From Negaprion brevirostris (taxonomy: Eukaryota): a stretch of DNA of 64,000 bases. The stretch is from NCBI GenBank assembly GCA_030324005.1, contig JARDVH010000099.1, positions 42,271,788 to 42,335,787 of the forward strand. The letters run 5' to 3'. Shown piece after piece: positions 1-64,000 of the stretch. The notes under the pieces were generated by a model, which worked only from the letters and a program-made list of their open reading frames with translations, was not told where the DNA came from and searched no databases. The position numbers and the translations under genes were made by a program. Within the stretch, counting starts at the first letter, position 1. Each line of letters begins with the position of its first letter.

Positions 1-254
1 ATTCACAGGTAAAGTCAGTCACTACATTCTATATTTTAAATTATACTTGGTACATTCAAATGTGCAATGCTAAATCTTAACCCATGTGCTATTATGAACA
101 TCTAATTAGATGTATTCTAACATGTTCTCTAAGTTTATTCTATCTGTACAATAATTTTAGCATTTTACTTCAATGGAAATAAATCTGGGGTGGGGTGCTA
201 ACACAAATTTTAATTTAATTAACACATTGATTATAAAGCAAAATAATATATTGT

Positions 255-500
255 CCAAGGTCTGGGACTAGCAAATCATAGGTGGCAAATTCGAATTTCA
301 CCATGACAGATTATGAAACTGAATTCATGTAATTCTGGTAATTTATAGACTAATGAACTTTTGTAAGCAAAAACCCAATTGGTTCACTCAATTTATTACT
401 CCCATCTGATTCAGCCCAAACGGGAATCCAGTTCCACACTCCCACAGGCAACTAGAGACGAGCATAAGTACTCCTGTGCCAGTGTCAATCACATTCCAAG
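255..500 (+). mobile_element. Degenerate SINE fragment with a tail related to the LINE at 670-1272
   Basis: Resembles the SINE-like copy at 15210-15445; ends gcaactagagacgagcataag...gccagtgtcaatcacattc, similar to the LINE 3' tail. Confidence 0.4.
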
Positions 501-669
501 ACCCGCAAATATTTGATTGCCTTAATCTGATATTTCTGGATTATAAATGGTAGATATATTCACAATACAATACCTGTGATAAACATGCTGCTTTCAATAA
601 TCAATAAACACCAAGTTGTATATGTCACATACAGAAAATGTTTCTTAGTTTATTACATCTTTGAACCAC

Positions 670-1272
670 TCCTATCAACATCCTGGGGTTAACACTGAGC
701 AGAAATTGGGCCATCCATAAAAACAGTGTGGCAACAGAGCAGGTCAAAGATAGGGAATTCTGCAACAGGTAAATTCACCTTCTGTCTCCACAAAAGTCTG
801 CCCATCACCTACAAGGCACAAGCCAGAGTGTGATAAAATAATCGCCACATGCCTGGATGAGAGCAGCTCCCACAATGCCCAAGCTCAATATAGGTCAGGA
901 CAAAGCAGGCCACTTGACAAGCTTAAACATTCACTCCCTCCACCGCCAATACAGTGGTAGCAGTGTGTACCATCCACAGGATGCACTGCAGGGACTGACC
1001 AAGCCTCATTTGACAGCACCATCCAAATCCACAATCTCTACCACCTAGAATTATAAGTGCAAGACACATGGGAAGACCACCACCTGCAAGATCCCTTCCA
1101 AACCACACATCATCCTATCTTGGAACTGTACCACTGTTCTTTCACTCTTGCTGGATCAAAATCACTTCCTCATAGCACATGGGTACGCCTGCACCAGATG
1201 GACTGCAGCAGTTCAAGCTCACCATCACCTTCAAGGATAACAAATGTCAGCTTTGGCAGCAATGCCCACATT
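670..1272 (+). mobile_element. 3' fragment of a CR1/L2-group LINE (family distinct from HER1)
   Basis: Degenerate ORF2 end (TYKAQ.RV..YSP.AWM.AAPT...QDKA) plus 3' UTR. Homologous copies at 4865-5110(-), 20660-20980, 25790-25975, 39770-40240 and 42488-43395. Confidence 0.75.
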
Positions 1273-1954
1273 GGGGATTTTTTTGGTATTCTTTCACAGA
1301 GAAAATGTACAACAAAAGGTCTGTCTTTGCACTAGAAAAAGAACTGAAAAACCAAGTACAATTCTCATTTTGAGTGAAGAATTACAAAACAAGCAGTAAT
1401 TCTCCACTCAGGAATTCAAGTCATGTCAGAGTTTGAATCAAGACTGAACTGTGGTATGGAGCAGTCCTTTTGGTACAACCAAAACCGCATCAGCAAGCAA
1501 GTTATTGGTGTGTGGTCTTTGCAGAACTGATGATGATTGGAAATTGGCTATTGAACAGTATTTGACCTGCTTTGTTGCAGTACAAGTCTGAACCAGTATA
1601 TCTGATACAGAACAAATAATTAAAACTAAAAGCTTTAATTTTGTATATGTCTATACAAAGACATATTGTATGTCTTTAATAAAGATGCATGATTGTTAAA
1701 CATAGAGTTATTTGAAAATGTCAAAGAAAATGATAGTGCACTTCCATAATGTGTTCTCTCCTCAAACATTCCTAATTGAGATAAAAACCTGAATAAAAAA
1801 GCCCAAGGTATAACATTGAGCTTCAATAAACAATTCCAAGTTGGGAAGTTTTGAAAGGCTTCATGCAGGGTTCAATGCTTGGGATATATACTTTTCTCAT
1901 CTTCATTCCTGTCCTGAATATTGAAGTGAAATACAAGCTGCTCAAACTTAACAG

Positions 1955-2665
1955 CACTAACATAGGGAATGATAGAAGAGGTAAAAGCCATTCAACCCCT
2001 CAAGTCTACTGTGCCATTCAATATGATCACGACTGATCAGCAGTGGAGAATTCCAAAGATTAATGATTGAGAGAAGAAATTCTGCTCATTTATATACTGA
2101 AGGGGAGAACTCATTCTAAAATGGTGCCTCCCTTGCTCTTGATTCCCCTACAAGAGAAATCATTCTTTCAATATCTAGCCAATCAGGCCCCTTAGAATCT
2201 TTTGTTTCAATATGGTAACCTCTTATTCTTCTAAATTCCATGCGTTTACGCCCAATCTTTTCTCTTGATATTATCTTCATCCCAGAAATCAACCTAGTGT
2301 ACCTGCTCTGAACAGCGTCCAATATATGTACATCCCTCCTTAAATAAGGATACTAAAACTGTAAACAGTCCTCTAGGTATGTTCTCATCAATACCCTATG
2401 CAATGGTAAGTCTGACAACATCAGGTTAAAGTCCAATAGGTTTATTTGGTAGCAAACGCCACTAGCTTTCGGAGCGCTGCTCCTTCGTCACCTGACACAG
2501 GAGCAGTGCTCCGAAAGCTAGAGGTGTTTGCTCTCAAAAAACCTGTTGGACTTTAACTTGGTGTTGTCAGACTTCTTACTGTGTTTATCCCAGTCCAATG
2601 CCGGCATCTCCACATCATGACTATGCAATGGTAGCAAGGCTTCCCTACTTCTATGTTGCGCCCTC
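1955..2665 (-). mobile_element. CR1/HER1 LINE 3' fragment interrupted by a Penelope mini-element
   Basis: Minus-strand ORF MDAVQSRYTRLISGM...EFRRIRG is typical of the CR1 ORF2 C-terminus; CR1-type 3' tail at ~1960-2040. Confidence 0.8.
2409..2620. mobile_element. Non-autonomous Penelope-derived element made of an inverted pair of terminal repeats, with a 13-bp TSD
   Basis: 2409-2490 is the reverse complement of ~2491-2574. Flanked by ctatgcaatggta at 2396-2408 and 2621-2633. Confidence 0.8.
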
Positions 2666-2682
2666 CTTGCGTTCTGGAACTC

Positions 2683-2815
2683 TCCACTTGCCTGACGAAG
2701 TGGCAAACCCTGAAAGCTTGAGAGATTACTATCAAATAAACCTGTTGGGACTTTAACCTGGTGTTGTCAGACTTCTGTGTTTACCCTCGTCCAACGCCGG
2801 CATCTCCACATCATC
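2683..2815 (+). mobile_element. Penelope-like terminal repeat copy
   Basis: ctgacgaag...gaaagcttg...aaataaacctgttgg(g)actttaacctggtgttg...gccggcatctccacatcat, the same family as 2409-2620. Confidence 0.75.
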
Positions 2816-2985
2816 GCCCTATCCTGTACTCACAGCATGATGCTGTTTTTAAATGTAGATGCCCTAATTGTTCAGAACTTGATTAGCACCCAAGTTATGG
2901 AACCAAGCACCTCCTGAAGATGGAAGCTGCTTGCAGAGCACCAGCAAAGGCAGATGGCAACCTTGTTGGGGGCCTCTTCAGCCAA

Positions 2986-3305
2986 GGGCGGCAAGGTGGC
3001 ATAGTATCCAGCACTGCTGCTTCACAGCACCAAGATCCTGTGGTCAATTCTGGCCATTGGTGACTGTGTGGAGTTTGCATATCCTCCCCGTGTCTGCATG
3101 GGTTTCTTCTGGGTGCTCTGGTTTCCTCCCACAATTCCAAAAGCTTGCAGGTTAGGTGGACTGATCATGCCCCTTAGATTAGCAATGATAAATGTGTGAG
3201 GTTTCAGGGACAGGGTTAGGAAGGGGCCTGGATAAAATACTCTTCAGAGAGCTGATGCAGACTCGATGGGCTGAATGGCCTCCTTTTTGCACTGCACGAA
3301 TTCTA
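2986..3305 (+). mobile_element. HE1-like tRNA-derived V-SINE
   Basis: gggcggca.ggtggc head, V-domain gtgtggagtttgca...gggtttc...ggtttcctcccaca, and CR1-type tail gatgggctgaatggcctcct...gcactg. Confidence 0.85.
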
Positions 3306-4194
3306 AAGAGATGGAAAGGGCAGGCAGCTCCCTACAGGGAGCATTGCATCAATGAGGAAGAAAGGGGGTTTAATCAGAAAAATGAAGGTTTTGTACTTGC
3401 ATTAACACAGCGTTAACTAAATAGACAAAACAGATGGACAAAAACTTTACTTAGCCCCACAGTGACCGTGACAGCAGTGCTGCTTCACTGAAATAAAGTT
3501 CAAGAATTCAATTTTGCACCAACAGGCCCCTTAACAAGCTCCTTAAAGGAATCTGAAGGCTCCGCAACTAGAGGCAAGCAGATGCCCTGTTCCTCCCCCG
3601 CCAGTCTTTCAATATTACAAACTGACCAAGGGCACTGGGATTCCAAGATGATTGTGAGGACTGTAATTATGAAATTGCACCCACAACAGGCTCCCCACCT
3701 TACACTCCTCACAACTTGCTTTCCTAGTTATCTTTATCCTGTCAGCAAACTTGGCAACAATACATGTGGTCTCTCAGCCAACACATTAATATAGATGGTA
3801 AATAGTTGAGGCCCCAGTACTGATCCCTATGATACAACACTAATCAAGCTTTGCAAACCTGAAAATGACTCATTTATCTTGACTTTGTTTTTTGTTGTTA
3901 GCCATATCCCTCTATACTAATCTTACCCATTGGGTAAGATTGGTATAGAAGGCTATGGGCCAAACATAGGCAATTAGGGCTAGCTTAGTGGTTAAACAAA
4001 AAGCAGCATGGACAAGTTAGGCTGAAGGACCCATTTCCATGCTGTAAACCTCTATGACTCTAATTTGCTACCCACGCTAATATTTTGCTCCTAATACAAA
4101 GCTCGTAGCTTGTGTAGTAACCTTTTAAGTGGCACGTTATTGGATGCCGTTTGGAAATCCAAATAGAATAGTTCTACTGGCTTTCCTTTATTCA

Positions 4195-4625
4195 CAGTAA
4201 GAAGCCTCACAACACCAGGTTAAAGTCCAACAGGTTTATTTGTTAGCACAAGCCACAAGCTTTCAGAGCGCTGCTCCTTCATCAGGTGAGGGGAGTTCCG
4301 TTCACAAACAGGGCATATAAAGACACAAAACAATTTACAAAATAATGGTTGGAATGTGAGTCTTTACAGGTAATCGAGTCTTAAAAAGGTACAGACAATG
4401 AGTGGAGAGAGGGTTGAGCACAGGTTAAAGAGATATGTATTGTCTCCAGCCAGGACAGTTAGAGAGATTTTGCAAGCGCAGGCAAGTCGTGCGGGTTACA
4501 GGTAGTGTGACATGCACCCAAGATCCCAGGTTGTTTGGAGCACTGCTCCTTCATTAGGTGAATACCCACTCACCTGATGAAAGGGCAATGCTCCAAAAGC
4601 TCATAACCAAATTTGTTGTGAGCCT
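4195..4625 (-). mobile_element. Penelope-like element 3' end and terminal repeat
   Basis: Reverse complement of the GIY-YIG end (...DLG.MSHY) seen at 10285-10320, followed by the 3' UTR and a terminal repeat with a hammerhead core at 4254-4288; extra inverted repeat at ~4535-4600. Confidence 0.8.
4254..4288 (-). ncRNA. Minimal type I hammerhead ribozyme motif (Penelope-associated)
   Basis: Reverse complement reads CAC-CUGAUGA-A-GGAGC-AGC-GCUCU-GAAA-GC-UU-GUG. Confidence 0.55.
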
Positions 4626-6199
4626 GATAGTAGTATGAATTTCTAAACGCCCAATTATTACTTCCTTAATCTTGGATTCCAACATTTTGCCAATGATAGA
4701 TGTTGGGCTAACTGAAGTTTCCTGTCTCTTTCCTCTCTTGAACAGAGGCATTACATTTATGGTTTTTCAATCTACCGGGACCTTTGCAGAAGCTAAAAGA
4801 ATTGTCAAACATTGTAACCAATGTATAGCCACTTTTTAAAAAAAAGTATTTTTAGGATATAGGCTATCAGACTGGGCCAGTCCTACTTGCCCTTGCGAAG
4901 GTGGTGGTGAGCTATTTTCTTGGACCGCTGCAGTCCATGTAGTGCAAATACATCAATAACACTGTTAGAAAGACAGCTCCAGGATTTTGACTCAGCAACA
5001 GTGAAAGAATGGCAATATAGTTCCAGTCAGAACGGCGAGTGTCTTGGAGGGGAACTTGCAGGTGGTGTTCTTCTCATGCATCTGTTGTCTCATGTCCTTT
5101 TAGGTGGTAGAAATAATTTCTCATTACTGCACTGATCTTATCCTATATAAGATTACTCTAACTCTTTTTCCTTCAAATGTCAAATACCTTTGAATGGTCA
5201 GTTCCCAGCCTTGATCACTTTTCTGCAATTGCTATATCAAACCTACTTATTTTGTATTCTTACCATCAATTCATCAATCTTGTCATGAATGCTTTGTGTA
5301 TTCAGTTAAAGAGCCTTAAATTCTGTCATTTTATAATTTTTCCCTACTTGCTAGTGCAGTCTTGTGTTTGTATGTTTTGTCCTTTCCAGTCACAGTCTGG
5401 TTATTATTATCTGTGTCAATTCTCTGCATTATTGCCTTGTCTTTACTTATACATTTTCTAAACCTATCCAGACCACTTAGTTTAAAGTCTTCTCCACAGC
5501 CGTAATTTGATTTGCCTGGATACTAAACCTGGCAAGTCAAGTTCAAGAGAAACTCATGCCAATGGGACAGTTCACTCTTCCCTCATTACTGGTGCCAGTG
5601 CCCTATGAATCAAAACCCAATTCTCCCACATCAATTTTTGAGCCATGCACTCAACTATCTGATCCCATTGGTCATAGACTAATTTTCTCGTTCCTCAGGT
5701 AGCAATCCAAATATTACCTTTGTGCTTCTGCTCTTTGATTTAGTACTGAACTGCTCATACTCACTCAACTGATGTTGTTGGTGGCCAAATGGATCAGGCC
5801 CAAGAGGGATGATATACTAATGACTTTGTGTACGAATACTGTAAGAACCAATTAAAAAAGACGATTCTGGATATATAATCAGATCATTAGAGTGTAAAGA
5901 TACTGGAGTGTACTTCGGGAACATGTATGAATACTTGAGGGATAACAAAGGGGAAAAGATATACAGTGAAAAGGAATAAGTGACAAGGATTATTTAAATA
6001 AACCCAACTGTTTAACCTAGAAATGGAGAGACCTCTTAAAAACACAAAATATTAAATGGTGGAAAGATATTGCCTTTCAAACATTTCTCTTTAGCCTTAA
6101 TTTGAAACACCGGATTCTGGGTAGAATCTTTACAATTTCTTTTATGTTCAGNNNNNNNNNNAGAAAAGTGACTAATGGTTTTTATTTTGAACTGCAATT

Positions 6200-8720
6200 C
6201 CACTTTGTACTCAGAATTTTTCACATTCCTGTGTTGCTGCCAATGCTTCTATTTTGATTGTGGTGTGTGTTTTTGTTCTGTCTCTGATAACTTCGAGGCA
6301 CAGTAAAATGGTTTCGGTCTGCCATCACTCTGCACCTGAAATAACACTGCTGCAGACCTGTTGACAATATATCTGCTACTACGGCTTGTAATTCTGGGTC
6401 GTCATGTGCCAAAATTTCAGGGGAGATTAAAAAGTTCAATATTTTCAAAAGCATTTTGCTAGCCCACATTCCAGACTACTACTGACCCCTTCTCAGTTGT
6501 CTCAAAATACTCGTGGATCTCTGCAAAATTTGATAGGAACTTGTCTAATTAATTCTTGAAGAATCATTGAAGCTCAGTAATGTTCTTGTGGAAGCTGTTT
6601 ACTTTTGTTCTTTGTGAAACAACTGTAATTTCAGTAGTTATACTACGTGACCTAAAATTTTAATCCTAGGTTTAGCTCACGTTGTTCATTCAATATTAGG
6701 CCTGCATTGTCTTAGATCATGCTCTTCTCTCATGGAGGCATGTACAAGGGTATGTCATCCATATGGCATATTATCATGCCTTGTAGGATCAGACATTGCT
6801 CTATGGAAAATTTTAGGAGTGAATGTAATTTTAAATGGTAATCCAGTAAAAGAATAATGACAATTGTACTACAAATGTGGCCAGCAGTCTGGATTCTTTG
6901 TCCAGAGGCAGCTGCCAAAATCCACTATTTGCATCAAATATGGTACACAAGAGTATCCTTACAAGTTTGGTGATATTCTCATCCACTGAAGTCACTGGGT
7001 GGATCTCACATTCCACTGTTTGTTTAGTTGAGTTAAATTCACACAGATTCTAATACAGCCATCTGGCTTTTGGATCATGACCATTGCTGTCTACCATTTT
7101 GTTGCATGGTGATCAATGAGATAGCTCCTTGCTGTTGATGCCATCCTTGACTGACGCATGCATGTACGCTTTCCTGTGTCAAGAGGCAAACTGATTTAGC
7201 ATCAGCCCTCAGAGGTAGGGTATTTGGTCCTTTGTTTTCCGAGGCCTGTCAATACTTTTGAAAATTCATTTCAGAATGGACTTCTGCGATGCTCATCAAC
7301 TGCATAGTTTCAATTTTAAGCATACCTTTGTTTATTAGAGGGCATTCTTGATTTTGAAATGACAGTAAGGTTTGAAGATTTCTCTTTTTATACTGCAACT
7401 TTTACATGAGTTGGCCTTTAACTTTCAACGTTGTCTCACCAGAACTCTAATTTGATAGATGGAGGTGCAATGTAATCTGCTTGAGCTATTTTACTTTGTC
7501 TGATTGCGCCTGTTTAAATTTTAACTCTATGGGATGCTTATCTGTTTGCGTTTCAGACTCAGTCTTTATTTCCAGTTTCATTTACCTCCCCTTGAATCTG
7601 CCACTTGCTGTATTTGACTCTGCTTTAGTGTTTTCTACTTCTTTAAAATTTCGTCAGCATTTTTGGGTGACAGTTTTGAAAGGTTTTTCCTTCCAATTGT
7701 GACACTGCTCCTTCTGCGAGACATTTTTCTTGCTGTGTTGGTTGTTCCCACCACATAAAAACATAAGAAATAGGAGCAGGAGTAGGCCATCTAGCCCTTC
7801 GAGCCTGCCCCGCCATTCAATAAGATCATNNNNNNNNNNNNNNNNNNNNNNNNNNNNNNNNNNNNNNNNNNNNNNNNNNNNNNNNNNNNNNNNNNNNNNN
7901 NNNNNNNNNNNNNNNNNNNNNNNNNNNNNNNNNNNNNNNNNNNNNNNNNNNNNNNNNNNNNNNNNNNNNNNNNNNNNNNNNNNNNNNNNNNNNNNNNNNN
8001 NNNNNNNNNNNNNNNNNNNNNNNNNNNNNNNNNNNNNNNNNNNNNNNNNNNNNNNNNNNNNNNNNNNNNNNNNNNNNNNNNNNNNNNNNNNNNNNNNNNN
8101 NNNAATACAAGTTTCTGTGGACGCTGAAATGTGCATCAATTGCTTGCAGGACTTAGAGGAAACATAGGAGACGGCCTTTTGGCCCTTTGAGCACTTCTTC
8201 GTAAGAAGTTGAAGTCTCATCAACTCTCTGCCTTGCTGTCACGTTGTCAGCAATAGATCTTTTTTCTTTTGTAAACCAGAAGTAGTTCTATATTTCATGG
8301 GCTTCCAGTTATCTCAGTTTTTGGCCATCATGAGCCTTCAGTGTTCCAAAATGGTTCTGCAAGTACAGTGTGGTTTCCATGCTTTGTCTGAGCTTTGGAA
8401 TTGTTTGTTTCACTGGTGCTGCCTGTTGCTTTGGGTCTGTGCTCACTGCTGTCCAGACTCCAGGTTTGCATGTCTCAACTTGCATCTTCTGCATCCGGGA
8501 TGCTCCAACTATCTGGTGAGTCTTGAATCTGTTCCCTCTTTCCAAGATTGCTGACTTGCTTGGTCTGTAGTAGATCAGGGTTCTTTAGGGTTGGTCTGAT
8601 CTTTCAAAGTAAGCTGCTCGAGATTATAGTTTGTAAAGCCATAACTCTATTTACACATTGGGATTGCTGCACAAAGTTGAAACTGCTCCCTCCATATCTC
8701 TTTCTTAATCATCATGTGAT
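6200..8720 (-). mobile_element. Decayed Gypsy/Ty3 LTR retrotransposon gag-pol relic
   Basis: RT motifs IFDANSGFWQLPLDKESRLLATF (6831-7016 ORF) and CHMDDI (6730-6918 ORF); gag-like sequence further upstream on the minus strand; many stops and frameshifts; a CR1 tail is inserted at 7755-7830. Confidence 0.8.
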
Positions 8721-10164
8721 ATTATATCACCACCACGTGCTACTTTGCTCTCACTCCCTTACCTTGGGACTCTGAAGGTATTGCATCATCCTTATTGCTG
8801 CCCAGATGAGATCAGCCAATTTAATGTATCAGAACTAAACCTGAGATTGGTCTGCAAATACAGCACCCTGACTTTAAAAAATGCAACTTACTTATCTCAT
8901 TATTTCCTTACTCACATCTTTGATTTCAAACATTGATGGAGTGTTTGGGGATAACAGTCTTGTATTGATCCAGCTAAAATTAATCTTTGGCTGCCCATTA
9001 TTGCTAACCACATGCATAGTTTTTTTCTTCTCAACTCTACAAGTTTGTCAGCAAAGACAGGGCGGTGCTGAAGTAAACAGAACTAATCTGAACAGTAAGT
9101 ATTGAGGTCTGAGTCACCACTGAGCAAATGTTTGGCATTTAATGCTAGACTTACAACACAGACACCAACATGCAAAGTGTTAACATTAAATGTAATGAGG
9201 GAGCAATGCACCTCAAAAATTCCCATTAGATTAGCCAGAACACCAAAATGCCTTGAAAAAAGTGTAGACGAACTCCTGGTCAATTTAACTATGGTTTGCA
9301 TTTTTTGCTCGTCTGTCTTAAAGCTTCTTGGTATTGGGAGATTTTAAAATGGCTGAATGATTTATTTACAATGATTATGTGGCATTTATCAGAAAGTTAA
9401 AGTCACTCTCCCAATTCTTGGCCTGGATTTTGCAGTCAGCAGTGAAGCAATGGTGGTCACTATTGTGCCCCACAACTGAACAGCCTCAGATAGCGCTCAT
9501 GTATACATTTGTCATCACCTCCTGTAGGTATTGGAACCAGCAGCAACAGTTAACACAGCACTCCAGTCATCCTACACAGGGCATCTACACCAGTGGGCAT
9601 GCAGACTCCTCTACAGAACAATACTGCAAACCCTGCATCCACTGAGCACAGACAGAATGCTCCAGTTTGTCCACCCTGAGAAAGTCGACACCACTACCAA
9701 CTGACAAAACTACACATCTTGGTGTTTGAGCAAACCAAACACATGGTTCCATCAAGGACTAGCCTTCAAATCTCATGTACCTACAACAAAAAGTGGAGGA
9801 GAGAAAAGGAGATGTGATGGGCTATGCATCAGCTTAATCTATGCCTCACCATGTTATAGTTATGCATTGTTAGCCTGTTTAATTTGTACATTACAAAATG
9901 GCATACACAGACCTAACTAAAAGAGGAACGTGGAAACTGAGGTGATGAAACAGGGTCATGTGTCAACCACTTGGAAGTTGTCCCTAGGAGGGCAGGCAGA
10001 ATACAAGCATGAAGTAGCTGTTTGTTATAATTCTGGCACCAGTGTCTGGGAACTCAACACATTTACAACAGTAACCAAGGAAGGTATTATTGGGGTAGAT
10101 GTGTTTTCTTCAGACATGGTTTTAGCAGCTGTCGCAAAAACCAAGAACCAGCAACTGGTTATCC

Positions 10165-10492
10165 TGGTCACAGGCATTCAGCCTCTGATCTTCAGGTAAA
10201 TATTCTCCAAGGCAGGTTTCACAACACACAACAGGGTCGCTGAGCAGAGACTCACAGCCAAGTTCCACACACGAGGGCAGCCTCAACCAGGATCTTGGGT
10301 TCATGTCACACTATTTGTAACCCCCATGACTTGCCAGGGCTTACAACATCTATGGTTTCACTTTCTGTCCTGTCTGGAGACAACACACATCTCTTTAACC
10401 AATGCTTAATGCTGTCTGCACCTTTTAAGACTAGAATGTGAGTCTTTATAGCTAATCAAGTCTTAAAAGGTGCAGACAATGTGAGTGGAGAT
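10165..10492 (+). mobile_element. Penelope-like GIY-YIG C-terminal fragment with an inverted 3' segment
   Basis: Frameshifted HSASDLQVNILQG...VAEQRL.AKFHT...LNQDLGFMSHYL*; 10430-10492 matches the opposite-orientation sequence seen at 4350-4410. Confidence 0.75.
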
Positions 10493-10962
10493 NNNNNNNN
10501 NNNNNNNNNNNNNNNNNNNNNNNNNNNNNNNNNNNNNNNNNNNNNNNNNNNNNNNNNNNNNNNNNNNNNNNNNNNNNNNNNNNNNNNNNNNNNNNNNNNN
10601 NNNNNNNNNNNNNNNNNNNNNNNNNNNNNNNNNNNNNNNNNNNNNNNNNNNNNNNNNNNNNNNNNNNNNNNNNNNNNNNNNNNNNNNNNNNNNNNNNNNN
10701 NNNNNNNNNNNNNNNNNNNNNNNNNNNNNNNNNNNNNNNNNNNNNNNNNNNNNNNNNNNNNNNNNNNNNNNNNNNNNNNNNNNNNNNNNNNNNNNNNNNN
10801 NNNNNNNNNNNNNNNNNNNNNNNNNNNNNNNNNNNNNNNNNNNNNNNNNNNNNNNNNNNNNNNNNNNNNNNNNNNNNNNNNNNNNNNNNNNNNNNNNNNN
10901 NNNNNNNNNNNNNNNNNNNNNNNNNNNNNNNNNNNNNNNNNNNNNNNNNNNNNNNNNNNNNN

Positions 10963-11013
10963 GTAGGTGAAATCTACTTTCCAAATCTGCGATCCATAAC
11001 CGATTCTAGACAT
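10963..11013 (-). CDS. CHAC2: CHAC2 (glutathione-specific gamma-glutamylcyclotransferase 2), start of coding exon 1; the remainder falls in the N gap 10493-10962
   Basis: Translates MSRIGYGSQIWKVDFTY versus the vertebrate CHAC2 N-terminus MWVFGYGSLIWKVDFPY (12/17 identical). It lies head-to-head with ASB3, as in the mammalian locus. Downstream exons were not found in 1-10492. Confidence 0.75.
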
Positions 11014-11350
11014 GTCTGTACACCCACCCCACGATCACTGGCTCCCGTGTCGGGACACGACGCTGCTGAGCGACCCTGGCCACCACACCGTTAGCCAAAT
11101 CCCTAACGGCGGGGCCTCGCCCAAGAGGCCTGACGGGAAGTGAAGTTCCGTTTGTCACCTGACCTCCGGATCAATTCCCAGCAGGCCCCGCGCGCCGTCC
11201 GCCTCTGATTGGTTCCCCCTTAGCGTCAGCCAATGATTGAAGGCCATGCGGGAGCCAATCAGCTCCCAGGCACCGGGGCGCGCATGCGCAGGAGGGACGG
11301 CGATCGGAAGGCGAGTTGTGTGAAAGGGACCAGGGGGGCAGGCCGGAGGT
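11014..11350. promoter_or_regulatory. CpG-rich bidirectional promoter shared by CHAC2 and ASB3
   Basis: Most CpG-dense stretch seen in the window. CCAAT boxes at 11208-11212 (ATTGG), 11230-11234 and 11255-11259; NRF1-type GCGCATGCGCA at 11280-11290; ETS-like GGAAG/TTCCG motifs near 11135-11150 and 11305-11310; no TATA box seen. Confidence 0.75.
11295..11348 (+). other. ASB3: Putative non-coding first exon of ASB3 (start approximate)
   Basis: Immediately downstream of the NRF1 motif; candidate donor GAG|gtgatg at 11349. The first coding exon has an acceptor only 9 nt before its ATG, so an upstream exon is needed. Confidence 0.35.
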
Positions 11351-11537
11351 GATGGTCCATACCTGAGGAGTTAACCAATTCAGGCAGGAGGCTTTATCTT
11401 TATGCTGTTCAGTTTGGCTGTAATTTTGATGCGAAGTAAAAATTTGGGGAGTTTTGCGTTTGGGAAGATTCTTGTCACCTTTGCTCCTTCACAAGTCTGC
11501 AGCGGATTTCAGATCTGCGTTAAACCATTTGCCAGCG

Positions 11538-11874
11538 ATAGAAATTAGGGAAACCCTACAGTGCAGAAAGCGGCTATTGGGCCCATCGAGGCTACACCGA
11601 CCGCAATCGCACCCAGGCCCTACCCTCACATATTTACCCGCTACTCCCTCTAACCTACGCATCTCAGAACGCTAAGGGGCAATTTAGCATAGCCAACCCA
11701 CCTAATCCACACACCTTTTGACTGTGGGAGGAAAATGGAGCACCCAGAGGAAACCCATGTAGACACGAGGAGAATGTGCAAACTCCACACAGACAGTGAC
11801 CCAAGCTGGGAATCAAACCCAGGTCTCCGGAGCTGTGAAGCAGCAGTGCTGACCACTGTGCTACTGTGCTGCCC
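11538..11874 (-). mobile_element. HE1-like V-SINE
   Basis: Full head, V-domain and CR1-type tail in reverse orientation. Confidence 0.85.
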
Positions 11875-11930
11875 ATAATTATTGTTATTACAAATAGCAC
11901 AATTATTATTGTTATTACAAACAGCACAAT
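11875..11930. repeat. Tandem duplication of ~27 bp
   Basis: attattgttattacaaatagcaca followed by attattgttattacaaacagcaca. Confidence 0.8.
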
Positions 11931-11968
11931 CCTGTGGGTGCTGGAAAACTGTAGGCGAAATGGAAAAT

Positions 11969-12463
11969 CTTCCTTTAGTTTAGAAAGTAAAGTATATTTT
12001 TGAAATAATAGGGAAGTAAAGATGGAGAAAGGTTATGGTCACATTGGATGGCAGAATATTGTATCCTTAAACCAATACTCCAGCTGAAAATGCTGTTAAA
12101 TGTTCAGGTCAGGCAGCGTCTGAAAAGAGTAAAAAAAAATTAACGTTTCAGGTCAGTGATACTTCACCAGAGCTTCAGGTGAAACCTAACCTTGAACAGC
12201 ATTTTCAGCTTTTATTATAAGTTTGAAGAATTGGTGTCAGCCCGGAATTATAACCGATCATTGCGCCTGCCCTTTTCTCCTTGATTTGTCAACTTGTTGG
12301 CCTATTCATATCAATCACTAAAGTTTGTTGGGTCGTGGAGTATTGGTTTAGGATTAGGCCTTTAAGTCCCATACAGTATTCTGCCATCCAGTTAGATCGT
12401 GATCTTTCTCCATCTCTACTCTATTATTTCAAAAATATACTTCATTTTCTAAAATAAAGAAAG
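11969..12463. repeat. Inverted duplication: arms 11969-12082 and 12336-12463
   Basis: For example aagtatatttttgaaataatag / ctattatttcaaaaatatactt and taaaccaatactcca / tggagtattggttta. Confidence 0.85.
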
Positions 12464-12814
12464 AACATTGTCAACATTTCAAAGTAGCCATCACACACAG
12501 TGCAACAGTATTCAGGTTCTCCACATAATGTTGCACCCAAATGCTTCAATACAGTCAAAGAAACATTAGACATTTCAAAATGGTATACAGGTATTTAACT
12601 TGTTTACGTAGATCAAGTTGCACTCTGAGGTGCCATGTGATACATGGAATGAATGTCTGCAGTGAATATTACAGATTGTACAGCTTAAAGGAGTTCTATA
12701 TAATTCCCCTTCCGTCAGATTATGGCTGAAATTCTGAAGCTCTCCCCCACCAATTGCATCTCTATGGTGGTTGTGACCACCCTTTATCTCCCAAATTGCA
12801 TCTCTGTGGTGCTG

Positions 12815-14130
12815 TGCCAAGCTTTATTGCATCCCTCAGCATGTAGTCCTTTGCTTTGGAATGTGCCAGCCTGTAACACTTGGTCTGGGACAACTCCTTG
12901 TACTGGAAGATCAACAAGTTTTGAGCGGACCAAAGAGTGTCTTTCACTGAGTTGATGATCCTCCAACAAGAGCTGATGTTTGTCTCACTGTGTGTCCTGT
13001 GGAGCACAGGGTCTTGCATCATGAAGCTACTCGGGCTGAACCTCAACAAAAACAATCTCATCTCTCTCCAGACACACTTTGCAAAGGCATATTCCACAAG
13101 GAGATCGACAATGATCTCTTCCCTACCACAGTTAACTGAAGGGCAATGTACAGATAGGGTAAGACCCTGGATGTGTAGGAAGGATCTGACCAGGAGGCCC
13201 TTCTCACTACCAGCCATGCTAGGTCTTGGTGCTTGCTTGAAAGTTCTGGTGGTGAGGCATTCTGCCAAATGATCTTGACAGTCTGCTCAGGGAATCATCT
13301 GGAGATGCCAGTGTTGGACTGGAGAGAATTCTCCACTCACCTGACGAAGGAACAGCATTCCAAAAGCTGCTGGCATTTACTATCAAATAAACCTGTTAGA
13401 CTTTAACCTGGTGTTGTGAGACTTCTTACAGGGAAATCATCTGACAGGATTCACCATCTCCTCTTCCCGTAGTACTCCTAGAACATTGTGTGCAGACCAC
13501 TGCCTGATGGACTGTGACCAAAGGTGTTCCTCTGCTTAAATATTTCACAAAGGACTAGTGGTATGGCACAGTCCAGCTGCTTGGAGGGTTCCATGGCAGT
13601 CTGGCCAGACCCATCCTTTGCAATCCTGGGGACAGATATTACTGTGTGTTGAGGTTCTATGTTGTTGCATATTGAGGATCTACGCACACTTTGATCTAGA
13701 CATACAGAAAGGTGGCCATCAGGATTAGGGCAATGTTGGGCACGTTTTCTCGCCCCTTATCTAAAATTTCCCACACTTTGTCCTTTGAATAAGTTTCATT
13801 TTTGACTCCTAGATAAAGTTGAAAATGGCTCATGTAATTGCCGCAGCCCAGATGAGGAAAAGGCCACACTCATGCCACATACAGCAACACTGAAAGTGAC
13901 TCATACCCAATGATCAGGTTCTTACCTGCAGTGGAGAGGGAGCGTTGATCCTACATACCCAGTTTTTGACTCATTATACCTGCTTCTTTCTTCCATTTTC
14001 TAATGCTTGCCTTGGTCCCTCTGGGCCATATCCCCAGCACCTTCAGGCAATCTGACCTGATGGTGAAGGGGACAGGGGGTTGGTCAGCCCATTTCCCAAA
14101 GAACACGGCCTCACTCTTGCCATGATTCTC
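12815..14130 (-). mobile_element. Tx1-clade (L1 group) non-LTR retrotransposon, decayed ORF2 3' portion
   Basis: ORF 12762-13268 contains CPSVNCGREE...WRIINSVKDTLWSAQNLLIFQ...LAHSK..DYMLRD and ORF 13951-14175 contains KSEAVFFGKW...LKVLGIW, both Tx1-like. Confidence 0.75.
13301..13428 (+). mobile_element. Penelope-derived mini-element inserted in the Tx1 relic
   Basis: Short inverted piece (ggagatgccagtgttggactgg) plus a terminal repeat; near-perfect TSD cagggaatcatct / cagggaaatcatct. Confidence 0.75.
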
Positions 14131-14629
14131 AACTCTATCACTGTCCCATGTTCCGTTTCCCTTGATATACAGCAATGAAAATGTATGATCTCAGTCTTAA
14201 ATTTGAAAGAAGTACCGGTGCCCCCTGTTCTTTGGGGAGAGAGAATTCCAGATTTTTTTTACCACCTTATGTTGGAAACAAACTGCCTTGTTCTAAATTT
14301 TCACCGGGGAAATTTCTTTTTTAACCTCTTTATCACGTCAAACAATTAAATCAAATAATAGCTTTCTTTATGAGAGGAAATTTAGGTCAAATTCATGCAA
14401 CTGGTTTTAATTTAAACTCTGGGAAATTTGTGCTGTAGCCCCTCCAAGGAGAGAAAGAAACTTGCCTCATCTCTGCATTTTAAATGGGCAATCCCCTATT
14501 TTTAAACAGTGACCCCCAGCTCACTACATCCACCCTGTCAAGACCACTCTGGATCTTGTATGTTTATGGGGAGATGGTGGCATATTGTCTGGATCACCAG
14601 ACTTGTAATAGTGAACCAGAGACCCCCTG

Positions 14630-15000
14630 TCTTGGACTTCATGTCACTTGAATTCTGGATGAGGACAGATTTTCTCCAAATGAACACTGGGAAGTCCCAA
14701 GCTTGTTTGTGGTCTCTGTCATTGATTCCATCCTTCTCCCAGTTAGTTATTTGAGACTGAACAATACAATTTGCAAATCTGCAGTCCTTTTTCGACCTGG
14801 GATGAGGTTCTACCAGCACCTTTGCTACATCAGCGAAGAACACTGACATCTATCTCCGCAACGTTTTCGATCTCCACCCTGCCTCTGCTGCTGAAAACCT
14901 CATCCATACCTGTATTACCTCTAGACCTGACAATTCTAATGCTATCTTGGGCATTTATCTTTCATCTTCCATACATTTTGATTTCATTCTAAGCTCTGCT
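14630..15000 (+). mobile_element. L2-type LINE 3' fragment
   Basis: WMRTDFLQMNTGKSQA resembles the L2 motif WM..NFLQLN..KTE; a homologous reverse copy lies at 36850-37390. Confidence 0.6.
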
Positions 15001-15209
15001 ACTTTATTGAAACTTCCCCTGCTATTTCTGTACTAATTGAGGAGAAGTCTGTGTTCCACTGCATCTCCAATCTAACTAATAATTTCATGTGGGAAGGGCT
15101 ATATTTAGAACTTTATAAAATTTTTTCATCATTGCTAGGTTGGCATACATGTCATCTTTCATGATAGTGCTATTGGTACGCGTTGTTTAGAGACTGTTAA
15201 CATTAAGAG

Positions 15210-15445
15210 GAGGTGGTGGCATATTGGCATTGTCACTGAACTTGTCATCCAGAGACCCAAGGTAATGGTTCATCATAGCCCCGTAGGCAAGGACATCTGC
15301 TGTGTCCACGTGGTCTGACTCTTGACCCACAGCAATGTGAGTCTCTTAACTGCCTTCGGAAATGGCTTAGCAAACCACTGAGTTCAAGGGCAGTGAGAGT
15401 TGGTCATGCCAGCAGTGCTTGTATCCTGTAAATGAATAGAAAATA
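15210..15445 (+). mobile_element. tRNA-derived SINE (possibly Deu-type) with a LINE-derived tail
   Basis: Head ggtggtggcatattggcattgtcactg...ccagagaccca (also at 14573-14625); body gacccacagcaatgtg...cttaactgcc...aaatggcttagcaaaccactgagttcaagggca. Confidence 0.55.
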
Positions 15446-15627
15446 AATCCAAATACCAATAAAATTATGCCAAAAAGTTTCAGTTTTTAAACAAGACAAC
15501 TTATGAAAGAAAACAGATATGTTTATTTTTACACTATGGATTGAAACTATATGTTAAGTACTCAGATTTGTTTTGTACTTTGCCCAAATATTATCTTATA
15601 AGACAGATCATTCTTAAAAGTTACTTC

Positions 15628-16147
15628 TGTAAGGACCATCCATAAGTATGCTGCAGTCCTCTGGAGAATGACTAAAGGTTTCGGTGAATGGTGGCCCTGC
15701 AACATTTCCACTATTTAATCGTAGGTTTTTGTGCCTGGCTTTTCCAGCTGTCCCAGACTTCTCAGGAAGTTAAATGTTCCCTCTCCACTCCTCTCTCTCT
15801 CTCTCTCTCTCTCTCACTCTTTCTCTCTTCTCCCCCCCAACCTCACCTTCGCACAAAACTTATGCTCAGGAAAGTTGGAACAACTATATCTGCTGTTATC
15901 TTTTTGAGTTAGACAGAATAGTCAGATCTCTATAAATAAGCTCCATCGCTCTGTGCTCTCTTTGAACAGTCTCATGGCACCAAAAACATCCACCATTTTG
16001 ATGAATTTTCATCATTTTCTGGCTTCTTTTCTCCCCAAAACAAGGCAAATCCAAGTTCAGCCTGGTTTCCTTTATGCTNNNNNNNNNNAGCTCTAAATTT
16101 GTTGTTGCAAGTTATTTGCTACTCATGTTACTCCTGATACTGTTACA
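15628..16147. mobile_element. Possible solo LTR containing a (CT)n microsatellite at ~15791-15830
   Basis: Termini TGTAAG...GTTACA; no convincing TSD. Confidence 0.35.
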
Positions 16148-17079
16148 TATCTCTTTGGGTAGAGCACATTGCAAGCTTCTTTCCAAAGTTGTTTACTCCA
16201 GAATTTTCAATGAATTGCCCTCGATGTAGGATTAGAACCTGTGCAAAAAGGACAAGAAATTGTGTCTCTCCCTAACCAATACGAATGAAGAATCCTTATT
16301 GATGCATGCAGAGTCTGAACCTGGAAGTGTAAATTTAAATATTGAGATAAATTACAAATTACTTGTAGAAAATGAAGTTAAGAGTCGGAGAGAACATGGC
16401 ATGGAAGAGAGATGAAAGAATGAGAAAGTTTTAAAAAAGTTATATCTACTTTTACTCTCCCACAGTAATTGACAACTGAAGAAATATGATTGTAAAAGTT
16501 AATTAAAAATTCACCTGTAGTTGAATGACAAATCCTAACTTTCTCTGCATTTGATGGCTATCAATCACTTGAGAACACAACTTTTTGATATTGTATATAT
16601 TTTAATGCTGAGTCTTTTGATGAGACGTTGATGTTGTGGAGACGTGAGGCAGCTTGGACAGCAACTTCCTGATTTCCAGGTTTAATTGCACTTGTACAGT
16701 CACTGTACGATGCTGTCTGATTTATTCTTTACTCAGACTAGTGATGAGTGCTGAAGTTATTTTTGCCTGGAAAATCTAGTCCAAGATGTTCTTTCCAGCC
16801 ATCTGCCATCGAAATGCTGGGTGTCTCCATAGAGCAGAAATACTCATCATTATGTTATCTGAAATTCTGATGATATACTAGTCTTTTAAGTACTTTGTTC
16901 CTTCAAAAGTACTGCAAGTAAAATGTCTTAACATGTTTATTCTGTCATACTCTTAAGTTTGTAATTTGAGCTTTAAATACTAGGATGATGACTTTTAAGG
17001 TGAAGTGTGCAGGAACATGGTGGTATCATGTTTTCTGGCTTCAATTTAATGTCTTGCTTTATTAATTCAGCTCTGGAAA

Positions 17080-17275
17080 ATGGACTTCAGTGAGGCATAT
17101 TCTAATACCTGCTCAGTGGCTGGATTTGCTGCAAGAAAAGGAAATGTAGAACTTTTGAAAACCTTGATTCAAAGAGGTCATAGTCTTGACATTGCAGACA
17201 ACCGTGGTTGGTGTCCAATTCATGAAGCTGCAACTCACAAATCTTTGCGATGTTTGAGGCTTTTAATACGTGCAG
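17080..17275 (+). CDS. ASB3: ASB3 coding exon 1 (exon starts at 17071)
   Basis: MDFSEAYSNTCSVAGFAARKGNVELLKTLIQRGHSLDIADNRGWCPIHEAA matches the ASB3 N-terminus (human [23 protein letters not shown]...ADNRGWMPIHEAA). Acceptor ttcag at 17066-17070, donor G|gtacc, phase 1. Confidence 0.95.
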
Positions 17276-17897
17276 GTACCTTAATTTACTATAGTTTTTG
17301 TTGAAAGAAGACCTGTTCCTGTCACCTAAACACTGAGGCTCACTCGTTGCTTNNNNNNNNNNAGTTTGTCATCCTAGTGAAAATTAATAGCTATTGTGAG
17401 GTTTAAAAGGGGGATAAATTCAGACTTGATTCATTCACTTGCAGGCAGCTTAACTACTAGATCCTAAATTAATCTTTCAAACGGTTTGAACTCGACAGGG
17501 AACCATAAGGCAAAGACTCGAAAACATTGAATTAGCAAATAACACAAAGTTTATTGAACACAAGCAAAATAAAACAAAACACTTTTCAATTAATGAAAGA
17601 CTTATGAGTGAAATGCAAGTATACTTGTCAAGCAATCCCCACAGACTTGATACCTACGCTGACAGAAACTTCCTGTGCCCTTAATTGTACCAACAGATAT
17701 TCATCGTTAACTCTGAAGGAACCTATATTATCTATGGTCCATGCTGAGAGGAATTCTGCCTCTGTCCTTGGGTCCAGTGCTACACACTCTCTCTGCACGG
17801 CCAGGAATTTTGCAGATCAAATCAGTTTCCCTTCACTTAGTGTATACTAGCGAGCTTAATATTGTACTTTAAAGTAGTCACCAACTAGCATGAAGTT

Positions 17898-19134
17898 GAT
17901 GAATTTTAATTGGTCAAGGAAAAAGTGCATGTTTTCCTAATTTTACTTTAAACAGCAAGTATTATCCAACCACATTCAGGCTCCTTACAGAAGGCTTTCA
18001 GGATTGCAAAAGGTATCACAGTCTGGACATGATTTATGTACAAAATGACTGAACATAATAGTGTAAGTAGTGCGAGCAGGCCTAGACTTTGAATTTTATT
18101 TTAGTAGAATTTAGTGTAATTATTTAATTTGGCCATGTTGTTCTAACGTGTGAACAGAAAAGAAGCTGTGCTGATGTTACAAACCCTTTTGAAAGAAGCT
18201 AGCTTAATATAGTACTTTGAAGTAGTCACCAACTAGCAACAGATGATTATATCAGAAGGAAGTGTCTCCACTTACCCTGTAATTGATGGACAAGTAATTA
18301 AGAATAAAACAAGTCAGACTTCTGTATTTTTCCATTAACATTTCTAAGGATTAAAATGGTCACAGAAATCTGGGAAAGCGAAAGCTTGAATTCCAAGTTC
18401 ACTAGTGTACACTACCAAGATGGTTCCCATTTTTCTACTTAAAAAGATCTGATACCCCATCTTGGCCAACGTAACTGGAAATAGTGAATTGGTCAGTAGT
18501 GTTGTGAGGGTTAATTTAATTGGTTCTGGCTAATTGTGCACATCACCTTTTAACTTCAGACTTGCAGGGAACCCATTGATAAAACTAAGGCTGATTCAGA
18601 CAAGGTCCAATGTGTTCCTGATGCAACAGAATTGCATGGAGTTCAGGTTTTCTCTTTCCCAGATTTTTTGCGAGTGTTTTAATCCTTAGAAATGTTAATG
18701 GAACAATTCAGAAATCTAACTTGTTTTATTCTTAATTATTTGTCCATCAATTACACAGTAAGTGGAGGCAGTTTCTTCTGATATAATCATCTGTTGCTAG
18801 TTGGTGACTACTTTAAAGTACTATATTAAGCTACTTTCTTTCAAAAAGATTTGTAACATCAGCATGGCTTCTTTTCTGTCCACACATTAGAACAAAATGG
18901 CCAAATTAAACAAGTACACTAAATCCTATTAAAACAAAATCCAAAGTCTAGGCCTGCTTGCACTATTTACACTATTATGTTTAGTCATTTTGTACCTAAA
19001 TCATGTCCAGACTGTGATATCTTTTGCAATCCTGAAAGCATTTTGTAAGAAGCCTGATTATGGTTGGGTAACACTTTCTGTTTAAAATAAAATTAGGAAA
19101 ACAGGCACTTTTTCCTTGACCAAATAAAATTATC
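17898..19134. repeat. Long inverted duplication: ~498-bp arms (17898-18395, 18637-19134) with a 241-bp spacer
   Basis: Colinear reverse-complement match, roughly 85-90% by eye, e.g. gtagtcaccaactagcaacagatgattatatcagaag / cttctgatataatcatctgttgctagttggtgactac. Confidence 0.92.
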
Positions 19135-19249
19135 TGCAAAATTGCACTATAATTGAATATGACTTAGTGGATATACATTCACAGAGGCGCATACGTGTTC
19201 ATTTTTTTTGTGTCGCTGTTTCTCTGCTTCTAACTCTCTCTCCCATTCT

Positions 19250-20380
19250 TCCTCTCTTTGTCTCTGTGCATGAAGGATGGTTCTGTTGATATCCAGGCAC
19301 TGATAGAAACTTGGTACATGTCAAGAAAGTTCTATTTCCCTTTATGGACTTGCCTTTACCAGCATCCCCCAAACTATTACTCTGGCAACTTAGTCCTCAA
19401 CATCAGGGTGACCCTGGCCTCCCTTCCAGCCATAAATTCCTTGTCCTCATATTACCATGTTCCATACCTCATACCTCTCTTTCAATATCCTTGTTGTCTA
19501 TAACGCCTCTCCTAATTCTTCACAGTTTTTCCTGACTATCTACTGACATCTACTTGTCTCCTTCATCTGTAGCGATTTTAAAATAGACTGCACTTTCCTA
19601 GATGTTTCTTTTGTAACTTCTCACTTCTTTCAATCTGCCCTTAGAGCCTTTGGCACCTTTGATCTTCCTCACTGTGCCCAAGATCTTGATCACTGACTAG
19701 ACAATCTTTGATCACTCCCTTATTTCCCTTACTGCCTGTATATTCTCTTCTGTTTCCACCATTCTTGCCATCTGGCACAAGGAAAATAAATTCTTCCCTA
19801 ACTGCATCAAAATGCCCTCTGAAGTTTCCAGTTTCAATGACTAGTCTGCCAGCCATCACAGCAGCTTTGTTGCTATCAGTTTCCTTAATCACTGCCTCAT
19901 CACAGCCTTAACCACTTTTGATTCTTGCAAATTGGTAACTGTTTCTCTACCTCTGTCACTCCTGATTCAGTTCCTCTTCCTACTTCATTCCTCAGGCACA
20001 TCTGGCTTAGTTCTTAGTCACCAGAGCTACCTTGGTCGCACCATACGAGATCCCCATGCACGCACACACACGCATCTACTTGATGAGCCGGAATGGTAAA
20101 GATGACTCTTACCTCACTTTTTCATGAAAAACTGTTTCCTCACCTCAGTTGCCAACTATGGAAATGTTATGGATATCCTCATTTTCACGATTGATATTAT
20201 CTGTGCATTCTCTTTGTTGCTCGCTTCCCATACTCTTGCCTACATTAGTACAGGACACCATCTTTTTCAGTTTCCTGCTTGTCTCTTCCCAGTTCTTTCA
20301 AAGCTTATCTCATCCAGTAATCCTGTCTCCTCACCTTTTAACCCAGTCAACTACCTGTCCTGGCTTGCATGCACATTGAC
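19250..20380 (+). mobile_element. Highly decayed L2-like LINE region
   Basis: Pyrimidine-rich, with DIQALIETW resembling the LINE endonuclease motif D.LALTETW. Confidence 0.35.
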
Positions 20381-20659
20381 ACTGTTAATGTCTTTGTTAT
20401 ATATTTAAGTAGTTGCATAATTGCTTTAAGAGCTGATCACATGATTTGATGGTCATGTCACTGGAGAGTTTCACAGGCTCCTGCTTTTCATTTTAATTTA
20501 TACTCTGTGTAGGCAACATCTCATTCAGTAAACCTTGAATCTATGTATGCAAACCGCATTTTTTCCTTTTGTTTAAAACCTATAATCCCTACCGTAGTTA
20601 AGACATTACAGTTTTCATCTCCCTGACCTGTTATGAGCTTTGTACTTTGACGCATAGTC

Positions 20660-21500
20660 TCAGCAGTGAGTGTCATCTATAGGATGCACTGCAGCAACTC
20701 ACCAAGGCTGCTTCGACAGTACCTTTCAAACGTGATCTCTAGCACCTAGAAGGACGAGGACAATAGATGCATTGGCACACTATAATCTGCAGGTTACCCT
20801 CCAAGTCACTCACCATCCTTACTTGGAACTATATTGCTGTTCCTTCATTGTTGCTGGCTCAAAATACTGAAATGCCTTCTTAACAGCACTGTAGGTGTAC
20901 CTACACCACATGGACTGTAGCAGTTCAAGAAGGTGACTCAATAGCGATTAATGGTGGGCAATAAATGTTGGCCTAGCTAGCAAAGAACAGTACAGCACAG
21001 GAACAGGCCCTTCTGCTCACCAAGCCTGCGCCAATCACGTTGTCCTATCTAGAACAACTGCCTGCATCCCTCTATACTCCCCCACCCCGTACATGTGCAT
21101 ATCCAGATAGGTCTTAAATGTTGCTAACCTAAGTGCCTCAACCAACTCACTTGGCAGTGCATTCCAGGCCCCCCATCACCCTCTGTGTAAAAAAAAACTT
21201 CCCTGCACCCCTCTACTGAACCATTCCTCCCTTACCTTGAACTTGTGATTATCATTGGATAATCATTGGAAAAAACATTCCAACTGTTCACCTTATCAAT
21301 GCCCCTCATAATTTTATAAACTTCTATCAGATTGCCCCTCAGCTTCGCTTTTTCAGAGCGAACAATCACAGTGTATTCAATCTTTCCCCATAGCTAATAC
21401 CCTCCATACCAGACAACATCCTGGTAAACCTTTTCTGTACTCTTTCCAAAACCTCTGCGCCCTTCTGGTAGTGTGGTGATCAGAATTGGGCACAATAGGT
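20660..21500. mobile_element. LINE 3' end (+, 20660-20980) with a CR1 3' fragment (-, 20985-21500) inserted in its tail
   Basis: Homology to 960-1272; CR1 tail aagaacagtacagcacaggaacaggccctt. Confidence 0.75.
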
Positions 21501-21842
21501 GGGGCCTACATTTCATGAACAAATAAATTTAAAAAAATCAAGTTTTCTGTTAGCGCTATTAATTTTTCTCTTCCTGACTCAGGATCCATTTTTATAATGT
21601 CTAGTTGTGAAGCAGCTTGGTATGTTTATTTATATTCAAANNNNNNNNNNAGCAATGAAAGTTCCATCTTCATTTAAAATTACCATATCAATGCAAGATG
21701 TTTTTCAGTTGTCTCTCCTGCTAACTGATGTGCTGTAAACTAACTGTAATTAGAATTATGAAGGAGAACAACTAAAAATAGGAAAGGTTGGCAAGAGTTG
21801 GGCAGGGGTTTGCAGAATGTTGGCAATAACTGGTTGGATCAG

Positions 21843-22006
21843 AATATGCCCTGTTTGTGAATAGAACTCCCACTCACCTGATGAAGGAGCAGTGCTCTGA
21901 AAGCTAGTGTTGTTTGCTACCAAATAAACCTGTTGGACTTTAACCTGGTGTTGTGAGGCTTCCTACTGTGTTTACTCTAGTCCAACGCCGGCATCTCCAC
22001 AGCATG
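21843..22006 (+). mobile_element. Penelope-like terminal repeat
   Basis: Same family as 4195-4320 (reverse complement). Confidence 0.8.
21875..21909 (+). ncRNA. Minimal type I hammerhead ribozyme motif (Penelope-associated)
   Basis: CAC-CUGAUGA-A-GGAGC-AGU-GCUCU-GAAA-GC-UA-GUG: stem I CAC/GUG, stem II GGAGC/GCUCU, palindromic AGCU stem III, followed by AATAAA. Confidence 0.6.
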
Positions 22007-22439
22007 GGTCACAGCTTAAGTTTATTAGTCTATGTCAAGTTGCAAAGCTGTTTTTTTTAACTGTCAACCTGGAATGTTACCCACCCTGCTGTTCCTTTTT
22101 CTGCTTTTTCTTAATTACCTTCTGAGCAATTTGCTTATCTGCCTGCTCACTCATATGACGGTCTAACATGAATGCTTCTTAACTGTTCTAGAGCACAGCA
22201 GCAGAGTTGCAAGAGTGCCTCTAGCTTGTTGAGATGTGAAATTGGTTAGTGGGGTGGGTGGGGGTGGTATGGGATGGGTGGGTGTGCAACAGGAAGCAGA
22301 GGATGTATAAAAATGAAACAATGAAGAAAAATGAGAAATGAAGGAAGTGGGCAAGAGAGAACAAAGTACTAGAGTAAGTTATTTAAATATTTGAAGAGAC
22401 CATCTTTAATGGAAGTTGCTATTTTTTATATTCCTCTAG

Positions 22440-22598
22440 CTCCGTCAACTCCATGCATTGAATTAAAGACTTTCGAAGGAGAAACGGCGCTACATCTCGC
22501 TGCCAAATGTGGCCATTTAAAAATTGTTCAGATTCTGTTAAAGGCTGGGGCAGATCCAAATGCCAAAACTAATGAAAACGTAACACCACTTTTTTTAG
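22440..22598 (+). CDS. ASB3: ASB3 coding exon 2 (ankyrin repeats)
   Basis: (A)[52 protein letters not shown]; ctctag acceptor, G|gtaag donor; 159 nt keeps phase 1. Confidence 0.95.
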
Positions 22599-23369
22599 GT
22601 AAGGTACTAGAAATATAGATTTTAGGCCATAGTTTTCTGTTGTCAGGCACCTAACAGCATCTTTTGTTAATTGGACTAGCTCTTGGGAGAATTCAATATC
22701 AGTTCTTCCACAGAAAGTGTAAATAGAGAAAAGAAAAGTCAGATTAAGAGAGATGAAACTGGCAAAATAAATGTAGAAAAGGTTAAATTTAAAATAATTG
22801 ATTTTTTTTGTAAATCTCCATGATTATTACTTAGAAGACTGAGCTTCCACAGGTGTAGTAGTTAATTTTCAGTGCCAATTTGGTTGTATATGAGTAATTG
22901 ACGCTTGTCAATTCCAGTCCTTTTTAACATCATGATGGGATTTGATTTTCTGTGGAGAGTTTAATGCAAATACACTGAATGTACAGAATAGTTGTATTTC
23001 AACAGTGAGACAAATAGTGAGCTGTTTTTTTCACGCTATTGGCAGACCTTCAACTCAGACTGCAATATTTAGTACTGTCTGTGCATCTGTCCAATTGCCT
23101 GAAGTTACCATACCATTTTGCTTTAAATGGATTTGAATGATTTATATTAGTTCTATATCTGTTATTTGTATTTTTCATTAAATTTTAAAGCAGTTCAATT
23201 TCTTTGAATTTCTTCAGCTCCACTGACCACTTTGGAGATGAGAGCAGCATAAATTTTGATCCTCTAACTGGCTGGAAAGCTGACTCTGAATGTTTGTTTC
23301 TTTAAACAACTAGTCAAGGCTCAGAACACTGCTTTATCTGATCACAGCTGTGGCGAGGGTTGTCTTTAG

Positions 23370-23646
23370 GTTTTTTTATTCATTGATGTTGCAAGCAGGC
23401 TTACATTAACAATGCAACAAAGTTACTATGAAAATCCCTTAGTCACCACACTCTGGTATCTGTTTGGGTACACTGTGGGACAATTTAACATGGTCAATGC
23501 ACCTAACCAGCAACGGACTATGGGAGGAAATCGGAGCACCTGGAGGAAACCCATGGGGAGAACGTGCAGACTTCGCACAAACGGTGACCCAAGCTGGGAA
23601 TTGAACCTGGGTCCCTGGTGCTGTGAGGCAGCACTGTGCCACTGTA
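23370..23646 (-). mobile_element. V-SINE with an alternative (non-CR1) 3' tail
   Basis: HE1-like head and V-domain; tail (plus strand) cttacattaacaatgcaacaaagttactatgaaaatccc is shared with 46685-46945. Confidence 0.75.
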
Positions 23647-24570
23647 CAATTTTTGTGCATAGACAAAATTGAATTTTTCATTTAAGTTTCTGCACGCACT
23701 ATAAAAACTAGCTTCAGTAGGCCTGAATGAAACACATTTTATTGAATGCTCATGTCACGACAGTTGGACGGCACTACATGTGGTCTCTTTCCTCTTGGTC
23801 GTTTAAGGCCCCAACGCTACTATTTTTAATGTTGCTCCATTTTTCTTTCACCAACTGGATGTCTGACCTTGTTGAATCTTATCGCTCCATCCTATTTAAT
23901 CCAAGCTACTGAGAAATTTACACAAGTACAAAAACACTTTCTCCTGTAAAAACATCACAATCCAGAGATCCCAGGTGCTGGTTGGTGGAACCAAAGCTTA
24001 GGGATCCCAAATCTGCACAAGATTAAGAAAACAGAGCTGCTTCCTGTCCACAGAAACATTACTGATTGTTAGATAACTGATAAGCACAATCTGAAATCAA
24101 TTTTGCATTTTCTCACATTCACGTGGCCCTCCTTGATCTTTTTGCTGCCAAGGCTGCACAGCATAAGCTTCTGGGTAAGAATAGGATGTGCCAGTGCAAT
24201 CAGTTAGCAATAAAAATACTCTCTGTGAAATGCAATCTTGTGGCGGATGAGTTGCAGGAGATCTATTCTGAAAATAAAGTGGCTGATTTTATAAACAACT
24301 TATTTACAATTATGAAGGTACCTGCCCACAAAATCGGAAGAAGTTGTCGAGGGTTATAATTAGTTTTTGGGCAAAGAATCCTCATTTTATCTTTGGATTG
24401 ATTTTTCAACTTGATAGGTTTCCAGTTAATTCTTGACTTGTAATCAGTATTTAAATTGAATCTGTTTATTTTCTATTAATATGATTAATAGTATGATTAA
24501 ATGCTACTATGTAGTGTTTCAGTATGTTGAAAGAGAAAGTTTGATTGTTTCAATTTTTCCATTTTTGAAG

Positions 24571-24683
24571 CCATTGAGGAAGGCCATATTGCTGTTGCAA
24601 GGACACTTCTAAGACATGGAGCAAGAATTAATGGACCCCATTCTGCATGTTTATGGAGTGTTCTGCATCAGGCAGCATATCAG
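24571..24683 (+). CDS. ASB3: ASB3 coding exon 3 (absent from the ORF track)
   Basis: (A)IEEGHIAVARTLLRHGARINGPHSACLWSVLHQAAYQ, like human [38 protein letters not shown]; tttgaag acceptor, CAG|gtact donor; 113 nt, phase 1 to 0. Confidence 0.93.
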
Positions 24684-27614
24684 GTACTGTGGCACTCATT
24701 GTCTGTCTCCTTGGGGAAGGAGGGCAAGTTTTGATGTCTAGTTAACATTGACATGAATTTTAGAGTGATGTATTGATTTTATGTGTCTACGGTGACAAGA
24801 TGGCTGTTGGGTTTTCTAGAATTGCTGAAGGTGTGATGCTCACCCAGTGATGTTGGATATGGAGTTGCAGGAGCCTTTTACCCAGTGATGAAGAAATGGT
24901 GTGTAACTTGAAAGGTGAACCTGGAGACGTTATGTCCCTATGTATCACATGTACCTGCTGTCATTGACTACTATCTTTTATGTATATGACAGGCTACCTT
25001 TTACGCTTAAGGTACCTAGAAGTGAGTTATTCATCTGTTCCTTGCTAATTTTGCATTGCTCGCCATTTTAACAACCAGCCTAACGGTTCTAGCCAGTCAG
25101 TGATCAGACAGGCAAGAACCTTTCTAAAACTTAAAAGTCAGGGCCTAATGACATTGTTCAGATCCTGACTAAATTTAATTCTGGATAGCCATGTTTTGTG
25201 CCAATGCTGGTCTCATCAGGATGTGAACGAAAAGTTAATCTCGAAGCATACATCAAAGGTAATTTGTTTTTAGGTTTCCTTGTGGGAATGAGGAACAGGA
25301 GACACCATCATGTGAGTGCAAAAAATGAGGCTGAAATATTTGCNNNNNNNNNNATGATCCATCCAGCCGCCTCCTGAGGTCTTCAGCCTTCATTCATTCT
25401 GAGTGTTCAGAAACAGCAAAGGCTATAAGGTTCCAATAATTTTGAAGACTAGTTCTCCAGAACTAGCTGTGCCCCTAGCTTAACAGTTCCAGTAGCAGTG
25501 GCATCTATCCAACATTAAAAAAAATGCGCAGTTGTGCCCTATTGTCTAATTTCTCAAATACCTTCCAATTTATTGGCCTATTTCAATTGATAGCAAAATG
25601 ATTGAAAGAGTCCTCAGTGATGTAATAACCATGACACTTAATCACTGTTAACCCTCACTGTTGCAGTCTGAGTTCTGACATTTGAACTTTGTTGGACCAC
25701 AGCCAAAAGAGCTGAATTCCAGAGGAGTAATGAGAGTGCCTAACCTTTACAAACATGAAAAAGCTTGGATAAAACTAAAGCCAATGAGGATCAGGGAGAA
25801 ACTCTCCAGTTATTAGGAGTTATGCCTGGTCCTGGAAGATGGTGGTGGTTGTTGAAGGCCAACCATCTCTGTTTCGTGGCATTGCTATAGAAGTTACTCA
25901 GGGCTGTGAATCTGGCTCCGCTATTTGCCTCATTAAATGGCTTTTCTTCTATCATGAGGTCACAAGGGATGCGGAACATGCCATCTTCATCTAGTTAGGA
26001 TTGATAATTGATAGTGGATGAAAGAAAAATGACCTGACATCAATTACTGAAATACCCAGTGAAGTGGGAAAGGATAGAAGGAGTAAAAGTTATTCCGATA
26101 GCTCTTCTATTAGTCAGTGTTTGATATTGACTAATTCATAGAAAAGATCCAATAATAAGCCACTGATAACATGATGTCATCAAAGTTTACGCAATATTTT
26201 TGTAAAATTCTTTAACAGTATATTTTCACTTTGGTTCTTGATACAACATACATTTTCAAATGTATGATCTAAGTTTCTTGCAGTAGAAAGTATACAGAAT
26301 AGCTTCATTTTAAATGTGTACAATCATTTGAACTGAAAAGTCTCATTTCCACCATATTTGATTTCGCATTTTGACAGGTATTCCTGAGAACTCACTTTTA
26401 CCTCCTAGTCGCCACACCCCAAGGCCTGTTTGGGAATACTTAGCATGCCCAAGGCNNNNNNNNNNNNNNNNNNNNNNNNNNNNNNNNNNNNNNNNNNNNN
26501 NNNNNNNNNNNNNNNNNNNNNNNNNNNNNNNNNNNNNNNNNNNNNNNNNNNNNNNNNNNNNNNNNNNNNNNNNNNNNNNNNNNNNNNNNNNNNNNNNNNN
26601 NNNNNNNNNNNNNNNNNNNNNNNNNNNNNNNNNNNNNNNNNNNNNNNNNNNNNNNNNNNNNNNNNNNNNNNNNNNNNNNNNNNNNNNNNNNNNNNNNNNN
26701 NNNNNNNNNNNNNNNNNNNNNNNNNNNNNNNNNNNNNNNNNNNNNNNNNNNNNNNNNNNNNNNNNNNNNNNNNNNNNNNNNNNNNNNNNNNNNNNNNNNN
26801 NNNNNNNNNNNNNNNNNNNNNNNNNNNGATAGATAGATTTTTAATCAGTAAAGGAATCAAGGGCTGTGGGGATAAGGAGGGAATGTGGAGCTGAGGATAA
26901 TCATTTCAGATCACTCATGACCTCATTGAATGATACAGCAGACTTTATGGGCTGAATGGCCTATATCTGCTCCTATGCCAATGGTTTATAAGGACCAAGT
27001 CATACAAGTTCTGGAAACGTTGTCATTTAACCCTACATATTAATGTTTAATTTAAAATGCTGCTAACTATGACTTTAAGGTTAATAAGCAATTGTTCATG
27101 ACTTTGTTGTCTGACTTTTTTAGTAATCTATTAGAAAAGGTTAATTTATTCACTTGGCTTGTGTGATCCTGAGGGAAATGTTAATAAAATCTGGTTGATG
27201 TAAGAAAGTTTGGTGAACTGAATTTAGGTGTAATTAAGTTCTTGCCAAAGATGAGGTGATAATTCTAAAATGGTGCCTTGACAACTATTTAAATGGGTTG
27301 GGGTCTGGAATTTGACTGGTGCCCTGGTCAGGGTGTCAATCTCTTACCTATTTTCCCTATCATCAGTCAAACTCGACTTGACTTCTGCGCTCCATGTGTA
27401 TTTCATAAAATTATCTACTTTGTAATCTTTCTTTTAAGCAACTGGGCAAACCTTTCCTGGATTGCCATTGACTGAAACGTATAGACTTATAACTGATAAT
27501 TAAACTGGATTATTCCAGTGAACTGTCAAACTTGTTTTCACATTAACTTAGGTTCTGACCTTAGTTAACTTTGGAAGAATCATGCCTAAAATTTTGAATT
27601 ATAATGTTTTGCAG

Positions 27615-27750
27615 GAACACATAGAAATATTGATGTTCTTGCTTGAAAAAGGTGCTGATAAAGAAGCCAAGGATGATTATGGAATTACACCATTGTTTCT
27701 TGCTGCTCAGTATGGGAAGCTGGAAAGCGTGAGAGTTCTTCTACAACATG
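27615..27750 (+). CDS. ASB3: ASB3 coding exon 4
   Basis: [45 protein letters not shown]; ttgcag acceptor, G|gtaatt donor; 136 nt, phase 0 to 1. Confidence 0.95.
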
Positions 27751-28267
27751 GTAATTGTTCCGAATCTTAATACTTCCGTCAATCACAATAATTCTGGTAA
27801 TTTTAGAATTGGCTATTTTGGAATTGCAGTTGCACTGTTTGTGTTGCTGTCCTCTAATGAGATTATTGCATTTCAGTCTCCAAAATTATGTAATTTCAAT
27901 GTGAGTTAAAGTGGCTCAGTCCTTATGTCAGGAAACAGAACTAGTTTTAAGTAATCCGTATTTGTAGGTAATAGAAACAAGGTGTAGCTTTAAGTTTAAT
28001 GTTGTGTTTCTGTGTAAGAAAGGGCTAAAACTTCAGTTAGCTCAATTTAAACAAATGTGCATGCATGTCTGTGGGTTTTGGTTTGATTTCAAACTGTATC
28101 TGCATTGTAATTAAAGGATTTATGGCATGAAAACAAACTGAGTTTGATTGCTTAGCAGCCAAGGGCCACCCTAGGTTAGAAGAATCCTTTTTTGATTTAG
28201 ATTTTAAGCTGGACCCAGAAACAGCTGGACAGGACCAGGGAGTTGCATGAAGCAGACTGTGCATAAA

Positions 28268-28540
28268 AACATAAGAACATAAGAAGTAGGAGCAGGAGTA
28301 GGCCATCTAGCCCTTCGAGCCTGCCCCGCCATTCAATAAGATCNNNNNNNNNNNNNNNNNNNNNNNNNNNNNNNNNNNNNNNNNNNNNNNNNNNNNNNNN
28401 NNNNNNNNNNNNNNNNNNNNNNNNNNNNNNNNNNNNNNNNNNNCCGGAATCCAGCGAAGTTTGGTAAATAATCACTAAGGCATCTACTATCACCTCTGCC
28501 ATTTCCTTCAGAACCCTGGGGTGCATTCCATCCCATTTTT
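28268..28540 (-). mobile_element. Young CR1/HER1 LINE, mostly collapsed into a gap
   Basis: Tail aacataagaa.taggagcaggagtaggccatctagcccttcgagcctgccccgccattcaataagatc is near-identical to copies at 7760-7829, 36765-36804 and 62382-62445; MHPRVLKEMAEVIVDALVIIYQ is CR1 RT. Confidence 0.8.
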
Positions 28541-30439
28541 ACTTTATATATTTTATATAAAAGGACACAAAGTCTCGAAACCAGGAAGACGGTTAAGTTA
28601 AAGGAACAAGACGTTGAATAAGATCATGTTCAGGGGTGCTGAGAGTTAAAGAGAGACCTCAAGAAGTAAAAAGCCAAACATCTCAGGTAAATCAAACATT
28701 TGGTGACACCTTAATACAGTCTGTGAAGCAATGTGTTGCCATGGTTGGATACCTGAGAGGTTGTGTGCAATCTTGAATGCATGTGGCAATCCAAGGCAGA
28801 GGAGTACTGAAAGATTGAAATCTTTGGAAGTGGATTTTTGGTGAAGACACCTGAGAGAAAGAGTTGTTTGGAGGGAAGATTCCAAGGTGTAATTTTTTCG
28901 AGAGTGGAGTTTGGGACTACTTCAGCCTCGACAAGGGTCATCTGGACTCAACCTCAGCTCTTTTCTCTCCTTACAGATGTTGCCAGATCTGCTGAGATTT
29001 TCCAGCATTTTCTCTTTTGGTTGTTTATTTCAAACCACTTTGGTGGAAGTCAGATTCTAGTGCTGGGGGAAAGGATTTGTTCATAATACTTCTGCTGAAA
29101 GTTTATTTTCTACAATTTGGAGGACTTCTGCATTACAGCACGATAGCTGGTTCCTGGGTTGGCTTAGATAGGACCTTGGATGAGAACCTGCATCACCATA
29201 CTGTTGAAAGACCTGTAGCTAGAAAACAAAGCGGGCAGCACTCACTGCAGGCACTACCTGCATTAAAGTATATAAGAAGAGGCAGTATTTCCTTGATGTG
29301 TTCAAACAGCAGCTTTTCTGGAGGCTGAGATTGTCGAGACTGCTTTGGCCAACAAATGCAGTGTCGTGGACTTGTTGCCTGTTGGACATACCTGGTGGTC
29401 ATGCGTTACCATACAGCCATTACAGCACAGAAGGAGATTGTACTGCCCATCAATTTCATGCTGGCTCTGTGGAGCAACCCTTCTCTATCCTTGTATCCCN
29501 NNNNNNNNNNNNNNNNNNNNNNNNNNNNNNNNNNNNNNNNNNNNNNNNNNNNNNNNNNNNNNNNNNNNNNNNNNNNNNNNNNNNNNNNNNNNNNNNNNNN
29601 NNNNNNNNNNNNNNNNNNNNNNNNNNNNNNNNNNNNNNNNNNNNNNNNNNNNNNNNNNNNNNTCCTGCTCCTATTTCTTATGTTCTTATCTAAACCTGTC
29701 ACAATCTTGTACAACTCTGCCAGATCTCCCAATCTTTTGTTCCAAGCAGAAGAACCCCTGGTTTCTCTCGCCAAACCTTGTAGCTAAAATCCTTCCTCCA
29801 TGGAACTATTCTGGTAAATCTCTTCTGCACCTTCTCAAGGCTCCTCACATCCTTCCACGAACTCTAGTTATGGCCTAACCAGACCTTCATAAATGTTAAC
29901 TATAGCTACCGTACTTTTGAACCCAATACTTTGTTTATAAAGCTTAAGATTCAATATGCTTTGCTAACTATTTCCCTAATCCGTTTGCCAAAATGCATCA
30001 CCTTGCAGTTTTGTGTATTAATGCCACTTGTTTGCCCATTCTGCTGGTTGCTAAGGTTACCATTGCCCTCAATTTTTAATCTGTGGATCCTTTCCTGGGC
30101 TCTCACAAATGATATCCTTGTAAACAGCCTACAAACGCATACTACAAATGACTTGTTTGCCATGCTAGCAATTTCATAGATTTCTTCTGCAGTCATGCCA
30201 ATCAGAATGAGCTGGCATGTGTAGTTACATGTCTGCTAGCTTCCCATGATCCCAAGGTGTCATTGAGTACACATGTGGCAGCCCAGCTTTAGATGCATAC
30301 ATAATGGCCCGGTTAGAAGTTCCTGTCAGCCAGCCTTTTAAAAAGGCATCTGAGCTCTGTGTGAAATGGCAACCCGCTGTCTACCTCCTTAAACAGTTAA
30401 GTTAATAAATAATACAGTCTGAACAAAGTATCAGTTTGG

Positions 30440-31300
30440 GTATTAATTTTAAAGATAAATCAGGTACTGAAAGCAAAATATAGAAGAAAATAATTAGAGA
30501 CTAGTTAGAGATCAGAGAACATCACTTTGATGGAAGGAATCAAAAGGTAAATTATTATCGAAATGGAGAGAGACTACAGGTGAGTGGAGTAGAGAGGGAT
30601 CTAGGTGTTCTAGTGGATAAATCACAAAAAGCTAGCAGCTAGGTCTAACAAGTAGTTAAGGTAAACGTCATTTTGGCCTTTATTGCAAAGGCGTTTAAAA
30701 TTGGGGAGGTTTTGTTGCAATTGTACAGGGTATTGGTGAGGCCTCACCTAAAATACTGTGTACAGTTTTGGTACCCTTACTTAAAATAGGATAAAGTAAC
30801 CTTGGAGGCAGTCCAAAAGAGATTCACCAATCTAATTCCTGCGTGGAGAGGGTTCTCCTATCAAGAGACTCAATAGTCTGGGTCTGTATTCCTTGGAGTT
30901 TATAAGAGTGACGGGTGACCTTATTTAAACATACAAGATCCTGAGGGAGCTTGACAGATACATCCTGAGGTGTTTTCACAAGTGGGAGAGTCTCGAACAA
31001 GGGGACATATCTACAAGATAAAGGGCCGATCATTTAAAACTGAGGTGTGTAGAAGTTTCCTTGTGCAGACGTTTGCGAATCTCTGGAATTTTCTGCCACA
31101 AAAAGTGGAGGAGGCTGGATTATTATAAGTATTCAAAGTGGAGGTAGATAAATATTTGATAGATTGAGGAATAGTGGGCTATGGGGAAATGGCACAGAAA
31201 AGAAGTTAAGGCTGGCATAGAGCAATCATGATCGTATGGAATGGCAGGGTAGGCTTAAAAGGCCAGGTGGCTCCTGCTACTTCTATTTCTTGCGTTCTTG
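30440..31300 (+). mobile_element. CR1 LINE 3' fragment
   Basis: gtattggtgaggcctcacctaaaatactgtgtacagttttgg (LVRPHL.YCVQFW) followed by the 3' UTR. Confidence 0.85.
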
Positions 31301-31548
31301 TTTATTGCAAGGGAAATAGAAAATNNNNNNNNNNNNNNNNNNNNNNNNNNNNNNNNNNNNNNNNNNNNNNNNNNNNNNNNNNNNNNNNNNNNNNNNNNNN
31401 NNNNNNNNNNNNNNNNNNNNNNNNNNNNNNNNNNNNNNNNNNNNNNNNNNNNNNNNNNNNNNNNNNNNNNNNNNNNNNNNNNNNNNNNNNNNNNNNNNNN
31501 NNNNNNNNNNNNNNNNNNNNNNNNNNNNNNNNNNNNNNNNNNNNNNNN

Positions 31549-31750
31549 CTGACATAGGAGTCTGTTGTAGGTGTTCTTGTTATCTAGGTGTTTCAGGGTT
31601 GAGTGCAAGGCCAAAGAGATGGTGTCTGCTGTGGACCTGTTGCGGTGATAGGCAAAATTTAGTGGATCCAGGTAGTCCTGAGGCTGGAATTGTTTGTGTT
31701 ATGACTAGGCTTTTGAAGCACTTCATAATGATGGACGTCAGAGCCACTGT
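31549..31750 (-). mobile_element. Rex1/Babar-like LINE RT fragment
   Basis: [20 protein letters not shown] preceded by VMKCF.RLV-like sequence, characteristic of Rex1 RT. Confidence 0.6.
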
Positions 31751-32305
31751 ATATCCACTCTACGTCTACCCTGTCAATCCCTTTTGTCATCTGATACACC
31801 TCAATTCGATCTCCTCTCATTCTCTTCATTAGATAAACCTCTCATCTCTGGAATCAATCTAGAAAACCTCCTCTGATCTACCTCCAATGCAACTGTATTC
31901 CTTCTTAAGCAAGAGAACTGAAACTGTACACAATACTCCAGGTGCAGTCTCATTAATGCCTTGTGCAGTTGCAGCAACACTTTCATACTTTTATGTTCGA
32001 TTCCTTTCGCAATGAATGCCCAAATTCCATTTACCTTCCTTGTAATCTGCTGTACCTGCATACTAGTTTTCTCTGATTCACGCGTGAGGATACCAATATC
32101 CCTCTGCACTGAAGCGCTCTGACAATAAGTTGCTTTTCTATTTTTCTAAGCAAGATGGATGATCCATATTAAACTCCATCTGACAAATTTTGGTCCACTT
32201 ACCGAACCTATCCATATCCATTTGTAATTTTTAAATTTCCTCATTGCACATTACTATCCTTCTATTTTAGTGTCATTTGCAAATTTGGCTACAGTAACTT
32301 CCATC
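31751..32305 (-). mobile_element. CR1 LINE fragment
   Basis: QRDIGIL...LHKALMRLHLEYCVQF and AKFANDTKI. Confidence 0.85.
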
Positions 32306-32342
32306 TTGGAACTTAAGTTTTCGGTCCTGGTGCCTTTCAAGA

Positions 32343-32698
32343 CAGTAAGAAGTCTCACAACACCACGCCAAAATCCAACACGTNNNNNNNNNNNNNNNNN
32401 NNNNNNNNNNNNNNNNNNNNNNNNNNNNNNNNNNNNNNNNNNNNNNNNNNNNNNNNNNNNNNNNNNNNNNNNNNNNNNNNNNNCAGTAAGAAGTCTCACA
32501 ACCCCAGGCCAAAGTCCAACAGGTTTATTTGGTAGTAAACGCCACTAGCTTTCGGGATTTGCCCCTTTGTCAGGTGAGAAGGGGCAACCCTGAAAGCTAG
32601 TGGTCTTTACTACCAAATAAACCTATTGGACTTTAACCTGGTGTTGTGAGACTTCTCACTGTGTTTACCCCAGTCCCAACGCCGGCATCTCCACATCA
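32343..32698. mobile_element. Penelope-derived inverted-repeat mini-element with a 12-bp TSD
   Basis: Minus-strand repeat 32484-32577 followed by a plus-strand repeat to 32698; TSD tgcctttcaaga at 32331-32342 and 32699-32710. Confidence 0.8.
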
Positions 32699-34254
32699 TG
32701 CCTTTCAAGATCAGTCAGTACACAGGTAGACACAGGAGGTGATTAACATTGTAACTGACCTCCTAAGATGAAGCTTAACATGGCTACTGTTATAGGCAGG
32801 TAAGAACATTTTGCTGTTTAGACAGTGTATGAAACAGATGCTGTCTGAAGGATCACAAGTGCAGGAACCCATTTAGCTCCAGTAGCATAATTGTGAGTTA
32901 GAACTTCTCTGTCCTGAAGAGAAAATTCTAGGCTTTGACCTTTGTGCTCTTCTTTCCACTTGGCCATGCACTTGATCTTGTGAAACTGGTGTTTTCATTG
33001 GTGCCAGGAGATCGAAGCAAGTGTGCAGTAGCAGTCCCACAGGAATACTGGAGCTGCATTAATCATAGCATTTGGCATGTTTCAGTATGTCATCAGAAAT
33101 GTATCTGAGTGTTTTCGAATACAGTGATGACCTTGAAGCACATTTCATGGTTTGAACAAATTTTATTTCTCTACCCTGTCCCCGTTACTACACCCCCCTC
33201 ACTACCCCCCTCATCCTCGCCCACTACTCCCCGCCCCCCCGACTTCAAACATCAGCCTGGAAGTAAAGGACTAAATCTGCCTGCCAACTGATAGTCTATA
33301 GAGCAATAGTTGTGTCTGCTCTGCTGTACATATGCGAGAGACTGTGGCCATGGGAAACCTCTGAAGATCAGATGGCAGAGAAAAAAAAATCATAAATTGA
33401 GGTACTCACCTGAGCTGACAACTCAAGCATCCAAACTACATTGAATTAGTCACAACTGAGTTTGGCTGGTTATGTAGCCAGAATGCCTGATGCTCGCTTA
33501 TCATAGCAAATCTACTATGGAGAGCTTGAGTCTGGAGTGCAGTCTCATAGTGGTCAATGAAAGTGCTACAGTGACACTCTGAAGGCACTTAGGGGTATTA
33601 GTATCAAACTAGAGCCCTAGGAAAAGTTCGCCCAGGGATCATGTCACTGAGTGCAACCCAATAAAGGCCTCCTCAGAAAGCAAGCATATTTCAGAGATGA
33701 AAAGAGGTGAGGAGAGGTAATCCCGAGCCAGGAATTTGTCCAAAACTCCATCTTCTGTGGAATCCTATCTAATTTTTAGAAGAATCTTCCACACGTATTA
33801 TCCACTGGAACACTGCCAAGCACACTAAATGGTAAAAATGGGCAACTTCACTTCAAAGGATGAACAAGAAGACTCCCAATTTAGCAATAATATGTCGCCC
33901 CATCTCCTGTTTTGATTTTAAGTACAGTACTGGTGCCAACATTTAGCACTCCTATGTTCAATGCAGAGCAAAGTTTACTTAGTAAGCCCATGAATGTTGT
34001 TGCTGACTTAGTGTACAGTTTCTGAAGGTCGATATTCCTTAGCATATGAGGCTGCCTAAACAGATTTCACTCAGCAGCTTCACAACAGATATTCTTCCCA
34101 GAAATGAAACATCTTGTGTTATCTCATCACCATGTTTGTTTAGCTGCAGATTCTTACCAAACATTGCACACTGTGCATCAACAGAATTTCCTCTTGGAGG
34201 AATATGCCACTGTTTATATTGTAGAGCCATTGAGTGATTGTTTAAAATTAAAGG

Positions 34255-34579
34255 TAGAATCATAGAATCCCTACAGTGCAGGAGGGCACTCGGCCCATCG
34301 AGGCTGCACCGAAAACAATCTTACTCGCACCTTATTTTCGTAACCCACATATTTACCTTGCTAGTCCCCCTGACGTTAAGGGGCAATTTAGCATGGCTAA
34401 TCAACCTAAGTTGCACATCTTTGGAGTGTGGGAGGAAACCGGAGCACCCAGAGGAAATCCACGCAGACATGGGGAGAATGTGCAAACACCACACAGACTA
34501 GTGACCTGAGGTTGAAATTGAACCTGAGCCCCTGGTGCTGTGAGATAGCAGTGCTAACCACAATGCCACTGTGCCGCCC
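34255..34579 (-). mobile_element. HE1-like V-SINE
   Basis: Head, V-domain and CR1-type tail in reverse orientation. Confidence 0.85.
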
Positions 34580-36849
34580 ATTAAAATAGTTTTGGTCTAA
34601 ATGATCCCTCCTTTATCCATATCACTTTCCAGCTTCCTGTATCTTCCCACACCTTACCATTCTACCTAATTTAGGTGCGATCTCAAAAGATTTTACTGAT
34701 AATTTTGATGACAGGCTCCAACGAGAGTGGAAAAGAAATATTGTTAGCTTTAGTAAAATTGTTTTTCTTTCAATCCTCCACACAGTGGTGCTGGTGAGAC
34801 ATTTTCTATATATTCTATAAATTTATGCATTGTTAAAATGTTATTTTATCACTCTAATTTTAAATTGCTGCTGATGTTTTTGCATAACAATGGAGAATGA
34901 CATTGAAATAAAGAATATCTGGAATGAACTGGAAGCAGATATAAAATGTAAAACAATAAATGGCATTCTGATCCTCTGCCAGCTTATTTGAAACTCATAA
35001 AATGCAGCGCATGGCATGCCGTGCTGCCATGTGTCCCCAGTCTGTCTTCCATTTTACCAGGGTTTGTGGAGGTGTTGGGCCTTCCTTGGGCCTTTTGAGA
35101 TTCTTGAATGGCTAATTAAAGGCCACAAGTGCCTCATCCCACCATGCAGCTATTTTACTGCAGCAGGGCTTGTCCAGGTCAAGTGGGGAGCTCCAGTAGC
35201 ATGGGCTGGAGAGGTGGGGAGGGGGAGGAATCTTCTGTGCCACCGTAAGCCATACTTCCTTTTATCCCTCCCAGCCTACCCCCAGACTTTTAATCCCAGC
35301 CTCTGTAAGCTCCTTACTGCCCTGCTGCAGCCTACTAGCCAAGCCCCACCAATATCAGGACTTGCCTATAGTCTAGCCTTCATTACCCTTCTCCTTTGGT
35401 GATTACCTGCAGTCCCAGCAGTGGCCATTGCTTGAATCTGGTGCTGCTGGGATTGCAGAGCTGCCAGTTATCAAATGGGCAGGCATTTCTCAGGTGGGAC
35501 TTCCTTTCCAGATGATAGCCGTGGTCTTGCCCTTAGCCAGTTAATGCCCCACCAAATGTGGGACATTTGGCAAGGCAGGAAATGCCACCATCCAAAAAAT
35601 CCTGCCAAATGGAGTAACATTCATAAAGTACTATTGAATCATTATTTGATTTTATTCAGAAGAAATAGACTTTTTGGTGACAACATGTTGTACAATTGTT
35701 TTCTAATAGATTGTTGTCATTTGCAGATATTCTCATTTATAGCTGTACATTAGAAGTTATTATACCCCTTTTAAAAAAAAGATTGCAATTTATAAACCAA
35801 TGTTCAAGTCCAGAAATTTTACTGACAGCAAATAAAATGGCAGGCATGAAATTATTTTAAAAAAGGCATTCATTTTGTTTCCACCTTGCCTGCAAAGCAT
35901 TTACTCATTTGGGGATGATTTCTCAGAAATTGGGCACTCACTTGTATCTTGCTGCAGTTACCATTGTTCAAGTCTGATCCTTGGTGGTCAATGTTGGTCA
36001 TGGTAAGGGAGGGGAGAAGAGGATTTGGACCTTAGCCAAATCCTGAGTTCTCATAACATTGACAGATATGCACTGTCAGCATCTGTTTAGCAATCGGGAC
36101 TGCAACTTGTTTGAAAGCAAAGAACCCAAATAAGAAAGCTGACAGTCAGCATGTGACTGCTGGCAAGAAACTGCAGCCTGAGATAAATTAAGAACAGGAG
36201 TTTTTTTCCTAACAAAATACAGAAACTCTTTGAGCTGCTGAAATGTGTCAGACTGACCTTTTGACGTCACTTTTAGTTTCCATAGCAATTGAGATTTTTT
36301 GAAAGGTTGAACTAATATACATATTGTATATTATTTTTGAAAAAATTGAAGAAGATTTTATATCGTTCTGTCTCCCTGAAAGTAATGTTTGCTGTATGAA
36401 AATGCTGTTTTCATACTTAATAACACTGCACACAAATGAGAACAAAAATGGCATAAAATTGAACTTGATTTTTTTTTTTACATCTGCTTTCGCTGTCAAA
36501 TGTACCACGTGATGATTTAGCTGTCGAGCAAAATAGATATGTCCAGTATAAAAGCTGGAACCAACAGCAGCAACTTATTTCCGTGGTGCCTTTACCAAAA
36601 TTAAATATCCCAAAGCACTTTACAAGAATGTGAGAGAGCAAAATTTGACACAAACCACGCAAGGAGTTATTAGGCCAGATGTTGATGGGTTTTTGATAAG
36701 CGAGGGGATTAAGGGTTATGGGGAGACGGCGGGAATGTGGAACTGAGCCACTTCAGATCAGCCATGATCTTATTGAATGGCGGGGCAGGCTCGAGGGGCT
36801 AGATNNNNNNNNNNNNNNNNNNNNNNNNNNNNNNNNNNNNNNNNNNNNC

Positions 36850-37390
36850 TGGGACTGGCAGAGATTGGAGCTGGGGAAGGGGCAAAGTATTAATGGGTTT
36901 GAAAATAAGATTGAGAATTTTAAAATTGCAACATTACTTTATCTGGAGTAGTGCAGGCCAATTAGCTTGGGTGATGGGTAAATAACATTTGATGCTAGTT
37001 AAGACACAGGTAGCAGAGATTTTGAATGACCTTGAGATGATAGAGTAGAATGTAGGAGGCAGACCAGGAGTTCGTTGAAAGAGTCAAGTTTAGAGGCAAC
37101 ATGACACAGGTGAAAACTTTAGCAACAGCTGTGTTGCGGCACAGGTGAAATAGGTCAATGAATGCTATCGAAATGAAAACTGATGGTCTTGGTGCAAATA
37201 CATAGTTGGAAGCTGGTTCAAATATGACATCAACATTACAAACAATCTGGTTCAGTTTCAGACATGTGCCTGGGAGAGGAATGGAGTGAGTAGCTAGGGA
37301 ACAGAATTTATAGCAGGAACTGAAGACTGCGGCTTCGGACTTGGTATTTAGTTGGAGGAAATTTCTGTTCATTGAGTACAGAATGATCAT
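36850..37390 (-). mobile_element. L2-type LINE fragment
   Basis: MNRNFLQLNTKSEAAVF resembles L2 ORF2; similar L2-like pieces at 36560-36680, 46540-46680 and 46950-47130. Confidence 0.6.
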
Positions 37391-37739
37391 CTAGCGCTCG
37401 GCATGCTGAAAATGAAGTGTCAAACTGGTAAAGCTACCACACAGGACTACCTGCATGCTAAACAGTTGAAGCAGCATGCAATATCACAAAGCGATCAGTG
37501 GATCAGATCAAAGCTGTTGCAGTCCTGCCATATTTTCTGGAGTAACGTGTTGTGGAACTGAGAAAGAGGTAAAGGTATTTAGATCTAGCATTGTGTAATG
37601 AGACAGGGTTCATTAATAATCTTGAGAAAAATGTGATAATACAATTGAATTCCATTTTAAATTTGAAAACTACCTACTCCAGTCCCAAACAAAATTCTAG
37701 AACTTAACCAAAACCAATTACATTGGTATGAGAAGAGAG

Positions 37740-39750
37740 TTGGCCAAGGTTGATCGGGTAAATAGACCAAAAGGTTTGGAGATAAATGGACTAAAAGATA
37801 CGGAGATAAATGTTTCCTACTTATAAAGAAACAAGTCAAAATACTTTTCAATGGAATGTGTCATAAACATAGCAAGCAAAATCCATCAGTGGCTTACCAA
37901 GGGAATTAAGGATGGTATTAGATTAAAGGTAGAGGCTTATAACATGGAAAAGAATAGTGGTAACATGAACATGGGAATGTTTTAGAAAGCAGCAAAGGAA
38001 AGTTGATAAAAAGGAGAAAAATAGAATTTGAGTAAGCTAGCCAGGAATATCAAAACCAATTTTAAGCATTTTTGCAAGTATATAAACAAAAAGAGAAGCT
38101 AAAATAGACCAAAATAAACATTGGTGTCTTAGAACAGAGACAGGGGAATGAGGGAATGGCAGAGACATTCAACAAATATTTTGTCTGTCTTCTTAGCAGA
38201 AGACACAATTACACACCCAAACCAGAGTGTAACCTAAGGGCTAAAAAGAATGAGAAACTTGATGTAATTAATATCAGCAGAGAAAATATATTGAAGAAAT
38301 TTAAGGGACTAAAATCTAACTGATCCAAAGAATGTGATGGGAAATTACCAAGGATTCTCAAAGAGGTAGCTGCAGAATGAGTGAATGTGCTGGCTTGGAT
38401 TTTCCAAAACTCCCTAGATTCTAGAGCAGCCCCAATGGATTAGAAGTTAGGAAATGTAACTACTATTCAAGAAAGGACAAAAAAGAAAAGCTGGAACTGC
38501 AGACCAGTTAATCTGACATCAGTCATTGAGGAAGTTCTGGAATCTCTTGAAAAGAAGGCCATAACAATATACTTTGGAAGTCATAGAACATGGTTTCTCA
38601 AAAGGGAAGTGAAAAATTTGAGGAATTTATAAGAGCTTTATTAGGATTGTATTAGTAGATTGGATAAAGGGGAACAGGTAGATGTAGTAAAGTTGGATTT
38701 TAGAAAGATATGCAGAAAATTAATAGAAAAGATAAAGGTGAATGGAGTAGGGAGTTATACGTATTATCATTGATGGAGGTTAATGGACAGGAAACAGAAT
38801 GGGGGTAAATGGGGCATTTTCAAGTTGACAGGCTTCTCTGATTTATGGAGTGCCGCAAGGAAAGGATCGGTGATGGTGTCACAGCTGTTTGCAGTCTATA
38901 TTAATGGAGTGGATGAAAAGATAGAGAGTAATGTACCTAAGCTGAGGTTATAAAGCTAAGCAGTAATGTAAGCTGTGAGGAGTAAAGAAAGCAGTCGCAA
39001 AGAGATATAGACATGTTAAATGAGTGGGCAAAAAGGCAGATTGAGTATGATGTGGGGAGGTGTGACACAATTGGCTTTGGTGTAAAAAAGAAACGGCATG
39101 AAACTTGATGTTCAGAGATACATAGAGGTACTTATAGAAGGAGTGTCAAGTTGGCATGCAGGTGTAGCAAGCAATTAGGAAGAAAAATATGTTTTTTTTA
39201 TTGCTAGGGGATTTAAGTACAAGAATAAGGAAACCTTGCTACAACTATATTGGCTTTGGTGAGACAGTGCTGAGTATAATGTGTGCAGTTTCCTTCTCCA
39301 TATTAAAGGAAGGATGTACTTGCAATGGAGGCAGTGTGACGAAAGATCATTAGATTAGTTTCTAGTGTGAGAGGGTTGTCCAATGAGAGGCTGAACAAAT
39401 TGGGCTTAGAAAATGAAAGGTTATCTGACTGAAACATTCAAGATTTTGAGGGACTTGCTAGTGTACTAATTGACAGATTGTTTCTCCTGGCTGAAGAATT
39501 TAGAATATGGCGCACTATCTCCAGCTTGGAGACCAATCGTTTAAGACTAATATGAGAAATTTCTTCAGAGTTGTGAATCTTTGGAATTTTCTGTCCTATA
39601 AGAATCCTCGTTGAATATAAAGTTGAGGTGGGCACATTTTCTATCTCAGGGAATCAAGGGGTATGAGGAGCTAGCTGAAAAGTAGCGTTTTGGCCATGGT
39701 TGCATTGGGAGGCAGACAGGGTCAAAGGTTTACTCTTTCTGTTCCTTATG
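37740..39750 (+). mobile_element. Long decayed CR1 LINE (ORF2 plus 3' UTR)
   Basis: Colinear CR1 RT motifs (PRILKEVA, GNCRPVNLTSV, HGFLKGK, GVPQG); homologous to 53570-54345 joined to 57710-58915. Confidence 0.85.
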
Positions 39751-39769
39751 CTTTGAATGTTCTTAACTA

Positions 39770-42700
39770 TTATGAATGGTGGTAGACAATTTAACAGCTA
39801 ACAGGTGGAAGAGGAAGAGGTGAAGAGCCTGGCATGCCAGTGCAAAAAATCAGGCTAAATCATTTGCAACCACCTTCAGACAGAAGTACCAAGTAGATGA
39901 TCCATCGCTGCCCCTTCCAGATGTTCTCTGTATCCTGAGACCAATGGCCAATTTAATTTACCTCATGATACCAAGAAGTGGCAAGAGGGATTGGATACAA
40001 AAACGGCTACATCCTGATAGTAATGCTGAAGACTTGTGCTCTAGAATTGACTGCTGCCTACCTAAACTATTCCAGTATGGCTACAACACTAGTATCTACT
40101 TGAGAATGTGGAAAATTGCCCAAGTGTGTCCTGTCCTTAAAAAGCAAGACAAAACTCAATCCAACCAATTACTGCCTCATCAATCCACTCTATATCATCA
40201 GCGTAGTAATGGATGGTCTCGCTGACAGTGCTCTCAAGCTTGTCATACTCTTGTCTGTGAATTGCTGGAGACAATGAACATTTTTACTATTTGAAAAAAA
40301 TGGTATGGCCCAAGATGGGATTTCTGGATGGATCAGGTGACTTGTAACTTCTGCACAGATAAAAATTGACTCCTATTGATTTCTATTTCTGGGAATCATT
40401 ACCACAGGATCACAGAATTGTTATGGTGCCAAAGGAGGCCATATGGCCCATCGTGTCTGCACTTCCTGCCAAATGAGCATCATGATTTGGTGCCTTTCTC
40501 CAGCTTCTTCCCATATCCCTGCACATTGTTTCTATTTGAGTAATCATCTAATGCCCACTTGGGTGTCTTAACTGAACCTGCCTCCACCACTCTTCTATGC
40601 AATGCATTTGCTTCTTTTGCAATTCATTTTATATGTGTTCCCTCTCATTTTTGATTATTTTGTGAGTGGAACCAGTTTCTCACTATCTATTCTGTCTAGC
40701 CTGTCATGAATTTGAACATCTTGGAGAGAAGGCAGATAAGAGATTTGACAGAAGAACAGCTCAACCTCTCCAATCTGTCCTCATAACCGAAGTTTCTCAT
40801 CTCTGGAACCATTCTTATAAACCACTTCTGCACTCTCCAATGCATTTACATCCTGCCGATTAGTGTGACATTCAGAACTGTGTACACTATTCCACCTGAA
40901 GTCTAGCATCTTGTATAATTTCAGCTTAACCTCCTTGCTCTTGTACTCCATGGCCCTATTAATATAACTCAGAATATTGTGCATTATGAGCTGCTCTCTC
41001 TACATGTCCTGCCACCTTCAAGGATTTGTGCACATATACACCCAGGTGCCTCTGCTTCTGCACCTCTTTAAGCATTTATCCCTTATATTGTATTGTCTCT
41101 CAATGTTTTCACTAGGAAAATGCATCTCTTCACACTTCTCCACATTGAATTTAATCTGCCACCTATCTTTCCACTCTGTAACTTGTCTATGTCCTTTGAA
41201 TTTCTACACTGTCCTCTTTACAGTTTACAATGCATCCCACTTTTGTGTCAATTGCAAACTTTTAAATTGTTCTTTGCACACCAAGATCTAGAACGTTAAT
41301 ACTAATCAGGAAAAGTAAGCATCCCACTACTGATTCCTGGGGAACACCATTACAAACCTCCCTCCAGCCTGAAAAATCAATAGACCATTCTCTCTGTTTC
41401 CTATCATTCAGCCAATTTTGTATTTACTATGCTACTGTCTCTCTTATTCCATGTGCTATAATTTTTCTCAAGTCTGTTGTGTGGCAGTGTATTGAATGCC
41501 TTTTGAAAGTCCATGTACACCCCATCAACAGCATTACCCGCATTGATACATTCTGCTACCTCCTCAAACTCCGGAAGTTAGTTAAACATGGTTTCTCCTT
41601 TAGAATTTTTTTAAATTAACCCACATTTTTCCATGTTTAAAATGTAATTGTCTGTGAGTGGAGTCTCCTTTGATAGTACATTTTGGGTACAAAATCCCTT
41701 ATGAATTTACAACTTTTATTTTTGGAACAAGGAACTAGTTACCCTAGACTGTGTCTAAAAACCTGCAACCTAACCTAACAAAGAGTGCTGGGGAGAAGTC
41801 AGTTTATCACAAGCAAATGTGAACTGCTGTCATTCATCCCCAATTTTGCGGCAGTGGCTTCTAACTTCAAATAATTAGTATGGACAATGGAAGGATGAAA
41901 CCTGGCTTGAGACAGCAAATCACATTATTTCAAGGACAGGCCAGGGCCACGTCAGCCTGAGACAAATGGCAAGAAGAACGGAACCCTGCCTAAACAGCAG
42001 CCAATATCTACAGGTTGAGGGGGACCAGTTTGTTTCACTTGCAAAAAAATATTTCTTTTCTACAGAAGTTATGCTGCAACTTTGTCTGAAAATCCAAGAC
42101 TTCCAACTTACATTCACCTTCAAAGAACTACTGGAGAGAATTCCATCTAAGCCTGCAACAATTTAATCTTAAAGGAAAATCTGAACATGTGATTTGTTTT
42201 CTTATTATTCCATTTAAGTGTGTGCGTCATTTCGAAAACTGATCTTGTCTGTATATGTCTGTGTTTGAGCGATGATGTATCATTGCGTTTGCATTCTGAT
42301 TGTTGTGTGAGTATACATTTCCCTTTTCTTTTGATTTAAACTTACCAGAAAGCCTGTAATGTTTCAGTCTTTTGAAATTGCAACACTAAAAGGATTTAAA
42401 ACACAGTCTACAAATATACATCATATTGCGACCAACCCACAGCTGAGGGAGGAAAAACTACAGCACCACTGCTTCCCTTCTGTATCAAGCGACACTCAGA
42501 AACATTGATATTCAGATTGGGTTTTACCATGGAGGATGGGTATAGATTTTGTTTTTGGACCAATCTTCTCAACCCAGGAAGCTGCTTCATCAGTGAACTT
42601 CCACTAATAAAGTCAGAAGTAGGGATGTTCGCTGACTGTTGCACACTGTTCAGTGCCTGAAGTTACTGAAGTTATCTATGGCTATGTGTTGCAACACCTA

Positions 42701-43395
42701 GAAAGCATTTACACATAGGCTGCACAAGTTCCAGGCAATAACCATCTCCAATAAAGAGAATCTGGCTATCTTCTCTTGACATTCAATAGCATTACCCTCT
42801 CTGAATCTCCAGTCATCGACATCCAGGGACATTGTCATTGACCTGAAGCTTAACTCGTTGAGTTGCATCAACACCAACACTGCAGCTACAAGAGTAGGAC
42901 AGAGGCAGGAGTGTGATGGTCTACTCTCCAGTTGCCTGGAGAATTGCAGCTCCACCAACACCGGAGAAGCTTGACAGCATCCAGGACAAAGTAGCTTGCT
43001 TGATTGGCACCACAATCCACCACCTTAACCATTCACTCCCTCATCATACAGTAGCAGCAGTGTGCACCATCTGCCCGATGCACTTCAATGACTCCTATGA
43101 TAGCACCTTCCAGACCCAGTATCTCCTAGAAGCACAACTGCAGCTGACACATGGAACACTGCCACCTGCAAGTTCCCCTGCAAGTCTCTTGTCATGCTGA
43201 ATTGGAGCTATAGTGCTTTTTTACTACTGCTGGATCAAAAACCTGGAGCTCCCTTTCTAATATGGTGGTTATATCTACACCATATGGACTTCAATGGATC
43301 AAGAAAACAGCTCTCAATCAGCTTCTCAAGGACAAATAGGAATGGACAACAAATGTTGGCCTTGACAGCAATGTTCACATCACATGAATGAATAA
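39770..43395 (+). mobile_element. CR1/L2-group LINE split by a solo LTR
   Basis: MWKIAQVCPVLKKQDK at ~40100; sequence resumes at 42488 and runs through YSPVAW..AAP...LDSIQDK to a (gaat)n-like end at ~43390. Confidence 0.75.
40241..42487. mobile_element. Putative solo LTR, itself interrupted by a CR1 (-) at ~40405-41640
   Basis: Termini TGTCATA...TGTATCA with flanks agct/agcg; the host LINE sequence is continuous across it. Confidence 0.5.
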
Positions 43396-44084
43396 AAATA
43401 AAGCATAATTCAACAGCTTTAGTGCTACTTTGTTGTGGCAGAAATAATGAATGTTCTGTAACTAATATAGCTAGCCTGAACAAAGCACTATTATTGAACA
43501 CCATGTTTGTCCAATTAGCCCATCCAAAAACAGGTTGTAGAATTGTACTACTTCANNNNNNNNNNNNNNNNNNNNNNNNNNNNNNNNNNNNNNNNNNNNN
43601 NNNNNNNNNNNNNNNNNNNNNNNNNNNNNNNNNNNNNNNNNNNNNNCTGTGACATTTAATCAGTACATGAGCTGTTTTTGTCCTTCGACAATTTGGAGAA
43701 GCTGGCATTTTCACTTAAGTACAACCTGTTTCCAGTGTTTTTGCCTGATTAATTTGTCTGTCTTTGTCAATTGGGCTTTGTGGATGAAATTAGGTAATAT
43801 GTTGTGGATTTTAGGGATTTTAACTTTATCTGGTTTCTTTCATCTATTACTTTAGAGCACATTAAGTATTCTAAATAACAACAGTTATTACAGCAATCAA
43901 TAGGGATGTCTTTTAAATGTGGCTCAGGTTTTTGTATCTCATACACCTGCGTCAGCATTGTAATCCCAGCTGATATCTGGTAAAATAGTTTGCATTGTAC
44001 CTATCCCCATTCATTTTATCAATAGCTGATAAGTAGATTGGCACAGAATTTACATATAATAAATGTGTTTGTTCAAAGAAAAAG

Positions 44085-44500
44085 ACAAGTTCAGCAAAGA
44101 AACGGGTTCTTTGGTCCTCTAAGCCTGTGCCGATCACGATGCCCTAACTAAACTAAAAAAAACCTTCTGCCCTTACTCGGTTTGTATCCCTCTATTCCCT
44201 TCCTATTCATGTACCCATCCAGACGCCTCATAAATGTTGCTAATGTTCCACTGCCTTCTCTGGCAGTGTGTTTCAGGCACCCACCATTATCTACATGAAA
44301 TTCTTCCCCCGCACAGCTCCCTTAAACTTGCCCCATCTCATCGTGAACCTGTGCTCCCTTGTAATTGATACTTCCACTCTGGGAAAATGCCTCTGACTAT
44401 CAATCCTGTTCATGTCTCTCACAATTTTGTAGACTTCTACCAGGTCTCCCTCAGCCTCTGTCTTTCCAGTGAAAACAATCCTAGTTCATTCAACCTCTCA
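44085..44500 (-). mobile_element. CR1 LINE 3' fragment
   Basis: Homologous to 20985-21500. Confidence 0.75.
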
Positions 44501-44897
44501 GGACAGTTGTTTCTGAAGTAGAAAATCCAAATAGTTAACCCAGATATTTTCACTAGCGCGTGCAGTATAAAAGTGAGTTTTTAAAATAGAGTAGCTATCA
44601 TTACATATGCTATGTATAATTAATTTTGCTGCATTTATTGAAGTGATATGTATATTATTTGAGCTTTGTTAGATTGAACACATAGGCAAATTCTTTCTGC
44701 TATACAGATTCATTCAGATTGTTTTATGTCTAATAATTACAAAATGATGTTAACAAAGCTTAGACTTCTGGTATGTAGATAATTAGCTTGTTGCTTAATG
44801 TTTCCAATGCATTGCACAGTGGTCTAGGAAATGACTCTTCATCCATAAACCATGAACAAAATTTGCAGCAAGATAAACTGTTTAATCTACTTTGTAG

Positions 44898-45075
44898 GTT
44901 CTAATGTTAATTGTCAAGCCTTTGACAAGGCCACACCATTGTTTATAGCAGCTCAGGAAGGACATACAGAATGTGTTGAACTGCTGTTGTCAAATGGAGC
45001 TGATACAAACCTTTCGTGCAGTGAAGATGATTGGCAGTTGCCCATTCATGCAGCTGCGCAGATGGGAAAAGTCAA
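44898..45075 (+). CDS. ASB3: ASB3 coding exon 5
   Basis: (G)[58 protein letters not shown]; ttgtag acceptor, AA|gtaag donor; 178 nt, phase 1 to 2. Confidence 0.96.
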
Positions 45076-45851
45076 GTAAGTAGTCACAGACTTGAATTAT
45101 TAAAAAGACATGTATTTTGTTCAATTTGTGATTGGAAAATATATTTTTGAAATTGATATTACATTGCTGGGTACATGGGGGATTGAGAAACAGAATTAAA
45201 TATCATAAAGTAGAATTTGCATTGCAATTCTAGTATTTTTAGTAATTTTAAAAGAAGAATATGTTATTGTTAATAAGAAAATTTAGAATTTTCAGGGAAG
45301 CAAGCCTAAAACATTTTCTACTCCCACACACAAATGTATCTTCTAAATCTGTGCCTTCAGTACTTGATTTTCATTTTCTGACTCTCACATTCTTTTCCTT
45401 CTGGTACAAGTAAAGGATGTATGCCTACTGCTTAAGTTACAAAGACTTTGTAACTATGTGCTTTCACATGTCAGAATTGTTCTTCAATTGTCAATGTTTT
45501 GGGGAGGTGCCAATTTTTTTTATTTTCTAGGTTGACGCCTGTGCTTTTGTACTTAGCATTTCATTGAGAATCACTGTTGCAGTGAATACACTTGGCATGG
45601 ATAAATGGTCCTCTTAAGTAGCCTCAATCAAAACATGGTCTTAGCCTCCGCAAAGATCTCACCCATTCTACTTAAAATTCTTTTATGTCTTCTGTTTCAA
45701 AATTTCTTCAAGTAAATTTGTACATGTTACATTAGTTCCTTATCATTCAAAGTCTTGCATTATTTATAATTCAATACGAGACCGCAGAGCATTTTTTTCT
45801 TGTCCTGTGTGAATTCACATTAATTTCATAACATGTATGGATTTCTGGTAG

Positions 45852-46049
45852 GGTGCTGGAATTCTTAATACCTATCACTGATCGAATATGTGATACTGGG
45901 AAGAATAAGGTGAGCCCAGTCTATTCAGCGGTGTATGGAGGACAGCAAACGTGTTTAAAAATGTTACTACGGGCAGGTTACAGTCCCAACGCCCAGGAGT
46001 GCCCATTGTATGACTGCCTGTCGCCATTGTGCATGGCTTTTTCTCAGAG
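45852..46049 (+). CDS. ASB3: ASB3 coding exon 6
   Basis: (K)[65 protein letters not shown]; ggtag acceptor, AG|gtaag donor; 198 nt, phase 2. Confidence 0.95.
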
Positions 46050-46684
46050 GTAAGCTATTCAGCTTTGAGATTTGATTACTTTCTGCAGAATCGTAAAAGG
46101 CACATTGTGTGTGGTTAAGGATGCATAGGTTTTGTAATACTGTGTAATATATATGAGCATGAAATAGGGCTGTATTTTATGCACTGCAGTGAACAAGGGG
46201 CACCAGCCATTAATTGCACTTGCCCACAGATTTTCAGTGGGGTAATGCAACTTTTCCAATGCAGTGTCTATTGCAAGAGGTCTGGCAGCTGTGAACAGAG
46301 CAACCATAAATTTCCTTAGCCAGCAGATCGCAGAACAGCTGCTGGACAGTACCAAGAGTCTTAGCCCAAAGTTCAAGTTAAAATATTTAGTTCCATGCCA
46401 GTTGATGTACGTCAGCAAATTAGAGCGGGGTGGGGGGGAAGATTGAGAGAGGTAAAAGACTGAGCATAAAAGTTTTTGTTTACCTTCAAATTTTATTAAC
46501 TCTCCAGTATTATAATAGCAGTAACTTGTGTTTATATGACACCCTGTAAATGCAGGAGCTTCGCAGGAACATGACAAAAACAAATTTGACACAAGCCACA
46601 TAAGATATTAGGGCATGCATGGGCAAACAGGAATGCTTTAAAGTAAGAAAAGGAGCTAGAGGAGTTGGGAGAATGTCAGCTTAG

Positions 46685-46945
46685 TTTTTAAGTATTTATT
46701 AGTGTCTGAAGCAGTCTTACATTAACATTGCAATGAAGTTACTGCAAAAATCCCCTTGTCGCTGCACTCCGTGCCCGTTCAGGTACACTGAGGGAAAATT
46801 TACCATGGTTGATACACATAACCAGCACTTCTTTCAGATTGTGGGGGGAAACCGGACCACTCAGAGGAAACCCATGCAGACACCAGGAGAATCAAACTTG
46901 GGTCCTTGGTGCTGTGAGGCACAGCTAACCACTGTGTCATTGTAT
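46685..46945 (-). mobile_element. V-SINE with an alternative 3' tail
   Basis: Same structure as 23370-23646. Confidence 0.75.
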
Positions 46946-49900
46946 TGCACAGAGCATAGGGTCTTGGCAGCTGAAGACACTGCCAACAATGGTGGTGTAA
47001 TTAAAACTGGGATTGTGCAGAGGCCAGAATTGGAGCAATGTAGTAATTTTGGAAGGTTGTAAAGCTGGAGGGGATTAGAGAGAGAGAGAAGGTGAAAGGA
47101 TTTGGAAATGTGGAGAAGAACTTGAAAATTTGAGGCATTCCAACTATTCATATATTTCTACAAGAAGTTCTAATTCCAAGATGTAAACTTGCTTCAAACA
47201 ACAGTTCAACCATGCATTTAAAGGCTTCTCCAACTGTCTCTTCATCCATGTTGTGGACAATTCCCATTGAATTCTTGACTTATTAATTTCTTTAATTCAG
47301 ACTCAATGTTGCTATGAACTCAATTAAATTCCCTATGACCAATAATTTATGCTTAATTCCATACTGATCATTTTAAAGTTGGGTTCTCTGTGGAGTATGT
47401 GTCAATGCCTTGATGGTTTAAAATATCCTCTCACTTTACTGACCACATTAACCATTTCATGTTAAGCTCTTGGTCAAGTAACTGAGCATGTCTGAGGCTC
47501 ATTCTTTAGTGTATTTTGCCATGCGTTTCCACGTGGCCATTGCTGGCTATTTTTACCAAAATCCCAATATCATGCCAATTAATATTGAGACACAAGCCCT
47601 GCTTTGACTCTGAGGTGATCTTGTCAAAAGATTAAAGGGATCTCTGTCTTAAAATCTATGCTCATTTCACCCTGCATGGTCCTGATAGTGGCCAGCCTCT
47701 CAAATACAGCTTCCTTAGAATGTTGATAGGCAAAATACAAACATCCCAAAGAGAAACTTGACAATTTATTGTACTCTTTCCCAAAATTCCTTCATTACTA
47801 CTTGCATCATTTCCCCAGAGCACTACACTGTCCTTGGCTTATTCAGTTTGGCAGATACACTTCATTCACAATTTGTTATTATAGGAATCACTGCATGATG
47901 CACTTTATAGTGCAATATCATTCACGTTGGAACAATTTTAATTCAGTTAACACTCATTGATGACTGAATCCCCAAACCATAGGCTGACCTTAATCTACTA
48001 AAATGTATGGTCCCTTGTAAAAGGATCAAACACTTCTACCCTCTTGATGTTTCATACTATCACCTGATTCCAGTGACTTAAACTTTCATTGGATTGTACC
48101 TGGGTGATTTTTAAAATTCATATTTGGTGCTGTAATTTTCCCATTTCTATCACTAATTCTCAGTCAACTCCTCTCATTCAAACCCGTTAATAACCTTTCT
48201 GCCTTATTTAAGACTTCTTGAGAAATGACATGGCCCAATACAACGTTCTCATAAGCTCGTTAAAGCAGAAGGCAAATGTTTCCATTTGACTCTAGGTATG
48301 ACACACTGGGTGGGATTTTATGGCCTCTCTCAAGCAGGACTGAAAAGTTCCCCCGAAGTCACCGGACATTTCTATTTTCCACCCCTTGCCTGCCCCGATT
48401 CTGTGGCGAGCTGGAGGTTGTGCTTGTCTGTCCCTTATTTTAAATAATTCTTCTTTCTTAAAAATAACCCATTCTGAGCAACAATCAGAGTATGGATTCC
48501 AGGTTTGAAAGTGAAAGAATTTTTACAATTTGTATGAGGGTGAGAGATTCACGGGAATTGCACTTCTTTTGATTGGATGACTGGTTTTCCTGTGTTTGCA
48601 AACCTCACAGTTCTATGCATTCAACTAAAAGATGCATATTCATTATCTTAGCTTTTTCCACCTTTTGCTTCTGATTGTCTACTTCTCTCTAAGCTTCAAT
48701 TTCCCTACTCTTATCTACTCACTGACTCTTGCGATAATGTATTTTTAATGCACCAAGTTTCTTTACCCTTTTTGAACTGTCTTGTTCCTCTCTTTTGTTT
48801 AACAGTCACTTGTTGGTCACTTGCCTTTGCCTTAAATGTCTTACGTTACTTCTCTTAACCAAAGTGTCTGTTAGTGGTATCTTCGTCTCTCGCATGATGG
48901 GCAGAACTTAAGTTGCCCTGCAGTGAGTTTGATGATGGGATGGGCATTTGATTGAGTGGGAGCAATCATGGGTAGGGACTCCACCACCTTCCCAACTCCA
49001 CCCTGACTAAGACCGGGCTAACAAGGTTTTTGGATGGCCTTCCCATCCCACTGACAACTGAGACGCATAAGGTGACAATTAATTAATTAACTAACCAGCA
49101 GGCCTGTTAATTTACTTGTAGACTTCCAGGGATTTTGCTCTTAGTCAGGTATACATTGCCTGATCAGGGACCTGGAATGGGCAGTTCACTGAGAGCTACC
49201 CGCCATCATTCTTCTGTGGCTTGGAACCATCAGCAATCCTGGGGCTCTGGTGGGTCCATTACTTGCGGTAACCATCACATCTCCGGTAGTTCAGCTCAGT
49301 GGTGCACAGCTGCTGACCTCTGACCGGTAGCTGTTGAAGGTAGCATGCTACCTTCAAGAATTCTTAATCCAGTGGAAGATCTGCTGTTGCCGTATGAAGT
49401 GCCAAATTGGCACTTTATTTGATGATCTTCCCAAAAGTAGACGATGCAAGGCTTGTGCTGGCTCTCCAGCTGGTTGGTGAGCCCTGCCCCCAGTGTCAGC
49501 ATTAAATTCTGCCATGATGGTGAAATGGGTATAGCCGCTGGAATTAAACCATACCCACACCTCCTTGAGAGGCATCTTTGCTTCATGTCTTTTGTGACTA
49601 TTTTGTAATTGGATCCCTTCCTCGACTGTTTTGCCCTATATGAGAGATCATTACCATCTGCACTATGATCTGTATCCTCCCTTTTGGGAGGGGCAGTGTA
49701 TTTAAGAACTAACTCATCCATAGTTTACACTTTTGGATTTTGATATGTATTATTCTTACTTGTATCCTATTCTTGTTGTTAGTTGTAACGTTCTACCCCT
49801 TGACAAGTTACTTGACTTTCAACATGAAAATTGAGAAATAATGAGAACACTCAAAGCCAAAATTAAGCACTATTGTCTTTACTAGATTTGATAGGAGTAC

Positions 49901-51201
49901 CAATAACAATAAAATACACCCATTAACAGTACACCTGTTAATCACAATTGCATTACCAGAAGGCATACATATAATCACCCAGATCCTGTCAATCATATTC
50001 ATCAATTGACCAAATTGCTTAGCAAAAGCAGAGTCACTATTTCTAATGATGTTTATGCTTTACAGGGTGGGCTACATGTTTCATTGACAAGATTGTACTG
50101 CCTTATCAAATTCCATCTTAAGCTGCAATTGTCCAGTGAGGTATCTAATTCCTTATTCAAACTATATTAGACTCTGCCCTGATGTTTTACTTCTGTTTTA
50201 AACTTCCTTCAATGTTTTTCCATCTCTTTTTGGATCATGCAGATGTTTTAAGATCCTTAACAGCACACAATAGCAATTTCCTTTTTAGCTCTCAGATTTC
50301 AGAACCACAAGATAATTCAAACAATTAGAGTTACGATTCTTGTAAAGATAAATAACCCAAAAGAACCAAACTTCCCAAATGTTCCCCCTAATGGAAAAAA
50401 TGGATGGGCAAGATTTCATTTACTTAACAATCAAACCAAAATCAACATAAATTAAACACAAATTAACAGACAAATTGTATTTAATAGAAACCATGAATTA
50501 AATTTCAAATAGCTAATACAACAAAGATTTGCTGGCAGTCCCCTTAGGAAATATGGCACTGTGTCCAGCCCCAAAGCCCTTCACACTCTGTCACTCTCCA
50601 GTAAGGTTCAGCTCCTCTTTGCCATGCAGGATTTGATCGTAAGTTGCTTCTGCCAACAGTTTTAATCCATCTGAGTTCCATAGGTATGGTTATCACCCAA
50701 AGGGCTCAATTTTGCAGAACCTTCTTGAATTGATTCAGAGCAATCGTGATTCCCCAGAGTCATTCAAAAAAAAACTCCGCTACAAGGTGTGGGCACCTCT
50801 GGTAAAAACTGAAACAGTGAGGATAACTTTATTTCACCAACCTGGTTTGAAAAGCAGTTTTCAGTTTTTCATTTGTCTTTCGTTTGCCTCCCACCCACCA
50901 CTCTTCGCACCCATTGTAACTCCCTCCTTCCCCATAAGTTCAAAAATTACAGGCTTTGAAGCACACTGCAGGGTCCCTCAAGTTATTAACTTCTTCTGAG
51001 TTGTTGCTTTGTGAATGAAAGATCATTTATCTTCTAAGTAAACACAAAATGGAGTTTGTATCTTTGCATTTCAAAAGAAAACATACCCTGTCATCATCAA
51101 TCACTGTCAGTTTCTGCAGCTTTCAAAATGTTTAAGTTAGTGAAACAGACATTTTGTGTCCGTGTTATTGAAACATGAAGGTTCAGCAAAGTAACAGCTT
51201 G

Positions 51202-51645
51202 TTGGCCTTTTGGCTAAGATCAAATGTAGTAACAACATGCTGTACTTGGTTGAAGTCATTGGATTACACTTCAGCTTAATTTGAAGCAACTTTTTAAAGC
51301 GGCATCTCAGCCTTTTGGCTAAGATGCAAATGAGATCAAGCCTTGGAGGAGGTGCAATGCCTACACCAATCAGCTTGGATCACGTAGATCAAGCCCAAGA
51401 CAGGAGGTGAGAGCCCTGTCTTGTCAGCTTGGATCGGGAATGNNNNNNNNNNNNNNNNNNNNNNNNNNNNNNNNNNNNNNNNNNNNNNNNNNNNNNNNNN
51501 NNNNNNNNNNNNNNNNNNNNNNNNNNNNNNNNNNNNNNNNNNAAGACAGGAGGTGAGAGCCCTGTCTTGTCAGCTTGGATCGGGAATGTCTCAACTTGTT
51601 GGGACTCTGAATTGGACTTGATTGGATTGAATTGGAATTTAAAAA
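51202..51645 (+). mobile_element. U2 snRNA-headed SINE-like retroposon with an A-tail and 9-bp TSD (contains a 100-N gap)
   Basis: 51197-51231 matches U2 nt 4-38 at 32/35 and 51302-51325 matches U2 nt 4-27 at 22/24; TSD aacagcttg at 51193-51201 and 51646-51654; second copy at 60080-60333. Confidence 0.75.
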
Positions 51646-53569
51646 AACAGCTTGGAGGCATACCTGTTTATTGGTTCTAACCTTATTTTACTACCCTGGT
51701 GTCTTGTTGGATGTTCCATTGCCTCAAAAGTATTACTTTCTATCACAGATCAGTGATTCTGTCCACTTTCCATGACAAACAGCTTGCAACTTTTAACATG
51801 TTAATTTATTTCAAAGTTTTATGGCCTTTCTAATGCATGCTGCTAAGATTTGGTTAATTTCTGCATGTCACCTGCCTATTTCAAACAGAATTCTGTACTC
51901 CGCTCAAACTATCAATTTCCACTGCATTCCCCATGTTGAATAGCTTTCCTAAAACTGAACTGCAAATTTCACCCAGAAATAGATTAGTCAAAAATATCGA
52001 GCCTCTTAAGCCACTGTGGCTGTCTGAGTCCTTCATTTTGAAGGCTGTTTCAATCTTTCTGTCTCCTGCTCCTACAGCGACTGAGATGGTACCTTTGTTG
52101 TCTCGATTGTGAACAGTTTCCCCTTTAAGGTAAAGAAGGTATGATTTTCCTGTGTGTGCTGTTATTTTGAATGCAATTCAGCTTTATTGAGGAAACATGC
52201 ACGGAAAAGTGCATGACGCCACAGCAACTTGCACTCCTTGAGTGATCTGTGACGTACCAGCACCAAGTAGAAGAGAGAACTAGTATTTGGGTATAAATTA
52301 AATTGTGTTTGTGTAACTGAAAAAGTAATGTATGTCTCCTGCGTTTATAATAGTTTAGTAATGCATTGTGCAGTACCATTTATATTGTTTCATTTGTCAG
52401 AGAATAGTGGAATATTTTACATAAGAACAAGTTATTCTGATTTGAGAAACTTAATTAAAATGCTGATTTCATTACTTCGCAATACATTTTTATTACATTT
52501 GTTAAACCATTTTGTATATTCTCATTTTCTTAAGTAGCTTCATTTTACATTCTAATTATATGCAGCTGTGCTTTTTTAAAAACAAACTAGGCAAACAACG
52601 ATCTTTCTGTTTTGATGTCAAATTGACTTTTTGGTTTGCTATCCAAGAATAGGAGGAGAAAAGTGTGTGTGTTTGTGTTCTAAAATGCCTCTTAAAATAA
52701 TAGTGCAAGGTTTGAAATTAAGTTTATAAAATTGAAAAATAAGCAAGAGTTATCAAAGGTTAAACCTTTAGATTAAAAAGGACATTTTTGCAAAATGAAA
52801 TGAGATGGGAAAATGAACTATGCTGGAGAGTAGCATTTGCGTTAGCATCTTCGATGGTCTGCTATTTTCCTGATTTGGTTCTACTTTCTGTTATTGAAGT
52901 TTAGACCATCAAAAACCCATACATGTCTTAACTCTGCCTACTCAAATCTAGAGAGCTGAATACCCTGTTCTTGATATTGAAATCTTATACATCAGAGTTG
53001 GAAATTGCTTCAACCACCATCGAAGAGGAGGTGACGATAGAAAAATTCTTTAATAACTGCATGCTAATTAATGGAATGAAGAAGCCAAATAATTATATAG
53101 GATTCTACACAATCTACAGCATAGAAGCAGACTATTCAGCCCAGCTGATCCCTGCCAGTTTTTATGCTCCATATTAGCCTACTCTCACTCTACTTGTCAA
53201 ATCCCATCAGCATAATTGTTATTGCTCACCCCCCACCCCATGCCCAATGTATCTATCTAATGTCCCCTTAAATGCTTGAAAAACGTTTTGTGACCATTCT
53301 TAATTTTATTTTTGCTCTACATTGTCCCTGGGCTTTTGCATTCTTCAAGAGATTCATGTTGCAGGCAGTGGAATGGATACTGTTTAGTCAAGATGGTTCA
53401 GACGTCAATTTTGTATGTTTGTAATTTAAAATATCCTTTTGAATTTGCTCTCCTTGTTTCATTTATTTAATCTATTATATAGAGGATCTTAAGCTTTAAC
53501 AAAGTCAATTACGTAGGTATGAAGGAAGAGCTGGCTGTGGTTGATTAGGAAAATAGATTTAAAGATATT

Positions 53570-54345
53570 GTGATAAACTGGGAAACATTACAAAATGTTC
53601 AACCAATATACATTCCATTTAAAAGCAAAAGCTCAGTGAGATAGATGCATCAGTGACTTCGTAAGGACATTAAGGATAGTACTAGATTAAAAGAAGAGGC
53701 TGTAATGTTATGAAGAATAGCATTAATTCTGAGGAGTCGGAGTGTTTTATAAACTAGCAAAGGGCCACTAAAAATGTTGATAGTAAGGACAAAAATAGGA
53801 TATGTGAGTGAACTAGCCAGAACATATAAAAATAGATTGTAAAAGTCTTTACACCTGGAAGAGAGTAACTAAAATAAGCATTGGTCCCTTTGAAGCTGAA
53901 CAGGAGATGTTATCGTGGAGAATGATGAAATGGTGGCGATATTGGCCGATGTTTTGTTTCTGTCTTTGCAGAAAAAGATCAAATTACATACCAGAAATAG
54001 ATGGTAATCTAGGGAGTAATAAGAGTGAGGAACTTAAAGTAATTATTATCAGTAGAGAAAAAATACTAGAGGAAGTTGGGGATTAAAATCTGTCAAACCC
54101 CCAGGATGTGATGCCTACATTCTGGTGTTCTAAAAGAAATAGCTGTAAAAATAGTGAATGCACTGGCTTTTGTTTTCTAAAATTCCCTAAATTCTGGAAT
54201 GGTCCAGCAGATTGGAATGTAACTCAAGGAAGCAAGGTGAGAGAAAACTGGGAACAGTGGGAAAATTAGCCTGATATTGGCTATCGGGAAAGTGTTGGAA
54301 TCTGTTATTAAGGAAGAGGTAATGAGGTACTTAAAAGAGCATTGT
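53570..54345 (+). mobile_element. CR1 LINE, 5' portion of the copy that continues at 57710
   Basis: Colinear with 37800-38580. Confidence 0.8.
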
Positions 54346-54347
54346 AT

Positions 54348-54852
54348 TGTTATATAGTGGAGCTTGATCCCCCTCTGAGAACTAACACCAAAACCTCCAA
54401 AGAAGAGTACCTCTTAATTGCCCCTTAATGTGTCCTGGGATGCATAGGTTAGAGGGATTAGCGGGTAAAATATGTAGAGATATGGGCTGGGGCCTGGGTG
54501 GGATTGTGGTTGGTGCAGACTGGATGGGCCGAAGGGCCTCTTTCTGCACTGTAGGGTTCTATGATCTATGATCTACCTCGCCTCAAGCTGTAAAACCTGT
54601 GTGTGAAGTGATGTGACCTGCTCTTCAGCAACTCCTAGTGGTTAAATACAAAATAAATCCCTGATACTCTAAAATCAACATGTAACAGTTTATTTATCTA
54701 ACTGTCTGAACAACTTTACTAAATTATTAACAAACCGAATAAAGCAAGATTCTAATGATATACTGTTCCAATAATTATAATTAACCCTCATTAACAAAAA
54801 AACATTTGTTACTTTCTGAATTGCAACCAGGTTTTGTATTTTCTGGAATATT
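54348..54852. mobile_element. LTR-like repeat truncated by a gap, containing a 5'-truncated HE1 SINE (54414-54573, TSD tacctc)
   Basis: Starts TGTTATA and is colinear with 56870-57231; tacctc at 54408-54413 and 54574-54579. Confidence 0.65.
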
Positions 54853-56149
54853 NNNNNNNNNNNNNNNNNNNNNNNNNNNNNNNNNNNNNNNNNNNNNNNN
54901 NNNNNNNNNNNNNNNNNNNNNNNNNNNNNNNNNNNNNNNNNNNNNNNNNNNNAGTGGCACTTGGACGCCGGGACCAGCCATCAAGATGCCAGCCTTTGAG
55001 GGAGGTCTGGGGCTGACAATCGTGAGGGGGGGGCGGGGGGGGGGCGTGCATGGGTTGGGGCCAGCAATTGGGAGGGGGGGTGGGGGATGGGGTCGGGTCA
55101 AGGATAGCAATTCCAGGAGGTGTTGGGGCCAGTGATCAGCAGGGTGGTTGGGGGGAGGATCTGGGCCAGCGTTCAGGTGTGGGGGGGCAGGGGTCAAGGC
55201 CAGCAATCAGCAAGGTGATAACAGTATCTTGTCTTTCATTGTAACACATTTTGTCGGAAGCGTGAAACGTTTCATTTTGACCAAGTAAAATATGCAGCAA
55301 GTGCATTTCTTATCTTCTGATCAATTCTAAAAATGTTGAATTTGCTGGAAATTGATCAAGATTAAGAATGGTTTCATTTTACAAACCACAAAATTCTATT
55401 TTTGGCTGCTTAATCTTTTATATGCAATGCATTAATAGTTTCTCCACAGTGGTTGTGCACATATGGATACAATTTAATAACAATTCATACTAATTACACA
55501 CAATTAAAGTCTTAATAGTGTTATTAACTGGTTGTGTCAGTACCGTATTGTATTGAAAGCAATGGCTTGATGAAGCTGAAGATGGGTATTTGAAATATAT
55601 AAGTACACAATTAAGAGTATTCTATTTCAAAACTGTATGAGTTGCATATATGTCATAAAAATACCATTAACTTAAATTAGGCTGAAGAATCATAAGGCCA
55701 TAATGTGTGATAAATGTTTTCCTCCCCATACCTAACAAATCTTGCTTACTTCCTTGTAATCAGATTATAAAATAAAAATACAGTTTTCAGATATGAGGAG
55801 ACCTTCTGCCCATGTTTTATGCCGGTATGCAAGCAAAGGTCCTAATACTTCCTGGGGAAACTTAGAAGTTAGTGTTTCTGTGAATGGAATTTTGGGACAG
55901 CTCATTACCATTTTATTTCTGAGTGTAAATTGCTCAACAGTGGGTGCACTGAAGGTCATCATTGCACAATCTCACCTGTAGTATTTAATAGGTCTGTCCA
56001 AAAATAGAATTTGTGTTTAAACTCAGGGGGAAAACTTTCATGATGAATTCAGGATGGTCAGACCTGTGCTTTATTTCATGAATCATTGCTTGATGTGCTA
56101 CTAGGGGCTGCCATTATACCAGTACCTGAGAGATAAATTCTGAGTGGGG

Positions 56150-56865
56150 CATTTCCCTAAACCACAGTTGACAGTCCCTGCAATGTGTCCATTCCACTTC
56201 TCACATTTTTGCTCTTATCTCTCACCCACCTCCCCAGAATGATGATGGGTTCCCCTTGTCCTTACTATCCATTCACAAGCCTCCATGTTCAATATATCAT
56301 CTTCTACTATTTCAAACGCCTACATTATGATGCCTCCAAATACTTCTCCTCCTCCCCTTCACTTTCAGCATTGTAAAGGGAACTTTCCTTTTGCAACACT
56401 CTGATCTATTTTTTATTCATTCCCAACAACTCCCCTCATCCCATGGTACATTTACAAGCAAATGTAAGAGTTGCAACATCTGCCCTTTTGTTTCCTTTCT
56501 TCCCATTAATCAGGGCCCCATATATTCCATCCAGATGAAACAATGATTTACTTGTACTTGTTTTAATTTAGTATGTTGTATTTACTGCTCTTAATTTTGT
56601 TTCCTCCACATTGGGAAAATTGCAGATTGTGCGATTGTTTTGCAGGACACCCCCATTCAGGTTGTAAGAATGACCTTGTCTTCCGGTCATTTATGATTTT
56701 AATTTTGCACACCACTCCCACTCTGGTCTATCTGTCTTTGTCTTCCTACACCATTTTAATGAAACTGCCTTTGGATTTGGTATTCTACAGTCTTCAGGAC
56801 ACAACATTGAGTTCAATAATTTCAGATCATAACCACTGCTCCCATTATTTTTGGATGGCAGCTAG
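56150..56865 (+). mobile_element. Decayed Penelope-like element, GIY-YIG region (second family)
   Basis: Degenerate GTF..KCKSCNICPF...QGP....QMKQ*FTCTCFNLVCCIYCS...LHIG...CDCFAGH resembles the Penelope zinc-finger plus GIY-YIG region. Confidence 0.65.
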
Positions 56866-56869
56866 TAAT

Positions 56870-57673
56870 TGTTATAAAGCGGAGGTTGATTCTCCCACCC
56901 TCTCCCCCGCTTTGAGAACAAACGCCAAAACTCCCAAAGAGGAGTACCTCTCCTTATAATCTGTAAAAAGTGTGTGTGAAGTGGTGTAAACTGCTCTTCA
57001 GCAACTCTTAGTTGTTAAATACAAAATAAATCCCTAACACTCTCTCTAAAATCAACTCATAACAATTTATTTGTGTAATAGTGAACAACTTTACTAAACT
57101 ATTATCAAACCGAATAAAACAAGACTCTAATGGTATGCTGTTCCAATAAATACAATTCCCACTCATTAACAAAAAAACGGAGTTTAGTTACTCTCTAAAT
57201 TGCAACTAAGTTTTGTATCTTCTGGAATATTCTGGGCCTTCTCTGTTGATTCTTCTTTCTTCTTTGGTATCTTTGCTATCTAGGTGGGGCTTTGATCTAA
57301 AAGCTGTGAGCTGTGACAGGTGGCAGTTGCTCTCTCCTTTTGTCCCACTGCCTCCTTCTTTTCTACCTGTGAAGACATATCAATATTTCCCACAATTGGA
57401 TTGGTCCCAGGTTGTCAAAACCACCAGATTTAAATTTAATAGGTTCTTGGTATCTAAGTGCCTAATTCAAATTGATTGACTGAATTAAAAAGTTTCAAAA
57501 GCTTGAAAGCCTGTTGTCTTGTTTAAAAACTGCTGCTTGTATTGAACTTTTGATACAAATGTCTCAGATGGAGCTCTATATATACTTGCATTTTTTTAAA
57601 CTCTCTTAAGCGCAGAAAAAGCTCCACCTTTTAAAGGGACCATGCAATGCTTTCTCCCTAGCATTTTACAACA
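56870..57673. mobile_element. LTR-like repeat (~800 bp)
   Basis: Termini TGTTA...CAACA; homologous to 54348-54852. Confidence 0.65.
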
Positions 57674-57709
57674 TCAATCTACAATTACTCTAACTAGCTT
57701 TGCAACTGT

Positions 57710-58915
57710 GTAATGAGACAAAGTCGACATTGTTCTTACAAAAGGGAAATTCTGTTCAAAAATTGAGTTTTTTGAGCATGTAACTAGTAGGGTAGGTGAA
57801 CTAGAAAATGTAGTATAATTGGATAGCCAAAAGATATTTGTTAAGGTGCCTCGCAAAAGTTCACATAAGGTAAGGGCCATGGAGTTAGGACAATTTATAG
57901 CATGGTTAGAGCATTGTTTAATGGACAGGAAGTGAAAGTTAGGGATAAATGAGATTTTCAAGCTAACAGGCTATAATTACTGTAGTGCAACAAGGAGCAG
58001 TGCTGTGGACTCAACGACTTGCAAACTATGTTAATGCCTTAGACGAAGCGACAAAATAATATGTCTAAGTTTGTGAATGATGCAAAGTCACATGGGACTG
58101 TAAGCGTTGAGGAAGATGCAGAGATTCCAAAGAAAGATAGGCAAGTTAAGTGCATGGGCAACAAGATGCAGATGGAGGGGAAGTTGTGAGGTTAGAAGAA
58201 GGGAAAGGCAATTTTTTTTAATATGGTGTGAAACTTGTAAATGTTGATGCTCAGCGAGTCTTGGGTATACTTGCACAAGAAACTTAAAGGTACATTTAGG
58301 AAAGCAAATTGTATGTTGGCTTTTATTGCAAGAGCATTGAAGTATAGGAATAAAGAAGTCTCACTAACAGTTGTATGGGGCATTTATGAGATCATACTGG
58401 AATACTGTGTGCAATTTTGATCTCAGTAGTTGAGGAAGTATATAGTTGCATTGGAGGCAATATAGCAAAGGTTCATTTGATTGGTCCCTGGGATGTGACG
58501 GTTGTTCAATGATGAGACTGAGTAAGTTTGACCTATATTCTCTGGACTTTAGAGAATGAGAGGTGCTCTTATTGAAACACTTAAGCTTCTGAAGGGATTT
58601 TACTTGGTCGATATTGAGATGTTGTTTCACCTGGCTGGGATTTCTGGAACACGGACATAGTTTCAGAATAAAGGACTAATTGTTTCTGACAATGTGCAGA
58701 AATATCTTCTCTGAGGTTTGTGAACCTTGGAATTCTCTACTTAAAATTATGGATGAACCATCATTTAATGTATTTCAGATTGAGATAGACAGATTTTTGG
58801 GGTCTCAGGGAATCCAGGGATATGGGATTTAAGCCTAAGATCAGCCATTATCACATTGAATGGCTGAGCAGACTTGATGGGCTGTATGACCTTCTTGTGC
58901 TCCTATTTCTTATAT
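57710..58915 (+). mobile_element. CR1 LINE, 3' portion
   Basis: RQS.H..TKGK-like start, SKFVNDAK, LEYCVQF and a 3' tail ending ctcctatttcttat. Confidence 0.85.
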
Positions 58916-59462
58916 TTCAGAAGTAAGCCATGCTCAAGTCAAAATGGATGAAATCTGTTATCTCCTTTATCAGTGTAACGCTTTTCTTTATGGTATCTTG
59001 TTTCCAAGTTTTGTAATAGCAGCATTTAATATTTGTTATCTGGGAAATTTATCTTTCAATTAACTCATTTTTTCCTTTTAGAATTGAATTGGTTAGCGAT
59101 CTTTTGTATTATATTCTAAAGGATTATATACTTTTTGATGTATTGATTAAGGCATTGAGCAGTTAATGCCAGAGTGATTTCTTTTCATTGTTACAGAACC
59201 AAAATTTAAAAGAAAATTTGCTATTTTATTCTTGTGTCCCAGATAGATGTCTTATACTATATCATAGTAGGTTTGCAATCAGACCAATTGTACATGCATA
59301 TGTAAAACAATTGGATGCACTTGCATTTATTCATTATTAATCTACCTTGGGAAATGGCTTAACTGATAAATTATGAAGATTGTTGTATGTCCTGAAAAAA
59401 AAATCTGCTGTTTATTTGATTCAGGAAGGCAGACTAATTCTTTTCATTTATTTCATTTCTAG

Positions 59463-59714
59463 ATTTTTTGAAATTGTTTATATCCTCCTCAAAGCTGGAG
59501 CTGTTGTAACAGGTCTTCACTATTGTTATTGCCTGCAATATCAGTGCTTCCATTTGCTACAGTTTCTTCTGGCACAGGGTTACACATTGCCATCAGGCTG
59601 TCATTTGGCTGGCATTGCAAAGTATGGATTGTTAGCAGAACATCAGTATAAGCAGTGGTTACCTCATCTATTACTGGCTGGACTGAATCCTGTTGATCTG
59701 CTTAGTGAAGCATG
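59463..59714 (+). CDS. ASB3: ASB3 coding exon 7; the gene continues past this exon
   Basis: (R)FFEIVYILLKAGA...QYKQWLPHLLLAGLNPVDLLSEA(W), like human FFGIVNILLKYGA...[24 protein letters not shown]; ttctag acceptor, TG|gtaag donor; 252 nt, phase 2. Confidence 0.93.
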
Positions 59715-60079
59715 GTAAGTAACAAGTTCAGAGATGCACCCACTTGTTATTTTAAAATAACAAAATAACTGCAAATGACTTCTTTATAGTTGAAATAGTA
59801 AGTCAGAAAATAGACGTATTGGTTGAAATATTATCGCTCCACCCACTTCATTTACATTTAAATAATGAGCTCGAGCGTGCAATGTTGTTTCATCATTTTG
59901 CAAGTTTCATTTAATAATGGGTATCACATCCAAGACTGATTGTCGAGAACTGGCTAGTATTTCACAGGGAGTGATTAAAATATTACGAATGCTGAAGTGT
60001 AGGGTTGATTAATAAATGCCATCTTAAGTGTGGAGTAAACCATCTAATGTATTAACATTGTACCAATCATAACTTTGGT

Positions 60080-60333
60080 GTTGTTTTTGGGTTTTTTGGC
60101 TAAAATCAAGTACAGTTTTTGATCCTACAGCAGGTCTAAGCCAATGAGGTCACCTGAAGCAATCTTTTAAAGCTGTCTCGGCCTTTTGGCTAAGACGAAT
60201 CTCAGATGAAGCCCAGGAGAGGGTGTAATGCCTCATCCTGTCAGCTTGGATCTTGTTTGAGTGAGCCCAAAATAGGAGTGACCTGCCTTGTCAGCTTGGG
60301 TCTGTTTTGAATTGCATTTTGATTGGGAATAAA
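60080..60333 (+). mobile_element. Second, more diverged U2-headed SINE-like copy
   Basis: Degenerate U2 5' end at 60080-60116; perfect U2 nt 7-26 (tctcggccttttggctaaga) at 60176-60195; shares tgaagcaa..ttttaaagc and two tcagcttgg units with the 51202 copy. Confidence 0.7.
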
Positions 60334-61007
60334 GCACCAAAAGGTACAAAACAAGATGTTGTAGATCAATAACACACTAACACATTTTTCACTGTTGCAA
60401 TTTATTTTTATGTGTAATTTTTTCTAATGAAAGTAGCATTCACAATCTAATATCTCACCTTTGCATTTGCTCTATTGGGATGGGTAGCTTCACTTGAAGA
60501 ACTCCAGATACAAACCTCCGAAAGATGTGCCTGTTATTCAATGGTTCACCTACTACGCTTTTTGAAGTGTTTCTTTGGGATAAGTAAAATTGCATAGGGA
60601 AAGCCATAAAAGGCAGTAATTAGCAATTTTAATGAAGAAGCAAAACTCATTAGCTGCTAATGATAAACAAAGAAGTAGTATGCCACTGCAACGTGTACAA
60701 AAAGAAAATCTTGCAAATAAAATTCTTCGGTCTTTCTTTACAGGATAAAAGTCAGAACAAGATTTTTGTCCTCGTCTTGGACTTAACCCTGATTTGATTG
60801 GAGTATCCAATTTTAGTCTATTTTAATAAAGTAGGCAAATGGCCATACCAGTATGGGTACACCCTGAATGCCTACTGGAAGGTAGGGTCTAAGCTGTGGT
60901 ACCAGGATAACACTCAGAGAAGCTGATGAAGCTGCCAACAACACTGGAAGCTAGCTGTCTTTAAGAGGGATGATATTATTGTGCTAGTCTGTTATCTACT
61001 AAGGTGT

Positions 61008-61096
61008 AATAAGAAGTCTCACCAGGTTAAAGTCCAACAGGTTTATTTGATAGTAATCCCACAAGCTTTCAGAAACGCTGTTCCTTCGTCAGGCGT
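61008..61096 (-). mobile_element. Penelope-like terminal repeat
   Basis: ccaggttaaagtccaacaggtttatttg...aagctttcagaaacgctgttccttcgtcagg. Confidence 0.75.
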
Positions 61097-62204
61097 GTGG
61101 AAGGTTCCCAGGGATTGGTGTATGTTCCTCAGTTGACTTTGGTGCTGGTATTTTGCTGATTTTTAGATTCTTTGGATCATTATGGATTTTGGTAGCTGAT
61201 GTCACGGCTGAAATGGAGGACAGAATGTTCAACCCAATTTGGTTTCAGTTGGATTGGCCAGCCTTGGATTTTTGGGACAGAGATTTGGTATTTTGGATTC
61301 TAACCACTATCTCACTCTCTTGCCTTTTCTCACCTGCTGCTTTTATTCCAGACATTTCCATGTTTAAAAATAACAGTTGTGGTTATATTTTTCATGAGCA
61401 TTAAGTAGCCTTTGTCACTCTAACATTAAAGCACGACAGAGAAAATCACTATCAGAGAGATCTGTGTAAGTCTTAAAGGAAATCTCATCATTTTCTTGCA
61501 CAGAGGAACTCTAACTAGGAGCATCTTAGAGGATAGGTAGCAGGGCTCTCTTTTGAAGTCTCTGACGTTTAAAGAATCTGGTTAATTGTAAAACAATCTA
61601 ATATAGCACTCATTTTAAGAATCTTGTAGTGAAGGCAAATCGAGCTCAAATTTATTCAAGACCCAGGGACTTGATTTATTTTGTGTACTTTTGAAACACA
61701 CTAACCTGGTAAATTTTTATTTGTTATCTTAATGCAATCATTAACTCGTCAGTGGAAATTGGGAATGACTATATTTAAATGGCAAAATCAGAAGTTTATT
61801 GTAAAGTAAAAATGGCATGTTGAAGAAAATAAATCCACTAAGCTGTTTATTTAATCTTTTATTAAGAAGGGAAAAGTAATGTGAATTTTAAAAGATATTC
61901 CAGGGATAAAGAAATGTGGTGAAGATATAAATCCCAGGAAAGCTATAATCCAGAATTCCAAATTCACTATCTTTCTTCCCTGCCCCATGTATGGAGGAAT
62001 TCCAAATTTTGCTGAACAACCTTGGAAGGTTAACTTGTTATTTTGGGACTTGTATAAGGAGAATTTTAACATCATTTCTGCTTCAATTTCTACCTTGATG
62101 GTTCCATTAAGGGCCTATTTGGTCGAAAAACAAACAGCTTGAAATGGGAGGTCGGGGAGGATAAATTTAGGTAAGGCGTATAAACAAGGGGGGGGAACGT
62201 TATT

Positions 62205-62460
62205 TTTATTTACAAAGTAGGTGCATTATAATATAAAAAAGGATAGCAAGAGTTTTTATAAATATATAAAAAGGAAGAGGCNNNNNNNNNNNNNNNNNNN
62301 NNNNNNNNNNNNNNNNNNNNNNNNNNNNNNNNNNNNNNNNNNNNNNNNNNNNNNNNNNNNNNNNNNNNNNNNNNNNNNNNNTGAATGGCAGGGCAGGCTC
62401 GAGGGGCTAGATGGCCTACTCCTGCTCCTATTTCTTATGTTCTTATTATGTTCTTATGAC
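62205..62460 (+). mobile_element. CR1/HER1 LINE collapsed into a gap
   Basis: NIKKDSKSFYKYIKRKR before the gap; young CR1 tail with tatgttct repeats after it. Confidence 0.75.
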
Positions 62461-64000
62461 AATTTGGAGGAAAATGCTCAGGTCAGTTTGGTTTGTTAGT
62501 TAAATTACAGCTATTTCTATGTACTTGCACTTCTGGGGCTTTGCAGATTTTAACAATTGAGACAGAGGATGATGTAAATATAGACTAATCTTGGATTGGA
62601 GTTATTTTATGCAGACCGGCTTTGAATAATACAAATATTTACAGAAATTGAAATAATGATTAAGCTATTGTGATAGAGGTTTTATGAATGGTGAAGTGAA
62701 TGCTACAAAGGCCAGGGTTCAAAATTAAGCCTATGTTCTGCTTCTGTAACTTGCTAACTATAGCTCACAATCCAGTATGCACTCAATAGTTCTTTGATTA
62801 TACCTCTTTGAATAAATTATTTCAAAAATAGCAAATGTTTTTGCCTGTTTTGTGACAGTAGCAGATAACATACACTGATCTATTCTCCACTGACATTATT
62901 CATTAAAAACAAGTACCTGCTCCTGCCCTGTATCAATTGTGGAATCTGCTTTTTTGCATGCAATGCATACTAATCCTGCTTAATCTCAAAAACAGTACAT
63001 ATTTAGCCCAATAGATAATGACTATTATATACATATTACATCTAATTAAAATGCAAATCCCTTCAGTTTTACTTTCTTTCAGTGATACAATTTCATTAGG
63101 TAGATTGTACATTACAGATCTGACTGTTAGAGCTTTCAGGTAATTTGGAGGTAATTTTGTTCATGATGAAATAAAGTAGCACGTTAATAGAAAGTAAATG
63201 CCAACCATGTATTTGGTTGATTATTTGTCACTGCTTCATGATTTTTTTCAAGTTATTATCATAAAAGGTAATCATCGAGTTTGTTTGTTGCTGATGTGTT
63301 GTCCAGGGGTAAATCTACCTGTCTACAATTGTGAGGCAAGTTCGCTGTTGTGTGAATTAGTGCAATGCAATATAATCTATCACTGGGGAACTCATTTCCT
63401 TGTTTTTTCAAGCATTAGTATGACTGATTATTTTGCTTAACCCAAAAGGCCAGAAGCATATTGCTGATAAAACTGGAACGTGTATTTTATGGCTGTCTGT
63501 TTGAGCATTTTTAAAATGAGCTCTTCATGCACAGAAATTAAATTTAGCTACTACAAAATTTATAGACATTTTAAAAATTATAAAAATAGCTGTAATTTTA
63601 ACTTGTTGCTAAAATATTATCAAATTTATTAATTTCTACATAATTCAAACCTTGATGCAGCGTTTCTCTGGAAAGAGGATGGCCTCCATGGCTGAAGTGA
63701 CACTTATTGTTGTGTCACTTTAATCTTTTCCATTCCTCTTTGCTACGGATGAAAATTTTGTAACCAAAGTCCCTTTTGATCTCTCTTTGAATTACAAAAA
63801 TTAACTGTTCACATTGTATGTGCAGTGAATGCGATTTCTGCTGTCATCCCTAATTTTGGTTGTCTACTGCTTTTTGAAAGAGATCTTTGGTTGATTATCA
63901 GGTTTCAATTCTGTATGAAGTGTAGCCCAATGCTTACTGTATTTTATACCAGCGAACATTGTCACTGATGCCTCTTGTCAGAAAATGATGTGATGTAAAA

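Follow-up and report, generated by a model that had tools for sequence, protein, structure and literature searches.

A putative SINEU-like retroposon with a doubled U2 snRNA head in two ASB3 introns of the shark Negaprion brevirostris

What kind of element carries the 5′ end of U2 snRNA twice within about 300 bp of a shark intron? The question is raised by a window of 64,000 nt (61,812 non-N bases), which is the whole stretch of DNA analysed here and corresponds to positions 42,271,788-42,335,787, forward strand, of Negaprion brevirostris contig JARDVH010000099.1 (GCA_030324005.1). A preliminary description had pointed to a SINE-like locus with a related copy 9 kb away, and this second copy was found at 60080-60333 (copy 2), aligning with the first (copy 1, 51202-51645) over 155 columns at 75.5% identity (E=5.6e-23); 117 of the 147 aligned bases of their common core are identical. 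The two copies occupy neighbouring introns of ASB3 on the same strand, both in the sense of the gene, and the exon between them is 90% identical to the Rhincodon and Scyliorhinus proteins in a protein comparison. Their flanks are unrelated (290/300 and 28/300 random segments score equally well). Segmental duplication was therefore ruled out as the source of the pair, the exon separating the copies being the other reason.

We think it probable that these copies belong to a non-autonomous shark retroposon family of ~300 nt that works like the crocodilian SINEU. The layout of both copies comprises a sense U2 5′ end, an antisense U2 arm, a linker followed by U2 stem-loop I, a pair of related hairpins and a short repeat tail (Table 1), and retroposon-like ends, that is an A-run and a TSD, are seen in copy 1 only. 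As the copies are dispersed and not tandem, both have U2 heads, copy 1 has retroposon-like ends and the element is non-coding, ‘SINEU-like’ is a fair working label.

Table 1. Features of the two copies and of their host context (positions in the window; U2 numbering from the Rfam U2 consensus with 51194 as nt 1; head match counts made by eye from alignments)
Feature	Position	Strand	Basis
5′ TSD copy, 9 bp	51193..51201	+	exact repeat at 51646-51654; 6/8 to Rfam U2 nt 1-8
Copy 1 U2 head 1 (nt 9-38, ends with branch-point-recognition sequence)	51202..51231	+	28/30 to Rfam consensus
Antisense U2 arm of copy 1 (~nt 38 to 17)	51238..51259	-	13/14 pairs with head nt 25-38
Copy 1 only, candidate additional antisense U2 segment (~nt 37 to 22)	51262..51277	-	marginal; 1,004/20,000; 13/16 to Rfam consensus by eye
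Conserved linker before head 2	51282..51301	+	start of core common to copies 1 and 2
Copy 1 U2 head 2 (nt 4-27), extended U2 stem-loop I	51302..51327	+	22/24 over 51302-51325; fold z=-4.8
Copy 1 hairpin unit A	51334..51381	+	folding and covariation analysis
Copy 1 hairpin unit B	51387..51435	+	z=-3.2; partly repeated at 51543-51581 beyond gap
100-N assembly gap, overlapping ends	51443..51542	.	46-bp exact overlap, 51397-51442 = 51543-51588
Small hairpin, 4-nt loop, missing from copy 2	51588..51605	+	z=-3.1
Tail of copy 1, with a 7-A run and degenerate short repeats	51608..51647	+	common to copy 2, 66/20,000
3′ TSD copy, 9 bp	51646..51654	+	exact match to 51193-51201
ASB3 exon (host context, outside element)	59440..59733	+	tblastn span; between copies 1 and 2
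Diverged U2 head 1 of copy 2 (~nt 1-38, or possibly to 44)	60080..60117	+	Rfam U2 E=0.14
Antisense U2 arm of copy 2 (~nt 38 to 11)	60123..60152	-	aligned by reverse-complemented head 1 of copy 1
Copy 2 U2 head 2 (nt 7-26)	60176..60195	+	20/20 to Rfam consensus, E=0.087
Copy 2 hairpin units A and B	60205..60302	+	folding; unit B alone z=+0.5, no better than shuffles
Copy 2 tail, ends in polyadenylation-signal-like hexamer	60308..60333	+	alignment to copy 1 tail

U2 heads and ends of the two copies

The earlier count of 32/35 matches to U2 nt 4-38 for head 1 of copy 1 could be reproduced, but it uses 51197-51201 twice, as U2 nt 4-8 and as part of the TSD, and the clean head starts at nt 9. Similarity to U2 ends after nt 38 in copy 1, exactly behind GTAGTA as had been stated; this does not extend to copy 2, whose head 1 aligns loosely as far as about nt 44 (E=0.14) and, over nt 9-38, matches U2 at 23/30 positions by eye and copy 1 head 1 at 22/30. 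The second U2 segment described for copy 1 (nt 4-27, 22/24) was recovered at 51302-51325, and the spacing of the two heads is 70 nt. The Rfam U2 match of copy 1 (E=6.4e-7, 41.5 bits) remains under the gathering score of 46, and the whole window holds no Rfam match at gathering level. Given this score and the end of U2 similarity after nt 38, an intact or functional U2 snRNA gene was rejected. A remnant Sm site was placed in the linker by the Rfam global alignment, but the motif is absent from copy 2, where no canonical Sm site was found, and it was discarded; a ribozyme was dismissed as there was no Rfam match.

The 9-bp direct repeat of copy 1 is exact and exceeds chance: 1 of 4,449 A-run/upstream-window tests yields such a repeat, with the element's own pair lying within the tested range. 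The + strand of the window has four occurrences of this 9-mer, one of them 132 bp downstream, and copy 1 contains two odd echoes of the TSD, a 10/12 match directly after head 1 and a 9-mer in common with the body. The last bases of the 5′ TSD also resemble U2 nt 4-7, which probably reflects junction microhomology. Two of the seven nucleotides of the A-run fall within the TSD. Around copy 2 no recognisable TSD was found (best 7/8 or 8/10), nor was there an A-run at its 3′ end, and the perfect TSD and short A-run of the preliminary description thus apply to copy 1 alone. Its estimate of ~300 bp after removal of the gap overlap agrees with our 298 bp (316 bp with both TSD repeats). Such an overlap is shown by 2 of the 17 N-gaps in the window, and the gap may hide a third hairpin unit, so the length of 298 bp is for the collapsed gap. 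Copy 2 is about 254 bp long.

Homology between the copies is detectable outside the core, as 416 of 20,000 random segments align equally well for the spacer and 66 of 20,000 for the tail. Since it runs from head 1 through the spacer to the tail, both ends of the two copies coincide. No third copy was detected in the window: an nhmmer profile of both copies gave nothing else below E=0.2, and neither did a covariance model built on all four hairpin units. Comparison of the translated antisense frame 51194-51379 with protein sets yielded no candidate copy, and one protein match, with a best stretch of 26 residues at 31% identity, was treated as chance. A pattern scan of genomes of bacteria and archaea returned one match (0.58 expected by chance) with no likeness past the pattern.

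Antisense U2 arm and hairpin body

The preliminary description mentions neither an antisense U2 arm nor a body built of two hairpin units. In both copies the segment after head 1 resembles an antisense U2 head. Head 1 of copy 2, reverse-complemented, aligns at the arm of copy 1 (equalled by 66/20,000 random segments), and the reciprocal alignment of copy 1 head 1 with the copy 2 arm was equalled by 23/20,000; for the 13/14 pairing of arm and head in copy 1, 0.0014 are expected in 57 positions. Within the copies, both antisense alignment tests were non-significant (1,004/20,000 and 5,113/20,000), the fold-back energy of copy 1 head 1 and arm was not significant (z=-1.0), and in copy 2 pairing of its own head and arm is no longer present. 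Judged by its bases, the copy 1 arm can pair with the branch-point-recognition sequence. It does so better with the head of copy 2 (11 Watson-Crick and 2 wobble pairs) than with its own (8 and 5). Because head 1 of copy 1 is 28/30 U2-like while the arm fits the variant head of copy 2 better, this head looks refreshed. The arm begins 5-6 nt past nt 38 in both copies, which gives an alternative explanation of the head boundary without Keno.

Units A and B are two related hairpins, with 55 of 64 cells paired across the four unit sequences. Their covariation score was matched by 6 of 500 shuffles, for a structure that had itself been derived by folding these four units, and double-change pairs did not go beyond shuffles (55/500). 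Folding of the whole of copy 2 was no better than that of shuffles (z=+0.19). A compensatory pair seeming to extend head 2 was set aside, as CpG decay on either strand would explain it equally well.

Proposed mobilisation and rival explanations

The longest open stretch inside the copies has 62 codons, and a Pfam search of the two ORFs of at least 58 aa overlapping them gave no match. T-runs of four or more (three in copy 1 and seven in copy 2) make pol III transcription unlikely. With the A- and B-box motif forms used in the pol III box scan, a B-box-like match appeared in copy 1 only, with no A+B pair common to both copies, and there were no tRNA calls in the whole window; a sigma-70 promoter scan was set aside as irrelevant in a vertebrate. 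The window also contains a LINE ORF2 C-terminal fragment (12765-13286), which we take to be of the L1/Tx1 clade and whose relative carries PF13966. The element shows no similarity to it, and its tail has nothing beyond 13-mers in common with LINE ends in the window; 12-bp matches close to the fragment (12.3-12.6 kb) run antisense to it and do not exceed chance.

We propose that the element would be transcribed by pol II from outside, either by read-through or from a source copy that has the promoter of a U2 gene upstream. A LINE ORF2, probably of the L1/Tx1 clade, would then reverse transcribe its RNA at nicked target DNA, with priming on the A tail. Such an insertion would give a short TSD and a 5′ end joined by microhomology. 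Jumps of the reverse transcriptase onto U2 snRNA would repeatedly add or replace U2 5′ pieces and produce the doubled head. A bolder version, which we regard as rather doubtful, is an undescribed and abundant shark retroposon that evolved independently of crocodilian SINEU and consists mostly of sense and antisense sequence from the first ~45 nt of U2. In this version the antisense arm would mask the branch-point-recognition sequence in cis and hold real U2 snRNA in trans; U2 held in this way beside the reverse transcriptase could become the next template, so that U2 heads would be regained recurrently. If true, the question of how snRNA-headed SINEs get transcribed would find its answer in a source copy controlled by a U2 promoter.

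The end of copy 1 head 1 at nt 38 equals the insertion site of Utopia and of Keno (Tx1 clade), at the U2 nt 38/39 boundary given in PMC4640811, and in this respect the proposal of a chimeric origin from a U2 gene and such a retrotransposon has a basis. Those elements are autonomous LINEs that reside in U2 genes and have the U2 sequence from nt 39 on behind them (PMC4640811), whereas the shark element has no endonuclease/RT ORF and lies at non-U2 sites, and the 3′ flank of neither copy is U2. We accordingly consider it unlikely that the copies represent a non-autonomous LINE, either the terminal part or an internally shortened form of a U2-headed Tx1/Keno-type LINE, born by insertion at nt 38/39 and transcribed from the U2 promoter there. 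U2 heads on some crocodilian Tx1 families (PMC4494074) and the starts of both copies near U2 nt 1-9 would suit such a derivative, but the copy 2 head alignment reaches about nt 44, the position of the arm would account for the boundary, and the LINE fragment of the window shows no likeness. Similarly unlikely, in our judgement, is that no true family exists and that a rare chimeric U2 retrocopy was recopied nearby, by a local hop or a very small duplication, or that copy 1 acquired a U2 fragment of its own. Only two copies are at hand, 9 kb apart on the same strand, and head 1 of copy 1 lies between near-direct repeats (10/12; 7 such in 61,613 positions), as expected of an internally primed U2 fragment by the mechanism in PMC5322556. 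Unrelated flanks, the exon between the copies and the presence of head 1 and arm in register in copy 2 argue against it, and the divergence of ~20-25%, indels and paired stem changes would fit separate source lineages better.

Numerous internal hairpins and an 11/14 inverted complementarity between the ends of copy 2 could suggest a DNA-level fold-back or MITE-type element carrying U2 pieces by accident; copy 1, however, has an A-run and a TSD instead of a terminal inverted repeat (best 8/12), and the hairpins are one-strand features using G-U pairs, which makes this very improbable. We attach the least credence of all to the reading as a U2 guide RNA of intronic location (scaRNA/snoRNA), or as a retrogene of one, since the spacer and body lack an Rfam match at E up to 10 and, by the C/D and H/ACA box motif forms used in this check, neither copy has a C box (≤1 mismatch), a hinge H box or a terminal ACA. 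It is true that both copies are intronic, sense in ASB3, two-hairpin and partly antisense to U2, and that the copy 2 arm stops just 5′ of a D-box-like tetramer at 60154, but this tetramer is missing at the corresponding place in copy 1.

Relation to known retroposons

A SINEU-like family, our preferred reading, finds its closest counterparts in crocodilians, the only hosts from which PMC4494074 reports SINEU; transcription is left there as an open question, pol III is excluded by oligo-T, and the elements have a Tx1 partner, poly(A), TSDs of ~10 bp and short heads from U2, with 5′ pieces added recurrently. With SINEU-1, especially 1E and 1F with their two U2 pieces, the shark element shares a length below 500 bp, lack of coding capacity, the U2 5′ head present twice, a body of no known origin, internal oligo-T and lack of an internal promoter, and the poly(A) and ~10-bp TSD are paralleled in copy 1 (7 A, 9 bp). 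It differs in its host and in that no U1 piece or Mariner-N4 target was seen, a comparison by description, and nothing corresponding to its antisense U2 arm or two-hairpin body is described for SINEU in the portion of PMC4494074 consulted. SINEU-3, an internally deleted U2 gene, also begins with a U2 5′ head of ~32-38 nt, but it retains 83 bp of mid-U2, whereas the shark element continues after head 1 without an Rfam U2 match (E up to 10).

No snRNA-headed SINE of sharks was found in the literature searched, the scope of which excluded Repbase Reports, Dfam and most subscription journals, and the sequence may well be in some automatic repeat library already. If a second SINEU-like lineage exists in sharks, SINE-like families would have originated repeatedly from snRNA heads that lack a promoter; alternatively, the group would be far older, or transferred. 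The weight of this is limited by n=2 copies, both from one 64-kb window. Slow genome evolution has been stated for the elephant shark (PMC5381603), and in slowly evolving shark genomes source copies and 5′ junctions may remain readable, which would make the promoter question testable. The antisense arm, in turn, suggests a specific and testable cause of recurrent U2 capture.

HE1, SacSINE1 and CmiSINE are likewise short non-autonomous retroposons of cartilaginous fish, but tRNA-headed and with CR1/L2 partners (PMC3747384 and PMC5499810), whereas our element has neither a tRNA call nor an A+B box pair common to its copies. Tailless U2 retropseudogenes and U2-LINE chimeras resemble it in their 3′-truncated U2 5′ fragment and junction microhomology; they are one-off events (PMC5322556), whereas in the shark element head, arm, body and tail are common to dispersed copies.

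Two dispersed copies with U2 heads

The window covers most of shark ASB3 on the + strand; seven exons, corresponding to residues 1-417 of the Rhincodon protein, were mapped, the remainder of the gene lying outside the window. One exon shows 90% identity to ASB3 of Rhincodon and Scyliorhinus; for skate the figure is 82%, for Callorhinchus 77%. A Pfam scan of 277 open stretches of at least 58 AA in the window gave five matches, all ankyrin repeats. Both copies of the element are sense relative to ASB3 and intronic, copy 2 lying in the intron that follows that of copy 1.

Coordinates (window positions) of the element, the host gene and other repeats
Feature	Position	Strand	Details
Copy 1	51202-51645		9-bp repeats 51193-51201, 51646-51654
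Antisense arm, copy 1	51238-51251		
100-N gap in copy 1	51443-51542		
Copy 2	60080-60333		
Hexamer of copy 2	60328-60333	+	
ASB3, seven exons	17080-59733	+	
Exons bordering copy 1 intron	45850-46050, 59440-59733	+	
Second 100-N gap with overlapping ends	32343-32524		37/41
LINE ORF2 fragment	12765-13286	-	
3′ end of LINE fragment	11968-12064 / 12371-12464		inverted, ~300 bp away, 83%
Inverted pair	17902-18395 / 18637-19131		495 bp, 89% identity, ~240 bp apart
Direct pair	54574-54852 / 56945-57231		289 bp, 83% identity, 2.4 kb apart
Palindromic MITE-like repeat	2408-2814, 4191-4318, 13325-13429, 21844-22006, 32484-32703, 61010-61108		at least 6 places
SINE-sized repeat	11550-11876, 34265-34581, 23377-23645, 46693-46898, 2986-3169		72-77% identity
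Young repeat end	7753-7829, 28262-28343, 36764-36804, 58847-58917, 62382-62458		up to 97% identical

The preliminary description of copy 1 as SINE-like with a doubled U2 head was borne out when the sequence was re-examined. Counted by eye against the Rfam U2 consensus, head 1 matches nt 9-38 at 28/30 positions, the match ending at nt 38, and head 2 matches nt 4-27 at 22/24. The Rfam U2 match of copy 1 was significant (E=6.4e-7) yet under the gathering score, and downstream of head 1 no Rfam family was matched at E up to 10.

The 9-bp repeat that had been reported around copy 1 exceeds chance (null 1/4,449), although its 9-mer is present four times on the + strand of the window; the last five repeat bases had been double-counted as U2 nt 4-8. 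Most simply, the repeat is read as a real target-site duplication (TSD) whose end would share microhomology with the U2 5′ end. The flank plus TSD (51190-51201) also resembles the end of head 1 (51228-51239) at 10/12 positions, a degree of match met 7 times across 61,613 positions. Directly after the A-run come nine bases identical to the 3′ motif conserved among the hairpin units; A-run-adjacent 9-mers were found within the element in 2/292 cases, both from the two copies. Each of these observations could be fortuitous or could reflect target copying at the 5′ junction.

The 46 bases flanking the gap in copy 1 are identical on both sides, probably as an assembly overlap, and the collapsed copy measures 298 bp between repeats. 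Overlapping ends occur at 2/17 N-gaps of the window, the other case displaying the same assembly habit. It is possible that an extra unit is hidden within the gap of copy 1.

Copy 2 is 75.5% identical to copy 1 across a 155-column core (117/147 aligned bases, with 16 transitions and 14 transversions). It carries two U2 pieces, head 2 matching nt 7-26 at 20/20 and head 1 being diverged (23/30; Rfam U2 E=0.14; loose alignment to nt 44). The spacer and tail are homologous between the copies (416/20,000 and 66/20,000 random segments score equally), whereas the flanks are not (upstream 290/300, downstream 28/300); the copies thus share both ends, and segmental duplication was rejected. Copy 2 has no clear TSD and no A-run, terminating in a polyadenylation-like hexamer. 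An ASB3 splice donor lies ~600 bp upstream of this hexamer, which is in sense orientation. Profile and covariance-model searches revealed no third copy within the window, and no independent copy was found in translated protein-set searches or a bacterial/archaeal genome pattern scan. Copy 2 alone, the non-triggering copy, gives a weak density estimate of 16 per Mb (95% interval 0.4-90). The element is probably a repeat family.

Antisense U2 arm and hairpin body

The preliminary description recognized the U2 heads and overlooked both an antisense U2 arm in the spacer and a two-unit hairpin body. In copy 1 the arm pairs with head nt 25-38 at 13/14 positions, a level equalled at 3/121,684 window positions (0.0014 expected in the spacer). 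The reverse complement of the copy 1 head aligns to the copy 2 spacer (23/20,000) and that of the copy 2 head to the copy 1 spacer (66/20,000) in the same register; all these tests are post hoc, the pattern having been spotted after viewing folds. Within-copy head/arm alignments were not significant (1,004/20,000 and 5,113/20,000), head-arm fold-back energy was unexceptional (z=-1.0), pairing of copy 2's own head and arm was not found, and Rfam did not detect the arm. The copy 1 arm pairs better with the copy 2 head (11 Watson-Crick and 2 wobble pairs) than with its own (8 and 5). The source element would have had a head-arm hairpin covering the branch-point-recognition sequence, and copy 1 would later have been given a fresh U2 head.

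The body of each copy consists of two related hairpin units, and the four units compared all combine a small asymmetric loop with two stems, a basal one and an upper one of variable sequence. Pairing holds in 55/64 cells (8/500 shuffles equally high) and the covariation score was reached by 6/500 shuffles, for a structure drawn from the same four sequences; the double-changed pair count was within shuffle range (55/500). Single-unit folds gave z=-1.4, -3.2, -1.9 and +0.5, and whole-copy folds z=-2.1 and +0.2. As the units of copy 1 open with eight bases equal to U2 consensus nt 24-31, they may be U2-seeded too. By analogy with the LINE-recognised stem-loops demonstrated for zebrafish LINEs in passages of PMC4176376, the units are candidates for such recognition.

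Mobilisation, origin and affinity

Layout, dispersion, the ends of copy 1 and the lack of coding capacity were established. Internal T-runs number three in copy 1 and seven in copy 2, and a tRNA-SINE was rejected on the absence of a pol III box pair common to the copies. We propose that transcription would be by pol II from outside the element, that a LINE would carry out target-primed reverse transcription, and that U2 would be captured repeatedly through template jumping. Crocodilian SINEU, which are snRNA-headed SINEs, show such logic: sections of PMC4494074 describe subfamilies with two U2 pieces, independent 5′ additions and short homology at junctions.

The window contains a C-terminal LINE ORF2 fragment, 55% identical to a Heptranchias protein with PF13966, the sole relative listed. 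We take this fragment to be L1/Tx1. No tail in common with the element was found, so the mobilising partner is not pinned to this LINE. The 3′ end of the fragment is repeated in inverted orientation.

Identity with Keno or Utopia, LINEs inserted into U2 genes, was rejected, given that neither copy sits in U2 and coding capacity is lacking. Birth of the element as a Keno/Utopia chimera at U2 nt 38 draws on the head 1 boundary of copy 1, which coincides with the Utopia/Keno site described in sections of PMC4640811; because the copies lie outside U2 and head-arm fold-back provides an alternative cause of this boundary, it is a minority reading. A U2 gene was also rejected, the Rfam score being under the gathering level with no Rfam match at E up to 10 beyond head 1, as was a guide RNA, by box-motif and Rfam tests.

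Set beside SINEU by description, the element shares head, size and lack of an internal promoter with that group; the 7-A run and 9-bp TSD are in copy 1 only, of two copies seen, and the sense-antisense-sense U2 5′ region is the element's, unmentioned for SINEU in the sections of PMC4494074 covered. The literature searched, with the repeat libraries Repbase and Dfam outside its scope, yielded no shark snRNA-headed SINE: passages of PMC5381603, PMC3747384 and PMC5499810 name only tRNA-headed SINEs for sharks and place snRNA-headed ones in crocodilians, and those of PMC5786205, PMC7245038 and PMC11481361 hold nothing on the latter in sharks. A repeat-library entry for the element, at least an automatic one, quite possibly already exists. 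The feature, whose U2 5′ region runs sense-antisense-sense, is real, and we consider it fairly likely to be a SINEU-like shark retroposon.

Other repeats in the window

Several further repeats were observed, among them a direct pair; the inverted pair could be a fold-back or non-autonomous DNA transposon. A frequent palindromic family matches itself in both orientations. The SINE-sized repeat presumably resembles the tRNA-headed HE1/V-SINE of sharks, and the young repeat end, which adjoins several assembly gaps, resembles what we take to be a CR1-type LINE 3′ tail.
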